In this document: positions 1 through 64,000 of the stretch, in pieces
Position numbering within the stretch: position 1 is the first letter of the stretch
How the letters are laid out: the number at the start of each line of letters is the position of its first letter
Source of the DNA: an uncultured Chitinophagales bacterium
GTDB taxonomy: Bacteria; Bacteroidota; Bacteroidia; Chitinophagales; JADIYW01
Direction: 5' to 3'
Assembly (NCBI GenBank): GCA_964642875.1
Contig: CAZXRF010000008.1
Span: forward strand, 2,241-66,240
DNA: 64,000 nt
Position numbers and translations under genes: made by a program
Notes under the pieces: generated by a model
The model's input: only the letters and a program-made list of their open reading frames with translations
Told to the model about the DNA's origin: nothing
The model's database searches: none

Positions 1-1558
1 TCCAATTCACATTCTTCTTCAAAAATTTGATAGATTCCGGAAATCCCTCCAGATTATCTATCATGTTTTTAGTGAGTTTATATTCGTTGTTTTTTGCGTC
101 TAAGGTCCTGTTTTTATTAGTGAGTTCTTGTCGGAGCTGCTCCGTTTTTTCTTCTAATCCTTTTATTTTTTCAATATTTTCTTCCTCTTTTTTTCGCAGG
201 TCTTCAACTAATAGGCGTTGTTTTTCTATTTTGCCTTCTGTGTGTATAATATCGTTGTGGAGTGTTTCTAATGTTTTTATTCGTTCGTCATTTTCAAACA
301 TCGATTGTTGTGCACTGCGCTGCAAAGCTTCGTGTTGCGATTCTTTTACGGCTATTAATTTTTCTGTTTCCGTAATTTTATTTACACTTGCAACATACTT
401 GTTGCGGGCTTCATCTAGGTTATTTCTGAATTCCAAATTAGTATTGCGTTGCTCCTCTAATTTATCTTTTGCATTTTCAAATTCGTGCTGTACAATTTCC
501 AATTTATACTCATCTTCTTCATTGTATTTGTGAAGTTGTTCCGTCTCTCTGCCGAGGGTTTCGATGATGGTTTTGGCTTGACTGATTTGCTGGTTTAATT
601 GTACAATTTGATTTTTTAAGAAAGTAGATTTTTGTTCGTCTATTTTTTTCTGACTTTCTTTTTCTTGTACTTGTGCTAAAAAAGTATTGAGTTGTTTTTG
701 TTGGTCTGATAGTGAACGCTCGCGCTCTAACACGGCTAGTTTTTCTTTTTCTAAATTAGCTTCTAATACTTCAATTTGTGTATTTGCTTGTATGCGTTTG
801 TCTTCTTGCTCTTCAATATCTTTGCTAGATAAGGCGAAACTTTCATTAATGCCGTGTAATTCATATTTCGATAAATCTATTGAGATTACTTTGTACTCCT
901 CTTTGTAGTTTTTGTATTGCCGTGCTTTTTTTGCCTGTGATTCTAAAGATTTTAAATTCTTATCTATTTCAAATAATAAATCTTCTATCCGGTTTAAATC
1001 TGCTTCGGTGGATTGCAATTTCGCTAAAGTTTCCTTTTTTCGAGTTTTGTATTTAGATACACCGGCGGCTTGTTCTATCAGTGTACGTCGTGCATTATCT
1101 ACGTTATTTAAGATTTGGTCAATCATCTTCAATTCTATAATGGCATACGTATCGGTAGAAATACCGGTATCCATAAATAAATCTTTGATGTCTTTGAGGC
1201 GGCAAGAAACACCATTGAGCTTATAGTCACTATCGCCATCGCGTGCTACAGTTCGGGTAATGGTGATACTGGAAAACTCAGTAGGTAATAAGTTGCGCGT
1301 ATTGTCAAGCGTGATGGATACTTCCGCAATATTAGAAGCGGATTTATCTTTAGTGCCGTTGAAAATAATGTTGTCCATTTTTTCCAAACGAAGTGCTTTT
1401 GTTTTTTGCTCGCCTAATACCCAGCGTATGGCATCTACTACATTGGATTTCCCGCAGCCATTAGGGCCTACGATACCGGTTATATTGTTGTCGAAATTAA
1501 TTTGAGTTTTATCGGCAAAACTCTTAAACCCTTTAATGTCCAAACTTCTCAGTCTCAT
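1..1558 (-). CDS. smc: Chromosome segregation protein SMC, N-terminal part; runs off the left window edge
   Basis: Absent from the ORF track; translated by hand from ATG at 1558: MRLRSLDIKGFKSFADKT...GIVGPNGCGKSNVVDAIRWVLGEQ (SMC Walker A region), followed by coiled-coil-like sequence. Confidence 0.95.
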   Translation of the reverse strand, partial: MRLRSLDIKGFKSFADKTQINFDNNITGIVGPNGCGKSNVVDAIRWVLGEQKTKALRLEKMDNIIFNGTKDKSASNIAEVSITLDNTRNLLPTEFSSITITRTVARDGDSDYKLNGVSCRLKDIKDLFMDTGISTDTYAIIELKMIDQILNNVDNARRTLIEQAAGVSKYKTRKKETLAKLQSTEADLNRIEDLLFEIDKNLKSLESQAKKARQYKNYKEEYKVISIDLSKYELHGINESFALSSKDIEEQEDKRIQANTQIEVLEANLEKEKLAVLERERSLSDQQKQLNTFLAQVQEKESQKKIDEQKSTFLKNQIVQLNQQISQAKTIIETLGRETEQLHKYNEEDEYKLEIVQHEFENAKDKLEEQRNTNLEFRNNLDEARNKYVASVNKITETEKLIAVKESQHEALQRSAQQSMFENDERIKTLETLHNDIIHTEGKIEKQRLLVEDLRKKEEENIEKIKGLEEKTEQLRQELTNKNRTLDAKNNEYKLTKNMIDNLEGFPESIKFLKKNVNW

Positions 1559-2397
1559 CGTTCAAAATTATTCAATAGAAAAAAAGGGCGGATAAACCCG
1601 CCTATACTACCTACAAATATACAGAAATAGCCTAATTTCTATAAAATTACGAAAAGCAAGTTATGTACATTTTTTTGCTATTTTTCTCGCTTTTCGTGGA
1701 TAATATTTTGATTATTATGGTATTTGCAGTCTGTTTTCATGTAAAGTTTAAAAATCTAAGTGGCTTGTATTAATTTGATAGTTTAGCTAAGATAAATGTT
1801 GAATTCAAGTGATAAGTGCAACACGTTTTAAAATAAATTTATCATTAGTAAAAAAAATATAATTGAGATAGTATTTATAATATAATAAAATAAATTGTGT
1901 GTAATAATCTATTACTAGAATGAGATTGAATTCATTGCTCTAATGTGTGGACTCTTTGTATGTAGAATGGATATAAGCAGTAAGTTGTATGAGGTTTTAA
2001 GTTAGCAGTATTACTATCCGACGTTATTTGATATTTTAAAATTGCCATGTGTTTTCTTCGCTTTGTGTATGTTTTTTGAGGACAAAAAGTAGGACCTATA
2101 AAAGTTTTTTAATGGCATGAAATAGATGAGGGTTGTTCTAGTGAATTTCCGTATCTAAAAATTAAGGAAGTAGGAGTAAAACTTTGTAGTTAATAAATAT
2201 TAATTCAGAAAAATAGGTAAGCAGCGCTTTAAACTGTAACTCATAATTATAAGGCTGATGGTAAAACCCCATGGTTAAATGCATCCAATCTATTTGTATT
2301 TATAGTTGTCTTGATGTTTATGGAGTTCATTGCGGTAATTGTAAAACCTAATTTGAGATTGAATTAAAAACTGGTTTTAATAGTTGAAAAAATAAAA

Positions 2398-2471
2398 TGA
2401 CCGCGGAAGGATTCGAACCCTCAACCCTCAGAGCCGAAATCTGATATTCTATCCAATTGAACTACGCAGCC
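2398..2471 (-). tRNA. tRNA-Arg(UCG)
   Basis: Reverse complement GGCTGCGTAGTTCAATTGGATAGAATATCAGATTTCGGCTCTGAGGGTTGAGGGTTCGAATCCTTCCGCGGTCA; anticodon arm TCAGA-TTTCGGC-TCTGA; T-loop TTCGAAT; CCA not encoded. Confidence 0.95.
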
Positions 2472-2545
2472 ATTTTATTGATTTCAATTTTATGAATTAC
2501 AAAAGTAGCAATTTTTTTTGTTACAAAAACTAATAACTTTGTAAA

Positions 2546-3070
2546 ATGGAAGCAAGAAAAATATCAGATACACTAAATATACACACAGAACTAATTATGC
2601 CCGCGCATACCAATCCGATAGGCAATTTAATGGGCGGACATTTATTAAGTTGGATGGATGTATGTGCGGGTATTTCAGCAATAAAACATAGTGGTGGAAT
2701 TTCAGTTACTGCCGGTTTGGATAATGTTTCTTTTAATCTACCCATAAAAATGGGCGACATTGTAATTTTAAAATCGTTTGTAACTCGTGCTTTTAATACT
2801 TCTATGGAAGTGGTGTGTGAGGTGTTTATTAAAAATATACTAACGTTGGAAGAAGTAAAATCTCATGAAGCATTTTTTTCTTTTGTAGGGTTAGATTTTC
2901 ACGGAAAACCTATTAAGTGCATGCCTGTAATTCCAGAAACAGCGCGCGAAAAACAATTGTATGAAGAAGCGTTAAACCGTAGAGAAATGAGGTTGATAAA
3001 TGCCGGAAAATTAAACCCTAAAGATTCTGTTTATCTTAAAAAAGAATTTTTAGCAGGAGAAGATGAGTAA
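2546..3070 (+). CDS. Acyl-CoA thioesterase (hotdog fold)
   Basis: IMPAHTNPIGNLMGGHLLSWMD motif; TAACTTTG -7 motif at 2534-2541. Confidence 0.9.
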   Translation: MEARKISDTLNIHTELIMPAHTNPIGNLMGGHLLSWMDVCAGISAIKHSGGISVTAGLDNVSFNLPIKMGDIVILKSFVTRAFNTSMEVVCEVFIKNILTLEEVKSHEAFFSFVGLDFHGKPIKCMPVIPETAREKQLYEEALNRREMRLINAGKLNPKDSVYLKKEFLAGEDE

Positions 3071-3083
3071 TTCTATTGAGGTA

Positions 3084-3872
3084 TTAATATGTGATTTGCA
3101 TGTGGTTTTTCTGTCTAAATTCTTTTCGAAGGAAAACAATTCCCATTTCAAAAATATCTATAGTGCATGTTACTTTTTCGTGGTTTTTAATGTATTCCCA
3201 TGCTTCTTGCATTTCTTCACTCCAATGGATATCATCGAATAGTAATACAGTATCATTGTGGCAGTAAGGGAGTACCGTGTTAAAATAATTTATGGTAGGC
3301 ACTTCTCTGTGATTGCCATCAATAAAAATTAAGTCAAATTTTTGATGATTTTTGCAACACTTTTCCAATTCGGAGTCAAAATTTCCAATAATTAAATTTA
3401 TATTTTTTAGATGTAGCTTATTGAAGTTTTCTTGTGCAATTTTTGCAATACTCTCGCTGCCCTCAATAGTAGTTACTTGTGTATTATGGTGTGCTGATGC
3501 TAAATAAGAAGTAGTGATACCAAGGGAGGTCCCTAGTTCTAAGATAGAATTGGCTTTAAAATGCCGAACCATCATAAATAAAAGATGTCCGTATTTTTCT
3601 TTTTTTACGCTCTTACGCGCAATTTTGTTTATTTTTCGTTTAGAAGTTTTAAATGAATGCGAGCCTGCACCTAAGTCAATAACTTCAATTGTGGAAGCAT
3701 TTTCCTTTAGTTCGTCTCTAAGATTTTCAATCCGTTCAAAATCTTCATATCTCAATTCTTTTTCAAAAACCTCTGTCACCAATTTGTAAATAAAAGGTGA
3801 GTGAATTTTGTATTTATTGAATGAGGTAATCCAATAGTGTATATATTCTTCTATTTGAAAGAAATTCAACAT
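3084..3872 (-). CDS. Class I SAM-dependent methyltransferase
   Basis: ILELGTSLGIT motif I, FDLIFIDGNH, LLFDDIHWS; start moved to ATG 3872 because a TATTTTTG -7 motif (3877-3884, minus) lies between the two candidate starts. Confidence 0.85.
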   Translation of the reverse strand: MLNFFQIEEYIHYWITSFNKYKIHSPFIYKLVTEVFEKELRYEDFERIENLRDELKENASTIEVIDLGAGSHSFKTSKRKINKIARKSVKKEKYGHLLFMMVRHFKANSILELGTSLGITTSYLASAHHNTQVTTIEGSESIAKIAQENFNKLHLKNINLIIGNFDSELEKCCKNHQKFDLIFIDGNHREVPTINYFNTVLPYCHNDTVLLFDDIHWSEEMQEAWEYIKNHEKVTCTIDIFEMGIVFLRKEFRQKNHMQITY

Positions 3873-3964
3873 ACGCCAAAAATACATAAACTATTATATA
3901 TTACACCTTTCTTTTTTGTAATTTATTTAAAAGGATATATACAATTGTGCAGAATCCAAATGCT

Positions 3965-4369
3965 TTAGTTGGTTACTCTGTTTACGTGGTAGTCAATGAT
4001 GTCTAAAGGCTTTCTGCCCGTGTAGTTTGGGTTGGTAAATTCGGAATAATAAACGGAATAGCACAAGCCTTTTAATCCTAAATTTAATAATCTCAATGTG
4101 GATGGAATTGCACCATCACTCGGATTGTTCTGTGCCTTCATACAAGCAATGATTATCCAATGTACTATGCCATTAGGTAAAAAAGAAAATATCGTTAGCA
4201 CTATACTTAAAAGCCCAAAATCGTCCTCTGGCACATTTATTACCATTTTATTTAGATAAGCCGTTCCGGCTGCTTCGCGAAATGAAGGAAACTCCCCGTT
4301 TTTCGGGCAATATACCTCACCTACTTTTAATAATCCTTTAGTAGCGCGTGTTGAAAATAAGTTTGCCAT
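3965..4369 (-). CDS. Hypothetical 134-aa protein, probable partner of the GMC oxidoreductase
   Basis: Co-oriented, 20 bp downstream of the GMC gene; no family recognised with certainty. Confidence 0.65.
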   Translation of the reverse strand: MANLFSTRATKGLLKVGEVYCPKNGEFPSFREAAGTAYLNKMVINVPEDDFGLLSIVLTIFSFLPNGIVHWIIIACMKAQNNPSDGAIPSTLRLLNLGLKGLCYSVYYSEFTNPNYTGRKPLDIIDYHVNRVTN

Positions 4370-4389
4370 TTTTATTTTTTTTCAAGGGT

Positions 4390-5769
4390 TTATTTTAATA
4401 ATTCCATTGCTAATTTGTGTCCTAATGATTTTATTGTTAATCCAGGATTTATGCCCGGTGCATTGGGGTAAATACTGGAGTCGGCAATATATAAAGTTTT
4501 CTCACCATGTACTTGAAAGTCTGGATTTACTACCGAGTTTTTTGCATCTGTTCCCATTACACAACCACCCATTAAATGCAAGCCAAAGTAAAATTGTGAT
4601 TTATAAATTTCATAAGCTCCCGAAGCTGTCATAATATTTTCAATAGCTTCAAATCCTTTGTTACGTCTGGCTTTATCTTGGTCAGTTAATGGTTTTACTA
4701 TAGTTAATTTGCCTTTGTTATCGCATTGTATTTCTCCAACGTTTTCATCTCGCACCGCCACTTCAATACATTGCATGTATCTGTATTTCTTCAAGTATTC
4801 TTGATGCTTTGCACCTGTTTCGTTTATCAGCATCCCTATGGAAATTGGAGATGCAAATACATTTTCTAATTTGAACCCTTGTGCCCGAAAATTTGGATCT
4901 TTTGAAGCAACGGATTGGAACATTCCTTTGTGTGCATCTACAGGGTCATTTTGAAATCCTAACCACATAAATTGTGGATGAGATGCAAATTTTTTACCCA
5001 ACATCGGTAATTTTGATTTATAGCCCGACAGCGTCATCATACGGGTAGAACCAAATGCGCCACCAGCTAATATTACTTTCTTACCTTCAAAGGTTACTTG
5101 TTTCCCTTTTTGAAATGCATGTACCTTGCAAGTGTCTTTATTGGGTTCTACTTTTTGTACTTCCGTTTCAGCTACTATTTCTAATCCTTCTTTTTCTGCC
5201 TTTTGTATAAATGCCACTAATGAGCTTTGTTTAGAATCTCTAAAACATCCTCCTAAGCATCCTACGCAATCATTGTCTTTGTCTGCTCCGCAATCACTTT
5301 GTCCTCTGCGCAAGAATCCCCATTTATATCCGTGTTTGTCACATCCATCTGCAAATAATTTTCCGTTCGGTCGCATTTCTTCTTTTACAAATGTATGCAG
5401 CACCATATCGCTCTCTACTTGTGCATAGTGTGGGTCCATTACTTCTGGTCTGAACCAATCTACACCACTTTCTGATCTCCAATCATTAAGTGCGATATCA
5501 TCAAATCTATCCATCAAACATTGATATACAATAGACGAACCTCCTACCATTCTAGTACGGAGAAATCCCATCTTTCCGTCTTTGCCGAATTCAATACCGC
5601 CACCCCAATATAGTTGCGCTGACGTTTCAGCTTCTGTTGTAGGAAAGGTATCTTTTCGGTAAAATTTTCCGGCTTCTATCAATAAAACTTTAGCTCCACT
5701 CTTATTTAGATAATAAGATAAGGCACCTCCTCCGGAGCCTGAACCAACTACTATAAAATCGTATATCAT
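4390..5769 (-). CDS. GMC family FAD oxidoreductase
   Basis: IVVGSGSGGG FAD motif, VGGSSIVY, CVGCLGGC, C-terminal HLMGGCVMG and DSSIYPNAPGINP. Confidence 0.92.
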   Translation of the reverse strand: MIYDFIVVGSGSGGGALSYYLNKSGAKVLLIEAGKFYRKDTFPTTEAETSAQLYWGGGIEFGKDGKMGFLRTRMVGGSSIVYQCLMDRFDDIALNDWRSESGVDWFRPEVMDPHYAQVESDMVLHTFVKEEMRPNGKLFADGCDKHGYKWGFLRRGQSDCGADKDNDCVGCLGGCFRDSKQSSLVAFIQKAEKEGLEIVAETEVQKVEPNKDTCKVHAFQKGKQVTFEGKKVILAGGAFGSTRMMTLSGYKSKLPMLGKKFASHPQFMWLGFQNDPVDAHKGMFQSVASKDPNFRAQGFKLENVFASPISIGMLINETGAKHQEYLKKYRYMQCIEVAVRDENVGEIQCDNKGKLTIVKPLTDQDKARRNKGFEAIENIMTASGAYEIYKSQFYFGLHLMGGCVMGTDAKNSVVNPDFQVHGEKTLYIADSSIYPNAPGINPGLTIKSLGHKLAMELLK

Positions 5770-5941
5770 GTTATAAAGGATTTTTTATTACTCACTGAAA
5801 ATAGCTACAAGATAATGATTAATTGAATAGTGCTACCTTTTAAATCGCAAAAAAAATCTTTGTTTACAATTTTTTAAGAAATGATATTTTAATAGATGAT
5901 TTTTGTCATCCTTTTTGCCTAAAATAGGAGAGATTTTTTGT

Positions 5942-7129
5942 TTATGAAAAAGCATTTATGCCCGTTATGTCCATTCCAGTAATCAGTAAATGTATATCGT
6001 GTGTGCCTTCGTAAGTAATTACACTTTCTAAATTCATAGCGTGCCGCATAAAGGGGAAATCTTGTGTAATACCCATTGCACCGCATATTTGCCGACTTTC
6101 TCGAGCTATGTATAAGGCAGTTTCTACATTATTTCTTTTACCCATAGAAATTTGCGCAGGCGTAATCGTTCCATCAATATTTAGCTTTCCTAATTGTAAA
6201 GCTAGCAATTGTGCTTTTGTCAATGCAGTTATCATCTCTGCTATTTTTTTTTGGGTTAATTGAAAAGCGGCTAATGGTTTTCCAAATTGTTGGCGTTCTT
6301 TGCTATATTCTATGGCATGATGTAAGCAATCCATAGCGGCACCCAAACAACCCCATGCAATGCCATAACGGGCCGATGATAAACAGGAAAGTGGTGCTTT
6401 TAATCCTTTTGCTTCGGGTAAAATATTTGCTTCAGGAATTTCTATCTCATCAAAAATTAATTCACCCGTGATGGAGGCTCGTAAGCTCCATTTTCCTGTA
6501 ATTTCGGGTGTTGTAAATCCTTTCATTCCTCGTTCTACAATGCAGCCAACAATGTGATTATTTTCGTTTTTAGCCCATACTACTGCGATGTCGCAAATGG
6601 GCGCATTGGTTATCCAAAGTTTTGCACCGTTTAAAATGTAGGTATCATTTTTTTTAATCAATCGTGTTTCCATACCTCCTGGGTCGCTGCCGTGGTTAGG
6701 TTCGGTAAGCCCAAAGCTCCCAACTATTTCTCCTTTGGCTAATAATGGTAGGAATTTCATCTTTTGCGCTTCGCTGCCAAATTTCCATATTGGGTACATT
6801 ACCAATGAGCTTTGTACGCTGGCACAGCTGCGCACGCCAGAATCGCCGCGCTCCAATTCTTGCATGATAATCCCATACGATATCGCATCTAAGTCGCCGC
6901 CGCCGTATTTTGCGGGTATGTGAGGGCCTAATGCACCTATTTCGCCAAGCTCTTTTATTATATGTTTAGGGAAATGATTATTCTCCGCATTGTTTTCTAT
7001 AGTTGGGATAATGGCAGTGTTCACCCAATTGCGCACGGTTTCTCTAATGAGCTTTTGTTCCTCGGTCAATTGATTATCTAATTGCAAATAATCAAATCCT
7101 CGATAAGTAGAAGCATATCTGTTTGCCAT
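5942..7129 (-). CDS. gcdH: Acyl-CoA dehydrogenase, glutaryl-CoA dehydrogenase-like
   Basis: ELERGDSGVRS, FGLTEPNHGSDPGGM, NGAKLWITN, LESVITYEGTHDIH. Confidence 0.85.
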   Translation of the reverse strand: MANRYASTYRGFDYLQLDNQLTEEQKLIRETVRNWVNTAIIPTIENNAENNHFPKHIIKELGEIGALGPHIPAKYGGGDLDAISYGIIMQELERGDSGVRSCASVQSSLVMYPIWKFGSEAQKMKFLPLLAKGEIVGSFGLTEPNHGSDPGGMETRLIKKNDTYILNGAKLWITNAPICDIAVVWAKNENNHIVGCIVERGMKGFTTPEITGKWSLRASITGELIFDEIEIPEANILPEAKGLKAPLSCLSSARYGIAWGCLGAAMDCLHHAIEYSKERQQFGKPLAAFQLTQKKIAEMITALTKAQLLALQLGKLNIDGTITPAQISMGKRNNVETALYIARESRQICGAMGITQDFPFMRHAMNLESVITYEGTHDIHLLITGMDITGINAFS

Positions 7130-7158
7130 AAAATCTTATTTTTGTGTAAAACAAAGGT

Positions 7159-7518
7159 ATGCAAAAAAAGATTTGGATAGGGGTAGAGCAAATGGAATTT
7201 TATGCCTTTCATGGGGTGTATGAAGAAGAGCGAAAAATTGGCGGAAAATATAGTGTAGATGTTTTTGTTTTTACAGATGCAGATGAGGCTAGGTTGAAAG
7301 ATGATTTAAACGGAACAGTGAATTATGAAAAAATATTTGCAGCTGTAAAAAACAATATGCAAACTCCAGTTCGGCTGATAGAGCATTTAGCACAAAAAAT
7401 ACTTATAGATATTAGAAGTTTTGTGCCATTAGAAGATAAAATAAGAATAAAAATCCGCAAGTTACAGCCGCCATTAGGTGGTGTGGTTGGTGCTAGTATA
7501 GTGGAAATTGAGGAGTAG
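7159..7518 (+). CDS. folB: Dihydroneopterin aldolase
   Basis: FYAFHGVYEEER, DDLNGTVNYE, LIEHLAQKI, KLQPPLGG. Confidence 0.92.
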   Translation: MQKKIWIGVEQMEFYAFHGVYEEERKIGGKYSVDVFVFTDADEARLKDDLNGTVNYEKIFAAVKNNMQTPVRLIEHLAQKILIDIRSFVPLEDKIRIKIRKLQPPLGGVVGASIVEIEE

Positions 7519-7540
7519 TAATTTATAAATGCATTTTAAT

Positions 7541-7570
7541 TTTGTTTTCAGTAAAAAATATGTACATTTG
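7541..7570 (+). promoter_or_regulatory. Bacteroidota housekeeping-sigma promoter for tRNA-Cys
   Basis: TTTG (7541-7544), 18 nt, TACATTTG (7563-7570), 15 nt upstream of the tRNA. Confidence 0.65.
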
Positions 7571-7585
7571 CCTTTCGAAAAAAAT

Positions 7586-7659
7586 GGTCGGTTGGCCGAG
7601 AGGCTAGGCAGAGCTCTGCAAAAGCTCGTACGGCGGTTCGAATCCGCCATCGACCTCCA
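7586..7659 (+). tRNA. tRNA-Cys(GCA)
   Basis: GGTCGGT/ATCGACC acceptor stem, GAGCT-CTGCAAA-AGCTC anticodon arm, GGTTCGAATCC, encoded CCA. Confidence 0.96.
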
Positions 7660-7695
7660 AAATCGGGATTGTTTGTTTTCAAATAATCCCGATTT
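7660..7695. terminator. Probable bidirectional intrinsic terminator between tRNA-Cys and the convergent T9SS gene
   Basis: 11-bp inverted repeat AAATCGGGATT / AATCCCGATTT. Confidence 0.75.
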
Positions 7696-7773
7696 GCTTT
7701 TCTATCTTGTTAGGTATTTGTTTTTTGTAGTTTAACGCAACAAAATTTCTTGCATTTTTTATAATATTTTTTG

Positions 7774-9999
7774 CTAACGATGTAAAACAATGATTTTTTG
7801 AGTGCCTTCCATATTTCCATTTGTAAGTTTTAAAATATAGATACCATTAGGCAAACTGTCCGTATTTATTGAGGTAGTGGAGGTGGGAAAATTTGTACTA
7901 AATATTTCTTGCCCTATTAGATTGAGGAGTTGTAAGTTGGTTTTACCACTATTTTCTTTAATATCTATTGTAATAAAATGATCAGTGGGATTGGGATATA
8001 GTTGAAAATGTAGAATTTGTTTTGAAGGTTGAATTCCCGTAGCAATATTAGGTGGAGGGTTTTTGCTGTAAATTACTAAGCCACCGTTTATATTACCGAC
8101 TAATATTTCTGCTTTTCCATCATTATTAATATCTGCAATAGATGATGTGGAGCGCTGGTTGGTATAGTTAATCAATGGAGCGGAAAGCGTGAAAGTGCCA
8201 TTTATTTTGTCTTCTATATTGTCATAAAATTGCAACCCCAAGGTATTTGTTCCTACTATTAAATCGTATTTGCCATCTCCATTTATATCGGCAATGGTGG
8301 GCTGTGTGTAGCCTATGGGTAAATTATTGGGCCTAATGTTTATTTTTCCCAAAGAATCAGAAATGAAAGTAAGTTTTATGTTGTTGGCGGCAGTGCCTTT
8401 GTAGTAATTAATATTGCCATTTCGTTCTCCAATAATTAAATCTGTTTTTCCATCGCGGTTTATATCCACTATGCAAGGGGTAGCGTTGCTACCTATCGAT
8501 ATTTCATTGTTCGCAATATCTTTAATGTAATTTCTATACACAAAAATGGGCGCGTTATTTGTACCGGTATTTTCCCATAGCGCAATACGTCCGTCGGAGG
8601 TGCCCAAAACAATATCTATATCACCGTCATTATCTATATCACCTATTGCAGGAGATATGTCTTTTAACCCTAAGGCAGATACGTTTAAATAATTTTCATC
8701 TTGCAGATGAAAGGCAGGTTGCGATGTAGTGCCTACATTTTTATAAAATAATAATTTGCAAATAGGCATATTTCCGTTTTCAATAAATCCGCCACTGCCA
8801 ATTAAGATGTCTGTTAATCCATCGCCATCAATATCAATAAAACATGGATTGGAATTAATGCCGGCATCTATCATATTATCTAATAAAAAATTTTTTTGAA
8901 TCAAACTCAATATGATTTTTTTAGAGCCGTTGTTTTGTATGTTTTTATAATACCAAATATTATTGATGTTGTCCGCACCGCCATCGAAAGTTGAAACCAA
9001 TAAATCTGTTTTGCCGTCGTTGTCAGCATCAATAAACGCAGGAGTTCCAAATGAATTACAATTAAATGAGGTTGAATATGATGGATAGTTAGCATCTTGA
9101 TTTAAAATACTTGCATAGTTTTTTGTTCCGTTATTGTACAAAAGGGTTAACGTATTAAGTGTTACACTTCCAATTAATAAATCAATAGTTCCGTTATCGT
9201 CCACATCAGCAGATTCGAGATAAGAGCCGGCATGTTCAATTCTATTGTTGCCATTTAATCGGTTAAACTTATAACTGCAGGTATCTCTGAGTGCATAATA
9301 ATTGCTAAGTGTATCTAATACATTTCCCCAACAATTGTCATTCTTTTTAAAAAATAAACTATCGCAAGATAAGCTCATTTCCTTTTGCTGGTTTTCGTAG
9401 TAGATGAGCCTATTGCCTTGTACATTATATGAAATGATATCCAAATCTCCATCCTGATTTACATCGACAAGTGTGGGGCGGTTTACTTCAGAACAATACA
9501 CATTTATTATACCACTTGTGCCTTGATAATAAAATCCGTTCTGTTGTAGTTTGTATTTTAAAGTGTCATTTTCATAATAGCCGGTATATACCATAAGGTT
9601 GCCCACACCATTATAAGTAAAGATATCTTCAATGCCATCGCAATTATAATCTTTTAGAATAAACCAGCTGCTAACTGATGGAAAGTTGGGCATGTAGCCA
9701 CTATTGAAACTGAAATTAGTAGAGGCGGTATTGGTAATTAAAAACGGTAAAAATTGTCTATTGCTTTTGTCAAAAACTACTAAGTCTTTTGTGCCATCGT
9801 GGTTGATATCCACTTTTCCAAATTGCACATTATTTACGCCGCCTGTCCAAGCGTATTTTAAAAAATTATCAGCAGTATTGGTTACCGGCAGGTAATCAAA
9901 TCTTTGATAGTTTTGTGCTGATAATAAAGTAGGAATTGCACACGCCAAAACAAGAATGAGGAGATACTTTTTTAGATGAAATTGCAATCGAATAAACAT
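7774..9999 (-). CDS. FG-GAP/VCBS repeat protein with T9SS type A C-terminal sorting domain
   Basis: Signal peptide; many D-x-D/N-x-D-G-x-x-D repeats; C-terminal FQLYPNPT...LPNGIYILKL. Confidence 0.9.
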   Translation of the reverse strand: MFIRLQFHLKKYLLILVLACAIPTLLSAQNYQRFDYLPVTNTADNFLKYAWTGGVNNVQFGKVDINHDGTKDLVVFDKSNRQFLPFLITNTASTNFSFNSGYMPNFPSVSSWFILKDYNCDGIEDIFTYNGVGNLMVYTGYYENDTLKYKLQQNGFYYQGTSGIINVYCSEVNRPTLVDVNQDGDLDIISYNVQGNRLIYYENQQKEMSLSCDSLFFKKNDNCWGNVLDTLSNYYALRDTCSYKFNRLNGNNRIEHAGSYLESADVDDNGTIDLLIGSVTLNTLTLLYNNGTKNYASILNQDANYPSYSTSFNCNSFGTPAFIDADNDGKTDLLVSTFDGGADNINNIWYYKNIQNNGSKKIILSLIQKNFLLDNMIDAGINSNPCFIDIDGDGLTDILIGSGGFIENGNMPICKLLFYKNVGTTSQPAFHLQDENYLNVSALGLKDISPAIGDIDNDGDIDIVLGTSDGRIALWENTGTNNAPIFVYRNYIKDIANNEISIGSNATPCIVDINRDGKTDLIIGERNGNINYYKGTAANNIKLTFISDSLGKINIRPNNLPIGYTQPTIADINGDGKYDLIVGTNTLGLQFYDNIEDKINGTFTLSAPLINYTNQRSTSSIADINNDGKAEILVGNINGGLVIYSKNPPPNIATGIQPSKQILHFQLYPNPTDHFITIDIKENSGKTNLQLLNLIGQEIFSTNFPTSTTSINTDSLPNGIYILKLTNGNMEGTQKIIVLHR

Positions 10000-10067
10000 A
10001 GCTTAAATGTAAGCAATTGAAATGTGAAATACATTTTTTGATTTAACTTTTTGTCTTTCAAAAGAAG

Positions 10068-12602
10068 TTAGAATGGATATCCGATGGCGAAATTTATCCC
10101 AATTAAATCAATGGGTTTGATGGTGTAAGAGCCACCAAAATCGGCGGGATTTTTCCCAATTTTATCAAAAGTCCAACGGTTGCCGACAGGGAATGCGGGA
10201 TCGTAAAGTGCATACGCCACATCTAGGCGTAGTACGAAGAAATTTAAGTCCATGCGCATGCCTACGCCCACATCCCACGCTAGTTCTTTTGCGAAGCGTT
10301 TGGGGTCGAAATTCCCTAAATGTTTATCTGGGTCATCTTTGAGTAGCCATACATTGCCGACATCTGTAAATAGTGCACCTTTGAAAATTTTATAAATATT
10401 AAACCGATACTCTGCGTTTATTTCAAATTTCAAATCTCCGGTTTGGTCTAAGTTGTTTCTATTTAATTGATAGGTGTTGTATCCGCCGGGTCCTAAACGT
10501 CGGAATCCCCAGCCCCGTAAGGAGTTTGGCCCGCCACCGAAGAATTGTTTTATGTAAGGCATTACTGCTACATCTCTCAAGTATAAGGTATCTCGCCCGA
10601 GGTATTTTGTTTGAATTACTTTGTATTGTGAATTTCCATAAGGAATACCCATACCAAAAAAGGCTCTCACCGCTAAGGCTTGTCCACGTTTAAAATTAAA
10701 GGTATATCTTGGTTCTAGCTCGAATCGGAAGAATTGGGCAAAGTTTATTTTTCCAAGTTTATATGGTTTTTCATTGTCCTTTTGTATGGCTTTGGAAAAG
10801 GCATAAAGTAGATTTCCGGCTAAGAATCCATTTGCTCTAAAATAAAAATAGTTTTTAAACCTGCCGACATTTATATTTTGATTGGTGTATGAAAAAGTAT
10901 AATCTTGACCTAGTATAAATTGTTGCGTAAAACTTTGTTTTAGCCGCACGTCGTTATTCAAAAGTGTTTGAAAAGAGTCGCTAATTTTTGATGGAATTAC
11001 ATACGCAAAACTCATAGGAGAGAAGATGTGCCGAAAGTGGTCATTATACCATTCGTATCCATAATTTGCGCCTACTGTTTGGATGTCGTACAACCCAATC
11101 CTGCGTTGGAAATTATAGTTTAAACTAATAAAAGTACGTGGTTTGTATTTTTGATAAGTAACGCATTTATTTCTATTTATGAAAGGGAAAATTCGTGCTA
11201 AATTTATTTTAGCTTCCATGTTAAAGTTTACGGTACTTACAGCTTTATTGTCAAAACGTTTTGCCTTTATAAGTTGAAATTCCAAACCGCTACTCACATT
11301 AAATTGGAATTTTGCAGCTGTTCTGAATAGGTTGTTGTTCTTATAAGAACCAACTAAGTTAAACCCTAATGTGCTTTGCGCATTGGTATTTAGCTCTACG
11401 TCAGTACTAAAGGAATGTCGTTTTGCAGGGGCACATTTTATAGTTGTATATAATCCACTTTCATCGGGCGTTAAGGAAATCGGCACATGTTCAATATTTA
11501 CAAATCGGAATATACCTAAGTTGTTGAGTGCATTTCTGGTTTTAGTTAATTGGTCTTTATTAAAAACATCATCGGGTTTTATATAGGTAGATTTTGTAAG
11601 TGCTCTTGGTAGAACAGAACTTTTTAGTACACGATAATTTACGCCACAAATTGTGTCGTAAATAAAATCCTTTCGCGATAATTTTTTATTGGCTTGTTTG
11701 TCGTCAAAATTTAAAATGTCATAATCTACTTGTAGGTAAGTGTAAACTTTATGATTCAAAGAGTCTTCATCGTTTTTTACTAATAAATTTACATCTATCT
11801 GATGATTGCCTACCGAACTGTCGATATTCATAAAAATAAAATCAGGGCTAAAAGTGTAATAACCTTTATTTTGCACCATGTCCGCTAGGCGTTGTCGTTC
11901 TTTTTTTACTATGTCTATATCAAATGGATCCCCTTTTTTTAAGAGTCTGCTTTTTGGGTCTTTTTTTACTATACTAAGGATGGTGCTATCTTCGGCAGTA
12001 GTGGTAACGTTTCTGTAGGTAAATTGAGGACCCGTTTTTATTTTATAAGTTACTTCTGTTTTTTTTCTTTTAGTTTTAAAATCAGCACTTACATCACTAT
12101 AAAAAAAACCATGATAAAATAAGTAATTTTTCATCCGCCGCACGGAGGTGCTGATGGTGGTGGAGTCAAATAATACAGGTGGTTCGCCTCCGGAAGTTTG
12201 GGATAAAAAATTTTCAAATTTTCTTTTCTTACCCATTTTTTTCAATTCTAATGAATCTCTTTTGGAGTAATTTCCGCTCTCTATCTTTTGTTCTAATGCT
12301 TTTTTTTGATTGGTTTTCTTTTCGCTGCGCAATATTGACATGGTGTAAATGCCTAATTTCAACCGAAATAAACTTAGGAATTTTTTATTGGGCTGCTGAT
12401 TGTATACCACTTGTTTACCTAAGTCAGATTTTAAATCTGCTTTGTCGCTATATATTTTTCCGGTGCTTTTTATCGAAACACCATTGCTGGTTAATAAACT
12501 TTGGTCGTCTTTTATTAAATGTTTGGTGGCAGAACAAGAATAGAGTAGCAATATGCATCCTACATATCCTATTTTTTTACATCTTTGAACCAAATTATGC
12601 AT
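10068..12602 (-). CDS. BamA/TamA (Omp85) family outer-membrane protein
   Basis: Lipobox-like LLYSC, POTRA-like region, FFGGGPNSLRGW, terminal INFAIGYPF; ATG 12602 preferred over the upstream TTG. Confidence 0.9.
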   Translation of the reverse strand: MHNLVQRCKKIGYVGCILLLYSCSATKHLIKDDQSLLTSNGVSIKSTGKIYSDKADLKSDLGKQVVYNQQPNKKFLSLFRLKLGIYTMSILRSEKKTNQKKALEQKIESGNYSKRDSLELKKMGKKRKFENFLSQTSGGEPPVLFDSTTISTSVRRMKNYLFYHGFFYSDVSADFKTKRKKTEVTYKIKTGPQFTYRNVTTTAEDSTILSIVKKDPKSRLLKKGDPFDIDIVKKERQRLADMVQNKGYYTFSPDFIFMNIDSSVGNHQIDVNLLVKNDEDSLNHKVYTYLQVDYDILNFDDKQANKKLSRKDFIYDTICGVNYRVLKSSVLPRALTKSTYIKPDDVFNKDQLTKTRNALNNLGIFRFVNIEHVPISLTPDESGLYTTIKCAPAKRHSFSTDVELNTNAQSTLGFNLVGSYKNNNLFRTAAKFQFNVSSGLEFQLIKAKRFDNKAVSTVNFNMEAKINLARIFPFINRNKCVTYQKYKPRTFISLNYNFQRRIGLYDIQTVGANYGYEWYNDHFRHIFSPMSFAYVIPSKISDSFQTLLNNDVRLKQSFTQQFILGQDYTFSYTNQNINVGRFKNYFYFRANGFLAGNLLYAFSKAIQKDNEKPYKLGKINFAQFFRFELEPRYTFNFKRGQALAVRAFFGMGIPYGNSQYKVIQTKYLGRDTLYLRDVAVMPYIKQFFGGGPNSLRGWGFRRLGPGGYNTYQLNRNNLDQTGDLKFEINAEYRFNIYKIFKGALFTDVGNVWLLKDDPDKHLGNFDPKRFAKELAWDVGVGMRMDLNFFVLRLDVAYALYDPAFPVGNRWTFDKIGKNPADFGGSYTIKPIDLIGINFAIGYPF

Positions 12603-13310
12603 ACTTTGCTTAGTCAACAGGAAATAAAACTTATTAACGCGCTCAAAATTAAGAAATACAGAACGAAGTATTCTCAATTTATTGCTGAAGGGGATAAAAT
12701 TATAAAAGAATTAATAGATAAAGGAATGGAAGTTGTTCACATTTATTCCACGCATCCCGAAGAATTTAACATTAAAGAAATAAAAAAAGTATCGGAAGCT
12801 GATTTAAAGAAAGTTACGGCATTACAACATCCTTATCATAGTTTGGCAGTTTTTTCTATACCTCCATCCACTTTCAACATCGATGGAAAAGAGTGGGTAG
12901 TAGTATTGGACGATATACAAGATCCGGGAAATATGGGCACTATAATACGCACTTGTGATTGGTTCGGCGTGAAAAAAATAATCTGTTCGGAGGGTTGCGT
13001 AGATGCGTATAACCCGAAGGTGGTGCAGGCAAGCATGGCATCTATAGCGAGTGTGCAAATACAAGAAATGAATTTAGAGGAGATATTAATGGATATCAAG
13101 TTTCCCATTTATGGTGCCGTGTTAAATGGGAATGATTATCGCCAACAATCATTTAAGCAAAAAGGGTTCATATTAATAGGAAATGAAGGGCATGGCATTC
13201 GGCAGTCGCTACAAGAAAAGATAAATTATCCGATTACAATCCCTAAAAAAGGTACTGCAGAATCGCTGAATGCTGCTATTGCCACTGCATTGATATTAGA
13301 TAAATTGTAA
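12597..13310 (+). CDS. TrmH/SpoU family RNA methyltransferase
   Basis: LDDIQDPGNMGTIIRT, ILIGNEGHGI, AESLNAAIA; true start is ATG 12597 or TTG 12606. Confidence 0.92.
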   Translation: MHTLLSQQEIKLINALKIKKYRTKYSQFIAEGDKIIKELIDKGMEVVHIYSTHPEEFNIKEIKKVSEADLKKVTALQHPYHSLAVFSIPPSTFNIDGKEWVVVLDDIQDPGNMGTIIRTCDWFGVKKIICSEGCVDAYNPKVVQASMASIASVQIQEMNLEEILMDIKFPIYGAVLNGNDYRQQSFKQKGFILIGNEGHGIRQSLQEKINYPITIPKKGTAESLNAAIATALILDKL

Positions 13311-13349
13311 ATGTAAAATCTTATTTGTTTAAGATTTTCTTTAGTCCAC

Positions 13350-14285
13350 CTATTTTGTTTTTGGTTTACTCCAGTCAGCGTTGGCAGGTTTGCCAGTTTT
13401 AGAATTATACAACTCAAAGTTGGCAGGCTTGCCTACATTTGGAACATCACCATCTTTACGTTTTTCATAAGCAATGTTTTCTACATGCCGCCACTTTCCT
13501 TTTTTCCATTCAAAGCCTTCATAAGTGCCGTCGGGAACATAATTGGCATAAAACCCTTCTAAAGTTTCGCCATTTGGCGCAGCATGGTCGTATATAATTT
13601 TTTTATCAGCAATGCTGTAATTTAAGGATATAGACGCTTCTTTTGAGTATTCAAGAATAAATCGGTTTAAAATTTTGCTCTTTCCCATGTCAATAATCGG
13701 TGCGCCAAACCGTGGCAGTCCTGATTTGGTAAAAGATAGAATTTCCATAATTTTTCTATTACTCGATAGATTATTTCCATCCCAACCGAAAAGTGTGTAA
13801 TAGGTTTTTTTACCAGCTTTTACCGTTTTTACCCCATAATACAAACACCCAATCCAATTGTTATTGTCCACATTTATGTCTTCTTGATGGTCGGTAAAAT
13901 CAGAATAATCTATTAAAGGAAACATTTTAAGTGTGTCGCTTTTTATCTGTATTGTACCAAAAAATTTATACATGTCTTCATCGCTGCGCACATACCAAGT
14001 AAATATTTTAAAACTACCATCTTCAGGCATCACAACTTTCCATGGTAATGTAGAATCCCAAGTATAATAAAAGGAGTTTTTTATGCGCAAAGCTTTTGTA
14101 AGGGTTTTGATGATTCGATAGCTGGCTATAGTCCGATTGTCCTTTACTTGACTATTAATTAGCGTGTCTCCATACATCTTGATTGTATCTTCATAATGCT
14201 TTATCTGCTGAAAATCTTCCGGTGCTAATTGTGCATTTGCAAAAAATGATATTGAACAAAGAAGTAAAACAAAATAAACTTTCAT
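13350..14285 (-). CDS. Conserved hypothetical exported protein
   Basis: 311-aa ORF with signal peptide; no family recognised. Confidence 0.75.
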   Translation of the reverse strand: MKVYFVLLLCSISFFANAQLAPEDFQQIKHYEDTIKMYGDTLINSQVKDNRTIASYRIIKTLTKALRIKNSFYYTWDSTLPWKVVMPEDGSFKIFTWYVRSDEDMYKFFGTIQIKSDTLKMFPLIDYSDFTDHQEDINVDNNNWIGCLYYGVKTVKAGKKTYYTLFGWDGNNLSSNRKIMEILSFTKSGLPRFGAPIIDMGKSKILNRFILEYSKEASISLNYSIADKKIIYDHAAPNGETLEGFYANYVPDGTYEGFEWKKGKWRHVENIAYEKRKDGDVPNVGKPANFELYNSKTGKPANADWSKPKTK

Positions 14286-14428
14286 AGGTAATTGTATTCA
14301 AAATTTATTCCAAAAATAAACGTTATTATCCTTAAAAAAGTATTTAATCCATTTTATTGGTATAAATCTTGTTAATTCATAAAAAAACTAAAACGAAATA
14401 ACTATATTTCCTAAAACTACTTATTTAT

Positions 14429-17400
14429 ATGAAGCGATTTTTTGACCTGATATTTGTTTGTGTGATGCTGATATCTTTAAAAACTCAAGCCCAAGTACAA
14501 TGGGCAAGCAAATTAATTGATTTTTCATCGGAATATAAAGATGATCTTATTCGAAGTAATTCCACCCGATGGAGCGCGTCACAAGTATTGGGCTATCCAA
14601 ATTCAATAAAATACGGCTCATCTCAGTTAGCTTGGACACCACAAAAACAAGACGGCTCGAAAGAATTTGTAACTGTTGGATTTACAACACCACAGATGGT
14701 ACAACAAGTTATAGTAGGCGAAAATTATAACGCTGGCTCAATATGCGAAATTATTTTATATGATGATAAAGGTAAAAAATATACCGTTTATGAAAATGAA
14801 AGACCTTCGCCGATACAAAAGTTTGAAGATGTACTAACTTATTTTAAAATCAAACCAACTTACAATGTTGTGAAATTAAAATTGGTGATAAATACAAGTG
14901 CAGTTTTTGGAAGGCAAGAAATTGATTGCATAGGAATTTCAGCTACAACAGCACCATACAAACAAAATATAAATGTGGTGAAATACTCTGAAGCAGTAGG
15001 ACAACCGGAAAATTTAGGCCCAAATGTAAATTCTGAATTTTATGATCACCTGCCCTTAATTTCGCCCGATGGCACACAATTATATTTTACCCGAAAACTA
15101 ACAGATGAAAATAATAACCGATATTTTAATGATGATATTTTTGTAGCTCAAATTTTACCTTCCGGAAAATTCTCCAAAGCAGAAAACATTGGACCTCCAT
15201 TAAATACCACAGATAATAACTTTGCTTGTTTTATAAGCAGTGATAATAATAGGTTGTATGTTGCCAATAAATACATTAAAAACACGTATAACTATGCCGG
15301 TTTATCTGTTTCTACTAAGCATAAAGATGGCACTTGGAGCAAACCTAAATCTTTAAATATTCCGAATTTGTATAATAAAAATGAATTTGCACATTATTAT
15401 ATGAATTTAGAAGAAAATGTAGCTTTGATGTCGATTCAGCGTGATGATACGTACGGAGATTTAGATATTTATTTCTCTAAAAAATATAGTGATGGCACTT
15501 GGACAGAACCCAAAAATTTAGGACCAGTTATCAATACGGTAGGAGCGGAAGGAAGCGTGTTTTTAGCTGCTGACGGCAAGACGTTATATTTTTCTTCTAC
15601 AGGGCATCCCGGCTTTGGAAGCTATGATATGTACATGAGTAAACGATTGGATGACACATGGACAAATTGGAGTAAACCGCTAAACTTAGGGTATAAAATA
15701 AATTCCGATGAAATGGATATTTATTATACTATTCCGGCTTCTGGTGATTATGCTTATTTTTCAAGTGGAATAACTCAATATGGAAAAAATGATTTATATA
15801 GAATAAAATTACCTAAAGAAGCGCGTCCAGAATTTGTAGATATTAAAAAGTTTGTGGCAGCCGCGCCATTAAAAAAGGAAGCTCCAATTGCTTCAGCAGT
15901 TCCTGTTACATCAATACCTCTGCCACCAACTCCACAGAAAGTGAGTACAACATCAACTTCGCTGCCCCCAACGCCTACGGTTGTTCTTGCTCCACCGTCA
16001 ACTAATACAACAGCCCAAAACACCTCTCAAACAGAGGAGTTGCAAAAGAAATTAGAAGAGCTGAAAAAACAACAACTGCAAGTTTCTACTCCTGTAAAAT
16101 CTGCTGTAGCAACACCGCCCGCGTCCCCTCCGACAGCAATAAAACGTGAAGTGGTAAACAATATACAGCCTTTTCAAACAGAGGAAGAAAAGAAACCAAA
16201 ACCGATAACAACAAATACTATTGTTCCAGTTGAAACACCTAAACCTGGCCCACATGTATTAACCCAACAAGAAATACAAGCACGTGAACAACAAAAAAAT
16301 AATCCAACCATAAGTCCGAATAACGATAACCTAAATGCTTTGTCGAAGCGCCCAATGCCAACAATGACTGAAACTCCTCCTATTACAGTGCAGAGTCAAA
16401 AAGTATCGAATCCAAATATAGTTACCAATGAAGTAGATCCTAACACTGTAATTGATGCTAATTCTTCTGTACAGAAAAATATTACACTAAAAACGGCTAA
16501 TCCACAAATAGATGAATTACAACAGAAATTAGATGATTTAAGACGTCAGCAAACAGTTGCAATGTCTAAAACGAGTACACCATCTGCACCGTATTCTTCT
16601 ACACCTCCATCTTACCAAAGTACTGCTGAAAAATATCCCAACCCACAGGCGGTAACACCACAGTCGAATGCAAAAACGGATGATTTGCAACAAAAATTAG
16701 ATGCTCTAAAACAACAACAACAACAAATAGGACAGAGTAATAAAATTTATGCAAATCCATATTATACTACTAAGCCTTATGACCCCCAGCCCGTAAAAGA
16801 AAGACAAGATGATGTAGCTTCAAAAGAATACGATGATTATGCAAAAAAAATAGAGGATTTAAAACAACAACAAAAAAATACAAAAGTTGCTGTTGTGCCT
16901 CCATCTCAGATTATAAATCCAACGCCAGTGCCAGCACCACCGGCTGTATCTATTGCCACTGCACCTCCCGTTACTACTGCATCTGTCAGTATTTCTCCAA
17001 ATCCAATTATTTCAAAATATGAAGAGAAATTAAAAAAATTAAAAGAAGAGATGGATGCCATGAAAGCGGCACCTACAGTGGTAGATACAAAATTGTCGAC
17101 AGAGCCACTAGCTGAAACCATTACTGCAAAGGCTCCTGCAATTGTGGATACTTCACTTCCACCACACATAAATTCGCCACAGGTTTCTACTGCTGTAGTA
17201 GTATCAGATACTATTTCTACTCCTTCAATTATTCCTACTTCTATACCTTCAAATGTGCCTTCTGCTCCAGATTTTTATGCAGAGAAAAATAGATTAGATT
17301 CTATTCAGCATGCTCAAAAATTAGCAGAGCAAAAGATGATGGCAACACTAGATAAAATGGGAAATAGCAAGCAATCTTTAGAAAAAGATATTGCAGATTT

Positions 17401-18067
17401 ACAAGCACAGCGACAAAAATTTAATACAGATAAAGATAAATTGCTGGCTCAAAATACGCAACTCGCAGGCGAGAAAGATAGATTAGAAGATGAAAAGAAA
17501 AAGATGGATGATTTATTATCGCAAATGCAAACAGAGCGCGATAAATTGGCAGAAGAGAAAAAGAAAATGGAAGACGATAAAGCCAAATTAGATGCGCTTA
17601 AAAAACAACAAGAAAAAGAAGTATTGGGCTTGAAACGTTCTATTGACTCGTTGAGTAAAGTGCAACAAAAAGCAGTTAATACTATATCACAAAATTATGA
17701 TTTATTTACCGTTCCGCTACAGGTAGGCGCAGTAGCACAGGTCAATAATATTTACTTCGTTGCAGATGCTGCTTTTTTACAAATACCTTCCTACCCAGAG
17801 TTGGATAAAGTGGTTTTATTTTTGGCAAGAAATAAAAATTTAAAAGTAGAAGTTGGCGGACATACCAACGGTTTGTGTGATGATTATTTCTGTCAAAAAC
17901 TATCTACCAACCGAGCGAAAACGTGCGTAGATTATCTAATAAGTAAAGGCATAGCAGCAAATAGATTGTCGTATAAAGGTTATGGGAAAACAGATTTACT
18001 AAAACCCAATGAACCAGGAAATCCATTGAATCAGCGTGTAGAAATAAAAATTATCAGTGTAGATTAA
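14429..18067 (+). CDS. OmpA-family protein with PD40-like repeats and a long Pro/Thr/Gln-rich, coiled-coil-studded linker
   Basis: Signal peptide; ENLGPNVNS, ISPDGTQLYFTR, LAADGKTLYFSS repeats; C-terminal VEVGGHTN...LSTNRAKTCVDYL...NQRVEIKI. Confidence 0.9.
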   Translation: MKRFFDLIFVCVMLISLKTQAQVQWASKLIDFSSEYKDDLIRSNSTRWSASQVLGYPNSIKYGSSQLAWTPQKQDGSKEFVTVGFTTPQMVQQVIVGENYNAGSICEIILYDDKGKKYTVYENERPSPIQKFEDVLTYFKIKPTYNVVKLKLVINTSAVFGRQEIDCIGISATTAPYKQNINVVKYSEAVGQPENLGPNVNSEFYDHLPLISPDGTQLYFTRKLTDENNNRYFNDDIFVAQILPSGKFSKAENIGPPLNTTDNNFACFISSDNNRLYVANKYIKNTYNYAGLSVSTKHKDGTWSKPKSLNIPNLYNKNEFAHYYMNLEENVALMSIQRDDTYGDLDIYFSKKYSDGTWTEPKNLGPVINTVGAEGSVFLAADGKTLYFSSTGHPGFGSYDMYMSKRLDDTWTNWSKPLNLGYKINSDEMDIYYTIPASGDYAYFSSGITQYGKNDLYRIKLPKEARPEFVDIKKFVAAAPLKKEAPIASAVPVTSIPLPPTPQKVSTTSTSLPPTPTVVLAPPSTNTTAQNTSQTEELQKKLEELKKQQLQVSTPVKSAVATPPASPPTAIKREVVNNIQPFQTEEEKKPKPITTNTIVPVETPKPGPHVLTQQEIQAREQQKNNPTISPNNDNLNALSKRPMPTMTETPPITVQSQKVSNPNIVTNEVDPNTVIDANSSVQKNITLKTANPQIDELQQKLDDLRRQQTVAMSKTSTPSAPYSSTPPSYQSTAEKYPNPQAVTPQSNAKTDDLQQKLDALKQQQQQIGQSNKIYANPYYTTKPYDPQPVKERQDDVASKEYDDYAKKIEDLKQQQKNTKVAVVPPSQIINPTPVPAPPAVSIATAPPVTTASVSISPNPIISKYEEKLKKLKEEMDAMKAAPTVVDTKLSTEPLAETITAKAPAIVDTSLPPHINSPQVSTAVVVSDTISTPSIIPTSIPSNVPSAPDFYAEKNRLDSIQHAQKLAEQKMMATLDKMGNSKQSLEKDIADLQAQRQKFNTDKDKLLAQNTQLAGEKDRLEDEKKKMDDLLSQMQTERDKLAEEKKKMEDDKAKLDALKKQQEKEVLGLKRSIDSLSKVQQKAVNTISQNYDLFTVPLQVGAVAQVNNIYFVADAAFLQIPSYPELDKVVLFLARNKNLKVEVGGHTNGLCDDYFCQKLSTNRAKTCVDYLISKGIAANRLSYKGYGKTDLLKPNEPGNPLNQRVEIKIISVD

Positions 18068-18128
18068 AACACTATGAATGTTTTTTTAGTATGATGAATT
18101 TCGAAAATAAGCGTTGTATATTTATACC

Positions 18129-19094
18129 ATGGCATTAGAAACTTATGAGTCAATAGTTCAATTCTTCCCTCCATCTTCAGCAGAAGATTGGAAGAATAAA
18201 ATTATTAAAGATTTAAAAGGAGAACCTTTTGATAAATTAATCTGGCATACGAATGAAGGTATAGACGTATTGCCTTTTTATACCAAAGAATTTACAAATG
18301 GAATGCAATTGCAGATACCTGCAAAAGCAAATAATGATTGGCAAATTTTAGAACGAATAATTGTACATGATTTAGCCGCTGCCAATAAATCGGCATTATC
18401 AAGTTTACATGCTGGTGTGCAAACTATTATCTTTGATTTGCAAAACAAAAATATTACTACAACAGAAATTTCAATTTTGGTAAATGAAATTGATACTGAA
18501 ATTGCACCAGTTTTTTTTGAAAATTATAAAGCAGAAGATAAAATAATATTAGAGACTATTGTAAAAGATAGCTGCACCGTGTTTGCGAAAATTCCACAAG
18601 AAAATACCCTTACGGAAGAGTTAGTGCATTTACTAAACCTTGCAAAAATAACATCGAATGAAACGGCTCGTGTGCATTTTTTTGTAGGTCAAAATTATTT
18701 CTTTGAGATTGCTAAACTACGTGCTGCTCGTTGGCTGTGGCATCAAATGGCAGATTTGAAAAACCAACATTCACAATTGTATATTACTGCTGAAACAACT
18801 ATTGCTTCCTTTAGTAAGGACGACGTAAATTATAACATACTTAGAAATACAACAGCAGCTATGAGTGCGATTTTAGGAGGCTGCGATCAATTGCTAGTAA
18901 ATAGCCATGATTGTGTATCGTTAGAAACCTCCTTTGGGAAGCGTATTTCCAGAAATATACAACACATCTTGCATAATGAATCATATTTTGGAGAATTACA
19001 TGATGCTGCAAAAGGTAGTTACTATATTGAAAATCTTACTTATCAATTGGCAAAAAATGCCTGGACACAGTTTGCTGATTTAAACAATCATTAG
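18129..19094 (+). CDS. Methylmalonyl-CoA mutase small (beta) subunit-like protein, short
   Basis: WKNKIIKDLKGEPFDKLIWHTNEGIDVLPFYT, YFFEIAKLRAARWLW, NILRNTTAAMSAILGG, AKGSYYIENLT. Confidence 0.8.
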   Translation: MALETYESIVQFFPPSSAEDWKNKIIKDLKGEPFDKLIWHTNEGIDVLPFYTKEFTNGMQLQIPAKANNDWQILERIIVHDLAAANKSALSSLHAGVQTIIFDLQNKNITTTEISILVNEIDTEIAPVFFENYKAEDKIILETIVKDSCTVFAKIPQENTLTEELVHLLNLAKITSNETARVHFFVGQNYFFEIAKLRAARWLWHQMADLKNQHSQLYITAETTIASFSKDDVNYNILRNTTAAMSAILGGCDQLLVNSHDCVSLETSFGKRISRNIQHILHNESYFGELHDAAKGSYYIENLTYQLAKNAWTQFADLNNH

Positions 19095-19184
19095 ATTTAG
19101 TAGCAATTTTTTCTCAACTAAAACTTATCTTTTTTATAGTAAAATGTAAAACGTTAATCGTACATTGTCTGCATAATTTTTATT

Positions 19185-20750
19185 ATGGAACACACAATAG
19201 AATATGATTATGTAATTGTAGGAAGCGGATTTGGCGGCTCTGTTTCTGCTTTACGATTATCTGAAAAAGGGTATAAAGTATTGGTTATTGAAAAGGGAAA
19301 ATGGTTTAATGAACCTGAAGATTTTCCAAAAACAAATTGGAATTTACGCAAATGGATGTGGATGCCAAAATTGGGTATGCAAGGTTTGTTTAAACTTACC
19401 TTTTACAGACATGTTGCAGTTTTAAGTGGTGTAGCCGTTGGTGGCGGTTCTATTGTATATGCAAATACATTGCCCATTCCCAAATCAGAATTTTATAATA
19501 GCGGACATTGGAATGGATTAGAAAATTGGGAAGAAACGTTGAAACCTTTTTATGCGACAGCAAAAAAAATGTTAGGCGCAGAAACACATCCTTACATGAG
19601 CCGAAGTGATAAGGCGATGTTGCAATTAGCTAAAGAAATGGGCGATGAAAATGCATTTCATAAAACAGACGTCGCCGTATATTTTGGTAAACCTAACGAA
19701 ACGGTTGCCGATCCATATTTTGATGGAAAAGGTCCGGATAGAACTGGATGCAATTTATGTGGAGGCTGCATGCTGGGATGTAGATACAACGCCAAAAATA
19801 CCTTAGATAAGAACTATTTATACTTAGCCCAGCAATTAGGAACAAAAATAATTGCAGAAAAAGAAGTGTATGATGTAGTGCCACTAAATACAGATGGAAG
19901 CGAAGGCTACGAAATAAAATTTAAAGACTCGTTATCATGGTTTCCGAAAAAAGGAAGCGTAAAAACCAAAGCAGTTATTTTTGCTGGAGGCGTATTGGGT
20001 TCTGTTGATTTATTACTAAAACTAAAGGAAACTTCATTGCCTAATTTATCTGATAAGATAGGCACCGGTGTTCGTACAAACTCAGAAAGTTTAATCGGTG
20101 TTACCACATTTGATGATGTTTCTTTTTCCGAAGGAATTGCTATTGGTTCTATTGTAAATATTGATGAAAGCCGTCACGTAGAACCAGTGAAATATTCGGA
20201 AGGAGCAGGATTTTGGCGTATTTTTATGGCACCAATGGTGCAAGGCAAAAACATATTTATCCGTTTATTTAATATGATAAAAGAATTTGTATTACACCCA
20301 ATAGACACCCTGCGGGTTGTATTTGTTGACGACTGGAGCAAACGCACACATATATTATTATACATGGAGAGCATAGATTCTACTTTAAGCTTTAAGCGTA
20401 CGAAAGTGGGTATTATGAAAACCCAATTAGATACAGGCCCTGCACCTACAGCATTTAACCCAAAAGCTCAAGAGATAGCCCATCGGATTGAAAAAATAAT
20501 TAATGGAAAATCTATGGTGATAAATACCGAAACTTTATTTGGTATCCCAACTACAGCACATATACTTGGAGGCGCATGTATGGGAAAAGATGCAAGCTCT
20601 GGCGTGATTGATAAAAATAATAATGTCTTTAACTACAAAAATATGATGGTCTGCGATGGAAGTATGATATCTGCAAATCCCGGAGTAAATCCAAGTTTGA
20701 GTATCACTGCCATTACCGAAAGAGCCATGAGCTTGATACCGCCAAAATAA
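19185..20750 (+). CDS. Cholesterol oxidase-like GMC oxidoreductase (ChoD type)
   Basis: IVGSGFGGSVSALRL, CNLCGGCMLGCRYNAKNTLDKNYL, TAHILGGACMG, ANPGVNPSLSITA. Confidence 0.88.
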   Translation: MEHTIEYDYVIVGSGFGGSVSALRLSEKGYKVLVIEKGKWFNEPEDFPKTNWNLRKWMWMPKLGMQGLFKLTFYRHVAVLSGVAVGGGSIVYANTLPIPKSEFYNSGHWNGLENWEETLKPFYATAKKMLGAETHPYMSRSDKAMLQLAKEMGDENAFHKTDVAVYFGKPNETVADPYFDGKGPDRTGCNLCGGCMLGCRYNAKNTLDKNYLYLAQQLGTKIIAEKEVYDVVPLNTDGSEGYEIKFKDSLSWFPKKGSVKTKAVIFAGGVLGSVDLLLKLKETSLPNLSDKIGTGVRTNSESLIGVTTFDDVSFSEGIAIGSIVNIDESRHVEPVKYSEGAGFWRIFMAPMVQGKNIFIRLFNMIKEFVLHPIDTLRVVFVDDWSKRTHILLYMESIDSTLSFKRTKVGIMKTQLDTGPAPTAFNPKAQEIAHRIEKIINGKSMVINTETLFGIPTTAHILGGACMGKDASSGVIDKNNNVFNYKNMMVCDGSMISANPGVNPSLSITAITERAMSLIPPK

Positions 20751-20917
20751 ATAATGACAAAGGAGAGTCTTATCTGTTGAGAGAGGTATAAATAAATATA
20801 AATAGTTGTATTTGATATAAATTATAATTGTATTTAATATACTTTATTTCTTGCCTCTTATTGCTCACATTTCCTATTTCAAATTTCACACCTATTATGC
20901 AATTTCCCAAAAAGATA

Positions 20918-20925
20918 TACCTTTG
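20918..20925 (+). promoter_or_regulatory. -7 promoter element for dcp
   Basis: TACCTTTG 17 nt before the ATG. Confidence 0.55.
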
Positions 20926-20942
20926 TGTTGTAAATCTTAGTT

Positions 20943-23051
20943 ATGTATAGTTTTAAAAATGCATTTTCTCACGTAGCAGTAAGTATTATTACATTAGGAA
21001 ATTTATTTGCAGCACAACCATCAGTTATGATACCCAATCCATTATTGCAAAAAAGTACTTTGCAATATCAAGCACCCCGCTTTGACTTAATCAAAGATGA
21101 GCATTTTAAACCTGCTTTTGATATTGCTTTAAAAGAACATGATGCAGAAATCGAAAAAATTGTAAATAACCCCTCCGCACCTACTTTTGAAAATACTGTA
21201 CTTGCCATGGAATTGAGTGGACAGGATTTGAATAGAGCAATAAGTATTTTTTATAAATTAACGAGTGCAAATACCAACAATACTTTACAGGCAATTGAAG
21301 AGGAATATGCACCAGTTTTTTCAGGCCATTTTGATAATATCTATCTGAATTCCAAACTTTACCAACGTTTTAAAACTATTGATATAACAAAATTAAAAGG
21401 AGAAGATAAAAAATTGACACAATTATATATCGATAATTTTAATAAATCTGGTGCAGCGCTTTCTGATGATGCAAAAGTAAAAATGAAAGCAATAAACCAA
21501 GAGTTAGCAAGTTTGGAAACTTCATTTAATAATACCCTTTTGATTGCTAGGAAAAATGGAGGATTACTAATTGATAATATAGCAGAATTAGATGGACTAT
21601 CGAAAGAAGATATTGATGCCGCTGCTGCTAAGGCTAAAGAAACAGGTCATGCAGGAAAATATTTATTGGTATTAACCAACACGACACAGCAGCCTCAATT
21701 ACAGTATTTGAAAAATAGAAATACCAGAGAGAAATTATTTAAAGCTTCATGGACACGCGCTGAAAGAAATGACAGCGGAGACACTAGAGCAATTTTGGAA
21801 AAAATAGCACAGTTGCGTTTGCAAAAAGCCCAATTGATGGGAAAGAAAAACTTTGCCGAATGGAAATTACAGGATCAAATGGCAAAAACACCTGAACGTG
21901 CGATGAATTTATTGACGCAAATCGCACCGTCAGCAGTAGAAAAAGCAAAGCAAGAAGCCAAAGAAATTCAGGATATAATAGATAAAGAAGGCGGAAATTT
22001 TAAATTGGAACCTTGGGATTGGAATTTTTATGCTGAAAAAGTTCGTAAAGCAAAATTTGATTTAGATGAGCAAGAAATAAAACCCTATTTTGAAGTAAAA
22101 ACCGTGCTGGAGAAAGGGGTTTTTTATGCCGCTCAGAAAATGTACGGACTAACTTTTAAAGTACGCAAAGATTTACCCGTTTATCATCCCGATGTAGTGG
22201 CATATGAAGTATTTGATAAAGACGGAAAATCTATCGCTATTTATTATTTAGATTTTTATACTCGTGATAATAAAAACGGTGGTGCGTGGATGGATAACTT
22301 TGTACAACAATCGTATGTGTTAAAACAGAAACCAGTCATTTATAACGTTTATAATTTTGCAAAACCGGTAGCTGGAAATCCATCTTTAATTAGTTTTGAT
22401 GACGTTATAACGATGTTCCATGAGTTTGGACATACTTTACATGGGTTATTTGCCAGCCAAAAATACCCAAGCTTGTCAGGAACTGCTACACCTAATGATT
22501 TTGTAGAATATCCATCACAAATCAATGAACATGCAGCATTAGAGCCTTCAATTTTGAAAAATTATGCTGTACATTATAAAACTAAAAGAGTAATTCCGCA
22601 AACATTAGTGGCAAAAATTATTAAATCAGAAACCTTTAATAAAGGATATGATGTGACTGAATTAATGGCTGCCGCAACATTAGATTTGGTTTGGCATACA
22701 GTAGAACACAGCACTGATTTTAAACCGACACTAGAATTTGAACAAGACGCTTTAAAAAAATATGGGTTATTATTGAATGAAGTGCCTACACGATACCATA
22801 CGCCTTATTTTGCACATATTTGGAGTGGAGGCTATTCTGCTGGATATTATGCATATACATGGAGCAAAACCTTAGATTTTAATACTTATGATTGGATGAA
22901 AGCACATGGTGGTATGACCAGAGCCAATTGCGACCGATTTAGAAAATATATTTTGTCGGTAGGCAATAGTGTAGATTTGAATAAAGCTTTCCAACAAATG
23001 GTAGGCCATGAGATGGAAGTTGAACCTTATTTAAGGTATTCAGGATTTTAA
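20943..23051 (+). CDS. dcp: M3 family metallopeptidase (peptidyl-dipeptidase Dcp)
   Basis: FHEFGHTLH zinc motif, DFVEYPSQINE, GGYSAGYYAYTWS. Confidence 0.93.
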   Translation: MYSFKNAFSHVAVSIITLGNLFAAQPSVMIPNPLLQKSTLQYQAPRFDLIKDEHFKPAFDIALKEHDAEIEKIVNNPSAPTFENTVLAMELSGQDLNRAISIFYKLTSANTNNTLQAIEEEYAPVFSGHFDNIYLNSKLYQRFKTIDITKLKGEDKKLTQLYIDNFNKSGAALSDDAKVKMKAINQELASLETSFNNTLLIARKNGGLLIDNIAELDGLSKEDIDAAAAKAKETGHAGKYLLVLTNTTQQPQLQYLKNRNTREKLFKASWTRAERNDSGDTRAILEKIAQLRLQKAQLMGKKNFAEWKLQDQMAKTPERAMNLLTQIAPSAVEKAKQEAKEIQDIIDKEGGNFKLEPWDWNFYAEKVRKAKFDLDEQEIKPYFEVKTVLEKGVFYAAQKMYGLTFKVRKDLPVYHPDVVAYEVFDKDGKSIAIYYLDFYTRDNKNGGAWMDNFVQQSYVLKQKPVIYNVYNFAKPVAGNPSLISFDDVITMFHEFGHTLHGLFASQKYPSLSGTATPNDFVEYPSQINEHAALEPSILKNYAVHYKTKRVIPQTLVAKIIKSETFNKGYDVTELMAAATLDLVWHTVEHSTDFKPTLEFEQDALKKYGLLLNEVPTRYHTPYFAHIWSGGYSAGYYAYTWSKTLDFNTYDWMKAHGGMTRANCDRFRKYILSVGNSVDLNKAFQQMVGHEMEVEPYLRYSGF

Positions 23052-23164
23052 ATAAGTAAATAAGTCTTTTTTTCCACATTAACATATTAATCAGTTAAAT
23101 TTCAAGCACATATTTGATTTTAATTGTACTTTTGTTGATAATATTTAAGATAAATCTCTATAAA

Positions 23165-25618
23165 ATGAATAAAAGAATTACACTCTTTGCATTAATGCTT
23201 TGTTTGCTATCAGGCGTTATACATGCACAAATTTCAATTATCAACTCATTACCGTACAACCAAGATTTTAACTCACTGCCAAATACAGGCGCACCTACTA
23301 CTATTAATCCCAACCCAACGGATTGGTATAGATACGCGGCAACAGCAACAGCAACAAATTTGACAGTATTTAATATGTCTAATAGCACAAATACAGGAGG
23401 TTTTTACTCTGCTGGCGATACCGCTGCTGCAACAAAAAATGATAGAGCATTAGGCAGTTTATTGTCATCTACGTCTAAGCCAATGTATTTTGGTGTTAAG
23501 TTTATAAATAATACAGGCGGAACTATTGTGTCAGCAAATATTTCTTACCGTTGTGAGCAATGGCGACGTGGAAATACTACCTCAGGTCACCCTGATTCAT
23601 TATTGGTTGAATATAATGTAGGTTCAGATTCTGTTCAAAAAGGGACATGGACGAGTATTCCACAGTTAATGGGTACTTCTGTTAATACCGATGCTACAGC
23701 AAAAGCATTAAATGGCAATGCTAATTTTCAAGATAAATCTTATAACTTAACTGGCTTGGCAATTGCCAATGGTGCAACATTCTGGATTAGATTTAATGAT
23801 GTTGATATCTTTGGTTCAGAAGATATGTTGGCAGTTGATAATTTCTCTGCTTCATTTACCACAGGTACTGTAGTAGCTTGTACTGAACCTGCAAACTCTG
23901 TTACCAATGTTGTATTGACGGCAACGGGCACTACTTCGGTGAGTGGCTCATTTACTGGTACAACTCCAGCTGCTGATGGATATTTAGTGGTACTAGATAG
24001 TTCGTCCACTATACCTACCATTACAGATGCTACCACTTACAGCGTAGGGCAAAATATAGGCTCAGCAGTAATAGTAAGTAATGGTACAGTAACGACGTTC
24101 AATAAATCAGGTTTAGTGGCTAATACTATTTACAACGTATATGTTTTCCCATATAACAATACAAGTTGCGCAGGAGGACCAAATTATAAAATAATAGCTC
24201 CAGGAACGGATACCGCAAAAACATTAATTGATGCATGCCCAGAACCTTCAGTAAAACCGACCAATTTAGTGTTTTCAACTGTTACCAATAATTCTATTAT
24301 AGGTAAATTTAATAAAACGACACCCGCACCAACTGGCGGATATATAGTGGTGTATAGCACCAGCTCAAATGTGGCTTATCCTAAAGATTCAGCCACGTAT
24401 GCTGTAAATGATTCTATAAAATATTCCAGCTATAAATCTAAAGTCGCATACGTAGGTACAGATTCAAATTTCACCGTAAATGGATTAGTAAGCGGAACAA
24501 AATATTATTTTGCCGTAATTCCTTTTAATAACTGTCCTTTCGGAAAAAATTATTTCACAACTTCTCCACTGAAAAATGATACTACCACTGGCGGAACACC
24601 ACCTATGACTGACTGTACACAACCTACTGGTGTTTCTACTACTTCTATCGTAAAATTAGATTCTACGATGACTACAATAAGCATTAAATGGAAAAACCCT
24701 ACAAATGCAGATAGTATTATGATACTAGCTGGAGTAAACAACACAGTAGGATTTGTAACTATACACGACAGCACTTATTATGCTGTGGGGTCTGTAATTC
24801 CAGGCTCAGGCGCAACAGTTTACTACAGAGGCACTGATTCAACTGTGGTGCTTAGTGGATTGCAATCAAATACCGTGTATAAAATTTTATTCGCACCTTT
24901 TAATAATAAAGGTTGCAGTAACGGACCTAACTATGGTAATATGGCAAATATTACCGTTAAAACGGCAGCAGGTGCACCCGGCGATTGTACACAACCTACT
25001 GGCGTATCAAATACTTCCATTGTAAAAATAGATTCTACGTCTTCTTCTATACAATTGAAATGGACAAATTCAGCAAATTCAGATAGTGTAATGGTGTTGG
25101 CAGGACCTAGTTTAACTTTGGGATTTGTAACCTTACACGATAGTACTTATTATGCAGTGGGTTCTGTAATTCCAGGCTCTAGCGCAACAGTATATTATAG
25201 AGGTACTGACTCTAGTTTAACAATTACCGGATTGCAAGCTAATACAGTGTATAAAATTATGATTGTACCTTTCAATAATAAAGCGTGTAACCATGGACCT
25301 AATTATGCAAATATTGCTATTACTTCTATTAAAACAGCCATAAATACTGGTGTGAAATACCACAATTCAGAAGCTGAATTTGCATTATTTCCCAATCCGG
25401 TGAATAATGGTTCTATTGCTGTGAAATTCAAATCACCATTGCGAGAAGAAGCAATGATTGAAGTGTTAGATATTGTAGGAAGAAAAATAGAAACACAAAA
25501 AATTACACAAGGTACAGACATGCAAACGATAGACGTAAGTCGTTTATCTAAAGGAACGTATATTTTTAATGTAGTTTACAAAAATACCAACAACGTAAGT
25601 ACATTTATTATAGAATAA
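23165..25618 (+). CDS. T9SS type A cargo protein with four FN3-like Cys-bounded repeats
   Basis: Signal peptide; repeats starting CTEP/CPEP/CTQP/CTQP and ending near PFNN; CTD FALFPNPV...LSKGTYIFNV. Confidence 0.88.
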   Translation: MNKRITLFALMLCLLSGVIHAQISIINSLPYNQDFNSLPNTGAPTTINPNPTDWYRYAATATATNLTVFNMSNSTNTGGFYSAGDTAAATKNDRALGSLLSSTSKPMYFGVKFINNTGGTIVSANISYRCEQWRRGNTTSGHPDSLLVEYNVGSDSVQKGTWTSIPQLMGTSVNTDATAKALNGNANFQDKSYNLTGLAIANGATFWIRFNDVDIFGSEDMLAVDNFSASFTTGTVVACTEPANSVTNVVLTATGTTSVSGSFTGTTPAADGYLVVLDSSSTIPTITDATTYSVGQNIGSAVIVSNGTVTTFNKSGLVANTIYNVYVFPYNNTSCAGGPNYKIIAPGTDTAKTLIDACPEPSVKPTNLVFSTVTNNSIIGKFNKTTPAPTGGYIVVYSTSSNVAYPKDSATYAVNDSIKYSSYKSKVAYVGTDSNFTVNGLVSGTKYYFAVIPFNNCPFGKNYFTTSPLKNDTTTGGTPPMTDCTQPTGVSTTSIVKLDSTMTTISIKWKNPTNADSIMILAGVNNTVGFVTIHDSTYYAVGSVIPGSGATVYYRGTDSTVVLSGLQSNTVYKILFAPFNNKGCSNGPNYGNMANITVKTAAGAPGDCTQPTGVSNTSIVKIDSTSSSIQLKWTNSANSDSVMVLAGPSLTLGFVTLHDSTYYAVGSVIPGSSATVYYRGTDSSLTITGLQANTVYKIMIVPFNNKACNHGPNYANIAITSIKTAINTGVKYHNSEAEFALFPNPVNNGSIAVKFKSPLREEAMIEVLDIVGRKIETQKITQGTDMQTIDVSRLSKGTYIFNVVYKNTNNVSTFIIE
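24611..25340 (+). repeat. Internal 372-bp (124-aa) domain duplication
   Basis: DCTQPTGVS...HDSTYYAVGSVIPGS.ATVYYRGTDS...PFNNK occurs twice, offset 24611 to 24983; end approximate. Confidence 0.85.
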
Positions 25619-25630
25619 AAAATAAATAAA

Positions 25631-25672
25631 TAAAAGTGCCTCGCCCTAAAATAACTACGGCGAGGCATTTTA
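25631..25672 (+). terminator. Stem-loop between the two T9SS cargo genes
   Basis: TGCCTCGCC / GGCGAGGCA stem with flanking A and T runs. Confidence 0.7.
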
Positions 25673-25691
25673 CGTTTAAAGCACAAAAATA

Positions 25692-26858
25692 ATGACAACT
25701 AAAAAGTATATAAGCTTAATTTTATCTGTTTTGATAACATACATTTTACAAGCAGCACCCGGAACGTATTATAATAGTATTGATACCACTAAGTCTTGCG
25801 CTAATTTTAAAACAATTTTAGCACAATTGATTTCTACGAATACTACTGTTTTGCCTTATGGAATTGTAGATGATAATTTTAATAAAACAGATTTGAAACC
25901 AGCCACGGGAGCAAATACAGGTTGGGTCGTTTCTGATAAATATTCATCAGATAATCCAGGGGGTATAGACTTTTGTAATTACCGCTTTCCGTCGGGATTT
26001 TGTGGGTTTGTCACCAGCCCAATTACTGCTGAATGTACATGTTATAATAAAGAACATTCGTTTCCAAAAGCGTGGTTTGGTGGAGCATACATATACCCGA
26101 TGTACTCTGATATGCACTTTATTTGGCCATCAGATGCTTTTGTAAATACAAGAAAACTAGATTATTCTATCGGGTATGTTTATACGGCTTCTTATACTTC
26201 TAATAATGGAAATAAAATTGGCTCTTCCAATACGTCGGCAAATTATGGTTATAATTATACTAAAGTATTTGAACCTATAGATTCTTTCAAAGGCGATTTT
26301 GCTCGGGCATATTTATATGTTATCACAAGATATGAAGATTCATTGTTGAGTTGGGTAGGTCGGAGTAGTATTGCTTCTAGTGTTTTAGATGGGAATAAAT
26401 ATCCGGGATTTAAACCATGGATGCTGCAGTTGTGTGCAAAATGGAATAAATTAGATCCGCCGAGTGCATTTGAACGGAAAAGAAATGACTCGGTTTTTGG
26501 CATTCAAGGAAACAGAAATCCTTACATTGATTATCCGAATTGGGTAGAAAAAGTCTTTGGAAACGACGGTATTGCTTCTTCTTGTGTAAACACGAGTATT
26601 AAAGAAAATAGGTCTTTAGTTTATTCCGTTTTTCCAAATCCTGTACAAGATGCCTTGCTGAATATTCGTATGAGTACCAATATAACAGAAGAGGTTTTTG
26701 TAGAAATTTCGGATATTTTAGGAAGAACTATTCTTACCCAAAGTCTTCCTCCTGCAAATCTTCAAAATATAGATGTCAGTACGTTAGAGAAAGGAATGTA
26801 TTTTATTAATATTAATTACAAAGGACAGAACAACGCCAGTTTATTTATCAAAGAATAA
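25692..26858 (+). CDS. Secreted endonuclease I family nuclease with T9SS type A CTD
   Basis: NKEHSFPKAWF, DMHFIWPSD..VN, KGDFARAYLY, QGNRNPYIDYP, CTD VFPNPV...LEKGMYFINI. Confidence 0.9.
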   Translation: MTTKKYISLILSVLITYILQAAPGTYYNSIDTTKSCANFKTILAQLISTNTTVLPYGIVDDNFNKTDLKPATGANTGWVVSDKYSSDNPGGIDFCNYRFPSGFCGFVTSPITAECTCYNKEHSFPKAWFGGAYIYPMYSDMHFIWPSDAFVNTRKLDYSIGYVYTASYTSNNGNKIGSSNTSANYGYNYTKVFEPIDSFKGDFARAYLYVITRYEDSLLSWVGRSSIASSVLDGNKYPGFKPWMLQLCAKWNKLDPPSAFERKRNDSVFGIQGNRNPYIDYPNWVEKVFGNDGIASSCVNTSIKENRSLVYSVFPNPVQDALLNIRMSTNITEEVFVEISDILGRTILTQSLPPANLQNIDVSTLEKGMYFININYKGQNNASLFIKE

Positions 26859-26884
26859 ATTTGGACAATGAAAATGAAGCATTT

Positions 26885-27433
26885 TTATTTTTTAGAAATT
26901 GTATTGCTATCTGATTTAAAGTCTAAGCTAATAGAATTTATGCAATATCGCAATCCGGTTTTGTCTGTAGGGCCGTCTTCAAAAACATGTCCTAAATGTG
27001 AGTGACATTTCTTGCATAATACTTCCACTCTTGCCATCCCAAAACTGTTATCCATGCGGGTTTCTACGGAGGTATTTCCGGCATTATCATAGAATGCGGG
27101 CCAGCCGCAGCCGCTATGGAATTTAGTGTCAGAAGTGAAGAGTAAGTTTCCGCAGGCTTTACAGTAATAATTTCCGTCTGCTTTTAAGTCGGTATATTTT
27201 CCGGTAAATGGGCGTTCCGTACCAGCTTCGCGCAGCACTTGGTATTCTTCATCGGTTAATACCTTTTTCCATTCGGCTTCTGTTTTGTTGATTTCTGGAT
27301 TTTGCATCGTATTTTGTGATATTGGTTTTCTTGTATTGCTTGTATTTTGTGCCCTCATCTGGCAACTGAATATAAAAAATGATAAGAATAAAATAGTAAA
27401 TAAAGTTAGGCCTATTTGTTGATTGCTTTTCAT
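26885..27433 (-). CDS. msrB: Peptide-methionine (R)-S-oxide reductase, with lipoprotein-like leader
   Basis: GTERPFTG, YYCKACG, SGCGWPAF, HLGHVFEDGP, RYCINS; start at ATG 27433. Confidence 0.95.
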   Translation of the reverse strand: MKSNQQIGLTLFTILFLSFFIFSCQMRAQNTSNTRKPISQNTMQNPEINKTEAEWKKVLTDEEYQVLREAGTERPFTGKYTDLKADGNYYCKACGNLLFTSDTKFHSGCGWPAFYDNAGNTSVETRMDNSFGMARVEVLCKKCHSHLGHVFEDGPTDKTGLRYCINSISLDFKSDSNTISKK

Positions 27434-27484
27434 GTAATATAAACGTAGTTTTTGATTAAAAAGTTTTATCTCTATCTTCGCAGT

Positions 27485-28684
27485 ATGAAGGTTTCCCAAA
27501 AGATATATTTTCTGTTTTTATTGACATTGACTCAGTTCTCATTGGCGCAGAACAAAGACGTGAAAGTTCCACCTTTGACGAATTCAGCGCAAGTGAGTTT
27601 GCTTACCGTTGGGCGTGCCGACCACGAGATATACCAAAATTTTGGACATACTGCTATTCGAGTTAGGGATACCACATTGGGCTGGGATTTGGTGTACAAT
27701 TATGGTACTTTTGATTTCAATGAACCTGATTTTCTTTATAAGTTTATAAAAGGTAAATTACTGTATTTCGAATCCATAGATAATTTTGTTGATTTTGAAC
27801 AAATGTATCGCGAAGAAAATCGCTGGATACGAGAGCAAACTTTAAATTTATCGCAAGCACAAAAACAACTTATTTTTGAACGATTGACAATAAATGCTCG
27901 AGAGGAAAATAAATACTATAAATATGATTTCCTGTTTGATAATTGTTCTACACGTCCACGAAATGTAATTTTTTCTTTGTTTAAAAATATCCATTACCCT
28001 AAAGAAGCAGATGATAATGCATCTTATAGACAATTAATAGATAGAAACGTGCCTAACGAATGGTTGGATTTTGGTATGGATTTGCTAATTGGGTTACCTA
28101 CCGATAAAAAGGCTAAGTATGGTCGTACTTTTCTGCCCGAAGAGTTGATGCAACTATGCGATAGCGCTGTGGTAGATGGAAATCCATTAGTAGATGGCAA
28201 TGATTTGATATTAGATACAATCCCCGAATATACTGCACATAATTGGTTGACGCCTGGTGTGGTGTTTTGGTTGTTATTTATCGTATTGTTTCTATTGCAG
28301 GTAAAATTTTCTGTTATTACTAAATATAAATTTATTCCGATTATTTATTTTACCATTTTAGGGTTATTAGGTTGGTTGTTGGTGTTTATGTGGTTCGGTA
28401 CAGACCACTTATCTACTAAATGGAACTTAAATATTTTATGGACGATGCCATTGAGTTTTCCATTTTTTCTATTCGCGTTTAAAAAAGAAATTCCCAAATT
28501 TTTATTTGGGTTTATAAAATTTTATAGAGTATTGTTGATTATTTTATTAATAGGATGGAGTTTAAACCCGCAAACATACCATGCTGCGGTAATACCATTA
28601 ATATTAATAGGGATTTTATTTACTTCTACTTTACTGCCGATTCCCCAAAAAGACGACTTTAAAAAGCGTTGGTTTGGCGCATAG
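27485..28684 (+). CDS. DUF4105 protein, Lnb-type lipoprotein N-acyltransferase-like
   Basis: FGHTAIR, YNYGTFDF, YDFLFDNCSTR, then several C-terminal TM helices. Confidence 0.8.
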   Translation: MKVSQKIYFLFLLTLTQFSLAQNKDVKVPPLTNSAQVSLLTVGRADHEIYQNFGHTAIRVRDTTLGWDLVYNYGTFDFNEPDFLYKFIKGKLLYFESIDNFVDFEQMYREENRWIREQTLNLSQAQKQLIFERLTINAREENKYYKYDFLFDNCSTRPRNVIFSLFKNIHYPKEADDNASYRQLIDRNVPNEWLDFGMDLLIGLPTDKKAKYGRTFLPEELMQLCDSAVVDGNPLVDGNDLILDTIPEYTAHNWLTPGVVFWLLFIVLFLLQVKFSVITKYKFIPIIYFTILGLLGWLLVFMWFGTDHLSTKWNLNILWTMPLSFPFFLFAFKKEIPKFLFGFIKFYRVLLIILLIGWSLNPQTYHAAVIPLILIGILFTSTLLPIPQKDDFKKRWFGA

Positions 28685-29896
28685 TTAAAAATCGGCACTT
28701 AACAATAAATCTAAATCGGTGAATTTTAAATCAAATTTTTGTGCTATAAATTCTTTGGTGAGTGCACCTTTATATAAGTAAGCGCCTTTGCGTAAGCCAT
28801 CGTCATATTTCAAAAGATTTTCAAAGCTTCCGGCATCTGCGGCATTTTTTAAAATAGGCGAAAGAATATTACTCAATGCATAGCTTGCCGTTCGAGAAAC
28901 ATTTGAAGCAATATTTGGAACACAGTAATGTATTACGCCATGTTTGGTGTAAACGGGTTCATTGTGGTTCGTAACTCTCGAGGTTTCAAAACATCCGCCT
29001 TGGTCAATGGAAACATCTATAATTACAGAATCTTTTTTCATAGAACGTACCATGTCTTCAGTAACCACCACCGGAGTTTTTCCATTTTTTGGTTTCAATG
29101 CACCGATAACTACATGTGCTCTGGAGATGTTTTTGGCTAAGTTTATTGGGTCAATGACGGAAGTATAAATTTTATTTCCTAACTCATTTTGTAAGCGCGA
29201 AAGACGATAAATATTGTTATCGAATACTTGTACAATTGCGCCGAGTGCAAGTGCTGCTCTTGCCGCAGATTCTGCAACGGTACCGGCACCAATAATCATT
29301 ACTTTTGCCGGTGGCTGCCCTGCAATTCCACCTAACAAAACGCCACGCCCATATTCATTGCTCAAGTAACGTGCAGCGGTAGTGATGGCATAACTGCCAG
29401 CAATTTCGCTCATACTTCGCATAAATGGCGATGAGCCGTAGTCGCCTTTTACATATTCAAAAGCGATGGCGGTGGTGCGTTTTTCCATCATACTTTTTAT
29501 CATGGATTTTGTTTGGGTAGGCAATAATATTGGCGACAAAATGATTTGATGGCTGTGCAATAAACTGATTTCAGCTGGATTAATAGGTCCGGATTTAATG
29601 ATAGTGTCAGCTTTAAAAACATCTTCTTTATTAAATACGATATCGGCACCTGCTTGCATATATTCTTCATTTGAGAAATTTGCATTTATGCCGGCATCTT
29701 TTTCTATCGTTATTCTGAATCCGTAATTTACTAATGCTGCAACAGAATTTGGCGTTAGCGCAATACGTTTTTCCTGATAATCTGTTTCTTTTGGAATGCC
29801 TATGAATAGTGATTTTTTACTGTTTCCTATTTCTGCTAATACTTCTTTTGGGTATAAGGCATATTCAGATTTTATTTTTCCTAATAAGGATTCCAT
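28685..29896 (-). CDS. ald: Alanine dehydrogenase
   Basis: IGIPKE...EKRIALTP, IIGAGTVA, IDVSIDQGGCFETS, HYCVPNIAS. Confidence 0.9.
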   Translation of the reverse strand: MESLLGKIKSEYALYPKEVLAEIGNSKKSLFIGIPKETDYQEKRIALTPNSVAALVNYGFRITIEKDAGINANFSNEEYMQAGADIVFNKEDVFKADTIIKSGPINPAEISLLHSHQIILSPILLPTQTKSMIKSMMEKRTTAIAFEYVKGDYGSSPFMRSMSEIAGSYAITTAARYLSNEYGRGVLLGGIAGQPPAKVMIIGAGTVAESAARAALALGAIVQVFDNNIYRLSRLQNELGNKIYTSVIDPINLAKNISRAHVVIGALKPKNGKTPVVVTEDMVRSMKKDSVIIDVSIDQGGCFETSRVTNHNEPVYTKHGVIHYCVPNIASNVSRTASYALSNILSPILKNAADAGSFENLLKYDDGLRKGAYLYKGALTKEFIAQKFDLKFTDLDLLLSADF

Positions 29897-29918
29897 AACG
29901 TTTTTTTATAGGTTTAAG

Positions 29919-30341
29919 CTAAGCAGTTTGTTGTATTTCTATTACTCTGCTTTCCCCCTCTAATTTACGAATAAATATTTTAATAGGATGGTCGGGGAGT
30001 AGTGTTTCAAAATTATCTGGCCATTCAATAAAACATAAATTCCCTGAAAATAAATACTCTTCAAGCCCAATATTTATTGCTTCTTCAGCAGATTTTAAAC
30101 GATATAAATCGATATGATAAATCAATCCGTTTGGAGATGAGTATTCATTAATAATCGGGTAAGTAGGTGAGGTAATGGTATCTTTTACTTGCAATTGTTC
30201 GCAAATGAGTTTTACTAATGTAGTTTTTCCTGCACCTAAATTTCCATACAAACAAAATACGCTATGTTGTTTTGTTAATGCAACAATCGAGTGTGCTACA
30301 GCTTCAAGTTCCACTAATTGAGTGACGATAAATGTACTCAT
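29919..30341 (-). CDS. tsaE: tRNA threonylcarbamoyladenosine biosynthesis ATPase
   Basis: LYGNLGAGKTT, SPTYPIINEY, YHIDLYRL, FIEWP. Confidence 0.95.
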   Translation of the reverse strand: MSTFIVTQLVELEAVAHSIVALTKQHSVFCLYGNLGAGKTTLVKLICEQLQVKDTITSPTYPIINEYSSPNGLIYHIDLYRLKSAEEAINIGLEEYLFSGNLCFIEWPDNFETLLPDHPIKIFIRKLEGESRVIEIQQTA

Positions 30342-30348
30342 ATTTTAC

Positions 30349-31908
30349 TTAATTCTTGCTTTCAAAAACTGCAACCGGAACAATCACTTCTTCTATAGAA
30401 ACTCCGCCATGCTGAAATGTATTTCTGTAATAGTTGGCAAAGTGATTGTAATTATTTGGATAGCAGAAATAATAATCTTCTTTCGCAAAAACATAAGAAG
30501 AACTTAAATTTGATTTTGGTAAAAATGCTTCTTCTGGATTTTTAATATAAAAAACTTCCTTTTCGTTGAAGTTTAGATTTCTTCCTGTTTTATATCTAAG
30601 GTTTGTTGTTGTTGCTTTATCTCCTATAATTTTTGAAGGATTTTGCACGCGTACTGTGCCATGGTCAGAGGTGATGATGATGCGTACTTTTCTTTCTTTG
30701 AGTTTTAATATGGCATTTAGTAATGGAGAGTGATCAAACCAAGAGAGTGTAAGTGAGCGATATGCCGCTTCGTCGCTGGCAATTTCTTTTAATACTTCCA
30801 TTTCTGTCCGTGCATGAGACAGCATATCCACAAAATTATATACGATGACATTGAAGTCGTTATTCATCAAATTTAAAATGGTTTCTTCTAATTCTTTTCC
30901 GCTCTTATGGCTCGTTATTTTTGTATAACTGGTACGTAAGTTTATGTTGTTGCGCTTAAATTGCTCATTTAAGAAAAAATCTTCGTATAAGTTTTTACCT
31001 GCATTCTCATCGTCATAGAACCATTTGTCTGGATATTTTTTATCGATATCTAATGGCATAAGTCCAGAAAAAATAGAGTTGCGAGAATACTGTGTAGTGG
31101 TAGGTAAAATACTGTAAAAGTAATCTTCACTTATCTTCCTGAAATCTTCTTTCAAAAGTGTTTCAATGACTTTGTAATGGTCGTATCTGAGATTATCTAT
31201 TAATATAAAGAATGTAGGCGTATTGTCATTTAGAGATGGAAATATTTTGTTTTTGAAAAGCGTGTAAGATAGAGTAGGAGTGCTGTCTTTATTAGGTTCT
31301 TTCAGCCATTTTAAATAATTTTTTGAGATGAATTTAAAGAACTCTTTGTTGGCTTCTCCCTTTTGCATATCGAGAATATTTTTCATATCTGGATTGTCTG
31401 CTTTCTCTAATTCTAATTCCCAATATATTAATTTCCGATACAGCTCTGCCCATTCTTGATACGTGTTTACATTATTTACTTCCATCATTATATTCTGAAA
31501 TTCCTGGCGGTAGGAGGTCGCCGTTTTTTCAGAAACTAGCTTTTTATTTTCAGTCAATTTTTTAATGGCTAATAATATTTGATTTGGTTTTACAGGCTTT
31601 ATCAAATAATCTGCTATTTGCGAACCTATAGCTTCTTCCATGATGTTTTCTTCTTCATTTTTAGTAATCATCACTACCGGAATATCTTTATTTATTGTTT
31701 TTATTCTCGAAAGTGTTTCTAACCCTGATATACCGGGCATGTGTTCGTCTAAAAATATTAAATCGAAGTGTTCATTTTTGCATTTGTCGAGCGCATCGTG
31801 CCCATTGCTTACTGGGTCAACTTTATATCCTTTTTGTTCTAAGAATATTATTTGTGGTTTGAGTAAATCAATTTCATCATCTGCCCAAAGTATCTTTATT
31901 TCATTCAT
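30349..31908 (-). CDS. porX: T9SS response regulator with PglZ/alkaline-phosphatase domain
   Basis: ILWADDEIDLL receiver, ILIDNLRYD, ILPTTTQYSRNSIFSG, VDMLSHART, TSDHG, FQHGGVS; adjacent to tsaE and divergent from an HD gene. Confidence 0.93.
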   Translation of the reverse strand: MNEIKILWADDEIDLLKPQIIFLEQKGYKVDPVSNGHDALDKCKNEHFDLIFLDEHMPGISGLETLSRIKTINKDIPVVMITKNEEENIMEEAIGSQIADYLIKPVKPNQILLAIKKLTENKKLVSEKTATSYRQEFQNIMMEVNNVNTYQEWAELYRKLIYWELELEKADNPDMKNILDMQKGEANKEFFKFISKNYLKWLKEPNKDSTPTLSYTLFKNKIFPSLNDNTPTFFILIDNLRYDHYKVIETLLKEDFRKISEDYFYSILPTTTQYSRNSIFSGLMPLDIDKKYPDKWFYDDENAGKNLYEDFFLNEQFKRNNINLRTSYTKITSHKSGKELEETILNLMNNDFNVIVYNFVDMLSHARTEMEVLKEIASDEAAYRSLTLSWFDHSPLLNAILKLKERKVRIIITSDHGTVRVQNPSKIIGDKATTTNLRYKTGRNLNFNEKEVFYIKNPEEAFLPKSNLSSSYVFAKEDYYFCYPNNYNHFANYYRNTFQHGGVSIEEVIVPVAVFESKN

Positions 31909-32060
31909 AGTTTGTGGTATTTATATGGGTAAATAGTGTTTAGTTTTGTTTATTTTTGCTAAATACATACATTAACTGCAAGATACCAATTATATTGTAT
32001 TAAAAAATGTAAATTATCTTATAAAATAAAGAATACGCTGTAACTTTCTGAATAGTATTT

Positions 32061-33254
32061 ATGAATAAACGCAAGATATTTAATGACCCTGTTTATGGAT
32101 TTATTTCCATTCCTTACGATATTGTTTTTGATATTATTGAACATCCGATTTTCCAACGCTTACGCCGCATTCAGCAATTAGGATTGAGTTCATTGGTGTA
32201 TCCCGGCGCTACCCATTCTCGCTTTCATCATTCATTGGGTGCTATGCATCTGATGAGTAAGAGCTTAGAAGTGTTGAAATCTAAAGGACATACTATAACG
32301 GAAACAGAATCGGAAGCTGCGGTATTAGCAATATTAATGCACGATTTGGGACATGGCCCATTTTCTCATGCACTTGAAGGAGTTTTGGTAGAAAACATAC
32401 CACACGAAAATATTTCTTTGCTGTTGATGGAAAAATTGAGCGTAGAATTTGGGGAGAAAATTGAAGTAGCTATTCAGATTTTTAACAATACTTATCCCAA
32501 GAAATTCTTACATCAATTGGTAAGCGGACAGTTGGATATGGATAGAATGGACTACCTGAACAGAGATTCGTTTTACAGTGGCGTGAGTGAAGGTGTAATA
32601 GGATATGATAGAATACTAAATATGTTGGATGTACATGAGGGCAATATTGTAGTGGAAGAAAAAGGCATTTATTCCGTAGAGAAATTTTTAGTAGCACGCC
32701 GATTGATGTACTGGCAAGTGTATTTACATAAAACAGCTTTGGTAGCGGATTTAATGCTGAAGAATGCCATTTTACGAGCTAAAGAAGTGTATAAAAACAA
32801 TTTGATAAATGATACTATTTCGCCGAATTTAAATTTCTTTTTGACGAACACTTTAGATGAAGTTTCTTTTGCACAAGAATTAAACCGTTTTGTATCATTA
32901 GATGATTATGATATTTTCCATGCATTAAAAATGTGGATGAATAGTGATGATGCTATTTTGAAAACTCTAGCTACGTCTATTGTAAATAGAACATTGTTTA
33001 AAATAGAATTTTTAGATGAAAATAAAATTGCTGAAAAATATGAACAGCTTAAAATGATATATACGCAAGAAGAGTTAGATTTTTTAGTAGTAAAAGGAGC
33101 CGCAAAAAACAATGCGTATAATCCCAAAAAAGATAATATCTATATAAAATTTAAAGATGGTAGCATTAAAGAGATTACAGCTATTACGGAACAATGGAAT
33201 ATCCGCTCGCTATCAAATCCTGTAGTGAAACATTATATTGCGTATCCTAAATGA
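32061..33254 (+). CDS. HD domain phosphohydrolase (dNTPase-like)
   Basis: QRLRRIQQLG, HSRFHHSLG, LMHDLGHGPFSH, LDMDRMDYL.RDS. Confidence 0.92.
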   Translation: MNKRKIFNDPVYGFISIPYDIVFDIIEHPIFQRLRRIQQLGLSSLVYPGATHSRFHHSLGAMHLMSKSLEVLKSKGHTITETESEAAVLAILMHDLGHGPFSHALEGVLVENIPHENISLLLMEKLSVEFGEKIEVAIQIFNNTYPKKFLHQLVSGQLDMDRMDYLNRDSFYSGVSEGVIGYDRILNMLDVHEGNIVVEEKGIYSVEKFLVARRLMYWQVYLHKTALVADLMLKNAILRAKEVYKNNLINDTISPNLNFFLTNTLDEVSFAQELNRFVSLDDYDIFHALKMWMNSDDAILKTLATSIVNRTLFKIEFLDENKIAEKYEQLKMIYTQEELDFLVVKGAAKNNAYNPKKDNIYIKFKDGSIKEITAITEQWNIRSLSNPVVKHYIAYPK

Positions 33255-33261
33255 TAATTAT

Positions 33262-34236
33262 ATGACGATTGGCGAAATAGCTTTAAAAATACATGGCGAA
33301 GTAGTTGGAAATGCAGCACATGAAATTCATTCACCTGCAAAAATAGAATCTGCACAAGCCGACAATATTACTTTTTTAGCCAATCCCAAATATCTTGATT
33401 TTTTATTTACGACAAATGCCGGCTGCATTATAATTTCACGCAATTTTTTCACCGACGATTTAAAAGGAAATTTTATTTTAGTAGCAGATGCTTACCTTGC
33501 ATTTACTACTGTTTTGACTTTATTTTCCTCAACGGAACATACTTCTATTTCAGAAAATGCATTCATTCATTCCACTGCAAAAGTCGGTTTGAATGTTCAT
33601 ATTTACCCATTCGTTTTTATAGGAGAAAATGTAGAAATAGGAGATAACTGTATTTTGTATTCTAATGTATCTGTTTATGCACGTTGTAAAATTGGTAGCA
33701 ACTGCATTATACATTCCGGTGCTGTAATTGGCAGTGATGGATTTGGTTTTGCGCCAACAGAAAATGGATCGTTTCATAAAATTCCACAATTGGGCAATGT
33801 AATTATTGAAGACGATTGTGAAATAGGTGCAAATACTTGCATCGACAGGGCAACGATGGGCTCCACAATTATCAGAAAAGGAGTGAAATTGGATAACCTG
33901 ATACAAGTAGCGCATAATGTAGAAATAGGAGAACATACCGTTATTGCTGCACAAACAGGAATTTCGGGCAGTACAAAAATTGGGCATCACAATATGATTG
34001 GCGGACAAGTAGGTTTTGTTGGGCATATTTCCGTAGCTCCATTTACAAAAATAAATGCGCAAAGTGCCGTAGCATCTACAATAAAACAAGAAGGACGGGC
34101 TTTGTCGGGCTCACCGGTGATGGATATAAAACAACATTTTAAAGCTATGGTAGTATATAAAAATCTTCCTGAATTAGAAAGGCAAGTAAGAGCATTGCAA
34201 ACAGAGATAGAAAATTTAAAAAACAAGGATAAGTAA
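33262..34236 (+). CDS. lpxD: UDP-3-O-(3-hydroxyacyl)glucosamine N-acyltransferase
   Basis: ITFLANPKY, hexapeptide repeats, IGSDGFGF, VKLDNLIQVAHNV; start at ATG 33262. Confidence 0.95.
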   Translation: MTIGEIALKIHGEVVGNAAHEIHSPAKIESAQADNITFLANPKYLDFLFTTNAGCIIISRNFFTDDLKGNFILVADAYLAFTTVLTLFSSTEHTSISENAFIHSTAKVGLNVHIYPFVFIGENVEIGDNCILYSNVSVYARCKIGSNCIIHSGAVIGSDGFGFAPTENGSFHKIPQLGNVIIEDDCEIGANTCIDRATMGSTIIRKGVKLDNLIQVAHNVEIGEHTVIAAQTGISGSTKIGHHNMIGGQVGFVGHISVAPFTKINAQSAVASTIKQEGRALSGSPVMDIKQHFKAMVVYKNLPELERQVRALQTEIENLKNKDK

Positions 34237-34288
34237 TTTGTGAAGTGTATTCTGTATCTTTGTTTATCCTCCTAAAACACGCTTATTC

Positions 34289-35221
34289 ATGGAGTTACAA
34301 CATACATTAATTCGACCTATACAATTTTCCGGCATTGGGCTGCATACCGGCTTAATGGCGAACGTAGTTATTAAACCTGCTCCTGATAATTTTGGAATAC
34401 AATTTTGTAGAACAGACATTAATCCTACTCTTTTTATACCAGCAAAAACATGTAATGTTTCAAATACAAACAGAAGTACTACTTTGAAAAAATATGATAT
34501 AGAAGTGATTACTGTTGAACATTTGCTGTCGGCATTTTACGCATTAGGAATAAACAATGCCTTAGTAGAAATTGATAATAAAGAAATTCCAATTTTTGAT
34601 GGAAGCGCTAGTTTTTATGTAAATACTATTTTTAAAGACAATATAATCGAATTAAGTTTACCACGAAAATCAATTACCATACATGATGTAATAGAATGGA
34701 AAGATATACAAACAGGTGCCGAATATATCTTTTTACCACATGAAGATTTTTCTGTTACATGCTTGATAGATTTTCCTTCAAAAATGATTAAACATCAATA
34801 TGCTGTGATGAATGATGTAAGTGAATATGCTTTGGAAATTGCACCTGCTAAGACATTTTGTTTTTTACATGAAATTGAATATTTGTACAACAACGGATTG
34901 ATAAAAGGTGGTAACTTAAATAATGCTTTAGTGTTTTCTGAAAATAAGTTGAGTAAAGAAAAAACAGCATGGTTATCTGCAACTTTTCATCAGCCAGCAT
35001 ATTCGATTCCCGAAATGGGGGTTTTAAATCCACTATATCAAACGTATGATAATGAAGCGGCACGTCATAAATTACTAGATGTTATAGGTGATTTGGCTTT
35101 AACGCAAACTTACTTTAAAGGTAAGTTGATTACTTACAAACCCGGACATAAATCCAATTGTAAATTCGCTCAGTTTTTAGTGGAAAATTACATTGAAATT
35201 CCACACGAACAATCGTTGTAA
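34289..35221 (+). CDS. lpxC: UDP-3-O-acyl-GlcNAc deacetylase without a fused FabZ domain
   Basis: GIGLHTG, TVEHLLSA, APAKTF, ARHKLLDVIGDLAL, PGH; stop about 20 aa after the His motif. Confidence 0.92.
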   Translation: MELQHTLIRPIQFSGIGLHTGLMANVVIKPAPDNFGIQFCRTDINPTLFIPAKTCNVSNTNRSTTLKKYDIEVITVEHLLSAFYALGINNALVEIDNKEIPIFDGSASFYVNTIFKDNIIELSLPRKSITIHDVIEWKDIQTGAEYIFLPHEDFSVTCLIDFPSKMIKHQYAVMNDVSEYALEIAPAKTFCFLHEIEYLYNNGLIKGGNLNNALVFSENKLSKEKTAWLSATFHQPAYSIPEMGVLNPLYQTYDNEAARHKLLDVIGDLALTQTYFKGKLITYKPGHKSNCKFAQFLVENYIEIPHEQSL

Positions 35222-35236
35222 ATACAGTAATAGCAG

Positions 35237-35605
35237 TTATCTTCTTCCACCTCGAGAGCCACGAAAATGCCCACTTTTTCCGGGGAAATCTTTTTTAGCT
35301 TTATCAAAATCTCCTTTGAAATTTGTACCCCCTTTCCCAAAGTTTTTTCTCTTTTTAGATTTGTCTATTTTCTCCGATTTAGAAACAGCAATGGTTCTAT
35401 CCATCACCTCCGTTCCATTTAATGTTTGAATAGCTAGCAAAGCATCTGCATCATTCAACATTGTTACAAATCCAAACCCTTTGTTTTGTCGGGTTATGTG
35501 ATGTATTACGATTTTTACTTCTGTCACTTCACCAAATTTTTCAAACATATCTCTGAGTTCTTTCTCTTTCAATTTGAAAGGTAGGCTGCCTACGTATATT
35601 TCCAT
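35237..35605 (-). CDS. RRM RNA-binding protein with basic Gly-rich tail
   Basis: IYVGSL (RNP2), KGFGFVTM (RNP1). Confidence 0.92.
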   Translation of the reverse strand: MEIYVGSLPFKLKEKELRDMFEKFGEVTEVKIVIHHITRQNKGFGFVTMLNDADALLAIQTLNGTEVMDRTIAVSKSEKIDKSKKRKNFGKGGTNFKGDFDKAKKDFPGKSGHFRGSRGGRR

Positions 35606-35766
35606 GGGTACAAATTAGATTGTAAAATTACACAATATTCAAGTTTCGGTATATTATTACACAATAAATAAAACACATTTTTTATTTTTCAAAGAACTTT
35701 TATCTTACTTCCGCACAAGTACACCATAGCCACATGCTTGCGACAGTAAAATCTATATTTTTTTGC

Positions 35767-35794
35767 AAAAAAGCCTCCCCAAAAATGGGAGGCT
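35767..35794 (-). terminator. Intrinsic terminator
   Basis: AGCCTCCC / GGGAGGCT stem with an A-run giving a U-tail on the minus strand. Confidence 0.7.
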
Positions 35795-35825
35795 CATCAT
35801 ACAAAATCTACTAAAAACAAACCAA

Positions 35826-36245
35826 TTAAGATTTCATGCTTTCTATGATTTTATTAAATTCATCATAAACTTTTAAAGGAGATAAGTTGGCGTCATTTTT
35901 AGCTTGCTCGCCATTATTGAAACCAGCTTTTGCTGCTTCTTTCAATGCTTTTAATGCCGCATACAAATCATTGGTTTGTGCTAATGCACACGCCTGATTG
36001 TATAAGATAGCCGCATACACAGGCGCAAATGTAATCTTGTCAGTTTTCGATAATAAGTTGTAGCTGTTTAGCCAAACTTCTACGGTTTTGTTTGCGTTGG
36101 TAAATTGTTTTTCGGTAATATACTTCGCCGACATTTGTTGCATTTGCTGTGAGTACGTTCCGAAAGTAGCTGTGTTTACTGTTGGTTTGGCGATAGCCAT
36201 AGAGCAAACGATGCCCAGTGCTATCAAAGAGGATAACTTTTTCAT
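35826..36245 (-). CDS. Exported TPR-like small protein
   Basis: Signal peptide; LYNQACALAQ...ALKALKEAAKAGF...AKNDANLSPL. Confidence 0.75.
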   Translation of the reverse strand: MKKLSSLIALGIVCSMAIAKPTVNTATFGTYSQQMQQMSAKYITEKQFTNANKTVEVWLNSYNLLSKTDKITFAPVYAAILYNQACALAQTNDLYAALKALKEAAKAGFNNGEQAKNDANLSPLKVYDEFNKIIESMKS

Positions 36246-36379
36246 GGTGTTAGATTGTTTTAAAAATTTAAAAAATTAGTAGTGAATTGATTACTGAATT
36301 TGGTTATTGAATGAGTAGTTTTTTTTCTAAAATTATTACAATAAGTTGTAATTAAAATTGCGAAGTTTGCGATTTATTT

Positions 36380-38233
36380 TTAATCGATAGGCACTAATTC
36401 GCTGTTCACCATTTTGAAGATGTAATGTTGTCTATGCATTCTATCTTCCCATGCATTATCTAACGAATCATCTAATACACTTTGTGTATTCTCTAATTTT
36501 TCGCGTGCTTCATCTAATTTTTGTTGAGCTTTATCCAATGCAGCATTTACATCTTTGTCATCGGTATCAATACTAATGGTAAGCTTGGTTCCTTTTTTTG
36601 AATTTCCATTATCTGTTTTTATTTCTATTTTATGTTTTGAATCTTGCTTTGAATTGGGAGCGACAGGCGGAACGGCAGCACCAGCAGCTATAGGTACAGC
36701 AGGTGGTGTTGGAGGAGTTGGCGGTGTCATGTTTCTAATGTTATCCCAGTTGATGTCCACTTTATCTAAGTTAATATAGTTTTCAGTACGGGCATCCCAT
36801 CGAATAATTTTTCCTTCCGGCACGTACACCTTTACTTTCAACTGTTGGTTTCTGAATTTTACATTTTTGTCTGTTAATTGAAGGTATGGATCAATGATTA
36901 ATTTATTATTTACCTGAGAAATAGTTTGTGTAAATGAAGTTGCATTTTGTATAGCTTCTTTAGTCGTTCTGCCATTTGCAGAAAATTCTTTTACTACAAT
37001 AAATGAATCGTTGATACTTGGTAAAATTTCAATTTGTACAGGGATAAATCTGTCTTTGTAATCAGAAAATAAATCTATCAAATCATTTGCTCCGTTTATA
37101 TTTATGTTGTTATAATTTTCTTCATCACTTATAGACGGATTCATGGACAATTGTAAAGTATCGGAGTGATACGTATAATTCAGTGGAAAAGTTTGATTGA
37201 TTTTCTTTTTTTCAGCAACAATTTTTCTTATGTTGTTACCTCCTATATTTAGGAATAATAACCCCAATAAGAAGAATGCAACTAATGGAAATACCAACTT
37301 TCGATAGGACTGTTTTTCGTTTTTTGATATACTCTTGTAAAGCAAAATTGCAAGTGATATAAATACTGATGATAATAATAAAATACCACCTATAATTACC
37401 CACCAAGCATCATACGAATTATCGAAGAAAAATCTATTAGCAGTAGGAATGCCCATAAATGTAAATGCTATAAATAAAGCGATAAGCACAAATGCTGTGA
37501 AAAGTAAAATTGATAATACGAAAACACCAATTAAACGTAAGAATGCGATTAGAATTTTTACAAATACAGCAGCAATTTTTACTACAACATTTATTATTCT
37601 GTAAAAAATATTTTTTCCTTCTGTATTGGCGAAATCAGTAAGGTTGTTTGTTTCGTCTTTTATTTTTTTTTCGATGTTAGATAGGTTAATTTGCTCGCCT
37701 CTCATTTCTAATTTTTGTGCTGCTGTTTCCGCTTTTGGCATCACAATACTAAGTATAATATAAATTAAGACAGGAGAGCCAATACCAATTAGTGTGAGTA
37801 ATATAAATACGATACGCAACCATATTGGATCGTTAATTCCGAAATATGCACTTAGGCCTGCACAAACACCGGTTATTAAGCCATTATCGGAGTCTCTGTA
37901 TAATCGTTTTCCGATAGTAGAGGTACTGCTGTATGTACTTTGTTGGGCAGAAGATGTATTTAATTTTTCATTTTCTTCTTCTTCAAAATCTTGAGGATTA
38001 CCCATTGTGTTGATTACAGCAGTCGCATCGTCTTTTGTAATGATATATCCTTTGCCTTTTGCTAAAAATAATTCTGCAAATCGTGCTTCTATATCTCTGA
38101 TGATTTCATCTTTATCCGTTTCGTTGGCATAGAAAGTACGCAAGGAATTAAAATAAGAAGAGAGCTGCTCATAAGCATCTTCATTAATATTGAAGACCTG
38201 CCCGGCTAAGTTTATATTGAATGTCTTTATCAT
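36380..38233 (-). CDS. PspC domain membrane protein
   Basis: KTFNINLAGQVFNINEDAY; RLYRDSDNGLITGVCAGLSAYFGI PspC motif; Pro-rich C-terminal segment. Confidence 0.9.
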   Translation of the reverse strand: MIKTFNINLAGQVFNINEDAYEQLSSYFNSLRTFYANETDKDEIIRDIEARFAELFLAKGKGYIITKDDATAVINTMGNPQDFEEEENEKLNTSSAQQSTYSSTSTIGKRLYRDSDNGLITGVCAGLSAYFGINDPIWLRIVFILLTLIGIGSPVLIYIILSIVMPKAETAAQKLEMRGEQINLSNIEKKIKDETNNLTDFANTEGKNIFYRIINVVVKIAAVFVKILIAFLRLIGVFVLSILLFTAFVLIALFIAFTFMGIPTANRFFFDNSYDAWWVIIGGILLLSSVFISLAILLYKSISKNEKQSYRKLVFPLVAFFLLGLLFLNIGGNNIRKIVAEKKKINQTFPLNYTYHSDTLQLSMNPSISDEENYNNININGANDLIDLFSDYKDRFIPVQIEILPSINDSFIVVKEFSANGRTTKEAIQNATSFTQTISQVNNKLIIDPYLQLTDKNVKFRNQQLKVKVYVPEGKIIRWDARTENYINLDKVDINWDNIRNMTPPTPPTPPAVPIAAGAAVPPVAPNSKQDSKHKIEIKTDNGNSKKGTKLTISIDTDDKDVNAALDKAQQKLDEAREKLENTQSVLDDSLDNAWEDRMHRQHYIFKMVNSELVPID

Positions 38234-38275
38234 GATTTTTATTTTTTGTTGGTTTATTGTATGATTTTTTCAGAA

Positions 38276-38647
38276 TTATATTTTGTTATTTTCGAAATGT
38301 GTGGCTTTATCTACTGCGTTAGAAAGTTCATTCCAAGTTTGTTTTAAATCTTCTAAAGCACTTTGCCCTTCTAAGGTGAGCGTAAAGTATTTTCGAGGTG
38401 GCCCGGAGTTAGATTCTTTCCATTCGTAAGTTAGTAAACCAGCATTCTTTAATCGGGTAAGTAATGGATATACTGTACCTTCTACTACTAGCATATTGGC
38501 GCTTTTCAACGCATCAAGTATGTCAGATGCATATACTTCGCCACGCGAAATGATGCCAAGGATACAAAACTCCAAAATGCCTTTTCGCATTTGTACTTTT
38601 GTATTTTCAGTACTGAATGCCGAGGAGGAAGAGGATGTTGTTGTCAT
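38276..38647 (-). CDS. PadR family transcriptional regulator
   Basis: QMRKGILEFCIL, EGTVYPLLTRL, GPPRKYFTLT. Confidence 0.95.
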   Translation of the reverse strand: MTTTSSSSSAFSTENTKVQMRKGILEFCILGIISRGEVYASDILDALKSANMLVVEGTVYPLLTRLKNAGLLTYEWKESNSGPPRKYFTLTLEGQSALEDLKQTWNELSNAVDKATHFENNKI

Positions 38648-38684
38648 GTCGTTTATTTATAAATTTTCTTAATACTGTTTGTTT

Positions 38685-39041
38685 CTACTTATTCATTACA
38701 AATTGTAACGAATATATTTTTCCTTGCTGTGCAGGTGCATTATATGTAGCACTTTCTAAAAATCGAACCACTTCTTGTTTGCCGGCTACATCGTTGCTAT
38801 TGATATAAGTTATATATGGGCGACCGATTTCATTTATGACATAATCTACATTTACTACAATATTATTTTCTTTTTCATAAGTAAAAGAATCCTGCTTTAG
38901 TATGTTTTTTGTAAAGTCAATTTTTACATTAGAAATACTGTTTTTCTCCATTTTGTTGCTTTTTATGGATTTTGCAGCTGTAGTGTTGCTGAGTGCAGGT
39001 AACATTATAAATGTCATTGCTGCGATAATTAAGTTGTTCAT
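38685..39041 (-). CDS. Hypothetical exported protein
   Basis: 118-aa ORF with signal-like N-terminus; first gene upstream of padR. Confidence 0.65.
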   Translation of the reverse strand: MNNLIIAAMTFIMLPALSNTTAAKSIKSNKMEKNSISNVKIDFTKNILKQDSFTYEKENNIVVNVDYVINEIGRPYITYINSNDVAGKQEVVRFLESATYNAPAQQGKIYSLQFVMNK

Positions 39042-39089
39042 AATTGTATTTTTTATTTAGTTAGTTATTTTACCAAGTAATTTACATTA

Positions 39090-39129
39090 CAAAGATAAGT
39101 ACAAAACATTGAACTATGCAATACATAGT
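39090..39129 (-). promoter_or_regulatory. Promoter with overlapping palindromic operator candidate
   Basis: TATCTTTG -7 motif (39097-39090); ACTATG-CAATA-CATAGT palindrome (39113-39129) spans the expected -33 position. Confidence 0.6.
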
Positions 39130-39248
39130 AGTAAAATTTAACAAAATAATTTTTAACTTATTGATAATCAATGTAAATATTTTTATAATAAAATCTGATT
39201 TAACCTTTATAAGCCGATTATTACACATTTTTTGATTATTTTTGAGCA

Positions 39249-40856
39249 ATGAAAAATCAAATTCGCAATATTTTTAGTCTGTTTTTTTTATCTTTTTTTG
39301 CATTTAACGCATTTTCAATAGACCATGACGTAAATAATGCACCTTATGATGTCGTGTATAATCATATTCATTATTTGAAAAAAGGTACGTACGATGAGTT
39401 ACAGGCATCAGAATCTTTTGATATTCCCAATAAAAAGGCGCGTATTGAAGCTGCGTTGCAATTAAAGGAAATATTAGATGCAAAAGTAGATCCCAATTCA
39501 ATTTTAAACAAAACACCAGATGACCCGAATTATACAGATTCTACCACTAAAAAACACATATATGTATTGTATGATAAACTACCACAGGTATATGTGTCGT
39601 TGGAAGGTAATAAATGGTATTATTCGCAAGCTACAATAGATGCAATTCCACAGTTACATAAAAAGATTTTTCCATTTGGTACTAATATTTGGATAAAGTG
39701 GTTTCCAATAAATCAAAATCAAGAATTTTTAAAATTATATCCGTGGCAATGGGCTGGTATAGGAATTATTTTTGGATCGTTTTTAATTTGCTTTTTTTTA
39801 TTGAAATATGTTTTCCGATTTGTTTTTAATAAAATACTTTTTAAAAAATATGCAAATGAAATTCAAGATATTGAAAAACTAAAATCAGTAGCCAATTTAT
39901 TTTCAGTATGGATAGGGTTCAAAATTTTCCAACTGTTTATTCCTACCTTATTTATTAATCCGCGCTATTCGATGCCGGTAATGATAGGAGTAGATTTTAT
40001 TTCTGCGTTGTTGATTGTATTTGTGGTATATAAATTAGTAGAACTGATTATTTTTTACTCCAAACAATATGCTCAAAAATCAGGCTCGCAATGGGATGAA
40101 CAAATAGTAGTGGTATTGCAAAAATTTCTGAAATTTATAATTGTCTTTTTAGGGTTGTTTTATATTCTCAATACGCTGGATGTAAATATTGCAACTATAA
40201 TTGCCGGTTTGTCTGTCGGTGGTTTAGCATTAGCCTTAGCAGCACAAGATACGGTGAAAAATTTCATAGGCTCCGTAATGATTTTTATCGATAAACCCTT
40301 TAAAATTGGCGATACAATAAAAGGAGATAATTTTGAAGGTGCTGTATTAGAAGTTGGTTTTCGCTCTACCCGAATTAAAACTTCTGATGACTCGATTGTG
40401 TACATTTCTAATGCTAAACTTACAGAAATGACTATCGACAATAAAGGATATAGAGTGTATAAGAAATTTAAAACGGAGATTACATTGCCCTATAATACGC
40501 CATTGGAAAAAGTAGAATTATTTCTTAAAGGCATTCGTCATATTTTATTGAAAAATCCTTATACTAAAGATGCTTCTATTGGTGCGCATTTAACCAATAT
40601 CCAAGCCGCTGGATTAACAATTACTATAAACTATACCTCTAAGCAATACAATCAACGGGAGGAATTACAACAACGTGAATTTATTCTTAAAAAAATCCTG
40701 CAATTAGCAGAACTACTACACATAAAATTATTCGAAAATAATCAATTGATATTGGAAAAAAATACAGAAAATACATCTGATGCTTCGCCGGATTATAAAG
40801 AAAAATTACAGCACTTTTATGCAGATATAGACAAAGAAGCACCTAGGATAAAATAA
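39249..40856 (+). CDS. Mechanosensitive ion channel, MscS family
   Basis: AGLSVGGLALALAAQDTVKNFIG, DKPFKIGD, EVGFRSTRIKT. Confidence 0.92.
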   Translation: MKNQIRNIFSLFFLSFFAFNAFSIDHDVNNAPYDVVYNHIHYLKKGTYDELQASESFDIPNKKARIEAALQLKEILDAKVDPNSILNKTPDDPNYTDSTTKKHIYVLYDKLPQVYVSLEGNKWYYSQATIDAIPQLHKKIFPFGTNIWIKWFPINQNQEFLKLYPWQWAGIGIIFGSFLICFFLLKYVFRFVFNKILFKKYANEIQDIEKLKSVANLFSVWIGFKIFQLFIPTLFINPRYSMPVMIGVDFISALLIVFVVYKLVELIIFYSKQYAQKSGSQWDEQIVVVLQKFLKFIIVFLGLFYILNTLDVNIATIIAGLSVGGLALALAAQDTVKNFIGSVMIFIDKPFKIGDTIKGDNFEGAVLEVGFRSTRIKTSDDSIVYISNAKLTEMTIDNKGYRVYKKFKTEITLPYNTPLEKVELFLKGIRHILLKNPYTKDASIGAHLTNIQAAGLTITINYTSKQYNQREELQQREFILKKILQLAELLHIKLFENNQLILEKNTENTSDASPDYKEKLQHFYADIDKEAPRIK

Positions 40857-43800
40857 CTATTTTAGTAAAGATACAGCCCCTTTATGTATTCGTTTTGTAT
40901 TATATAAAACATCAAAGTATTCTAAAATCCATACATAGCTATCTACTTCTTGATTTTCATTTTTATAAAACCCATCCCACCCTTCATTAATATCTTGTGT
41001 CGCAAAAACTAATTCCCCCCAACGGTTAAAAATGCTGAACTTAAAATCTCTAAAGTCATCACAGTATCTAAAGACTGATAACTTATCGTTATGTCCATCA
41101 TTATTAGGGGAAAATGCGTCAGGTACAAAAAAATCACAATCACAATTTTTAGGATGTACTACCATCGTATCTGGTTTTGATTTACAATGATTAACGCTAT
41201 TGGTCACCGTTAACACAAAAGTACCTGATGTATCTGTAGTAGGCTGTGCAATATCTTTGTCACTTAGTCCTAAGGATTGCACCCATTGATAATTCATGTT
41301 TGGAATATTTGGTGTACCTATCGTAAGTGTGGTATGTGGGCATCCAAAAGTTAAATCCTCTCCTGCATCTGCAGTTGGTTTTATAGTGTCAATGTCAATC
41401 CGAACATCATCAGTACTTACACAGCCATTTGCAATATTAGTAACAGTAAGAATATATACTCCAGCTTCGCTTATGGTAGGCTGTGCAACAGAACCTATTC
41501 GAATTCTTCCAATTGTTTGCCAATCATACATATATCCGTTTTTTGCTGGAGTACCGATTGTGTAACTTGAAATTTTGCAATTAATTATCTTATCTAACCC
41601 AGCATTTGCAACCGGCTTTACGGTATCTGCTCTTATTGTTATCATATCATTAGAAGTACAACCATTGTTATTATTGGTCACGGTTAATGTATAAGTTCCA
41701 GGTCTTGATACTATCGGCTGTGCTATAGTTGTGTCATTTAATCCTAAAGCTGGAGACCATGAATAACTATTGCCTTCTATTGCAGGTGCACCAATTGTCG
41801 TATTTTTCTTAGTACATGTAATTGTAAAATCTTCTCCAGCTACAGCAGCAGAGGTGGTGATATTTTGCAAAACGATAACTTGAGATGTCGATTTACAACC
41901 GTTTGCTAAATTTGTAACTGTTATCGTATAATTATTCATCATATTTGTGGTTGGTTGTGCAATGTTTGATGCATTCAACCCTAAACTTGGCGACCAAGAA
42001 TAAGTGTTTCCAATAATTGCAGCACTACCGATAGTTACAGATGGGTTTGCACAAGTCAACGTTTTGTTTAATCCTGCATTTGCATAAGGTCTAGTAGTGT
42101 CAGTAGAAACAACAACGGCGCTAGAAGCAGAACAACCATTAGCCAAATTTGTAACGGTAAGCGTATAAGTACCAGCCGAATTAACTGTAGGCTGTGCAAT
42201 ATTATCAAAAGACAGCCCTGCAGACGGCGCCCAAGAATATTTGTTTCCTGCAACAGCAGGAGTTCCAATAATAGCAGAAGGATTTGCGCAAGTCAGAGTA
42301 ATAGGATTTCCGGCATTAGCCGTAGGCGAAGTCATATTTTTAGAAACAACAACAGTGCTAGAAGCAGAACAACCATTAGCCAAATTTGTAACGGTAAGCG
42401 TATAAGTACCAGCCGAATTAACTGTAGGCTGTGCAATATTATCAAAAGACAGCCCTGCAGACGGCGCCCAAGAATATTTGTTTCCTGCAACAGCAGGGGT
42501 TCCAATAATAGCAGAAGGATTTGCACAAGTCAGAGTAATAGGATTTCCGGCATTAGCCGTAGGGATTAGAATATTACCAGTTACTACAACAGAACTTGTT
42601 GCGGTGCAGCCGTTAGAAGTATCAGTAACGGTTAAGAAGTACGTGTTGGGCTTTGTAGCCGTAGGTTGAGCAATATTTGGATTATCTAACCCTATTATAG
42701 GGCTCCATGAATATGAATATCCAGTAATAGCTGGTACTCCTAATATTACTCCACTGCATGTAAGTGTTTTATTGGAACCAGCATTGGCTACAGGAGGAGT
42801 ATTGTTGCTTGTTACAGTGACAGTACTTGTTGCTGTACAATTAGTAGCTGTATTCTTTACTGTTAATATATATACACCGGGTGTATTAGTAGTTGGTTGT
42901 GCAATGTAAGCATTATTTACTTTTGCAGCCGGTGACCATGTGTAGGTATGACCAGGAACAGCGGGTGTTCCGATAGTTACAGTAGGGATAAGGCATCCGA
43001 TAATTTTATTAGCACCAGCATTGGCAATTGGTAATTGATTTATAGTAAAATTCACATTATCTTTTACAGTTACACTAGTTCCATCACAACGAGTATTTAC
43101 TAAGTTTGCCACGAAATTAGTAGTTGATGTAGGACATATAGATGTAGTTAAGATATCATTATTGGAAACAATAATCCCGTTTTGTGTCTAATTGATTGAT
43201 TGCATTATTGCCCCATCAGGCAGAAATCTCCAGCATTGACTATTGATTGATGTAGTAGACGGATTATTGCCAGGAGCAGAATATGCTATATTTCCCGCTG
43301 CATTTTGAATACCAATAATACCACGACCGCCATTCCAATTAGAGCAGACAGGCTTATTAGAAATAATTATATCTATAATATTATAAGCTTCATGTAGTAT
43401 GATTTGAGATGTAAGTAACAAACCATTACAAGAACTACCAAACATAGGTACTCGATTGAAGTTGATAACAAACCTTCTGCATGGGGCAGTTCCTTCTGTA
43501 TAGTAGTTTATACGGTTGGGATTGTAACCGATACTGGGATCTATATCGGTGTACGGACCCATTATGGTATTAGTAGGTTTTGTAGCGTCAGGTATGCCTC
43601 CAGTATATGACCATGGACAATAGGTATTAGCATAGGTAGTATTAAATGAGACCATACCATTTGCACCAATAACTACCTGGTTATAAGTGTTTCCGAAGTA
43701 ACAAAAATTAAACCCTATATTCAGCACATCACTCCATACATCATCTTGGTTAACTATAATGTTTGAACCCGTAGTATTGTAAGTGGGTGAAGGCATAGTT

Positions 43801-44015
43801 AGTAACTGTACTTTATATGAATTTGTTGTACGATTTTCGTGTTGTGGAATAGCAGTTCGCTTTATTGTAGCACATGCGGAACTACAAAACGTCGAATCTA
43901 ATCCTGCATTGATACTATATTCAGGCCTGTCATATGTTATTTGTGCTTTGCTACTTTTTATTCCAGCAAATACTATTAACACTGAAAAAAATAATATTGA
44001 AAATTGCTTTCTCAT
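40857..44015 (-). pseudogene. T9SS type B (gliding-motility CTD) adhesin-like gene interrupted by one in-frame TAG at 43188-43190
   Basis: ORFs 43188..44015 and 40857..43112 share a frame: MQSIN-TAG-TQNGIIVSNNDILTTSICPTSTTNFVANLV; eight ~79-aa PxANAG...C repeats; CTD FFVPDAFSPNNDGHND...IFNRWGELVF. Confidence 0.85.
42104..42563. repeat. Near-perfect tandem duplication, 237-bp period
   Basis: 42104-42326 vs 42341-42563, 4 mismatches in 223 bp by eye. Confidence 0.93.
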
Positions 44016-44308
44016 AAATACAATATGGTCTTTTAATCTTAATGATTAATATTTTTTAATACTGTAAGTTTTAAAATGTAGCTGTTGCTGTATCTTTTGT
44101 TGGGATTATTTAGATACTTCTTGAAACAACTTTATTCCCCTCCATGAATATAAGAAAATTATTTTAAAAAGTTAACTTTTATTAAGAAAATGTGTGTAGT
44201 ATTTAACAAGTAACTATTTTTTCATATTTAACTTATTTGTAATAATATATATACACTGCACGAGTAATATAACAGCTAAATAGATAATATCTTTTATCTT
44301 TGCGCCAC

Positions 44309-44908
44309 ATGGAACCATTGTTAAAAGGAATAATTGCAGGCATCACTATTAGTTTGATGATTGGTCCCATATTTTTAGCTTTGGCAGATATTACAATATC
44401 GAAAGGGTGGAGAAGTGGAATGGCTTATATCGCCGGTATTTTGATAACAGATTTTATATTTATTTATCTGGTAGAAACGATATTTAATCATTTGTCTTTT
44501 GAAGATTTAAAAACACCAATTGCCTTAATTGGAGGTGCTGTTTTAATTTTATTTGGAGTCATCACTTTTATATCTAAAGTAAATTTAAAATCTCCTAATG
44601 TTACTTCTGTAAAAACACTAATAGGCGCATTTTTAAAAGGATTTACCCTCAATTTATTTAATCCATTTGTAGCAATATGGTGGATTACCATGTACACAAC
44701 TATCGCTATCAATTATCCCTCTAGGGTGGATAAAGGGTTGTTTTATGGTGGTATATTGGTAATGGTGTTTTTATTTGATTTAGTGAAAATGAGATTTTCC
44801 TATTATCTAAAACAACATCTCACCGCCGAAAAACTCCAATGGTTGAAAAAAATTGTCGGCGTTTGTTTAATTGGCTTCGGAGTTTTTATGCTTATCAGTA
44901 GTTTTTGA
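44309..44908 (+). CDS. LysE family translocator
   Basis: SLMIGPIFL, KGFTLNLFNP, multiple TM helices; TATCTTTG at 44295-44302 supports ATG 44309. Confidence 0.88.
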   Translation: MEPLLKGIIAGITISLMIGPIFLALADITISKGWRSGMAYIAGILITDFIFIYLVETIFNHLSFEDLKTPIALIGGAVLILFGVITFISKVNLKSPNVTSVKTLIGAFLKGFTLNLFNPFVAIWWITMYTTIAINYPSRVDKGLFYGGILVMVFLFDLVKMRFSYYLKQHLTAEKLQWLKKIVGVCLIGFGVFMLISSF

Positions 44909-44929
44909 AAATAAATAAATGATATAGTA

Positions 44930-45799
44930 TTATTTTTTTTTGCTGACATAATCATCGACTGTCGAAAAACTAAAATCAGAATACTCTGTCATAAATTTTT
45001 TATTCTTCAATCCTCCTTGTAGTGGTCGTGCTGCAGGCGCATTTATCTCTTCCGTTGTCATCGGCATTAATTCATAATCTGCATTTGGAAAATATTTTAA
45101 AATAGTAAGTGCAAGCTGCACCCGATTCATGTAATCGGTACTTGAAATATTATACACTCCATTTTTATTGTCATTCAGTAATAAAAACAAACATCTTGCA
45201 ATATCATGTGCATTAATTGGTGTGGAATATTGGTCGATAGGTAGTTTAAGTTGTAGCTTCTGTTTCGCTTTGATTTGTTCTATAATTCGAGATACAAAAT
45301 TTTTTCCTCGCTCCTCATCTCCATAAACATTGGTAATTCGGATGACGATGTTATTACTAGCTGCAGTGAGCACGGCTTGTTCTGCTTCTAATTTATGTTT
45401 GCCATATACAGATAGTGCATTAGGTTTTACTGTTTCTTCATAAGGACCATCTACGCCATCAAAAATATAATCGGTGGAGATGAATACGAGTTTTGCATTT
45501 AATTCATTTGCTAATGCAATAATATTTTTTGTAGATAAAACCGTTTTGTCATAACTCTCTGCTTCGTGGTGCTCACAATAATCTACATGGGTAAGTGCGC
45601 CGCAGTGCAAGATAACATTGGGCTGAAAGGCACGCACATCGAAGTTTTCGGTATTATTTAAATTTAGAGTATCAAAAAATACGGTGTCTTTTGTAGGATA
45701 GGAAAAATAGGTGCCAACTACTTCCCATTTGTTTTCTTTAAAATATGATAAGCAATTTGAGCCAACCAATCCTGATGCGCCGATAATAAATACTTTCAT
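44930..45799 (-). CDS. RmlD/RfbD-like extended SDR (dTDP-4-dehydrorhamnose reductase family)
   Basis: IIGASGLVG, HCGALTHVD, FISTDYIFDG, YGKHKLEAE. Confidence 0.88.
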   Translation of the reverse strand: MKVFIIGASGLVGSNCLSYFKENKWEVVGTYFSYPTKDTVFFDTLNLNNTENFDVRAFQPNVILHCGALTHVDYCEHHEAESYDKTVLSTKNIIALANELNAKLVFISTDYIFDGVDGPYEETVKPNALSVYGKHKLEAEQAVLTAASNNIVIRITNVYGDEERGKNFVSRIIEQIKAKQKLQLKLPIDQYSTPINAHDIARCLFLLLNDNKNGVYNISSTDYMNRVQLALTILKYFPNADYELMPMTTEEINAPAARPLQGGLKNKKFMTEYSDFSFSTVDDYVSKKK

Positions 45800-45802
45800 G
45801 TT

Positions 45803-46840
45803 TTATAATTTTAAATCACTGAATTTTTTAATCCCTTTAATATAATAACTCCAAATAATACTATGCCCCAAAATGCCATATTTATTTGGTGCTCCAATGG
45901 CGAGCGTGCTTTTCAATAGCTCGTTTTGTTTTCTTTTTTCATCCCATTTTGGAATAGTATTTCTGTAGGCCTCCAATCCGTTTTTTATTGCTTTTGATTC
46001 TTCAAAGTTCCCTTTTGAAAAAACCACCCATGCTGCTAACTTATCTAACCGATTGCGAACAGTATATATTTCTTTAAGTTCTTGCTCCGTTAAGTTTTTG
46101 CGTAATAATTTTCTGTTGTTCCGAAAGTTTAAATACGTTTTTTGAGGATTGCTTTTTTTTAAAGTACCTCCGCCTACATGATATACTTTGCTTTGTGCGC
46201 AATATCCGATTTTATAGCCTAAGTTTTTTAATCTCCAGCAAAGGTCTATTTCTTCCATGTGCGCAAAAAAATCGGCATCAAAACCGCCTACGCTATGAAA
46301 GAGTTTTGCTCTGATAAAAAAACATGCGCCGCTTGCCCAAAATATTTCACCGCTTTCATCATACTGCCCGTTGTCTTCTTCGCAAGTTTCAAAAATTCTA
46401 CCTCTACAAAATGGATAGCCATATTTGTCTATAAATCCGCCGGCAGCTCCTGCATATTCAAATTTATTCCGATCTGTGTAGGATAGGATTTTTGGCTGAC
46501 AAGCAGCAATAGTTTTATCTTGCTCTAAATAAGCAATGGTATTTTCTATCCACAGAGGTGCAACTTCTACATCAGAGTTGAGCAGTACATAATAATCACT
46601 TTCGATATGTTGAAGCGCATCGTTATATCCTCCTGCATAGCCAGTGTTTGCTGTATTTTGTATTATTTTTACTTCGGAGAAATTAGACCTTAGGAATGTA
46701 ATTGAATCATCTGTTGACGCATTATCTGCAACAATTATTTCGGCATTTTCATAAGTGGTATTTTGAAGCACATTGGGTAGGAATTTTTCTAACCAATTCC
46801 TTCCATTATAATTTAATATGACAACGGATACTTTTTTCAA
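45803..46840 (-). CDS. GT2 family glycosyltransferase
   Basis: VVILNYNG, VADNASTDDS, LLNSDVEV, WASGACFF, HMEEIDLCWR. Confidence 0.92.
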   Translation of the reverse strand: MKKVSVVILNYNGRNWLEKFLPNVLQNTTYENAEIIVADNASTDDSITFLRSNFSEVKIIQNTANTGYAGGYNDALQHIESDYYVLLNSDVEVAPLWIENTIAYLEQDKTIAACQPKILSYTDRNKFEYAGAAGGFIDKYGYPFCRGRIFETCEEDNGQYDESGEIFWASGACFFIRAKLFHSVGGFDADFFAHMEEIDLCWRLKNLGYKIGYCAQSKVYHVGGGTLKKSNPQKTYLNFRNNRKLLRKNLTEQELKEIYTVRNRLDKLAAWVVFSKGNFEESKAIKNGLEAYRNTIPKWDEKRKQNELLKSTLAIGAPNKYGILGHSIIWSYYIKGIKKFSDLKL

Positions 46841-46900
46841 TTTTTTTTGTAATTATTCCCAAAGATACAAATAGCTTTTACAATTCGCTTTCTGATTTTT

Positions 46901-47782
46901 TTAATATTTTATTCCAGCTCTCTTCCATCTTCTGTGGCTCCAAAGCCAATATTCGGGTTGCGCTTGTATGTCGTTTTCTAATAATTGTACAAATTGTTCT
47001 GCAATAAAATTTTCCTTTTCTTTTTGTGGCTGCTCTGTAATAGTTTTTAAATGTAATTCATAAAATCCACGATTTATTTTTTGTATGGAGGCATATAAAA
47101 CAATAGCATTTGTGCGCTGCGCCAGTATATCATAACCTTTAAAAAATGGAGTATTGATATGTAAAAACTTTGACCAATACGCATTTTCTATATCTACGGG
47201 AGTTTGGTCGGCTACAAAGGCAACTACCGATGGTTGTTTTTGCAGATTTCCGTAAAGTATTTTTAGTTGATTGGCAGCGATAAGTTTGCATCCAAATCGT
47301 GCTCTGTTTTGTAATAAAAATTTATTAAATGTATTATTTCGAGACGGTGCATATAAGGCATAAGTGGGTAGCTTTGTTTCCAACCCTGCCAACAAAGATG
47401 CCCATTCCCAATTTCCATAATGCCCGAGGACGATGAATATATGTTGCCCACTTTGTTCGTGTTTTTTTAAAAGCGCAAAACTATCATGATGTAGTTGAAT
47501 ATGATTTGCCAAATCTTTTTTAGTAATAGAAATACTCTTTATCGTTTCAAAAATAATATCTGCCAAATGTCGATAGTATTTGCTTCTGATATACCACAAT
47601 TCTTCACTTTTTTTGTGCGGGAAAGCATGGATTAAATTGAGGTCTATAACTGATTTTCGATATGGTAAAATCCGATTAAAAATAAACCCTAAAAAATCAG
47701 ATAAAATGAGTAATACATTAAGTGGAAACCAGGATAAAATCCTTGCTGCTAACCATCCGAAAGTAGTGTATAACCATTGCAC
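46901..47782 (-). CDS. Lipid A late acyltransferase / lysophospholipid acyltransferase family
   Basis: GHYGNWE, FVADQTP, PEYWLWSHRRWK. Confidence 0.9.
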   Translation of the reverse strand: MQWLYTTFGWLAARILSWFPLNVLLILSDFLGFIFNRILPYRKSVIDLNLIHAFPHKKSEELWYIRSKYYRHLADIIFETIKSISITKKDLANHIQLHHDSFALLKKHEQSGQHIFIVLGHYGNWEWASLLAGLETKLPTYALYAPSRNNTFNKFLLQNRARFGCKLIAANQLKILYGNLQKQPSVVAFVADQTPVDIENAYWSKFLHINTPFFKGYDILAQRTNAIVLYASIQKINRGFYELHLKTITEQPQKEKENFIAEQFVQLLENDIQAQPEYWLWSHRRWKRAGIKY

Positions 47783-47857
47783 TTTGTAAAATTAAGAAAT
47801 GTTCGTTGTATCTTGAAATATCAGGAACGTTTTTACTAATTTGGCTATCTTTGAGGT

Positions 47858-48484
47858 ATGAATAAAATTTTGATTGAAGCTCAATATATCGGCACTTGTA
47901 GTTATTGGAATTTATTATTGAAGGCTGATAAAATAATATTAGATGCAGAGGAGCATTTTGAGAAACGCAGTTATAGAAATAGAGCACATATATTAGGTGC
48001 AAACGGTGTTTTGCGCTTGAGCATTCCTTTGGAAAGAGGAAAGCATCAACATTCAAAAATGAAAGATGTAAAGATTTCGTATAATGAACGATGGTATGAT
48101 TTGCATTGGCAAAGCTTTACGTCTGCTTATCGCCGTTCGCCATTTTTTGAATATTATGAAGATAATTTTAAAAAATTCTATGCGCAAAAGTATGAATCAT
48201 TACTGGATTATAATTTTCAATTAATACAAACTATAAGCAAAATTTTAAAAACTGAATTGCCAATAATTTTTGCGGATAAATATTACACTAAAAATGAAAT
48301 TGATGCGATAGATTGTAGAAGTTTTATTTTGCCAAATCAATCGCCTTTAATTATTGCTGAGCAATACACGCAAGTGTTTAGCGACCGATTTTCTTTTGAA
48401 CCCGATTTATGTGTGTTAGATGCGTTGTTTAATTTGGGAAACAGAACGAAAGATTATTTAATGGGCTTGCCACTTAAATCTTGA
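47858..48484 (+). CDS. WbqC family protein
   Basis: KRSYRNR, LSIPL, SAYRRSPFFEYY, YTQVF...DLCVLDALFNLG. Confidence 0.88.
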   Translation: MNKILIEAQYIGTCSYWNLLLKADKIILDAEEHFEKRSYRNRAHILGANGVLRLSIPLERGKHQHSKMKDVKISYNERWYDLHWQSFTSAYRRSPFFEYYEDNFKKFYAQKYESLLDYNFQLIQTISKILKTELPIIFADKYYTKNEIDAIDCRSFILPNQSPLIIAEQYTQVFSDRFSFEPDLCVLDALFNLGNRTKDYLMGLPLKS

Positions 48485-49301
48485 TATCCATTTCTACTTT
48501 CCAAAGTTCTTTGTTTTCTGTTTTATCAAATTCCTTTTTCAGTTTTACATTTATATTCAAATTGGAAATGGAAATATCAGAAACTTCTTTGGCTTTTATG
48601 GTGTAGGATTTATTTTCCGATTGTATATTTTCTATTTTTGTCAACTGTGCATTTTTCAAATTATAGTTGCGTAATTGCATTACTAAATAATTGTACATAC
48701 CTTCTGCTTTGGTGCGCTCTTCTGTTTTTATAAAACTACAATTGTAATAATAATGCCCTTTCCCATTATTTATATAAGTAGATTCATAGGCACCTTTAAT
48801 ATTATAGTTGCAAAATACTTGATTTTTAGTACCAGGTATTTTTGTGGAGTCGATAGAGTTTTTCCCGTTCATTTTTAGTTGCGCAATGGAGTAGGGAATG
48901 GCATCTTTAAAATCTAAATAATGATAATCAGGTACTGCCCACCACGTAGGGTTCATATCGGCAGTTACACGTATTCTTTTAATCTCAAAGGTTTTTTCTA
49001 TGGCATTATAACGTTGAATTTTTAAACTCATAGGTGTACCTACAGTGCCTTGTACAAGTCTTAAAACATCACCATATCCCATTTTATGAATGGGTACTTT
49101 GTCAATTTCCAAAATTAAATCGCCTGGCATTAGTGAATTTGCATTCATGTAGTGATTTAATTCTAAAGATTTTATTTTAAATCGTTGTGCTACGGAATCG
49201 TAAACAGCCTGTCCGCCCACGCCGCCTACTGTATTTGTAGGGAATGCGGAAAAGCTATAAATACTATAAAAACTAAATAGCGTGTATAAAAAAAACTTCA
49301 T
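48474..49301 (-). CDS. Exported PDZ-domain protein
   Basis: Signal peptide; GVGG...LMPGDLILEIDKVPI...GTVGTPMSLKIQR. Confidence 0.72.
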   Translation of the reverse strand: MKFFLYTLFSFYSIYSFSAFPTNTVGGVGGQAVYDSVAQRFKIKSLELNHYMNANSLMPGDLILEIDKVPIHKMGYGDVLRLVQGTVGTPMSLKIQRYNAIEKTFEIKRIRVTADMNPTWWAVPDYHYLDFKDAIPYSIAQLKMNGKNSIDSTKIPGTKNQVFCNYNIKGAYESTYINNGKGHYYYNCSFIKTEERTKAEGMYNYLVMQLRNYNLKNAQLTKIENIQSENKSYTIKAKEVSDISISNLNINVKLKKEFDKTENKELWKVEMDIKI

Positions 49302-49340
49302 TGGATATTATACTGCAAATTTAGTTCCAAAATTCTTTAT

Positions 49341-49370
49341 AAAAAAACCTCCAAATGTTAATTGGAGGCT
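49341..49370 (-). terminator. Intrinsic terminator of the carboxylase/ACAD operon
   Basis: CCTCCAA / TTGGAGG stem plus A7 (U7 on the minus strand). Confidence 0.75.
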
Positions 49371-49400
49371 TCGCTATGCTTTTTAATAAATATTTATGAA

Positions 49401-50921
49401 TTATAATTTTTTAAATAATCCTCCAAATTCCATCATTTTCATTAAATCCGATACTTTTATTTTTCCAGTCATAAAGGCTTCTTGAGGATTGAGTTTGCCC
49501 GTTTCTACGGCAATGTAAGTTCCTGAATCAGTTGATACAATAATGTCTACAGTCGACGGTTGACTGTCTACAGTCAACAAAGTGAGTTCTCCGTCTTTTA
49601 TTTGAACTAAACGATTCTTTTCATCTTCAATTTCAAACAACACACTCAATTCTTTTCCTTTTGCCTTTTCAGCTTTAAATCTTGCTGGCAAAGTTTTAAA
49701 AATTGACTCTACTGTATGTTCTACTGTGGTCTGTTGACTGTTGTCTGATTGCGGTTTCCCGTAAGAAACATCATCAATAATCATCTTCGCTAAGATTTCT
49801 CGCATAATTTCCGATGTTCCACCACCAATAGTTCCAATTCTGGAATCTCTGAAGGCACGTGCTATTTTGTATTCTTCCATATAACCATAGCCCCCAAATA
49901 CTTGTAGTATTTGATAGGCACATTTGTCCGCTAATTCAGATGCCAGTAATTTTGAAATGGAACTTTCTTTCACCGCATATTTTCCGTCATTGTGCATACG
50001 ACAGGTTTGTAAAACAAAAAATTTCGTGGCTTCGGTTTCGGCTGCTAACTGCGCCACTTTATGTCGTAGTACTTGAAATTTATTAATTGGCCGTCCAAAT
50101 GCCTGTCGTTGGCTCATGTATTCTAATCCGTATTGTATCATGCCTTCGCACGCAGCATAGCCCATGATAGAGCCTGCTAAACGTTCTAATTGCAATCCGC
50201 CCATTAAATAATAAAACCCTTTTCCTTCTTCACCTAATAAATTTTTTGCAGGTACTTTTACATTGTCAAAATGCAACTCCGCAGTATCGGAAGCATGCCA
50301 GCCTAATTTTTTTAATTTTGTTTTGGAGATACCTTCGCTGTTTAAATCTACTACTAATAAACTAACACCTGCTGCACCTGCACTTGGATTAGTTTTACAA
50401 ACCAAGATTACAAAATGACCGTAAACACCATTGGTGATAAAGGTTTTAGAACCATTGACAATATAGTAATCGCCATCTTTTATAGCACGGGTTTGTATAT
50501 TGGCAACATCGCTACCTGCGCCTGGTTCTGTGATGCCGATACAACCAATCTTTTCTCCTGCAACGGCTGCTTTGAAAAATGTTTCTTTTAAATATTCACT
50601 TCCGTGATGCAAAATATACGGACTGCTCATGCACACCTGCACGGCTGCGGTGATGGCAAATCCGCCGGAGAATATTTTTGATACTTCTTCTAACATAATA
50701 ACGGTATAAAAGAAGTCGAGGTTACTGCCGCCGTATTGTTCTGGAAAGCTGAGGCCGAAGTAGCCCATTTCGCCAAATTTTTTCCAAAATTCACGAGGAA
50801 TTTTTCCATCTAATTCCCATTGGTCAATGTGTGGAAGTGCTTCTACTCTTAAAAAATCTTGAATGGATTTTCTGAACATTTCATGTTCTTCTGTAAAGTA
50901 ATAAGATAGTGCTGTGCTCAT
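49401..50921 (-). CDS. Acyl-CoA dehydrogenase (AtuD/FadE13-like) fused to a C-terminal SCP2 domain
   Basis: GITEPGAGSDVA, NGSKTFITNG, LQVFGGYGY, TIGGGTSEIM; tail IAVETGKLNPQEAFMTGKIKVS. Confidence 0.92.
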   Translation of the reverse strand: MSTALSYYFTEEHEMFRKSIQDFLRVEALPHIDQWELDGKIPREFWKKFGEMGYFGLSFPEQYGGSNLDFFYTVIMLEEVSKIFSGGFAITAAVQVCMSSPYILHHGSEYLKETFFKAAVAGEKIGCIGITEPGAGSDVANIQTRAIKDGDYYIVNGSKTFITNGVYGHFVILVCKTNPSAGAAGVSLLVVDLNSEGISKTKLKKLGWHASDTAELHFDNVKVPAKNLLGEEGKGFYYLMGGLQLERLAGSIMGYAACEGMIQYGLEYMSQRQAFGRPINKFQVLRHKVAQLAAETEATKFFVLQTCRMHNDGKYAVKESSISKLLASELADKCAYQILQVFGGYGYMEEYKIARAFRDSRIGTIGGGTSEIMREILAKMIIDDVSYGKPQSDNSQQTTVEHTVESIFKTLPARFKAEKAKGKELSVLFEIEDEKNRLVQIKDGELTLLTVDSQPSTVDIIVSTDSGTYIAVETGKLNPQEAFMTGKIKVSDLMKMMEFGGLFKKL

Positions 50922-50949
50922 TTTATTTGTTTTTTTAATTTTATTTTTT

Positions 50950-51036
50950 ACCGCAAAGTTTTTTAAGTTTTTTTCGCAAAGTCAGCGAAGTTATTTCTTT
51001 GATAACTCTGCGTAACTTCCTTGTGCTCTTTGCGGT
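50950..51036. repeat. Extragenic nested-hairpin element, copy 1 (empty)
   Basis: ACCGCAAAG...TCGCAAAG...AGTTAT-loop-ATAACT...CTCTGCG...CTTTGCGGT. Confidence 0.9.
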
Positions 51037-51070
51037 TTAATTATATATTTGTTTTTTAATTTTATTTTTT

Positions 51071-51156
51071 ACCGCAAAGTATTTTAAGTTTTTTTGCAAA
51101 GTCAGCGAAGTTATTTCTTTGATAACTCTACGTAACTTCCTTGTGCTCTTTGCGGT
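51071..51156. repeat. Extragenic nested-hairpin element, copy 2 (tandem duplicate of copy 1)
   Basis: Near-identical to 50950-51036 at a ~121-bp period, including the T-rich left flank. Confidence 0.9.
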
Positions 51157-51161
51157 TCTTA

Positions 51162-52673
51162 TTATTTAAACTTTTGAAAAAGAGTTCCAAACTGCATCAT
51201 TTTTCCTAAATCACTTACTTGGACTTTTCCACTCATAAATGCTTCTTGCGGATTAAGTTTTCCTGTTTCAATAGCAATGTAAGTTGCTTGGTTAGTTGTT
51301 ACTATCAAGTCCACAGTTGACGGTCGACGGTCGACCGTGGACAAAGCTACTTGCTTGTCTTTTATTTGAACCAAATGATTTTTTTCATCTTCAATCTCAA
51401 ACAACACATTTAACACTACTCCATCTGCTTTTTCTTTTTTTAATCTTGAAGGTAAACCATTGATAATATCATCAATACTTACATCTTTAGATTGAGGTCG
51501 GTCGACTGTGGGCTGATAGCTTTTATCATCAATAATCATTTTCGATATAATCTCCAACATAATTTCGGATGTTCCGCCGCCGATAGTTCCTAATCTTGAA
51601 TCTCTAAAGAAGCGAGCCGCTTTGTATTCTTCCATATAGCCATATCCGCCAAACATTTGTAAACATTGATAGCCTAATTTATCGGATAATTCAGTAGCCA
51701 AATATTTCGACATAGAAGCTTCTTTAACACAATATTTTTTCTCGTTATGCATTTGGCAAATTAAATAGGTATAAGTTTTTATACTTTCTAACTCTGCACT
51801 GAGTTGAGCCATTCGATGGCGCAACACTTGAAATTTATTGATGCTTTTTCCAAATGCTTTGCGTTCACTCATATATTGCAAAGTATATTGAATCATCAAT
51901 TCGGATGCAGCAATTGCACCTAAAGCTAAAGTCAATCTTTCCAATTCAAAACGCTGCATGATGTAGTAAAACCCTTTGTTTTCTTCACCTAATAAATTGG
52001 AAATTGGCACTTCAACATTATCGAATGCAATTTCTGCTGTGTCACTGGCTTTCCAACCTAATTTCTTCAAATTGGTTCTTATAACACCTTTTGCATTTCC
52101 TTCCACCAAAATCATTGAAATGCCGCTTGCACCTGTGTTGGCCGTTTTACAAGCTACAATTAAATAATCAGCTAAATAACCATTGGTAATAAAGCATTTG
52201 CTACCGTTGATGATGTATTTATCGCCTTCTTTTCTTGCTGTAGTTTTAATTCCTGCCACATCACTTCCAGCGTGAGGTTCGGTAATGGCTAATCCACCAA
52301 CAATTTCTCCTTTAATAGATTTTACAAGGTATTTTTCTTTAAGATAATCAGAAGCTTCGTGTTTTAGATGCGACATTGCCAAATACGGATGTGCAGAAAT
52401 ACTAGCAGCAAAGCCACCACTCCAACATTTACCTACTTCTTCTATAAAAATAACATCATACCAAAAATCTAAATTCGAGCCGCCGTATTTTTCTTCTTGT
52501 GAAATTCCAAAAAATCCCATATCGCCAAAGCGTTTAAAAATTTCTCTGGGCAAAAAACCGTCTTCTTCCCATTGGTCGATGTGTGGCATCACTTCTTTAT
52601 CCAAAAAATCGCGTAAGGTTTTACGGAATAAATGATGTTCTTCTTTTAAATAGTATTGTTCTAAATTTGTCAT
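51162..52673 (-). CDS. Acyl-CoA dehydrogenase fused to a C-terminal SCP2 domain (paralog)
   Basis: AITEPHAGSDVA, NGSKCFITNG, LQMFGGYGY, TIGGGTSEIM; tail IAIETGKLNPQEAFMSGKVQVS. Confidence 0.92.
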   Translation of the reverse strand: MTNLEQYYLKEEHHLFRKTLRDFLDKEVMPHIDQWEEDGFLPREIFKRFGDMGFFGISQEEKYGGSNLDFWYDVIFIEEVGKCWSGGFAASISAHPYLAMSHLKHEASDYLKEKYLVKSIKGEIVGGLAITEPHAGSDVAGIKTTARKEGDKYIINGSKCFITNGYLADYLIVACKTANTGASGISMILVEGNAKGVIRTNLKKLGWKASDTAEIAFDNVEVPISNLLGEENKGFYYIMQRFELERLTLALGAIAASELMIQYTLQYMSERKAFGKSINKFQVLRHRMAQLSAELESIKTYTYLICQMHNEKKYCVKEASMSKYLATELSDKLGYQCLQMFGGYGYMEEYKAARFFRDSRLGTIGGGTSEIMLEIISKMIIDDKSYQPTVDRPQSKDVSIDDIINGLPSRLKKEKADGVVLNVLFEIEDEKNHLVQIKDKQVALSTVDRRPSTVDLIVTTNQATYIAIETGKLNPQEAFMSGKVQVSDLGKMMQFGTLFQKFK

Positions 52674-52688
52674 GTTTTTGTTGTTTTA

Positions 52689-53170
52689 TAACCGCAAAGG
52701 ATATTAAATTTTCCGCAAAGTTCGCAAAGGTTTATAATCCGTTTACTATTCTTTTAATCCCATGTTTTAAAAGTGTAACATTAAAGTTTATAAGCAATCC
52801 AAGCTTAAAATTTCCGAGTTTTAAGTAAGTAAGCGTTTGTGCTAAATGTATGTCGTTTATTGCTTCTACGCTTTTAATTTCTATCACTAATTTATCTTCC
52901 ACCAATAAATCAATTCTATAACCGCAATCTAATTTCACTTCTTCAAAAACTAATGGCATTGCTTTTTCTTTTTCAACTTTAAAGCCTTCTTTTCTTAATT
53001 TGTAATACAAACATTCTTGATATGCACTTTCTAATAAACCTGCACCTAATGAATTGTGTACCTCAATAGCTAAACCAATAACAATATGAGATAATTCATT
53101 CTCTTTCATTCTTATTTTAATATATCCTTTTTTACTTACTCTGCGATAAACTCCGTGTACTTTGCGGTTA
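52689..53170. mobile_element. Candidate GxxExxY cassette: hairpin element split at its loop by a nuclease-like gene
   Basis: Perfect 11-bp terminal inverted repeat TAACCGCAAAG / CTTTGCGGTTA; left and right halves match the two halves of the empty copies; mobility is inferred. Confidence 0.6.
52732..53109 (-). CDS. GxxExxY protein (PD-(D/E)XK nuclease-like)
   Basis: LGAGLLESAYQECL, YRIDLLVEDKLVIEIKS, QTLTYLK, GLLINF. Confidence 0.93.
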   Translation of the reverse strand: MKENELSHIVIGLAIEVHNSLGAGLLESAYQECLYYKLRKEGFKVEKEKAMPLVFEEVKLDCGYRIDLLVEDKLVIEIKSVEAINDIHLAQTLTYLKLGNFKLGLLINFNVTLLKHGIKRIVNGL

Positions 53171-53175
53171 GTAAA

Positions 53176-54039
53176 TTAATTAATATTCTTTAAATTCAGC
53201 ATTTCTCTTGTTTCGGAAATAGTTGCAATTTCTCTGTCTAACATACGTGCTAATTTCACTCCGGCTTCTACACATTCACCATTCGATTTTGCCATTTCTC
53301 CATTCGGTAAATAAAAATTATCCTCCAATCCTACTCTAAAATTTCCGCCCATTGTACAAGCAATTGCAGCTAACTGCCATTGTTTTCTACTTATACCAAT
53401 CACTTGCCAAAATGCTCCTTCTGGTACTTGTTTAATTTGATGCATTAGATTTTCTACTGTCGCAGGAATACCGCCAAGCACACCCATTACCAAGCTGTAA
53501 CACGCATTGTCAGGAATTAAACCCATTTCTCTAAGTGGCTCTACGTTATGAATATGTCCGGTGTCAAAACATTCCATTTCCGGACAAATGTTATTTTCAT
53601 TCATTGTTTTTACCACTTTAATCATGGTATCAAAAGAATTTTCAAATACTGCATTCCAATAAAATTGTTTTTGCTTTTTAGAGAATATAGCATAGTTCAT
53701 ACTACCCATATTAAATGCTGCCATGTCAGGTTTTGTAATAGGTAAATGTTTAATTCTTTCTGCTACAGAAAGACCAATTGCACCAGTGGAAAAATTAATA
53801 ATTACATCAGTAGAATGCTTGCGTACTTCAGCTTTTATTTCTTCAAACACTTCAGTACGCCAACTTGGAATTCCGTTGTCTTCGCGTGCGTGTATATGTA
53901 CGATGCTAACGCCTGCATCTACAGCACGTTTGGCTTCTTCACCCAATTCTTTTGGTGTGTATGGAATAGCAGGACAATGTGAACGGTTGGTGGCTGCTCC
54001 TGTGAGTGCTGCACTTAGTATTAATTTTTTGTTTGACAT
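53176..54039 (-). CDS. Beta-keto acid cleavage enzyme family (BKACE/Kce, DUF849)
   Basis: SAALTGA, AGVSIVHIHAR, STG, NMGSMN, PEMECFDTGH, RVGLEDN. Confidence 0.9.
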   Translation of the reverse strand: MSNKKLILSAALTGAATNRSHCPAIPYTPKELGEEAKRAVDAGVSIVHIHAREDNGIPSWRTEVFEEIKAEVRKHSTDVIINFSTGAIGLSVAERIKHLPITKPDMAAFNMGSMNYAIFSKKQKQFYWNAVFENSFDTMIKVVKTMNENNICPEMECFDTGHIHNVEPLREMGLIPDNACYSLVMGVLGGIPATVENLMHQIKQVPEGAFWQVIGISRKQWQLAAIACTMGGNFRVGLEDNFYLPNGEMAKSNGECVEAGVKLARMLDREIATISETREMLNLKNIN

Positions 54040-54079
54040 ATTTTGATTTTTTTTGTTTGACTCATGATTTTATTTTTTT

Positions 54080-54162
54080 ACCGCAAAGGATTTTAAGTTT
54101 TTTCGCAAAGTATGTAAGATTTTCTTAGAGAACTTTGCGATTTCCTTTGTGTACTTTGCGGT
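54080..54162. repeat. Extragenic nested-hairpin element, copy 4 (empty)
   Basis: ACCGCAAAG / CTTTGCGGT, TCGCAAAGT / ACTTTGCGA, inner TAAGA-TTT-TCTTA. Confidence 0.9.
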
Positions 54163-54169
54163 TAGCATT

Positions 54170-54994
54170 TTATTCTCCAATCCAATTTGGTTTTCGTTTT
54201 TCCTTGAATGCTGTTAATCCTTCTGCTGCATCTTTGCTTTGTAAACATTGCATCAACATCGCATGCAAATATTTGTGTTTTTCGTCAGCATTTTTTGTTT
54301 TCATTTCGTGGTAAGCTTTTAATCCCAAGCGTATAGCAGTAGGTGATTGTTCTTTGATTGCTGCAATTAATTCTTGCACTCGATTTTCTAATTGATTTGA
54401 CATTACTACTTCAGAAACAATTCCAATTTCTTGTGCTTCTTTTGCTGTCAATGTTTTGGCACGAATGCATAAATCTAATAGTTGGCGTGCCGACATTAAT
54501 GGTTCTAAAGTTGCCATTACTTGAAACGGAAAAATACCTCGTTTTACTTCGGGTAATCCAAATTTGGCTTCTTCTACTGCGATGACGTGCGTGCAACCAC
54601 CAATCATTAAAAATCCACCGGCATATACATCGGCGTGTACTTGTGCAATGCAGGGTTTGTGCAAGCCGTTGAATTCATCACCGAGCTTGACCATATCTTT
54701 TGGCATAGGTATAGTAGATTGTTTTTCGGCAGTGTCTTCTCCTGCAAATGCTTTTAAATCTGCGCCTGCGCAAAAAGTGGGACCATTTGCTTTTAAAACT
54801 ACGCACCAAATAGCATTGTTATAATGTGCATAGGCGAGTGCATAGGCTAATTCATTTGCTAATGGCATGTGAAAGGCATTGCGTTTTTCCGGACGATTAA
54901 GTGTGATGGATAACACATTTTCCTTTTCTTCTACAAGGAGATAAGCGAAACTTTGTTCAGAAAAATTACTGATGTCTTGTTGTGAGTAGAGCAT
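54170..54994 (-). CDS. Enoyl-CoA hydratase/isomerase (AtuE-like)
   Basis: ITLNRPEKRNA, FCAGADL, FGLPEVKRGIFP, EGLTAFKEKRKP. Confidence 0.9.
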   Translation of the reverse strand: MLYSQQDISNFSEQSFAYLLVEEKENVLSITLNRPEKRNAFHMPLANELAYALAYAHYNNAIWCVVLKANGPTFCAGADLKAFAGEDTAEKQSTIPMPKDMVKLGDEFNGLHKPCIAQVHADVYAGGFLMIGGCTHVIAVEEAKFGLPEVKRGIFPFQVMATLEPLMSARQLLDLCIRAKTLTAKEAQEIGIVSEVVMSNQLENRVQELIAAIKEQSPTAIRLGLKAYHEMKTKNADEKHKYLHAMLMQCLQSKDAAEGLTAFKEKRKPNWIGE

Positions 54995-55002
54995 ATTTAT
55001 TT

Positions 55003-55030
55003 ATGATTTATGAATTCAGATTTGAGATTT
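55003..55030. repeat. Orphan 7-bp array
   Basis: ATGATTT ATGAATT CAGATTT GAGATTT. Confidence 0.8.
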
Positions 55031-55044
55031 ATTTTTTTATTTTT

Positions 55045-55120
55045 ACCGCAAAGTGTACAAAGTTTTTCGCAAAGTACGCAAAGATTTTCTTGGTGAACTT
55101 TGTGTTTTTTCTTTGTGCTT
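55045..55120. repeat. Extragenic nested-hairpin element, copy 5 (right end degenerate)
   Basis: ACCGCAAAG..TCGCAAAG..CGCAAAG..CTTTGTG..CTTTGTGC; lacks the terminal CTTTGCGGT. Confidence 0.8.
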
Positions 55121-55127
55121 TAAAACT

Positions 55128-55196
55128 TCATTTATTCATTACTACATTATTTCATTATTCTATTATTTCATTATTCTATTATTCCAATAATTCCAA
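55128..55196. repeat. Approximately 8-bp period array
   Basis: ACTACATT ATTTCATT ATTCTATT ATTTCATT ATTCTATT ATTCCAAT. Confidence 0.75.
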
Positions 55197-57212
55197 TTAC
55201 TCTTTCATTTTTAATAATAACGTTCCGTTTTCTACAAATTGTTTTTCATTGACATATATTTCTTCTACTTCGCCGTCGCTGTGGGCTTCAATGGTGCTTT
55301 CCATTTTCATAGAAATCATTTTTAATAAAGCATCGCCACTTTTTATTTTGTCGCCGGCTTTCACTAATACTGCTGTTATTTCGCCCGGCATGGGTGCAAT
55401 GTATGCACCTTTTACGGTTTCTTCCATCGGACTTGGAAATCTGTCTACACTATGTAAAACTATCTGTCCGAGTTGCGGCGAATGAACGAAATATTGATTA
55501 CCGTTTTTTGAGAAGAAAAATTTCCGACGAATATTATTTATTTCGAAAGTGTGCCAATTGTTTCGTAATTTCTCGCTACGCTCGAAATGACGGTGCTCAT
55601 TATTGGAATGGTGTTTTGAAGCGAAATGTTTATCTGCAAATGAAATCTGCAAAATGTTGTTTTCATTTTTATATTCTACTAAAAATTCAAAACCGTTGTA
55701 ACTGTATTTCTCTTGCTGTGCTTGGTAAAAATTATTGCGCCAGCCTGCCGGAACACCTTGCGCCAATGTTCTTTTATTTTCTCTTTGTAAAAAGCGATAA
55801 TGTTGTAATGCACAAGTTAAGATATCTAATGTCGCTTGCGGATAATTTTCACCTGTATATTGGAATTTTTTATCTAAGAAATGCGTATCGAAATTTCCAT
55901 TTTGGAAATCTTCGTTATGTAAAATATCAATTAAGAAATTTTTATTCGTTGTAAAACCCGTTAGTACCGTTTCTTGTAAGGCTAAAGTTAATTTAGCGAT
56001 AGCTTCGTTTCTGTTTTTTCCTTTAGCAATAATTTTAGCAATCATTGGGTCGTAGAAAGTAGAAATTTCTGAACCACTTTCAATGCCAGCATCATAGCGC
56101 AAACCATCTACAGTTGCAGGTATCCAATCGATAATTTTTCCTGTAACCGGCATGAAATTATTGGCGGCATCTTCGGCATATAAACGTACTTCAATGGCAT
56201 GTTCGTTTTGTTGGATTTCACCTTGCGAAAAAGGAATTGCTTGTCCTTGTGCTACTTCTATTTGCAATCGAACTAAATCTAAACCAGTAACTTCTTCGGT
56301 TACGGGATGTTCGACTTGCAGTCGTGTGTTGACTTCCAAAAAATAAAATGATTGGTCGGGAGCCACAATAAACTCTACTGTTCCCGCGTTATCGTATTGA
56401 ATAGCTTTGCAGGCTGAAACAGCAGCATCACCCATTTTTTTTCTTGTTTCTGCCGTGATAAAAGGAGATGGGCTTTCTTCTACTACTTTTTGATAACGAC
56501 GCTGAATGCTGCACTCGCGTTCAAAAATATGCACGGCATTTCCGTGTTTATCTCCAAAAATTTGAAACTCTATATGTCGAGCTGAATCGAAATATTTCTC
56601 TATTAAAAGCGTATCGTCACCAAAGCCATTTAAGGCTTCCGATTTTGCTTCGTAAATTGCTTTGTCTAATTCTTTTTCTTCACGCACGATACGCATTCCT
56701 TTTCCACCACCGCCGGCACTGGCTTTCAGCAAAACAGGAAAACCTATTTCAATTGCTTTAGATTTTATGGTAGCTTCACTTTGGTCATCTCCCTGATAGC
56801 CCGGAATGGTTGGCACATTATGCGACTGCATGATTTTTTTAGCACCAATTTTGGAGCCCATCACTTCAATAGCTTTAGGATGTGGTCCTACCCAAATCAT
56901 ATTTTCATCTATTACACGTTGAGCAAATTCTACACGTTCGCTCAAAAATCCATAACCTGGATGGATGGCATTTGCACCGGTTTTTTTTGCTGCATCAATA
57001 ATTTTATCGATTACTAAATACGATTCATTCGGTTGCTTACCACCGATACGAATGGCTTCATCAGCGAGTTTAACAAACAATGCATTTTCATCTGCATCAG
57101 AAAATACGGCAACAGTGGCAATGCCCATTTCCCTGCAAGTCTTAAAAATCCTGCAAGCAATTTCACCACGATTAGCAACGAGTAATTTGGTAATATTTAA
57201 AGTTTGAGACAT
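55197..57212 (-). CDS. Acyl-CoA carboxylase alpha subunit (biotin carboxylase plus biotin carrier; AtuF/AccA2-like)
   Basis: LVANRGEIA, IHPGYGFLSE, GGGGKGMR, ERECSIQRR, EVNTRLQVEHPVTE; C-terminal APMPG...ISMKME. Confidence 0.93.
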   Translation of the reverse strand: MSQTLNITKLLVANRGEIACRIFKTCREMGIATVAVFSDADENALFVKLADEAIRIGGKQPNESYLVIDKIIDAAKKTGANAIHPGYGFLSERVEFAQRVIDENMIWVGPHPKAIEVMGSKIGAKKIMQSHNVPTIPGYQGDDQSEATIKSKAIEIGFPVLLKASAGGGGKGMRIVREEKELDKAIYEAKSEALNGFGDDTLLIEKYFDSARHIEFQIFGDKHGNAVHIFERECSIQRRYQKVVEESPSPFITAETRKKMGDAAVSACKAIQYDNAGTVEFIVAPDQSFYFLEVNTRLQVEHPVTEEVTGLDLVRLQIEVAQGQAIPFSQGEIQQNEHAIEVRLYAEDAANNFMPVTGKIIDWIPATVDGLRYDAGIESGSEISTFYDPMIAKIIAKGKNRNEAIAKLTLALQETVLTGFTTNKNFLIDILHNEDFQNGNFDTHFLDKKFQYTGENYPQATLDILTCALQHYRFLQRENKRTLAQGVPAGWRNNFYQAQQEKYSYNGFEFLVEYKNENNILQISFADKHFASKHHSNNEHRHFERSEKLRNNWHTFEINNIRRKFFFSKNGNQYFVHSPQLGQIVLHSVDRFPSPMEETVKGAYIAPMPGEITAVLVKAGDKIKSGDALLKMISMKMESTIEAHSDGEVEEIYVNEKQFVENGTLLLKMKE

Positions 57213-57220
57213 AATTACTT

Positions 57221-57643
57221 CAGATTTCAGATTTATGATTTCAGATTTATTTTTTATTAGTATTCTTATATTTTAATGTTTTTAGAATAGCTGAAAATAT
57301 AGCAGTTAATTCATTTGTTTCTTTGATTAATTCTTCTATTCCTGTTAATTTATCTTGATTTGTTTCTTTTAATAATTCAAACCAATAAATACATTCATCT
57401 GCTTCTTCTTGAACGATATTTATTTTATTGATAAAATCTGGGTTTGATTTACCTCTTAATGAAGCACGATAATTGGCACCAACGGATGTTGATGCTCGAA
57501 TGATTTGTTTAATTATAATTACATTAGCATAAGTTGGTTTTAACGCTTCTGTAAATTTAATTGTGTTTATAGCAAACTTTTTAGTTCTATTTTTTAATTC
57601 TGATGAGTTCATTTTAAATCATAATTCCTAATTCTTAAATCTT
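57221..57643. repeat. Inverted 7-bp arrays flanking the four-helix-bundle gene
   Basis: Left 57221-57248 CAGATTT CAGATTT ATGATTT CAGATTT; right 57616-57643 AAATCAT AATTCCT AATTCTT AAATCTT (reverse complement of NNGAWTT). Confidence 0.8.
57247..57612 (-). CDS. Four-helix-bundle protein (23S rRNA IVP / TIGR02436-like)
   Basis: LKNRTKKFA, QIIRASTSVGANYR, FINKINIVQEEADECIYWFELL, ETNELTAIF. Confidence 0.92.
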   Translation of the reverse strand: MNSSELKNRTKKFAINTIKFTEALKPTYANVIIIKQIIRASTSVGANYRASLRGKSNPDFINKINIVQEEADECIYWFELLKETNQDKLTGIEELIKETNELTAIFSAILKTLKYKNTNKK

Positions 57644-57653
57644 AAATAAAATC

Positions 57654-59258
57654 TTACATTCTAAACACCCCCCAAGCATTTGTTCCTTTTACTTCATTTA
57701 TATAAGTCAATGCTAAAATTAACCCGAATACATGTCGTGTGTCTCTTGGGTCGATAATGCCATCATCCCAAAGTTGTCCGGTAGCAAAAAATGCATTACT
57801 TTGTTTTTCTATTTCCATTTTCATAAATTCTTTCATTTGTGCTGCTTGTGCTTCGTCGTATGGTTGACCGGATTTTATCGCAGCTTCTTTGCTGACCATT
57901 TGCATAACACCGGCTAGCTGTTCTGCACCCATAACCGCAATCATAGAGTTAGGATAAGAAAATAAAAATCGTGGATTATAAGCTCGACCGCACATGGCAT
58001 AATTTCCTGCACCATACGATGCACCCATCATTAAAGTAAACATAGGCACTTCGGAGTTGGAAACTGCATTAATCATTTTGGCACCATCTTTAATAATTCC
58101 ATTTTGCTCGTAATCTTTTCCCACCATAAAGCCAGTTATATTTTGAAGAAATAAAATAGGTGTGTGGTTCATATTGCACAACTGAATAAAGTGTGCACCT
58201 TTGTTGGAAGAATCATTGAATAAAACACCATTATTGCTAATAATTGCAATTGGATAGCCGTGAATTTTAGCGTAACCACAAACCAATGTAGCACCGTATT
58301 CTTTTTTAAATTCATGAAATTCGGAATCATCTACAATTCGGGCGATTACTTCTCTACAGTCATACGGAACTTTAGTATCAACAGATACAATTCCGAGCAG
58401 CTCATCGATAGGATATTTTGGTTCGTTGTAGTTAACTATTGGTCGATTGTTGATAGTTGGCTGGATACTAAGATTTGCCATTAACTCACGAGCAATTCTT
58501 ATTCCGTCTATTTCGTCTTGCGCTAAGTAATCGGAAACACCAGATATTTTTGAATGCATTTCTGCTCCGCCTAACGTTTCATCATCTACAATTTCATTCG
58601 TAGCCATTTTTACTAACGGTGGTCCTGCTAAAAAAACTTTCGCATTGTTTTTTATAAAAATAGTATAATCACTCATACCCGGAATATAAGCACCTCCAGC
58701 TGTAGAGTTTCCGAATACTATTGAAATTGTAGGCAAGCCTTTTTTTGAACGCCGTGTAATTTCTTTAAAATTATTGCCACCTAAATTAAATACTTGTGCT
58801 TGGTCGGGCAAATTTGCACCAGCACTCTCTACCAAATTTATTCCGGGCAAATTATTTTCCAGACCAATTTCGCCAATTCGTAATGCTTTTTTTAAAGAAG
58901 CAATATCAATGGCACCACCTTTGTTCGTGCCAACGTTTGCCGTAATCATACACATTTTACCCGATACAAAACCAATTCCTGCTACCATAGTTCCGCCAGT
59001 GCCAAAGCCTCCTTTAACTCCTAAACCAGCTAATGGGCATAATTCTAAAAATGGTGAATCTTGATCAAGCAGCATTTCAATGCGTTCGCGTGCCAGCATT
59101 TTACCTTTGCTTTTTGCTTTAGCAATATGTTTTTCATCGCCCTGAAATAATGATTGTTTTAGATGTTTTTCTAACTCTGTAATCTTACCTAGCATTTTTT
59201 CGTAATTCTCCTTGTACGAAGTAGATTGTGTATTTATTTTTGATTTTATAACAGACAT
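57654..59258 (-). CDS. Acyl-CoA carboxylase carboxyltransferase subunit (AtuC/AccD2-like)
   Basis: RERIEMLLDQDSPFLEL, VESAGANLP, STAGGAY, FLAGPPLVKMAT, QNITGFMVG, DDGIIDPRDTR. Confidence 0.92.
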   Translation of the reverse strand: MSVIKSKINTQSTSYKENYEKMLGKITELEKHLKQSLFQGDEKHIAKAKSKGKMLARERIEMLLDQDSPFLELCPLAGLGVKGGFGTGGTMVAGIGFVSGKMCMITANVGTNKGGAIDIASLKKALRIGEIGLENNLPGINLVESAGANLPDQAQVFNLGGNNFKEITRRSKKGLPTISIVFGNSTAGGAYIPGMSDYTIFIKNNAKVFLAGPPLVKMATNEIVDDETLGGAEMHSKISGVSDYLAQDEIDGIRIARELMANLSIQPTINNRPIVNYNEPKYPIDELLGIVSVDTKVPYDCREVIARIVDDSEFHEFKKEYGATLVCGYAKIHGYPIAIISNNGVLFNDSSNKGAHFIQLCNMNHTPILFLQNITGFMVGKDYEQNGIIKDGAKMINAVSNSEVPMFTLMMGASYGAGNYAMCGRAYNPRFLFSYPNSMIAVMGAEQLAGVMQMVSKEAAIKSGQPYDEAQAAQMKEFMKMEIEKQSNAFFATGQLWDDGIIDPRDTRHVFGLILALTYINEVKGTNAWGVFRM

Positions 59259-59329
59259 ACTATAGATTATATTTTATAAACGTTCTTCCTTCAAAACATA
59301 ACAAGTATAAGCATTTTTATTCAAATTTG

Positions 59330-59430
59330 ACTAAACGTTTGGTAAGTTTTTTATTTACTTTATTTCTATTAACCTACTTAATTTATTGATAATTAATTAA
59401 ATATTATTCCCATTTAAACGAACGTTTGGT
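59330..59430. promoter_or_regulatory. Pair of 14-bp pseudo-palindromic operator candidates
   Basis: ACTAAACGTTTGGT (59330-59343) and AACGAACGTTTGGT (59417-59430) in the divergent intergenic region. Confidence 0.6.
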
Positions 59431-59435
59431 AAATA

Positions 59436-59467
59436 TTTGTACAATTTGAAAAATTATTTTACATTTG
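59436..59467 (+). promoter_or_regulatory. Promoter for the SCP2 gene
   Basis: TTTG (59436-59439), 20 nt, TACATTTG (59460-59467). Confidence 0.7.
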
Positions 59468-59502
59468 TTCAGAATTATTTAAAACAAATAAAATTTATAA
59501 AA

Positions 59503-59829
59503 ATGACAGCAAGAGAAATTGTATTAGGATTACCAAATCGATTAAAGACAGATGAAGCCGCAGGGCAAAGTGGCACATTTCATTTTCAATTAGAAGGAGA
59601 AAATGGAGGTGATTTTACTGTGTCTGTTGCAGATGGCGTTTGCAAAGTTACAGAAGGATTAACGGGCGAGGCTGATTGTTTAATTTCTGCAACTGCTTCA
59701 GATTTTGAAGATGCAGAAGAAGGACGTGTAAACAGACAAATGGCAGTAATGATGGGAAAAATTAAGATCAGTAATTTAGGTGCAATGCTTAAATTTATTG
59801 GAATGTTTAAAGATTTAGATGCTGCATAG
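59503..59829 (+). CDS. Stand-alone SCP2 sterol/lipid-binding domain protein
   Basis: FHFQLEGENGGDFTV, MAVMMGKIKISNLGAM; start moved to ATG 59503, downstream of the promoter motif. Confidence 0.9.
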   Translation: MTAREIVLGLPNRLKTDEAAGQSGTFHFQLEGENGGDFTVSVADGVCKVTEGLTGEADCLISATASDFEDAEEGRVNRQMAVMMGKIKISNLGAMLKFIGMFKDLDAA

Positions 59830-59899
59830 TTAGAAGAAAGTAATGAGTAGGAAATTATAAGTATATAGGAGAACAGTTCTTGTTACTTAATTTATAATT

Positions 59900-59924
59900 G
59901 ACAGTTCGAAAGAACTGTCTTTTT
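59900..59924 (+). terminator. Intrinsic terminator or attenuator after the SCP2 gene
   Basis: GACAGTTC-GAAA-GAACTGTC-TTTTT. Confidence 0.8.
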
Positions 59925-59984
59925 GTTTTAATAAGATTAATTGAAAAAGTATTTTTGTAATTTTACGATAGAAATTTATAGTTA

Positions 59985-60851
59985 ATGAGAGAGAAGATAT
60001 TTGTTATTACAGGAGGAAACTCAGGGATAGGAAGAGTGACAGCTACAGAAATAGCTAAAATGGGTGCACAAGTGGTATTGGTTTGTCGTAATGAACAAAA
60101 GGGGAGAGCAGTACAAGAAGATATAAATGCATTAACTGGATTAAATAACTGCGATTTGTTTTTATGCGATTTCAGTTCGCACACATCGATAAAGGAATTT
60201 GCAAAAAACTTTAGGATGAAGTATAATAATATCGATGTATTGGTAAATAATGCGGGTGCTATTATTGGTGAAAGACAAGTGAATGACGAAGGATTAGAGA
60301 TGATGTTTGCAACTAATCATTTAGGGTATTTTTTGATGACACATTATTTATTTGATTTGTTAAAAGCTTCAGATAGTGCGAGAATTGTGAATGTTGCTTC
60401 TTTGGCACATCGGTTTACATCTATGCGTTGGGATGATTTACAAGCAGAGAAATCATTTAATTCCTGGGTACAATACGGACACACGAAGTTGATGAATATT
60501 TTATTTAATAAAGAGTTGGCTTACCAGCTGAAAAAAAATACGAATATCACGGCGAATTGTTTGCATCCCGGAAATATCAATTCAAATTTTGGTAAAACAG
60601 GAAACCCAGTGATGAAATTTCTGATGGGAAATTTTGGATTTATACTTACTAGTCCGCAAAAAGGTGCTGAAACTTCTATTTATTTAGCTACTTCTCCATT
60701 AGTACAAGGAAAAACTGGATTGTATTGGTATAAAAAAAATCCAACAATTCCGTCATTGGAAGCGATTAGTTCTGAGAATTCCAGAAGACTTTGGGATATT
60801 AGTTTAAAACTCACCGGCATTAAAGTATTTGGAGAAGTGGACTTTGAGTAA
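59985..60851 (+). CDS. SDR oxidoreductase, retinol-dehydrogenase-like
   Basis: ITGGNSGIG, VLVNNAG, NHLGYF, YGHTKLMN, HPG. Confidence 0.9.
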   Translation: MREKIFVITGGNSGIGRVTATEIAKMGAQVVLVCRNEQKGRAVQEDINALTGLNNCDLFLCDFSSHTSIKEFAKNFRMKYNNIDVLVNNAGAIIGERQVNDEGLEMMFATNHLGYFLMTHYLFDLLKASDSARIVNVASLAHRFTSMRWDDLQAEKSFNSWVQYGHTKLMNILFNKELAYQLKKNTNITANCLHPGNINSNFGKTGNPVMKFLMGNFGFILTSPQKGAETSIYLATSPLVQGKTGLYWYKKNPTIPSLEAISSENSRRLWDISLKLTGIKVFGEVDFE

Positions 60852-60874
60852 ATTATTAATTTTAAGACATACTA

Positions 60875-61624
60875 ATGCAATTTTTTGAATCTTTTTTTAG
60901 TTTTTTTATAGATAATTTTCCTCCTTTTTCCTTATTTTCTTGGCTGTTTCCGTTGTCGATAATTTGGAGCTTTGTGGCATTGTTTATCGCAGGAATATGT
61001 AAGAAAAACTTAGGCTGGGCAACAGGATATTCTCGTAAAGTTTTCCATTTTTTAATATTTATCAGTGCATTATTTTACCAGAAATTCTTTTCTATTGCCG
61101 GCGTTTTTATTTTAGGATGGTCAGTATCGATTGTATTGTTGTATTCCATATTTAAAGGAAATGGAAATTTACTATATGAGGCAATTGCTAGAGAGAAAGA
61201 TGCGCCGCACCGCACTAAGTATATTGTGTATTCATACCTTGCTACGCTGTTTGGCGGCATTTTGTCCAATTTTTTTTTACAGCCTTTTGCCATCTTCGGA
61301 TATGTAGTCACGGGTTTTGCAGATGCCATAGCAGAGCCTATTGGCACCCGCTTTGGTAATCATCAATATCGTGTATTTAGCTTTGATAAAAATAAAAAAT
61401 CGTACAGAAGTATTGAAGGCAGTGTGGCTGTTTTTATAGCTACATTTATTAGCATATATGCTGTTACTTTTTTTACAACAACGGTGCATCTAAATATTTT
61501 CTATTTAGCTATAGTTGCTTTTATATGCTCTCTCGCAGAGGCTGTTTCTCCTAGCGGATTTGATAATTTTATATTACAAATTGTAGCTACGTTCTTGTGT
61601 AGTTTTTTATTTTTTTACTCGTAA
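60875..61624 (+). CDS. Polyprenol/diacylglycerol kinase family membrane protein (phytol kinase / SEC59-like)
   Basis: SRKVFH, GFADAIAEPIGTRFG, RSIEGS, AEAVSPSGFDNF, multiple TM helices. Confidence 0.78.
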   Translation: MQFFESFFSFFIDNFPPFSLFSWLFPLSIIWSFVALFIAGICKKNLGWATGYSRKVFHFLIFISALFYQKFFSIAGVFILGWSVSIVLLYSIFKGNGNLLYEAIAREKDAPHRTKYIVYSYLATLFGGILSNFFLQPFAIFGYVVTGFADAIAEPIGTRFGNHQYRVFSFDKNKKSYRSIEGSVAVFIATFISIYAVTFFTTTVHLNIFYLAIVAFICSLAEAVSPSGFDNFILQIVATFLCSFLFFYS

Positions 61625-61637
61625 TCGGTAGTATAAT

Positions 61638-63071
61638 TTAATCTTTTTTTTCAGCAGCAATTCCGTCTTCAAATTTTATGAAATCTGGAATCTTCTCTAC
61701 CGGAATATTTTTAGCAATAATTTTAAAGTCTTTAGTAATTAAAAATACTTTAGGTGTAGCAATTACATCATATTCCTTTCGGTAAGCGCTCACCCCTCGC
61801 ATATCGGCGCAAGTAAGCCAGTCGGGCGCACAATTTTTTGCTGCAAATGCCCTGAAAGAACTATCGGTTTGTTCGGTTGAAACCGCCATTACATGTACTC
61901 CTAATGCTTTGAGCGAGTCGGTATATATTTGTTTTAATTTTGGAATTTCATGTTGGCAGTGGCTGCAATCTGAATTCCAAAAAATCAATAACGTGTATTT
62001 GTTTTTTGGAATATAATCATGTATGAAATAGTTTTTTCCTAAAGAATCTTGAACTGAAAAATTAGGAGCTATTTTTCCTATTAAGGTCGGTCGGATAGCA
62101 TCTACTCTATCTCGCAATTCTGTTAAACTTTTTTCTGTTGCCCACCAAGCACTGCCATTTAAAAAATAATTATCTGCCATATACACATAAATGGCATCGT
62201 AGCCCATTACTTCACTTTTTGCATATTTTAAAAATAATTCATTCAAGCAATATTGGTACATTTCTTTGTTTGCTTTTGCTTTTTTTAGTACAAAATCTAC
62301 TGCTTTAATTATAGAATCGGGTTGTGGGAATGTATATACATCAAAGTATTTTAATAATCGACCTTGGAAAATAGGGCTTCTAATAAACCCAGAATCTGCG
62401 AAATCAATATTATCGAAATAATGTTTTTGTGTATAGTGGAAATTATAAAATGTATCTATCAATGCCCCAGATGAATTTCTGAGCCCATCGGGTACATCAA
62501 TATCTATCATGGCTTTTAATAATTTAGAATAAAAAGTTGTAGGGTTATTTTTTATAAGTTCTTTCCGGTGTGTAAGTATTTGTTTGCTAATCGCATCTAA
62601 TGATATAATTATACCCTCATATTCTTTAGTGTCTTTTTCTGTTTTCTTTAATAATTTTTGTAAAGAATCGGTTTGCACGCCTAATGGCAACATGTATTTC
62701 ATGTCATCAAACATTTCTTTATTTTCCAAAGAATTTTTTACTGTAGCATGTTTGATAAAGTGGAGTGTATCTGTACTTATACTAAAATTTGTCTCATTTA
62801 ATATAATATCAAAAGTACTGTATCGCATAGATGGAAATGCAATGAGGTAAACGCCTTTAGCTATGTTTTTTTTGCCTTTAATTGTTGCTAATCCTTTTGC
62901 GTCAAAGTTGAGCGTATCTTTTACATAGCGTTTATCACCGTAGTAATAGGCTAATATCCCCATTTGGTTTTCCATGCCTTTTACGGTAATTTTTATATCA
63001 AAATTATTTTCTTGGGAAAAGGCAATTAGGGTGAAAATAAAAAGGAGGGCGAATGTGAAAAATTTCTTCAT
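61638..63071 (-). CDS. Exported TlpA/redoxin family thioredoxin-like protein
   Basis: Signal peptide; IGKIAPNF, IFWNSDCSHCQHE (CxxC), YDVIATPKVFL. Confidence 0.88.
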   Translation of the reverse strand: MKKFFTFALLFIFTLIAFSQENNFDIKITVKGMENQMGILAYYYGDKRYVKDTLNFDAKGLATIKGKKNIAKGVYLIAFPSMRYSTFDIILNETNFSISTDTLHFIKHATVKNSLENKEMFDDMKYMLPLGVQTDSLQKLLKKTEKDTKEYEGIIISLDAISKQILTHRKELIKNNPTTFYSKLLKAMIDIDVPDGLRNSSGALIDTFYNFHYTQKHYFDNIDFADSGFIRSPIFQGRLLKYFDVYTFPQPDSIIKAVDFVLKKAKANKEMYQYCLNELFLKYAKSEVMGYDAIYVYMADNYFLNGSAWWATEKSLTELRDRVDAIRPTLIGKIAPNFSVQDSLGKNYFIHDYIPKNKYTLLIFWNSDCSHCQHEIPKLKQIYTDSLKALGVHVMAVSTEQTDSSFRAFAAKNCAPDWLTCADMRGVSAYRKEYDVIATPKVFLITKDFKIIAKNIPVEKIPDFIKFEDGIAAEKKD

Positions 63072-63208
63072 ATAAAGTGTTGTATTCTAAACTTACAAAA
63101 TCTATTCCGAAAATAACTATAAGCGCATAATTTGTATTCTAAATGTTTGTTAATTTCTTTTAATATGTTGTATTTAGTTTATCCTTTTATATTGAATTGT
63201 TGTAAAAT

Positions 63209-63238
63209 AAAAATGTCCGGATATTTCCGGACATTTTT
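63209..63238 (-). terminator. Intrinsic terminator
   Basis: AAAAATGTCCGGA / TCCGGACATTTTT 13-bp inverted repeat. Confidence 0.8.
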
Positions 63239-63255
63239 ATTGCTAAATTGTAGAT

Positions 63256-64000
63256 TTATTTAAAATCAAAATCATCAGCATTTAAAGGAATTCCTAATTT
63301 CAGTCCTTTAAATTCATAAATTTCATAAACACCTTTTTCGTCTTCCATTTTATGATAAATTGGTAAGTAGTTTGATTTGTCGATATACAAAGTTGTTCTT
63401 TTTGCATATGAAGATGGTATTTTTAATTTCTGTCCAGGTTTTACATCATCACCAATATCATTTAATTCTTTAATTTTATATTCAGAGATAGCTCTGTTTC
63501 TTCCAATATCCCAAACAGATTTCTCATTAGGTTGTACAGTATAGTCAATAATTTTGTATTCAGGATCGTCAATTTCAACTTTCCAGCAGTCTTTACCATC
63601 ATAGTTTACAGAACCTAAAATTTTCACAAATGAAGCAATATCTTGCCCTTTGCGTTGAGCAATACTAGTTTCTAATATTTTTTTAATTTGCCCGAAACCT
63701 GCTCTTGTTACAGGGTTATGAACGCCTTTCATTAAGAGTCCGTTGGTAGGGCTAAGGTTTAATTTTAATCCTTTTTTTACTTTTACATCTTTGGATACTG
63801 TAGCATCGTAGAAAAGCTGTGCAGATTGAGGTAGATGTGCATTAGCATAAATTTTAAGTGGATTTGCAATTACAGTAAATTCTACGTCACTTTTGCTGTA
63901 TTTTCCATCATGCATGCGCTCTTGTGCAAAAAAGTGGTAAGTCATGGTTTTTGCGTTACCCATGGCAGACATTACTTTTGGAATCGTTTCAGTTACTGTT
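63256..64000 (-). CDS. DUF1571/LolA-like fold protein with LysM-like insertion, 5' partial
   Basis: Frame stays open to the window edge; YTVQPNEKSVWDIG...LNDIGDDVKPGQKLKIP LysM-like segment; YIDKSNYLPI...YEIYEF tail. Confidence 0.72.
   Translation of the reverse strand, partial: TVTETIPKVMSAMGNAKTMTYHFFAQERMHDGKYSKSDVEFTVIANPLKIYANAHLPQSAQLFYDATVSKDVKVKKGLKLNLSPTNGLLMKGVHNPVTRAGFGQIKKILETSIAQRKGQDIASFVKILGSVNYDGKDCWKVEIDDPEYKIIDYTVQPNEKSVWDIGRNRAISEYKIKELNDIGDDVKPGQKLKIPSSYAKRTTLYIDKSNYLPIYHKMEDEKGVYEIYEFKGLKLGIPLNADDFDFK

Follow-up and report, generated by a model that had tools for sequence, protein, structure and literature searches.

A GxxExxY nuclease-fold gene between inverted word arrays, with gene-less hairpins in the same acyl-CoA operon, looks like a small mobile cassette

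Main

Five related elements in one acyl-CoA operon of an uncultured Chitinophagales bacterium form a single family: one is a complete GxxExxY cassette, and the other four lack the gene. The complete cassette comprises a 5′ arm, a gene for a 125-residue protein of PD-(D/E)XK fold that reaches to the arms on either side, and an inverted 3′ arm. Most likely, nuclease gene and repeats ride together in operons as a cassette, the nuclease reads the repeated words around its own gene, and the hairpins are gene-less derivatives of the cassette; from sequence comparison, we put the probability of this reading at roughly 0.6. As such, the cassette resembles small mobile DNA of a kind not described before: we found no published description of a cassette of this type, the closest systems in print being Ssn/SRM and REP/RAYT.

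Results

One family in four gaps of an operon

The five elements occupy four consecutive gaps of a minus-strand acyl-CoA operon and share one orientation, as the original prediction described. One of the five holds the GxxExxY gene between its two halves; the same halves are fused in the other four. Those four gene-less copies align with a mean column identity of 83%. Two of them (50950–51036 and 51071–51156, both on the minus strand) lie in the gap between ACAD2 and ACAD1 and represent a tandem duplication with a 121-bp period that includes the A-rich tail. Read along the operon, the first has the structure ACCGCAAAG-2-CACAAGG-6-CGCAGAG-2-ATCAAAG, a 6-nt loop and then the words inverted (4+4 words). 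The third copy (54080–54162, minus strand) sits between the enoyl-CoA hydratase and BKACE genes, and the fourth (55045–55120, minus strand) between the biotin carboxylase and enoyl-CoA hydratase genes. Nested arms had been described for all four; this holds except at copy 55045, which is degenerate, having lost its right terminal word, and is of mixed word type. Gene-less copies with both arms of the cassette lineage fill three neighbouring gaps, and the hairpins even retain the degenerate second 3′-arm word, CTTAAAA, which recurs in the orthologous cassette of the sister species G014.

The family is strikingly local. ACCGCAAAG or its complement occurs nine times in the window (the whole 64-kb stretch of DNA that was analysed), every time within 50950–55053, against a chance expectation of 0.39; none of 100 shuffles of the window reached nine, and the entire 2.82-Mb genome contains just 29 occurrences. 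When the whole genome was searched with a profile of the five copies, only these five elements were recovered. The gene-less copies scored E values of 2e-22 to 1e-15 (6.7e-22, 2e-22, 1.1e-18 and 1.3e-15 in the order given above) and the halves of the gene-bearing copy 1e-7 and 1e-3, and the next matches (E ≥ 0.004) adjoin other GxxExxY genes of the genome. Its restriction to five copies in a single operon sets the family apart from elements that transpose freely.

The complete cassette and its protein

The gene-bearing copy (52689–53170, minus strand) is bounded by the predicted perfect 11-bp inverted repeat, TAACCGCAAAG and CTTTGCGGTTA, around an open reading frame at 52732–53109. Read along the gene, the 5′ arm (53110–53170, minus strand) runs TAACCGCAAAG-TA-CACGGAG-TTTAT-CGCAGAG, followed by a 30-nt A-rich leader and the ATG. 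The 3′ arm (52689–52731, minus strand) begins directly after the stop codon and reads ACCTTTGCG-AA-CTTTGCGG-...-CTTTGCGGTTA; the 3′ halves of copies 51071 and 54080 are its homologues, as is the 3′ arm of the G014 orthologue of the cassette. The 17-bp and 12-bp ends that the gene-bearing copy was said to have in common with copy 54080 are indeed identical.

The gene (52732–53109, minus strand) encodes 125 amino acids with a predicted minimal PD-(D/E)XK nuclease fold. It scores 145.1 bits on TIGR04256 (cut-off 35) and 140.9 bits on PF13366 (PDDEXK_3; cut-off 22), the only family matched. The motif residues Gly24, Glu27 and Tyr30 and the catalytic residues Asp67, Glu77 and Lys79 are invariant in an alignment of 26 sequences, and each of the five paralogues in this genome retains them. 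The AlphaFold2 model (pLDDT 95.7) has an alpha-alpha-beta...alpha-beta core consistent with a restriction-endonuclease-like fold. Its nearest folds in the PDB are Cas4 (SSO0001, Pcal_0546), lambda exonuclease and MGME1, all of them weak matches (E ≥ 9e-4, TM ~0.5); we found no solved sequence homologue, and no measured activity of any GxxExxY protein in the literature. The cassette carries no HUH or Tyr motif and no recognisable DDE, HUH, serine or tyrosine transposase. The dN/dS ratio (0.06 against the G014 orthologue, 0.06–0.09 overall) shows that purifying selection on the gene is strong.

Phased words and a residue that tracks them

Among the cassettes compared, the arms are arrays of three to four heptamer words (CRCAAAG) with start-to-start spacings of 9, 11–13 and 9 nt, the words of the 3′ arm being inverted. 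The outer ends read TTAACC in the 5′ arm and GGTTAA in the 3′ arm. At 80 genome loci encoding proteins of 64–90% identity, these ends were present at 29 of 52 left and 36 of 59 right ends, where TTAA flanks CCRC...GYGG. Because TTAA is self-complementary, it may mark a target or may belong to the inverted repeat itself. As in the original prediction, no consistent target-site duplication was seen, the empty sites available for comparison being highly diverged. The cassettes lie between co-directional genes, just past the upstream stop codon, and neighbouring genes are co-oriented with the cassette in 82–88% of cases at the 80 loci. The reading frame touches or overlaps the inner words: the TAG stop lies inside CTTAGTG and the ATG comes right after CACAAAG.

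That GxxExxY genes elsewhere would be flanked by such arms is borne out by all five genes of this genome, each wedged co-directionally between other genes, and by 50 of 78 close-relative loci with at least two words on both sides. Each of the five paralogues has a word of its own, with sites in its own flanks only. Word type was uniform in 67 of 71 cassettes of the first set; over both sets, mixed types were found in 5 of 19 gene-less hairpins versus 6 of 126 cassettes (p = 0.006).

The second base of the word covaries with residue 122 of the protein: G accompanies valine or alanine, and A accompanies isoleucine. This rule held at 59 of 63 genome loci and was replicated at 45 of 45 independent metagenome loci. 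Mutual information with this base was 0.78 bits for residue 122, 0.89 for residue 125, 0.45 for residue 124 and at most 0.27 elsewhere; since residues 124–125 adjoin or overlap the 3′ arm, it may be the DNA, and not the protein, that gives rise to their signal. The protein core fails to separate the word types: its identity was 0.750 within and 0.742 between types, and nearest-neighbour prediction of word type from the core succeeded at 47 of 63 loci. These covariation figures include no correction for shared descent, because support in the core tree is too poor: its supported branches carry only two independent pairs. The covariation of residue 122 with the word suggests that the nuclease reads its own flanks.

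The stem itself shows no comparable conservation. Partner arms were no more complementary than non-partner arms (0.84 versus 0.85 in the words and 0.54 versus 0.65 in the spacers); they do not co-evolve, which indicates that the word, rather than the stem, is conserved. Selection on hairpin structure, as first proposed, is therefore not supported, and the compensatory inner stems cited in its favour rest on two lineages and fail in the larger sample. This bears on an explanation at the RNA level, in which the arms pair in the transcript, much as in a 23S rRNA intervening sequence, for cleavage by RNase III or for mRNA stabilization; the gene would be a passenger, and hairpins without it would serve as signals for processing or stability between cistrons. 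The position of all elements between cistrons, co-oriented with transcription, would fit this, as would copy 54080, the best-folding one, which folds far better than its shuffles (z −6.9). There is also a precedent in Coxiella, whose 23S rRNA intervening sequence is described as a selfish element with an S23p reading frame (PMC4990558), and a gene of the 23S_rRNA_IVP family is packaged in the same way in this very operon. However, the other three hairpins fold just marginally better than shuffles (z −1.9 to −2.3; −2.3 for the DNA fold of copy 50950), the gene-bearing copy pairs over its terminal 11 bp only, spacer pairing does not rise above the family background, and no terminator-like signal was found on the sense strand. 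Moreover, the conserved feature is a repeated word, one base of which tracks a residue of the encoded protein; we regard an RNA-level element as unlikely and favour the nuclease-plus-repeat cassette.

Filled, hairpin-only and empty junctions

We compared the orthologous junctions in 12 genomes of the same genus. They are empty or hold a gene-less hairpin or a cassette of the GxxExxY, four-helix-bundle or Ssn-like GIY-YIG type, and sister species differ in their content. The BKACE→ACAD2 junction is filled in four genomes including this one, hairpin-only in two and 8–28 bp long in four. At ACAD2→ACAD1, four genomes have a GxxExxY cassette (plus a partial copy where a contig ends), four have a four-helix-bundle cassette and two have a hairpin. 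Copy 54080 has a decayed orthologue in G014 only, and its site is empty (34–36 bp) in G008, G030, G018 and G017; copy 55045 corresponds to an intact hairpin in G018, which has kept it without any intact GxxExxY gene. Members of the genus carry 0 to 8 GxxExxY copies, about 15% of them with internal stops, and the other members have 0–4 gene-less copies each. Paenimyroides provides an independent case of filled and empty junctions. The original view of gene and hairpin halves as one unit with four gene-less counterparts is supported.

The cassettes also reach far beyond the genus: proteins of 64–90% identity with the same arms occur in at least 48 unrelated genomic contexts across orders of Bacteroidota, and different orders have the cassette in common at ~80% identity. 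Over evolutionary time, these comparisons show a unit that turns up whole at new junctions, is replaced or decays there, and crosses Bacteroidota orders. Within the population, in eight metagenome assemblies holding the organism (~98–100% identity), no gain, loss or excision of the five elements was found; the sole changes concern unit number, with an insertion of TTTTCTTTG behind 55106 in runs X2 and X11 (a 9-nt unit gained in copy 55045). Filled and empty states are seen between species, and no insertion polymorphism was seen among the strains in these eight metagenomes.

The original prediction also allowed the gene to home into the loops of empty copies, so that the hairpins would be primary. 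The gene does sit exactly at the loop position, each arm of the filled copy has its match in a hairpin half, and G006 and G032 have gene-less hairpins at a junction where other species carry the gene. Nevertheless, word type and protein tail travel together, so that the reading frame is not seen in foreign arms, and a gene inserted into a loop would hardly be expected to abut or overlap the inner words. Broken genes (one with a nonsense mutation in G008, one frameshifted in G030) and remnants of arms point to decay from filled towards gene-less, and so to gene loss rather than gain. Homing into pre-existing hairpins is accordingly very unlikely, and the hairpins are better read as derivatives of the cassette.

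Other small genes are packaged similarly. A four-helix-bundle cassette (57213–57653, minus strand) has its gene (57247–57612; TIGR02436 84 bits, PF05635 57 bits) between inverted arrays of NNGATTT-type words; the same junction holds a four-helix-bundle cassette in G014, G009 and G024, a word array alone in G018 and a 45-bp gap in G001. In three relatives, the BC→ECH junction of the operon is filled by an Ssn-like GIY-YIG gene with ATTCCC-N8-GGGAAT hairpins. Elsewhere in the genome, a RAYT-like Y1_Tnp gene (C18) is framed by arrays of GGTTCGTGTC.

Co-oriented genes separated by imperfect palindromes recall integron cassettes, whose attC-like sites serve a tyrosine recombinase, and none of the cassette genes had a promoter that stood out in a sigma-70 scan, which does not cover Bacteroidota promoters. 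Yet the best match in the genome to the integrase model TIGR02249 reaches 98 bits (cut-off 265), the level of a generic recombinase; the arms have arrays of words in place of R/L boxes; and gene order among the metabolic neighbours is unchanged in relatives without hairpins. Identity with an integron gene cassette or attC site is disfavoured, and an integron-like origin is highly improbable.

Discussion

The comparison with REP/RAYT made in the original prediction is apt, and the closer published analogue is the GIY-YIG nuclease Ssn (cd10448; Chenal et al. 2025), 42% of the genes for which are flanked on both sides by cognate hairpin repeats; the enzyme cuts its cognate SRM/NTS repeats as single-stranded DNA (PMC11893778). 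Both systems have a small single-domain nuclease gene with cognate short repeats on either side, a repeat variant that tracks the enzyme variant, and gene-less repeats elsewhere. They differ in that Ssn is a GIY-YIG enzyme and the protein described here has a predicted PD-(D/E)XK fold, which places it outside Ssn/SRM; in that the arms are phased arrays of three to four heptamer words rather than a single 20-nt hairpin; and in that five local copies stand against hundreds across a genome.

Given this precedent, GxxExxY might instead be a host-serving nuclease of the Ssn type, site-specific and probably acting on single-stranded DNA, that restricts incoming DNA or modulates transformation; the words would be its cognate sites or an autoregulatory operator, and it would have spread by horizontal transfer and homologous recombination. 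The strong purifying selection is in keeping with this, as are the nearest folds, which act on single-stranded DNA or DNA ends, and the Ssn-like gene in the same operon of three relatives. Against it, five cognate sites in a single operon are far too few for a genome-wide role such as that of the Neisseria NTS repeat, each paralogue has sites only in its own flanks, and copies in the genus vary in number, about 15% of them being broken. We consider a host-serving role unlikely compared with an operon-riding cassette.

RAYTs are HUH Y1 (IS200-like) enzymes whose genes are inherited mostly vertically, and REPINs are numerous and dispersed, with tens to hundreds per genome. As in 'REPtrons', the gene described here is framed by its own repeat in inverted copies, and palindromic derivatives that lack the gene occupy intergenic gaps. 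Unlike RAYTs, however, the protein has a nuclease fold without an HUH or Tyr motif, the gene-less copies number four in one operon, and the cassette crosses orders; since the gene matches PF13366 only and not HUH Y1, it does not belong to REP/REPIN-RAYT.

Insertion sequences and MITEs resemble the family in their terminal inverted repeats common to full and gene-less forms (11 bp here, with a TTAACC consensus), in several internal repeats per end that look like binding sites, in gene-less derivatives with both ends and in presence or absence at orthologous sites. In contrast to them, there is no recognisable transposase and no clear target duplication, orientation to host transcription is strict, and no movement was seen within the population of the eight metagenomes. 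T4-like phages carry free-standing homing endonuclease genes, Seg and Mob, between conserved genes and without inverted word arrays. Here too, small nuclease genes are wedged between conserved co-directional genes and patchy among close relatives, and GIY-YIG and PD-(D/E)XK genes are interchangeable at such junctions; the GxxExxY cassettes, however, have inverted word arrays. Finally, 23S rRNA intervening sequences in Coxiella and Leptospira contain S23p or four-helix-bundle reading frames. In them, as in the cassette, inverted flanks form a stem whose loop contains a small reading frame, and the neighbouring 57213–57653 cassette encodes the same protein family (PF05635), but the operon described here is transcribed into mRNA, not rRNA, and its stems are not kept by compensatory change.

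We infer that the GxxExxY nuclease probably binds its own words through its C-terminal strand and acts on the ends of the element. It probably acts on these ends as DNA, because the two arms have the same word at the DNA level only. Specificity would pair Ile122 with CAC words and Val122 or Ala122 with CGC words. More tentatively, the nuclease activity could insert, excise or copy the element, either in the manner of a transposase or by cutting alleles without the element; alternatively, host recombination might move the cassette, with the nuclease merely favouring its retention.

A bolder extension, which we regard as speculative and on balance doubtful, is that GxxExxY proteins are word-reading nucleases with a swappable C-terminal specificity and that, together with their phased arrays, they form the smallest autonomous mobile DNA known (~0.5 kb), inserting in operons at TTAA-like sites that follow stop codons, crossing bacterial orders and leaving gene-less hairpins behind. 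If this were true, thousands of orphan GxxExxY proteins would represent a new transposition or homing chemistry, and the family would provide, ready-made in nature, a set of small nucleases whose specificity can be read.

A family of inverted word arrays in an acyl-CoA operon

The elements lie in an acyl-CoA catabolism operon whose genes are all on the minus strand. In the order of transcription, they encode a carboxyltransferase (57654-59258), a four-helix-bundle protein (57247-57612), biotin carboxylase/BCCP (BC, 55197-57212), enoyl-CoA hydratase (ECH, 54170-54994), a BKACE-family enzyme (53176-54039), the GxxExxY protein (52732-53109) and the acyl-CoA dehydrogenases ACAD2 (51162-52673) and ACAD1 (49401-50921). 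The five elements of the original prediction were all recovered when the window was re-checked: gene-less hairpins at 50950, 51071, 54080 and 55045, and the gene-bearing copy at 52689-53170. As had been described, a perfect 11-bp inverted repeat encloses the latter, whose ends share 12 and 17 bp with copy 54080. The four gene-less copies show 83% column identity in an alignment; copies 50950 and 51071 form a tandem duplicate of 121 bp, and copy 55045 has lost its right terminal word.

The window contains the word ACCGCAAAG or its complement nine times, every time within 50950-55053 (0.39 expected), and the entire genome (2.82 Mb, 34% G+C) contains it 29 times. One further pair, at positions 16265 and 16786 of contig C29, is inside ordinary coding sequence and was dismissed as a chance pair. 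When a profile of the family was scanned across the genome, it was significant at these five loci only; the next matches were weak and lay beside other GxxExxY genes.

The gap between BC and ECH is a patchwork: besides the degenerate hairpin, copy 55045, it contains (54995-55044 and 55121-55196) a GATTT-word array and an AT-rich 8-nt array (TTCATTAT/TTCTATTA). Separately, near the 3' end of ACAD2, contigs from metagenome runs X2, X4 and X9 join 51285 to 51397, with flanking sides of only 30 nt, and thereby skip 111 nt (37 codons; 51286-51396). The skipped stretch contains a G+C-rich palindrome, GTCCACAGTTGACGGTCGACGGTCGACCGTGGAC; the C-terminal extension of the dehydrogenase may be polymorphic here for an in-frame insertion.

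The arms are mirror-image arrays of a conserved word

Read along the operon, the arms are arrays of heptamer words rather than a plain stem. Hairpin 50950 reads ACCGCAAAG-2-CACAAGG-6-CGCAGAG-2-ATCAAAG, followed by a 6-nt loop and the inverted words, the final one being CTTTGCGGT. A complete cassette has the same 5' arm, a 30-nt leader, the open reading frame and a 3' arm directly after the stop codon. Among 78 close relatives, the modal cassette carries four words in the 5' arm and three to four in the 3' arm, with start-to-start spacings of 9, 11-13 and 9; the outer arm ends are TTAACC and GGTTAA. Inverted arrays of this kind flank all five GxxExxY genes in the genome of the window (G000). 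Each of these genes has its own word (CGCAAAG, CACTAAG, ACGGAT/ACAGAT and others), and all five are wedged between genes in a co-directional arrangement. A generic detector of inverted word arrays returned only 8 loci with exact 7-mers, and its 6-mer version suffered from excessive noise (65 merged loci versus 13-19 in shuffles).

The original prediction had seen selection on structure in these hairpins. This was not borne out, since the two arms of an element do not co-evolve as a pair. We compared each arm with its own partner and with the arm of another element in 18 hairpins of the genus and 28 cassettes. For hairpins, agreement was 0.84 in words and 0.54 in spacers with the own partner arm, versus 0.85 and 0.65 with the arm of another element; for cassettes, the corresponding values were 0.87 and 0.64 versus 0.79 and 0.61. 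The arms match because both follow the word consensus of the family. Copy 54080 is the sole copy that folds much better than its shuffles (z = -6.9), the z-scores of the remaining copies being -1.9 to -2.3. In the orthologous cassettes of three genomes of the genus (G017, G006 and G008), direct reading showed nearly all words to be identical and spacers to be only 50-60% identical, at a divergence of about 50% of synonymous sites. The conserved feature is the repeated word in mirror-image arrays.

A role of the elements as terminators or promoters was considered and rejected: no terminator-like site was found on the sense strand, and sigma-70-like matches occurred at shuffle level in a scan that does not cover Bacteroidota promoters. 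Turned around, every hairpin would have a T-run behind it in the operon transcript and might end transcription there, so the strict co-orientation of the elements may reflect selection.

Junction states differ between closely related genomes

Twelve same-genus genomes, from uncultured Chitinophagales of activated sludge, carry the operon. At the junction from BKACE to ACAD2, a GxxExxY cassette with CGCAAAG words is present in G000, G014 (90% amino acid identity), G008 (82%, with an in-frame TAA) and G030. A gene-less hairpin with CACTAAG/CACAAAG words occupies the site in G006 and G032, and an AT-rich tandem array in G018. The junction measures only 8-28 bp in G013, G001, G009 and G024, and 58-62 bp, with neither gene nor hairpin, in G015 and G017; the G017 junction contains a possible arm remnant, AACTTTGTG. 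The comparison of orthologous junctions suggested in the original prediction thus yields filled, hairpin-only and short gene-less states.

Other gaps of the operon vary as well. From ACAD2 to ACAD1, we found GxxExxY cassettes with CACAAAG words in G008, G030 (frameshifted), G017, G006 and G015 (partial, at a contig end), a four-helix-bundle cassette with AT-rich words in G014, G018, G024 and G032, a hairpin of 2+2 words in G009 and two tandem hairpins in G000. The gap from ECH to BKACE carries a hairpin only in G000 and its sister G014, where it is decayed, and spans 34-45 bp in six others. From BC to ECH, a hairpin orthologous to copy 55045 is present in G018.

A four-helix-bundle cassette of another type occurs within the window, on the minus strand at 57213-57653. 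Its gene belongs to TIGR02436/PF05635, the 23S_rRNA_IVP family, and, like the GxxExxY gene, is enclosed by inverted word arrays, here of the NNGATTT type. At this junction the cassette is kept in G014, G009 and G024; only a word array is present in G018 and a 45-bp gap in G001.

Sister taxa on the flanking-gene tree differ in state (G000 and G014, G008/G030 and G018, G009 and G024), so the junctions turn over on the time scale of speciation. The operons of G008 and G030 each contain two GxxExxY cassettes, one of which is broken: by the in-frame stop codon from BKACE to ACAD2 in G008, and by the frameshift from ACAD2 to ACAD1 in G030. Behind the ACAD2-ACAD1 cassette, both genomes retain a remnant 3' arm of a four-helix-bundle cassette, which shows that cassettes were layered or replaced. 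Word for word, the 3' arm of the G014 cassette recurs in the 3' halves of hairpins 51071 and 54080, even in its degenerate second word CTTAAAA; these hairpins are therefore descendants of this cassette lineage that have kept both arms.

A GIY-YIG gene (PF01541, 115-130 aa) surrounded by several ATTCCC-N8-GGGAAT hairpins lies between BC and ECH in G014, G013 and G024 (loci L028, L030 and L032). The spacing of these hairpins is that of the Neisseria repeat, and gene and hairpins form an Ssn/SRM-like cassette, of the kind described for Ssn, at the junction where G000 has hairpin 55045.

The cassette is transferred as one unit and decays to gene-less hairpins

Proteins of about 80% identity are found in Flavobacteriales, Bacteroidales, Cytophagales, Sphingobacteriales, Marinilabiliales and Ignavibacteriota. 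For comparison, identity of the BKACE enzyme to its counterparts in same-order genomes of other families is 57-61% in three cases and 78% in a fourth, and the GxxExxY paralogues within G000 are only 31-59% identical. In other orders, the same arms accompany copies whose surroundings are unrelated: in Paenimyroides aestuarii the flanking genes are DUF1015 and a YggS-like gene (Ala_racemase_N family), in a Bacteroidales genome the copy follows a glycoside hydrolase, and in a Flavobacteriia genome it separates a methyltransferase from a helicase. Cultured carriers also include Pedobacter agri, Flavobacterium pectinovorum DSM 6368 and Brumimicrobium aurantiacum. Within the Paenimyroides group, two species have a filled junction, and in three others it measures 12-37 bp. 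The best 80 genome loci represent at least 48 distinct contexts, with neighbouring genes co-oriented in 82-88%. The unit of inheritance and of transfer is the gene together with its arms, and it lands between co-directional genes, close behind a stop codon.

The GxxExxY gene is under strong purifying selection (dN/dS 0.06-0.09); internal stops occur in about 15% of the copies in the genus, and genomes carry 0-8 copies. The unit decays to gene-less hairpins and remnants, and extra arm copies arise near cassettes: in three gaps of the operon, and beside two other GxxExxY genes of G000. Behind one of these, on contig C19, at least four 3'-arm units (ACTTTGCAAACTTCGC..CTTTGCGGACTTTGCA; 5000-5225) follow each other in tandem; the other, on C21, has two complete hairpins upstream (26200-26376).

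In contigs from eight metagenome runs of several studies, the operon of this organism (about 98-100% identity) has the same layout throughout, every one of the five elements is present, and no excision or gain of an element was found; two raw-read runs contained no reads of the organism. Copy 55045 has gained a 9-nt unit in runs X2 and X11, and strains differ by the gain or loss of one 8-nt unit in the adjacent AT-rich array (runs X11 and X15); the remaining differences within elements are single-base changes in loops.

Word type covaries with residue 122 of the GxxExxY protein

The predicted fold of the 125-aa GxxExxY protein is a minimal PD-(D/E)XK domain resembling Cas4, RecB and lambda exonuclease; a sequence search for solved structures returned none, close solved relatives being absent. 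Position 2 of the word is uniform within a cassette: in the first set, 27 cassettes were of CGC type, 40 of CAC type and 4 mixed. Across both sets, mixed types were more frequent among gene-less hairpins (5/19) than among cassettes (6/126; p = 0.006), in a small and non-independent sample. Three gene-less hairpins (G019:C145:4055-4138, G011:C377:967-1050 and G005:C17:6383-6467) combine a CGC left arm with a CAC right arm, or a mixture, and look like hybrids of two cassette types.

In 63 cassettes, word type shares 0.78 bits with residue 122 of the protein, Val or Ala accompanying CGC and Ile accompanying CAC; the protein encoded in the window has Val122 and the tail VNGL. Residue 125 shares 0.89 bits, residue 124 shares 0.45 and every other column at most 0.27. 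Residues 124-125 may overlap the 3' arm; arm overlap does not account for the signal of codon 122, which precedes the first 3' word. Assigning CAC to Ile122 is correct for 59/63 cassettes and nearest-neighbour prediction from the protein core for 47/63, these being related sequences with saturated synonymous sites. Mean core identity is 0.750 within word types and 0.742 between them, and there are pairs with a core identity of 90% in which tail and word are both different. The signal in codon 122 is confined to the first position and absent from neighbouring synonymous sites. The rule was replicated in independent metagenome loci (42/42 with the motif, plus three without it); a 103-column core tree provided only two supported independent contrasts and hence no power. 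Covariation of the protein with word positions 4-6 gave nothing robust (best 0.41, in a many-state column). The case that the C-terminal strand (residues 118-122 in the predicted model) reads base 2 of the word is good, not conclusive.

The predicted nuclease probably binds its own words. Only as DNA do both arms present the same word, in the top strand of the left arm and in the bottom strand of the right one; the nuclease would therefore most likely act on DNA, at both ends of the element. It may excise or insert the unit, cut alleles that lack the unit in a kind of intron-less homing, which would match the allele-like patchiness seen at fixed junctions, or merely ensure its retention.

Relationship to known systems and implications

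The GxxExxY cassette is a real feature of the kind "nuclease gene with cognate flanking repeats". The PF13366/TIGR04256 family is very large, with more than 8,000 relatives among the matches listed; our literature search found almost no papers on it, no assigned function and no paper linking GxxExxY/PF13366 to repeats. Among the closest systems in print is Ssn, a small GIY-YIG gene flanked by hairpin repeats (SRM), whose enzyme is GIY-YIG and not PD-(D/E)XK (PMC11893778). REP/REPIN sequences with RAYT, IS/MITE pairs and 23S rRNA intervening sequences (PMC4990558) are also among the closest systems. The defining enzyme of each is absent from the locus, which is therefore not a member of any of them; by analogy, it would work most like Ssn/SRM or REP/RAYT. 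An integron was rejected, as the genome has no integrase, and so were the heptamer repeats of Xanthomonas and Nostoc (PMC4692102), which are described as contiguous and G-rich and are not linked there to a nuclease, a word that does not occur in the main text of that paper.

Elsewhere in G000, a RAYT-like gene (PF01797 Y1_Tnp, HVH motif; C18:2440-3177) lies between inverted arrays of (A)TGGTTCGTGTC units, so a classical REPtron and GxxExxY cassettes coexist in the same genome.

From this locus and its relatives, the GxxExxY family gains a concrete candidate role, as a predicted nuclease tied to phased word arrays around its own gene, together with a candidate residue-to-base specificity rule; the analysis also accounts for a widespread type of intergenic palindrome that lacks annotation in these genomes. 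If the predicted nuclease drives movement, the cassettes would constitute a new, very small class of mobile DNA that occupies operon gaps in Bacteroidota as well as other phyla. Should it only read the words, it would still be, after Ssn, a second fold among small sequence-specific nucleases that are paired with repeats in the genome, and might be of use as a tool.

Follow-up and report, generated by a model that had tools for sequence, protein, structure and literature searches.

A small gene of the 23S rRNA intervening sequence (IVS) protein family lies between the genes for two acyl-CoA carboxylase subunits in an uncultured Chitinophagales lineage from activated sludge, and tandem heptamers of opposite orientation flank it on both sides. 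This arrangement raises the question of whether gene and heptamers merely share an intercistronic gap or constitute a single element, and what role the heptamers might play in the latter case. The locus belongs to a genome of 2.82 Mb with 34% GC and is contained in a stretch of 64,000 nucleotides, referred to here as the window, whose numbering we use unless a contig is named.

The host gene on the 5′ side of the small gene (57654-59258, minus strand) encodes the carboxyltransferase (CT) subunit of the carboxylase (PF01039 at 7.3e-130), and CT orthologs with 83-92% identity were found in 30 related genomes. The host gene on the 3′ side (55197-57212, minus strand) encodes biotin carboxylase (BC) together with the biotin carrier protein (BCCP; PF02786, PF00289, PF02785, and PF00364). 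These profile matches bore out the first-pass annotation, made from the letters of the sequence, according to which the small gene separates two carboxylase subunit genes. The small gene itself (57247-57612), which is carried on the same minus strand as both neighbors, encodes a four-helix-bundle protein of 121 amino acids. Its 5′ array (57616-57643, minus strand) ends 3 nt (AAA) before the ATG and consists in the sense direction of the units AAGATTT, AAGAATT, AGGAATT, and ATGATTT, detected by TRF as a repeat of period 7 with 4.9 copies, with the consensus NNGAWTT. One more unit, AAGATTT in sense, lies further outward at 57650-57656 (minus strand), where it holds the CT stop codon; the spacer between this unit and the array is 6 nt, i.e., one base short of register. 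The 3′ array (57221-57248, minus strand; TRF period 7, 4.3 copies) comprises four mirror units, AAATCTG, AAATCAT, AAATCTG, and AAATCTG in sense, which read CAGATTT, CAGATTT, ATGATTT, and CAGATTT on the plus strand. It starts within the stop codon of the small gene (57247-57249) and leaves 8 nt to the ATG of the BC gene. Both arrays had been proposed in the first pass, as four NNGATTT units downstream with the last one overlapping the stop codon and as four opposite units beginning 3 nt from the ATG, and both were recovered at these positions, with GAATT instead of GATTT in two of the four upstream units. A simple consensus scan found no terminator-like site within positions 57213-57653, and promoter-like matches in this stretch did not exceed those in shuffled sequences in a consensus scan that left out the Bacteroidota promoter type.

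The proposed family membership of the small protein was upheld by two profiles, as its scores of 56.8 bits against PF05635 (3e-15; cut-off, 33.8) and 83.7 bits against TIGR02436 (9.6e-24; cut-off, 24) were both above the curated cut-offs. By sequence, the protein also matched PDB entry 2RLD (1.6e-15), an uncharacterized four-helix-bundle protein with five chains. Members of the family share the conserved motif GxxRxxxSxxxNxxE and occur, among other places, in cas operons (PMC3936711). In the alignment, R39, S43, and N47 of this motif were present in the small protein, the first position was occupied by Q36, and the glutamate was replaced by alanine in this clade. The dN/dS ratio among the alleles of the small gene at the CT-BC locus was 0.15 and ranged from 0.09 to 0.23 in 9 of 10 locus groups of the genus, with dS being saturated. 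Judged by these ratios, the small protein is under purifying selection and, by the same token, functional.

We then asked how far the arrays stand out from the rest of the genome. When tandem repeats of at least 3.5 copies were counted with TRF, period 7 was the most common period, with 45 arrays compared with at most 14 for any other period. The genome contains six members of the family; the paralogs are 16-33% identical to the window protein, and each copy has a word of its own. For each of 2488 crude gene calls, we compared the 60 nt that precede the start codon with the 60 nt that follow the stop codon; by the complementarity of these flanks, family copies ranked 5th, 7th, 8th, and 90th. 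The window gene was 8th by complementarity and 20th by duplex energy (-26.8 kcal/mol). Periodicity and inversion around the family members of this genome had been put forward as a check, and three of the six copies indeed ranked between 5th and 8th of 2488. One family copy (G000 C19:8967-9194, locus L006) carries an in-frame TAG and is probably a pseudogene; its arrays are kept on both sides.

Across the genus, the family was found in 32 of 33 genomes with about 165 matches, and we analyzed the flanks of 101 copies that fall into 34 locus groups. Arrays were called strictly, i.e., only if both flanks exceeded the 95th percentile of the periodicity score of the genome background. By this measure, arrays on both sides were present around 47% of the 101 family copies and 1.2% of 2469 background genes, an approximately 39-fold enrichment, so the idea that such arrays are equally frequent elsewhere did not hold. 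The strict call was reached in 19 of the 34 locus groups, and the share recognized by eye was higher. Arrays usually contained two to five units, and their copy number differed between near-identical family copies. Stop triplets were about twice as frequent on the inward-reading strand of the arrays on both sides, this strand being the sense strand in 5′ arrays. Both neighbors were co-directional with the small gene in 32 of the 34 locus groups, and all eight distant relatives likewise lay in sense between co-directional genes. The same layout recurred in ten copies of an Emticicia genome and in sampled Pseudomonadota of 42-67% GC, here with words such as CAGTAGG (at least 10 units on both sides), GTGAGAT, and TTAGGCA, as well as in eight relatives of metagenomic or genomic origin.

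These figures bear on the simplest alternative, namely, that slippage generates heptamer repeats in intercistronic DNA in general and that the small gene merely sits in such gaps. The arrays might then act as three-frame stop insulators, as leaders of the next cistron, or as non-B structures. Such an origin would agree with the rank of heptamer arrays as the most common tandem repeat of the genome, many of them at junctions without the gene, with the copy number variation, with the stop-codon polarity, and with the heptamers that Xanthomonas, Nostoc, and Geobacter are known to carry close to start and stop codons (PMC4692102, PMC2700814). However, it does not account for the 39-fold enrichment and the mirrored sides around a single family, and comparisons of orthologous junctions and of distant relatives, described below, weaken it further.

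To see how gene and arrays behave at one position, we surveyed the CT-BC junction in 23 related genomes in which the two genes are adjacent. The small gene was present in 9 of them. The other junctions held only a 5′-type array (2 genomes), only a 3′-type array (2 genomes), both arrays with the open reading frame (ORF) absent (2 genomes), unrelated hairpins (4 genomes), or other genes (4 genomes). On the CT tree, junction content differed between sister taxa, and 15 state changes were needed over 27 rows. Junctions without the gene thus exist, as had been asked in the first pass, and the gene is not fixed at this site across the lineage. The nine filled sites represent two allele groups, with approximately 80% and 64% identity to the window protein, and the arrays of the two groups change on both sides together, from CAGATTT/ATGATTT to GGGATTT/GGGAATT/ACGATTT, a joint change that speaks against generic repeats. 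A perfect 21-nt inverted repeat was seen in the filled junction of one genome. Within a single DNA metagenome, a filled contig was found along with the contig of a relative in which 464 nt were replaced by 120 other letters. In one genome (G014, locus L008), the stop codon of the small ORF is lost, and its reading frame continues through the 3′ array into an overlap with the BC start; the array thereby encodes about 15 additional residues.

The absence of the gene from 14 of the 23 junctions, which contain other fillers or none, contradicts the view that its product is a regular component of the carboxylase, i.e., a fixed subunit with an accessory or regulatory role. The sense orientation between both subunit genes and the purifying selection would fit such a subunit; however, the closest relatives of the protein are encoded in pyrimidine, NADH dehydrogenase, CRISPR, and transporter operons, and we regard this role as extremely improbable.

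Several empty sites retain traces of the gene. In L028 and L024, the last approximately 12 nt of the small ORF and the 3′ array remain, while the 5′ array alone remains in L010; the losses therefore look like ordinary irregular deletions and not like precise excision. A second junction, located on contig C9 of the window genome between a gene whose product ends in TGKPLRN and a 392-aa gene that looks like a thiolase gene, revealed similar variety. Here, an allele with the word AGTAAGA was present in 12 genomes, an unrelated allele with the word GAGATTT in 4 genomes, and a third allele in 1 genome, each of the three having its own word, while 6 genomes had an empty gap of 27-31 nt and 2 genomes contained other hairpins. 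The empty sites were devoid of arrays, which again speaks against generic repeats of the gap itself. Across such junctions, modules are gained, lost, and replaced by others. A comparison of filled with empty sites at the two junctions made no target-site duplication evident. No transposase was found inside the module, and neither a catalytic protein nor movement was seen. Collectively, the enrichment, the polymorphism, and the joint occurrence of gene and arrays at 34 different junctions of the genus, as well as in other phyla, lend weight to the initial proposal that array, gene, and inverted array form a small type of cassette, and we are highly confident that positions 57213-57656 constitute one discrete gene-plus-array module, which looks insertable.

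If the arrays belong to the gene, their sequence might be expected to travel with it. A scan of the collection with the single window protein as a query yielded relatives that share 45-59% of their residues with it and come from Sphingobacteriales, Chloroflexota, Betaproteobacteria, and metagenome contigs. All of them keep the GATTT core, with NNGATTT arrays before the start codon and, in most cases, also after the stop codon, even though they reside in six other contexts: pyrR-pyrB (Mucilaginibacter), cas6 (Anaerolineales), nuoJ-nuoK, two ABC-transporter loci, and a Thiobacillus-type locus. The GC contents of these relatives range from 32 to 55%. Within the genus, GATTT was found in both arms of only 1 of the 34 locus groups and in the 5′ arm of 4 of them. 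In the cross-taxon comparison, protein score correlated with the 5-mer content of the arms with a Spearman coefficient of 0.18, a value that was reached in none of 300 within-group permutations. Similarly, the mean 5-mer cosine of arms from genus pairs at different loci rose from 0.155 at protein identities below 30% to 0.289 at 60-75%. A second case of linkage between word and clade involves one Emticicia copy and two genus copies that share AATGTTT-type words.

The core of the word is thus kept at distances at which synonymous sites are saturated, which argues that GATTT is under a sequence-specific constraint that goes beyond a constraint on pairing, although the linkage of word and clade could partly reflect common descent of gene and arrays. 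The word also follows its protein clade to unrelated loci and to other phyla over a GC range of 32-55%, and taking all of these observations together, we consider slippage-made repeats with an accidental gene between them very unlikely. Among the distant copies, two near-identical proteins of Thiobacillus-type genomes (L078 and L079) have five and nine GGATTTC units, respectively, before their start codons, a copy number that is clearly dynamic; both lack a 3′ array because their stop codon overlaps the ATG of the next gene. The copy on an Anaerolineales contig (L210) is preceded by GGATTTT units followed by CAAATCG units, which amount to a hairpin before the gene, in addition to a mirror array downstream.

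Mirrored arrays on either side of an ORF suggest that the transcript could fold back on itself, and the first-pass annotation had proposed that the flanks could pair. Pairing is predicted to be feasible in RNA, as the minimum free energy (MFE) fold of the window cassette contains 40 arm-arm pairs. In an MFE survey, at least 15 arm-arm pairs were formed by 57% of 51 cassettes but by only 2% of 59 size-matched controls. The arms of this cassette are imperfect, with about 70-75% complementarity; its whole fold has a z score of -1.39, and the arm helix is absent from the centroid structure and not dominant in the ensemble. The genome encodes RNase III. In the RNA runs, which were available as assembled contigs, only 4-6% of the sampled words were found. 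One 151-nt contig of an RNA library extends from the end of the small gene across the array to the start of the BC gene; it may represent DNA carry-over and gives no ends.

We also looked for marks that a preserved stem should leave in the sequence. Mismatches between the arms bore no G-U signature (30 sense-wobble and 58 antisense-wobble changes versus 165 transversions), and the order of the units was not mirrored beyond chance (score of 16.07 versus 14.98 for shuffled units; median p of 0.39). The sequences thus give no sign that an exact stem is being selected for. Strict palindromy, considered as a candidate for the conserved feature, was rejected by the unit-permutation test. In our reading, the most fitting description of the arms is that of a single word arrayed in two opposite directions, with the helix as a consequence that may also be used.

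The window contains further elements that resemble the module. On the minus strand, a PD-(D/E)XK nuclease gene of the GxxExxY type (52732-53109; PF13366 at 3e-41) lies in sense between cistrons, flanked at 52690-52735 and 53110-53175 by a CGCAAAG array and its inverse. Its architecture is that of the four-helix-bundle cassette, while the protein fold is unrelated and the word differs. A solo array of the 3′ type (AAATCTC, AAATCTG, AATTCAT, and AAATCAT; 55003-55030, minus strand) is located directly before the ATG of the next cistron with no four-helix-bundle gene beside it. It closes the junction between the BC and crotonase genes, whose preceding part (55031-55196, minus strand) is filled by an approximately 8-nt array (ATAATGAA type) and a gene-less CGCAAAG/CTTTGCG hairpin, so that the solo AAATCNN array follows last. 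The same hairpin family also fills the CT-BC junction in L013 and L014 and the second junction in L165. Elsewhere in the genome, a 389-aa gene (17828-18994 of G000 C22:16504-19015, locus L001) lies two genes downstream of a family copy and is bracketed by arrays of TTAGTGG, which is the word of that family copy, and of its inverse. Brackets of this type are therefore not confined to the four-helix-bundle gene. A minus-strand run of genes (G000 C29:31203-35834, locus L003) has ATTCTTA arrays (plus strand) at four successive junctions, only one of which contains a four-helix-bundle gene.

Brackets of this kind around other genes raise an alternative at the level of DNA, in which the arrays are terminal inverted binding sites used for insertion, exchange, or maintenance of the element, and pairing in RNA is incidental. 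The binder would be the four-helix-bundle protein or a host factor, acting on double- or single-stranded DNA. In favor of such an element, one word is mirrored without a mirrored unit order and without a wobble signature, conservation of the word goes along with the protein clade, and the second junction is home to three distinct cassettes. The unrelated PD-(D/E)XK gene, which shares the operon and the architecture but has its own word CGCAAAG, and the 389-aa gene, bracketed within the operon of another family copy by the word of that copy, point in the same direction. On the other hand, no catalytic activity is known for a helical bundle of 121 amino acids, target-site duplications are not evident at the junctions compared, and the losses are irregular deletions. 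Moreover, the sense orientation in 32 of 34 groups would be expected of an RNA-dependent lifestyle and not of a DNA transposon. On balance, we consider a DNA-level element unlikely, albeit less so than generic repeats.

The data support the description of the module as an IVS-type cassette whose host is an mRNA operon and not a gene for rRNA; its mechanism we infer as follows. The module would be transcribed with the carboxylase operon, with no promoter or terminator of its own recognizable in a consensus scan that did not cover Bacteroidota-type promoters. In the transcript, the arrays would pair with each other around the ORF and form an AU-rich, imperfect helix of about 30-40 pairs. By analogy to the Coxiella IVS, this helix could be cleaved by RNase III, which would release a small mRNA and separate the flanking cistrons. 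The word would serve as a binding site, at three to five units per array, for the encoded and putatively pentameric protein on its own flanks, and binding could bring about autoregulation at the start codon or protection and handling of the helix. Such a co-transcribed IVS-type module, with arms that pair in RNA and a word that is read by the encoded protein, is in our opinion the best overall explanation, to which we assign a probability of roughly 0.5.

The two parts of this explanation are not equally firm. The folding predictions and the analogy to IVS processing suggest that the arms may pair and be processed in RNA, a step to which we give somewhat less than an even chance. The chance that the encoded protein reads its own word is, from the conservation pattern, about even. 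The word is conserved far beyond what pairing needs, and it is therefore most simply explained as a binding site of the encoded protein. As neither a wobble signature nor a mirrored unit order is found, the arrays seem to be maintained because the word is recognized, probably by the protein encoded between them. In our reading, the recognizing factor differs from one protein clade to the next, and the simplest candidate for it is the encoded protein.

How the rRNA IVSs and their S23p proteins arose and what they do has been open since the early 1990s, and so has the excess of heptamers in many bacterial genomes. Our comparison suggests that a widespread gene-plus-heptamer module, which normally lies between cistrons of ordinary operons, may have the IVS as one of its landing sites. 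The Coxiella IVS (PMC4990558) and surveys of heptamers with no link to a gene (PMC4692102, PMC2700814) are already in print, and no description of a general gene-plus-array module was found in the literature searched on PF05635, TIGR02436, S23p, and heptamer repeats. The new element is that a protein clade retains its heptamer core in different phyla and at different host loci, a link that turns “function unknown” into a directly testable binding hypothesis with defined ligands, which for this protein is (NNGATTT)4. Also new are the survey of two junctions, whose states range from filled and replaced to empty and deleted, the rule of sense orientation, and the lack of any mark of a precise stem in the tests made for it. 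Should the arrays prove to be sites of processing, the modules would also reshape operon expression at many metabolic junctions.

Among the known systems, the heptamer repeats GGGAATC of Xanthomonas and GGGGAYT of Nostoc and the runs of four or five heptanucleotides in Geobacter, including paired sites (PMC4692102, PMC2700814), have the same period of 7 as the window arrays, mostly contain about four units, and are intergenic. Like the window arrays, they are found 0-50 bp from start or stop codons, sometimes overlap the stop codon, and frequently form convergent pairs, and the Xanthomonas word resembles GGGAATT and GGGATTT of the second CT-BC allele group. These repeats were described as quadruplex forming or regulatory without a link to a gene, whereas the arrays reported here frame one gene family. 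A structural relationship of this family to the Avd protein of diversity-generating retroelements (DGRs), noted at the outset, agrees with the published homology of bAvd (PDB 4DWL), which has a pentameric four-helix-bundle fold (PMC10053308). Avd is an accessory protein that handles nucleic acids, and no heptamer arrays are known to frame its gene. No reverse transcriptase was present among the called neighbors of the module, which are carboxylase, crotonase, and acyl-CoA dehydrogenase genes.

The trp RNA-binding attenuation protein (TRAP) is a ring-shaped homo-oligomer that binds GAG/UAG repeats. Its fold is unrelated, and we use it as a working analogy for a tandem array that has a short conserved core and variable spacers and lies beside a start codon. 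Extended to the whole family, the analogy leads to the tentative idea, to which we give odds of one in three or so, lower than those of the main reading, that each clade may be a sequence-specific reader of its own heptamer word. A pentameric ring would then bind three to five tandem units of single-stranded nucleic acid beside its own start codon in a TRAP-like manner, and the complementary array on the other side would act as a built-in antagonist or processing partner. If this were true, the family would represent a large natural set of matched protein-word pairs, and it would explain at one stroke why heptamers are so abundant in many bacterial genomes, where ORF-bearing rRNA IVSs come from, and why Avd has a role in handling nucleic acids.

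The closest parallel is the IVS in helix 45 of Coxiella burnetii, in which three tandem GACAGAT units and a degenerate one directly precede the ATG of the S23p gene (Warrier et al. 2016, PMC4990558). These heptamers lie inside a 28-bp terminal stem that is cut by RNase III, and the number of units varies between strains (PMC4990558). The resemblance to IVS excision perceived in the first pass has thereby become concrete in its anatomy. The 23S IVSs of Coxiella and Leptospira and the window module have the protein family and the sense orientation of the ORF within the host transcript in common. The Coxiella IVS and the module further share tandem heptamers right before the start codon, and in both the ORF is enclosed by complementary termini, the 28 bp of Coxiella corresponding to four heptamers, and a variable unit copy number along with a sporadic distribution is common to the Coxiella IVS and the module family. 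Unlike the 23S IVSs, which interrupt helix 25 or 45, the window module lies between two protein-coding cistrons, and its arms are only about 70-75% complementary. Cleavage by RNase III is a feature of the Coxiella IVS and a putative step for the window module. Finally, the Coxiella ORF is decaying and probably untranslated, while the ORF of the window module is intact and, by its substitution pattern, under purifying selection.
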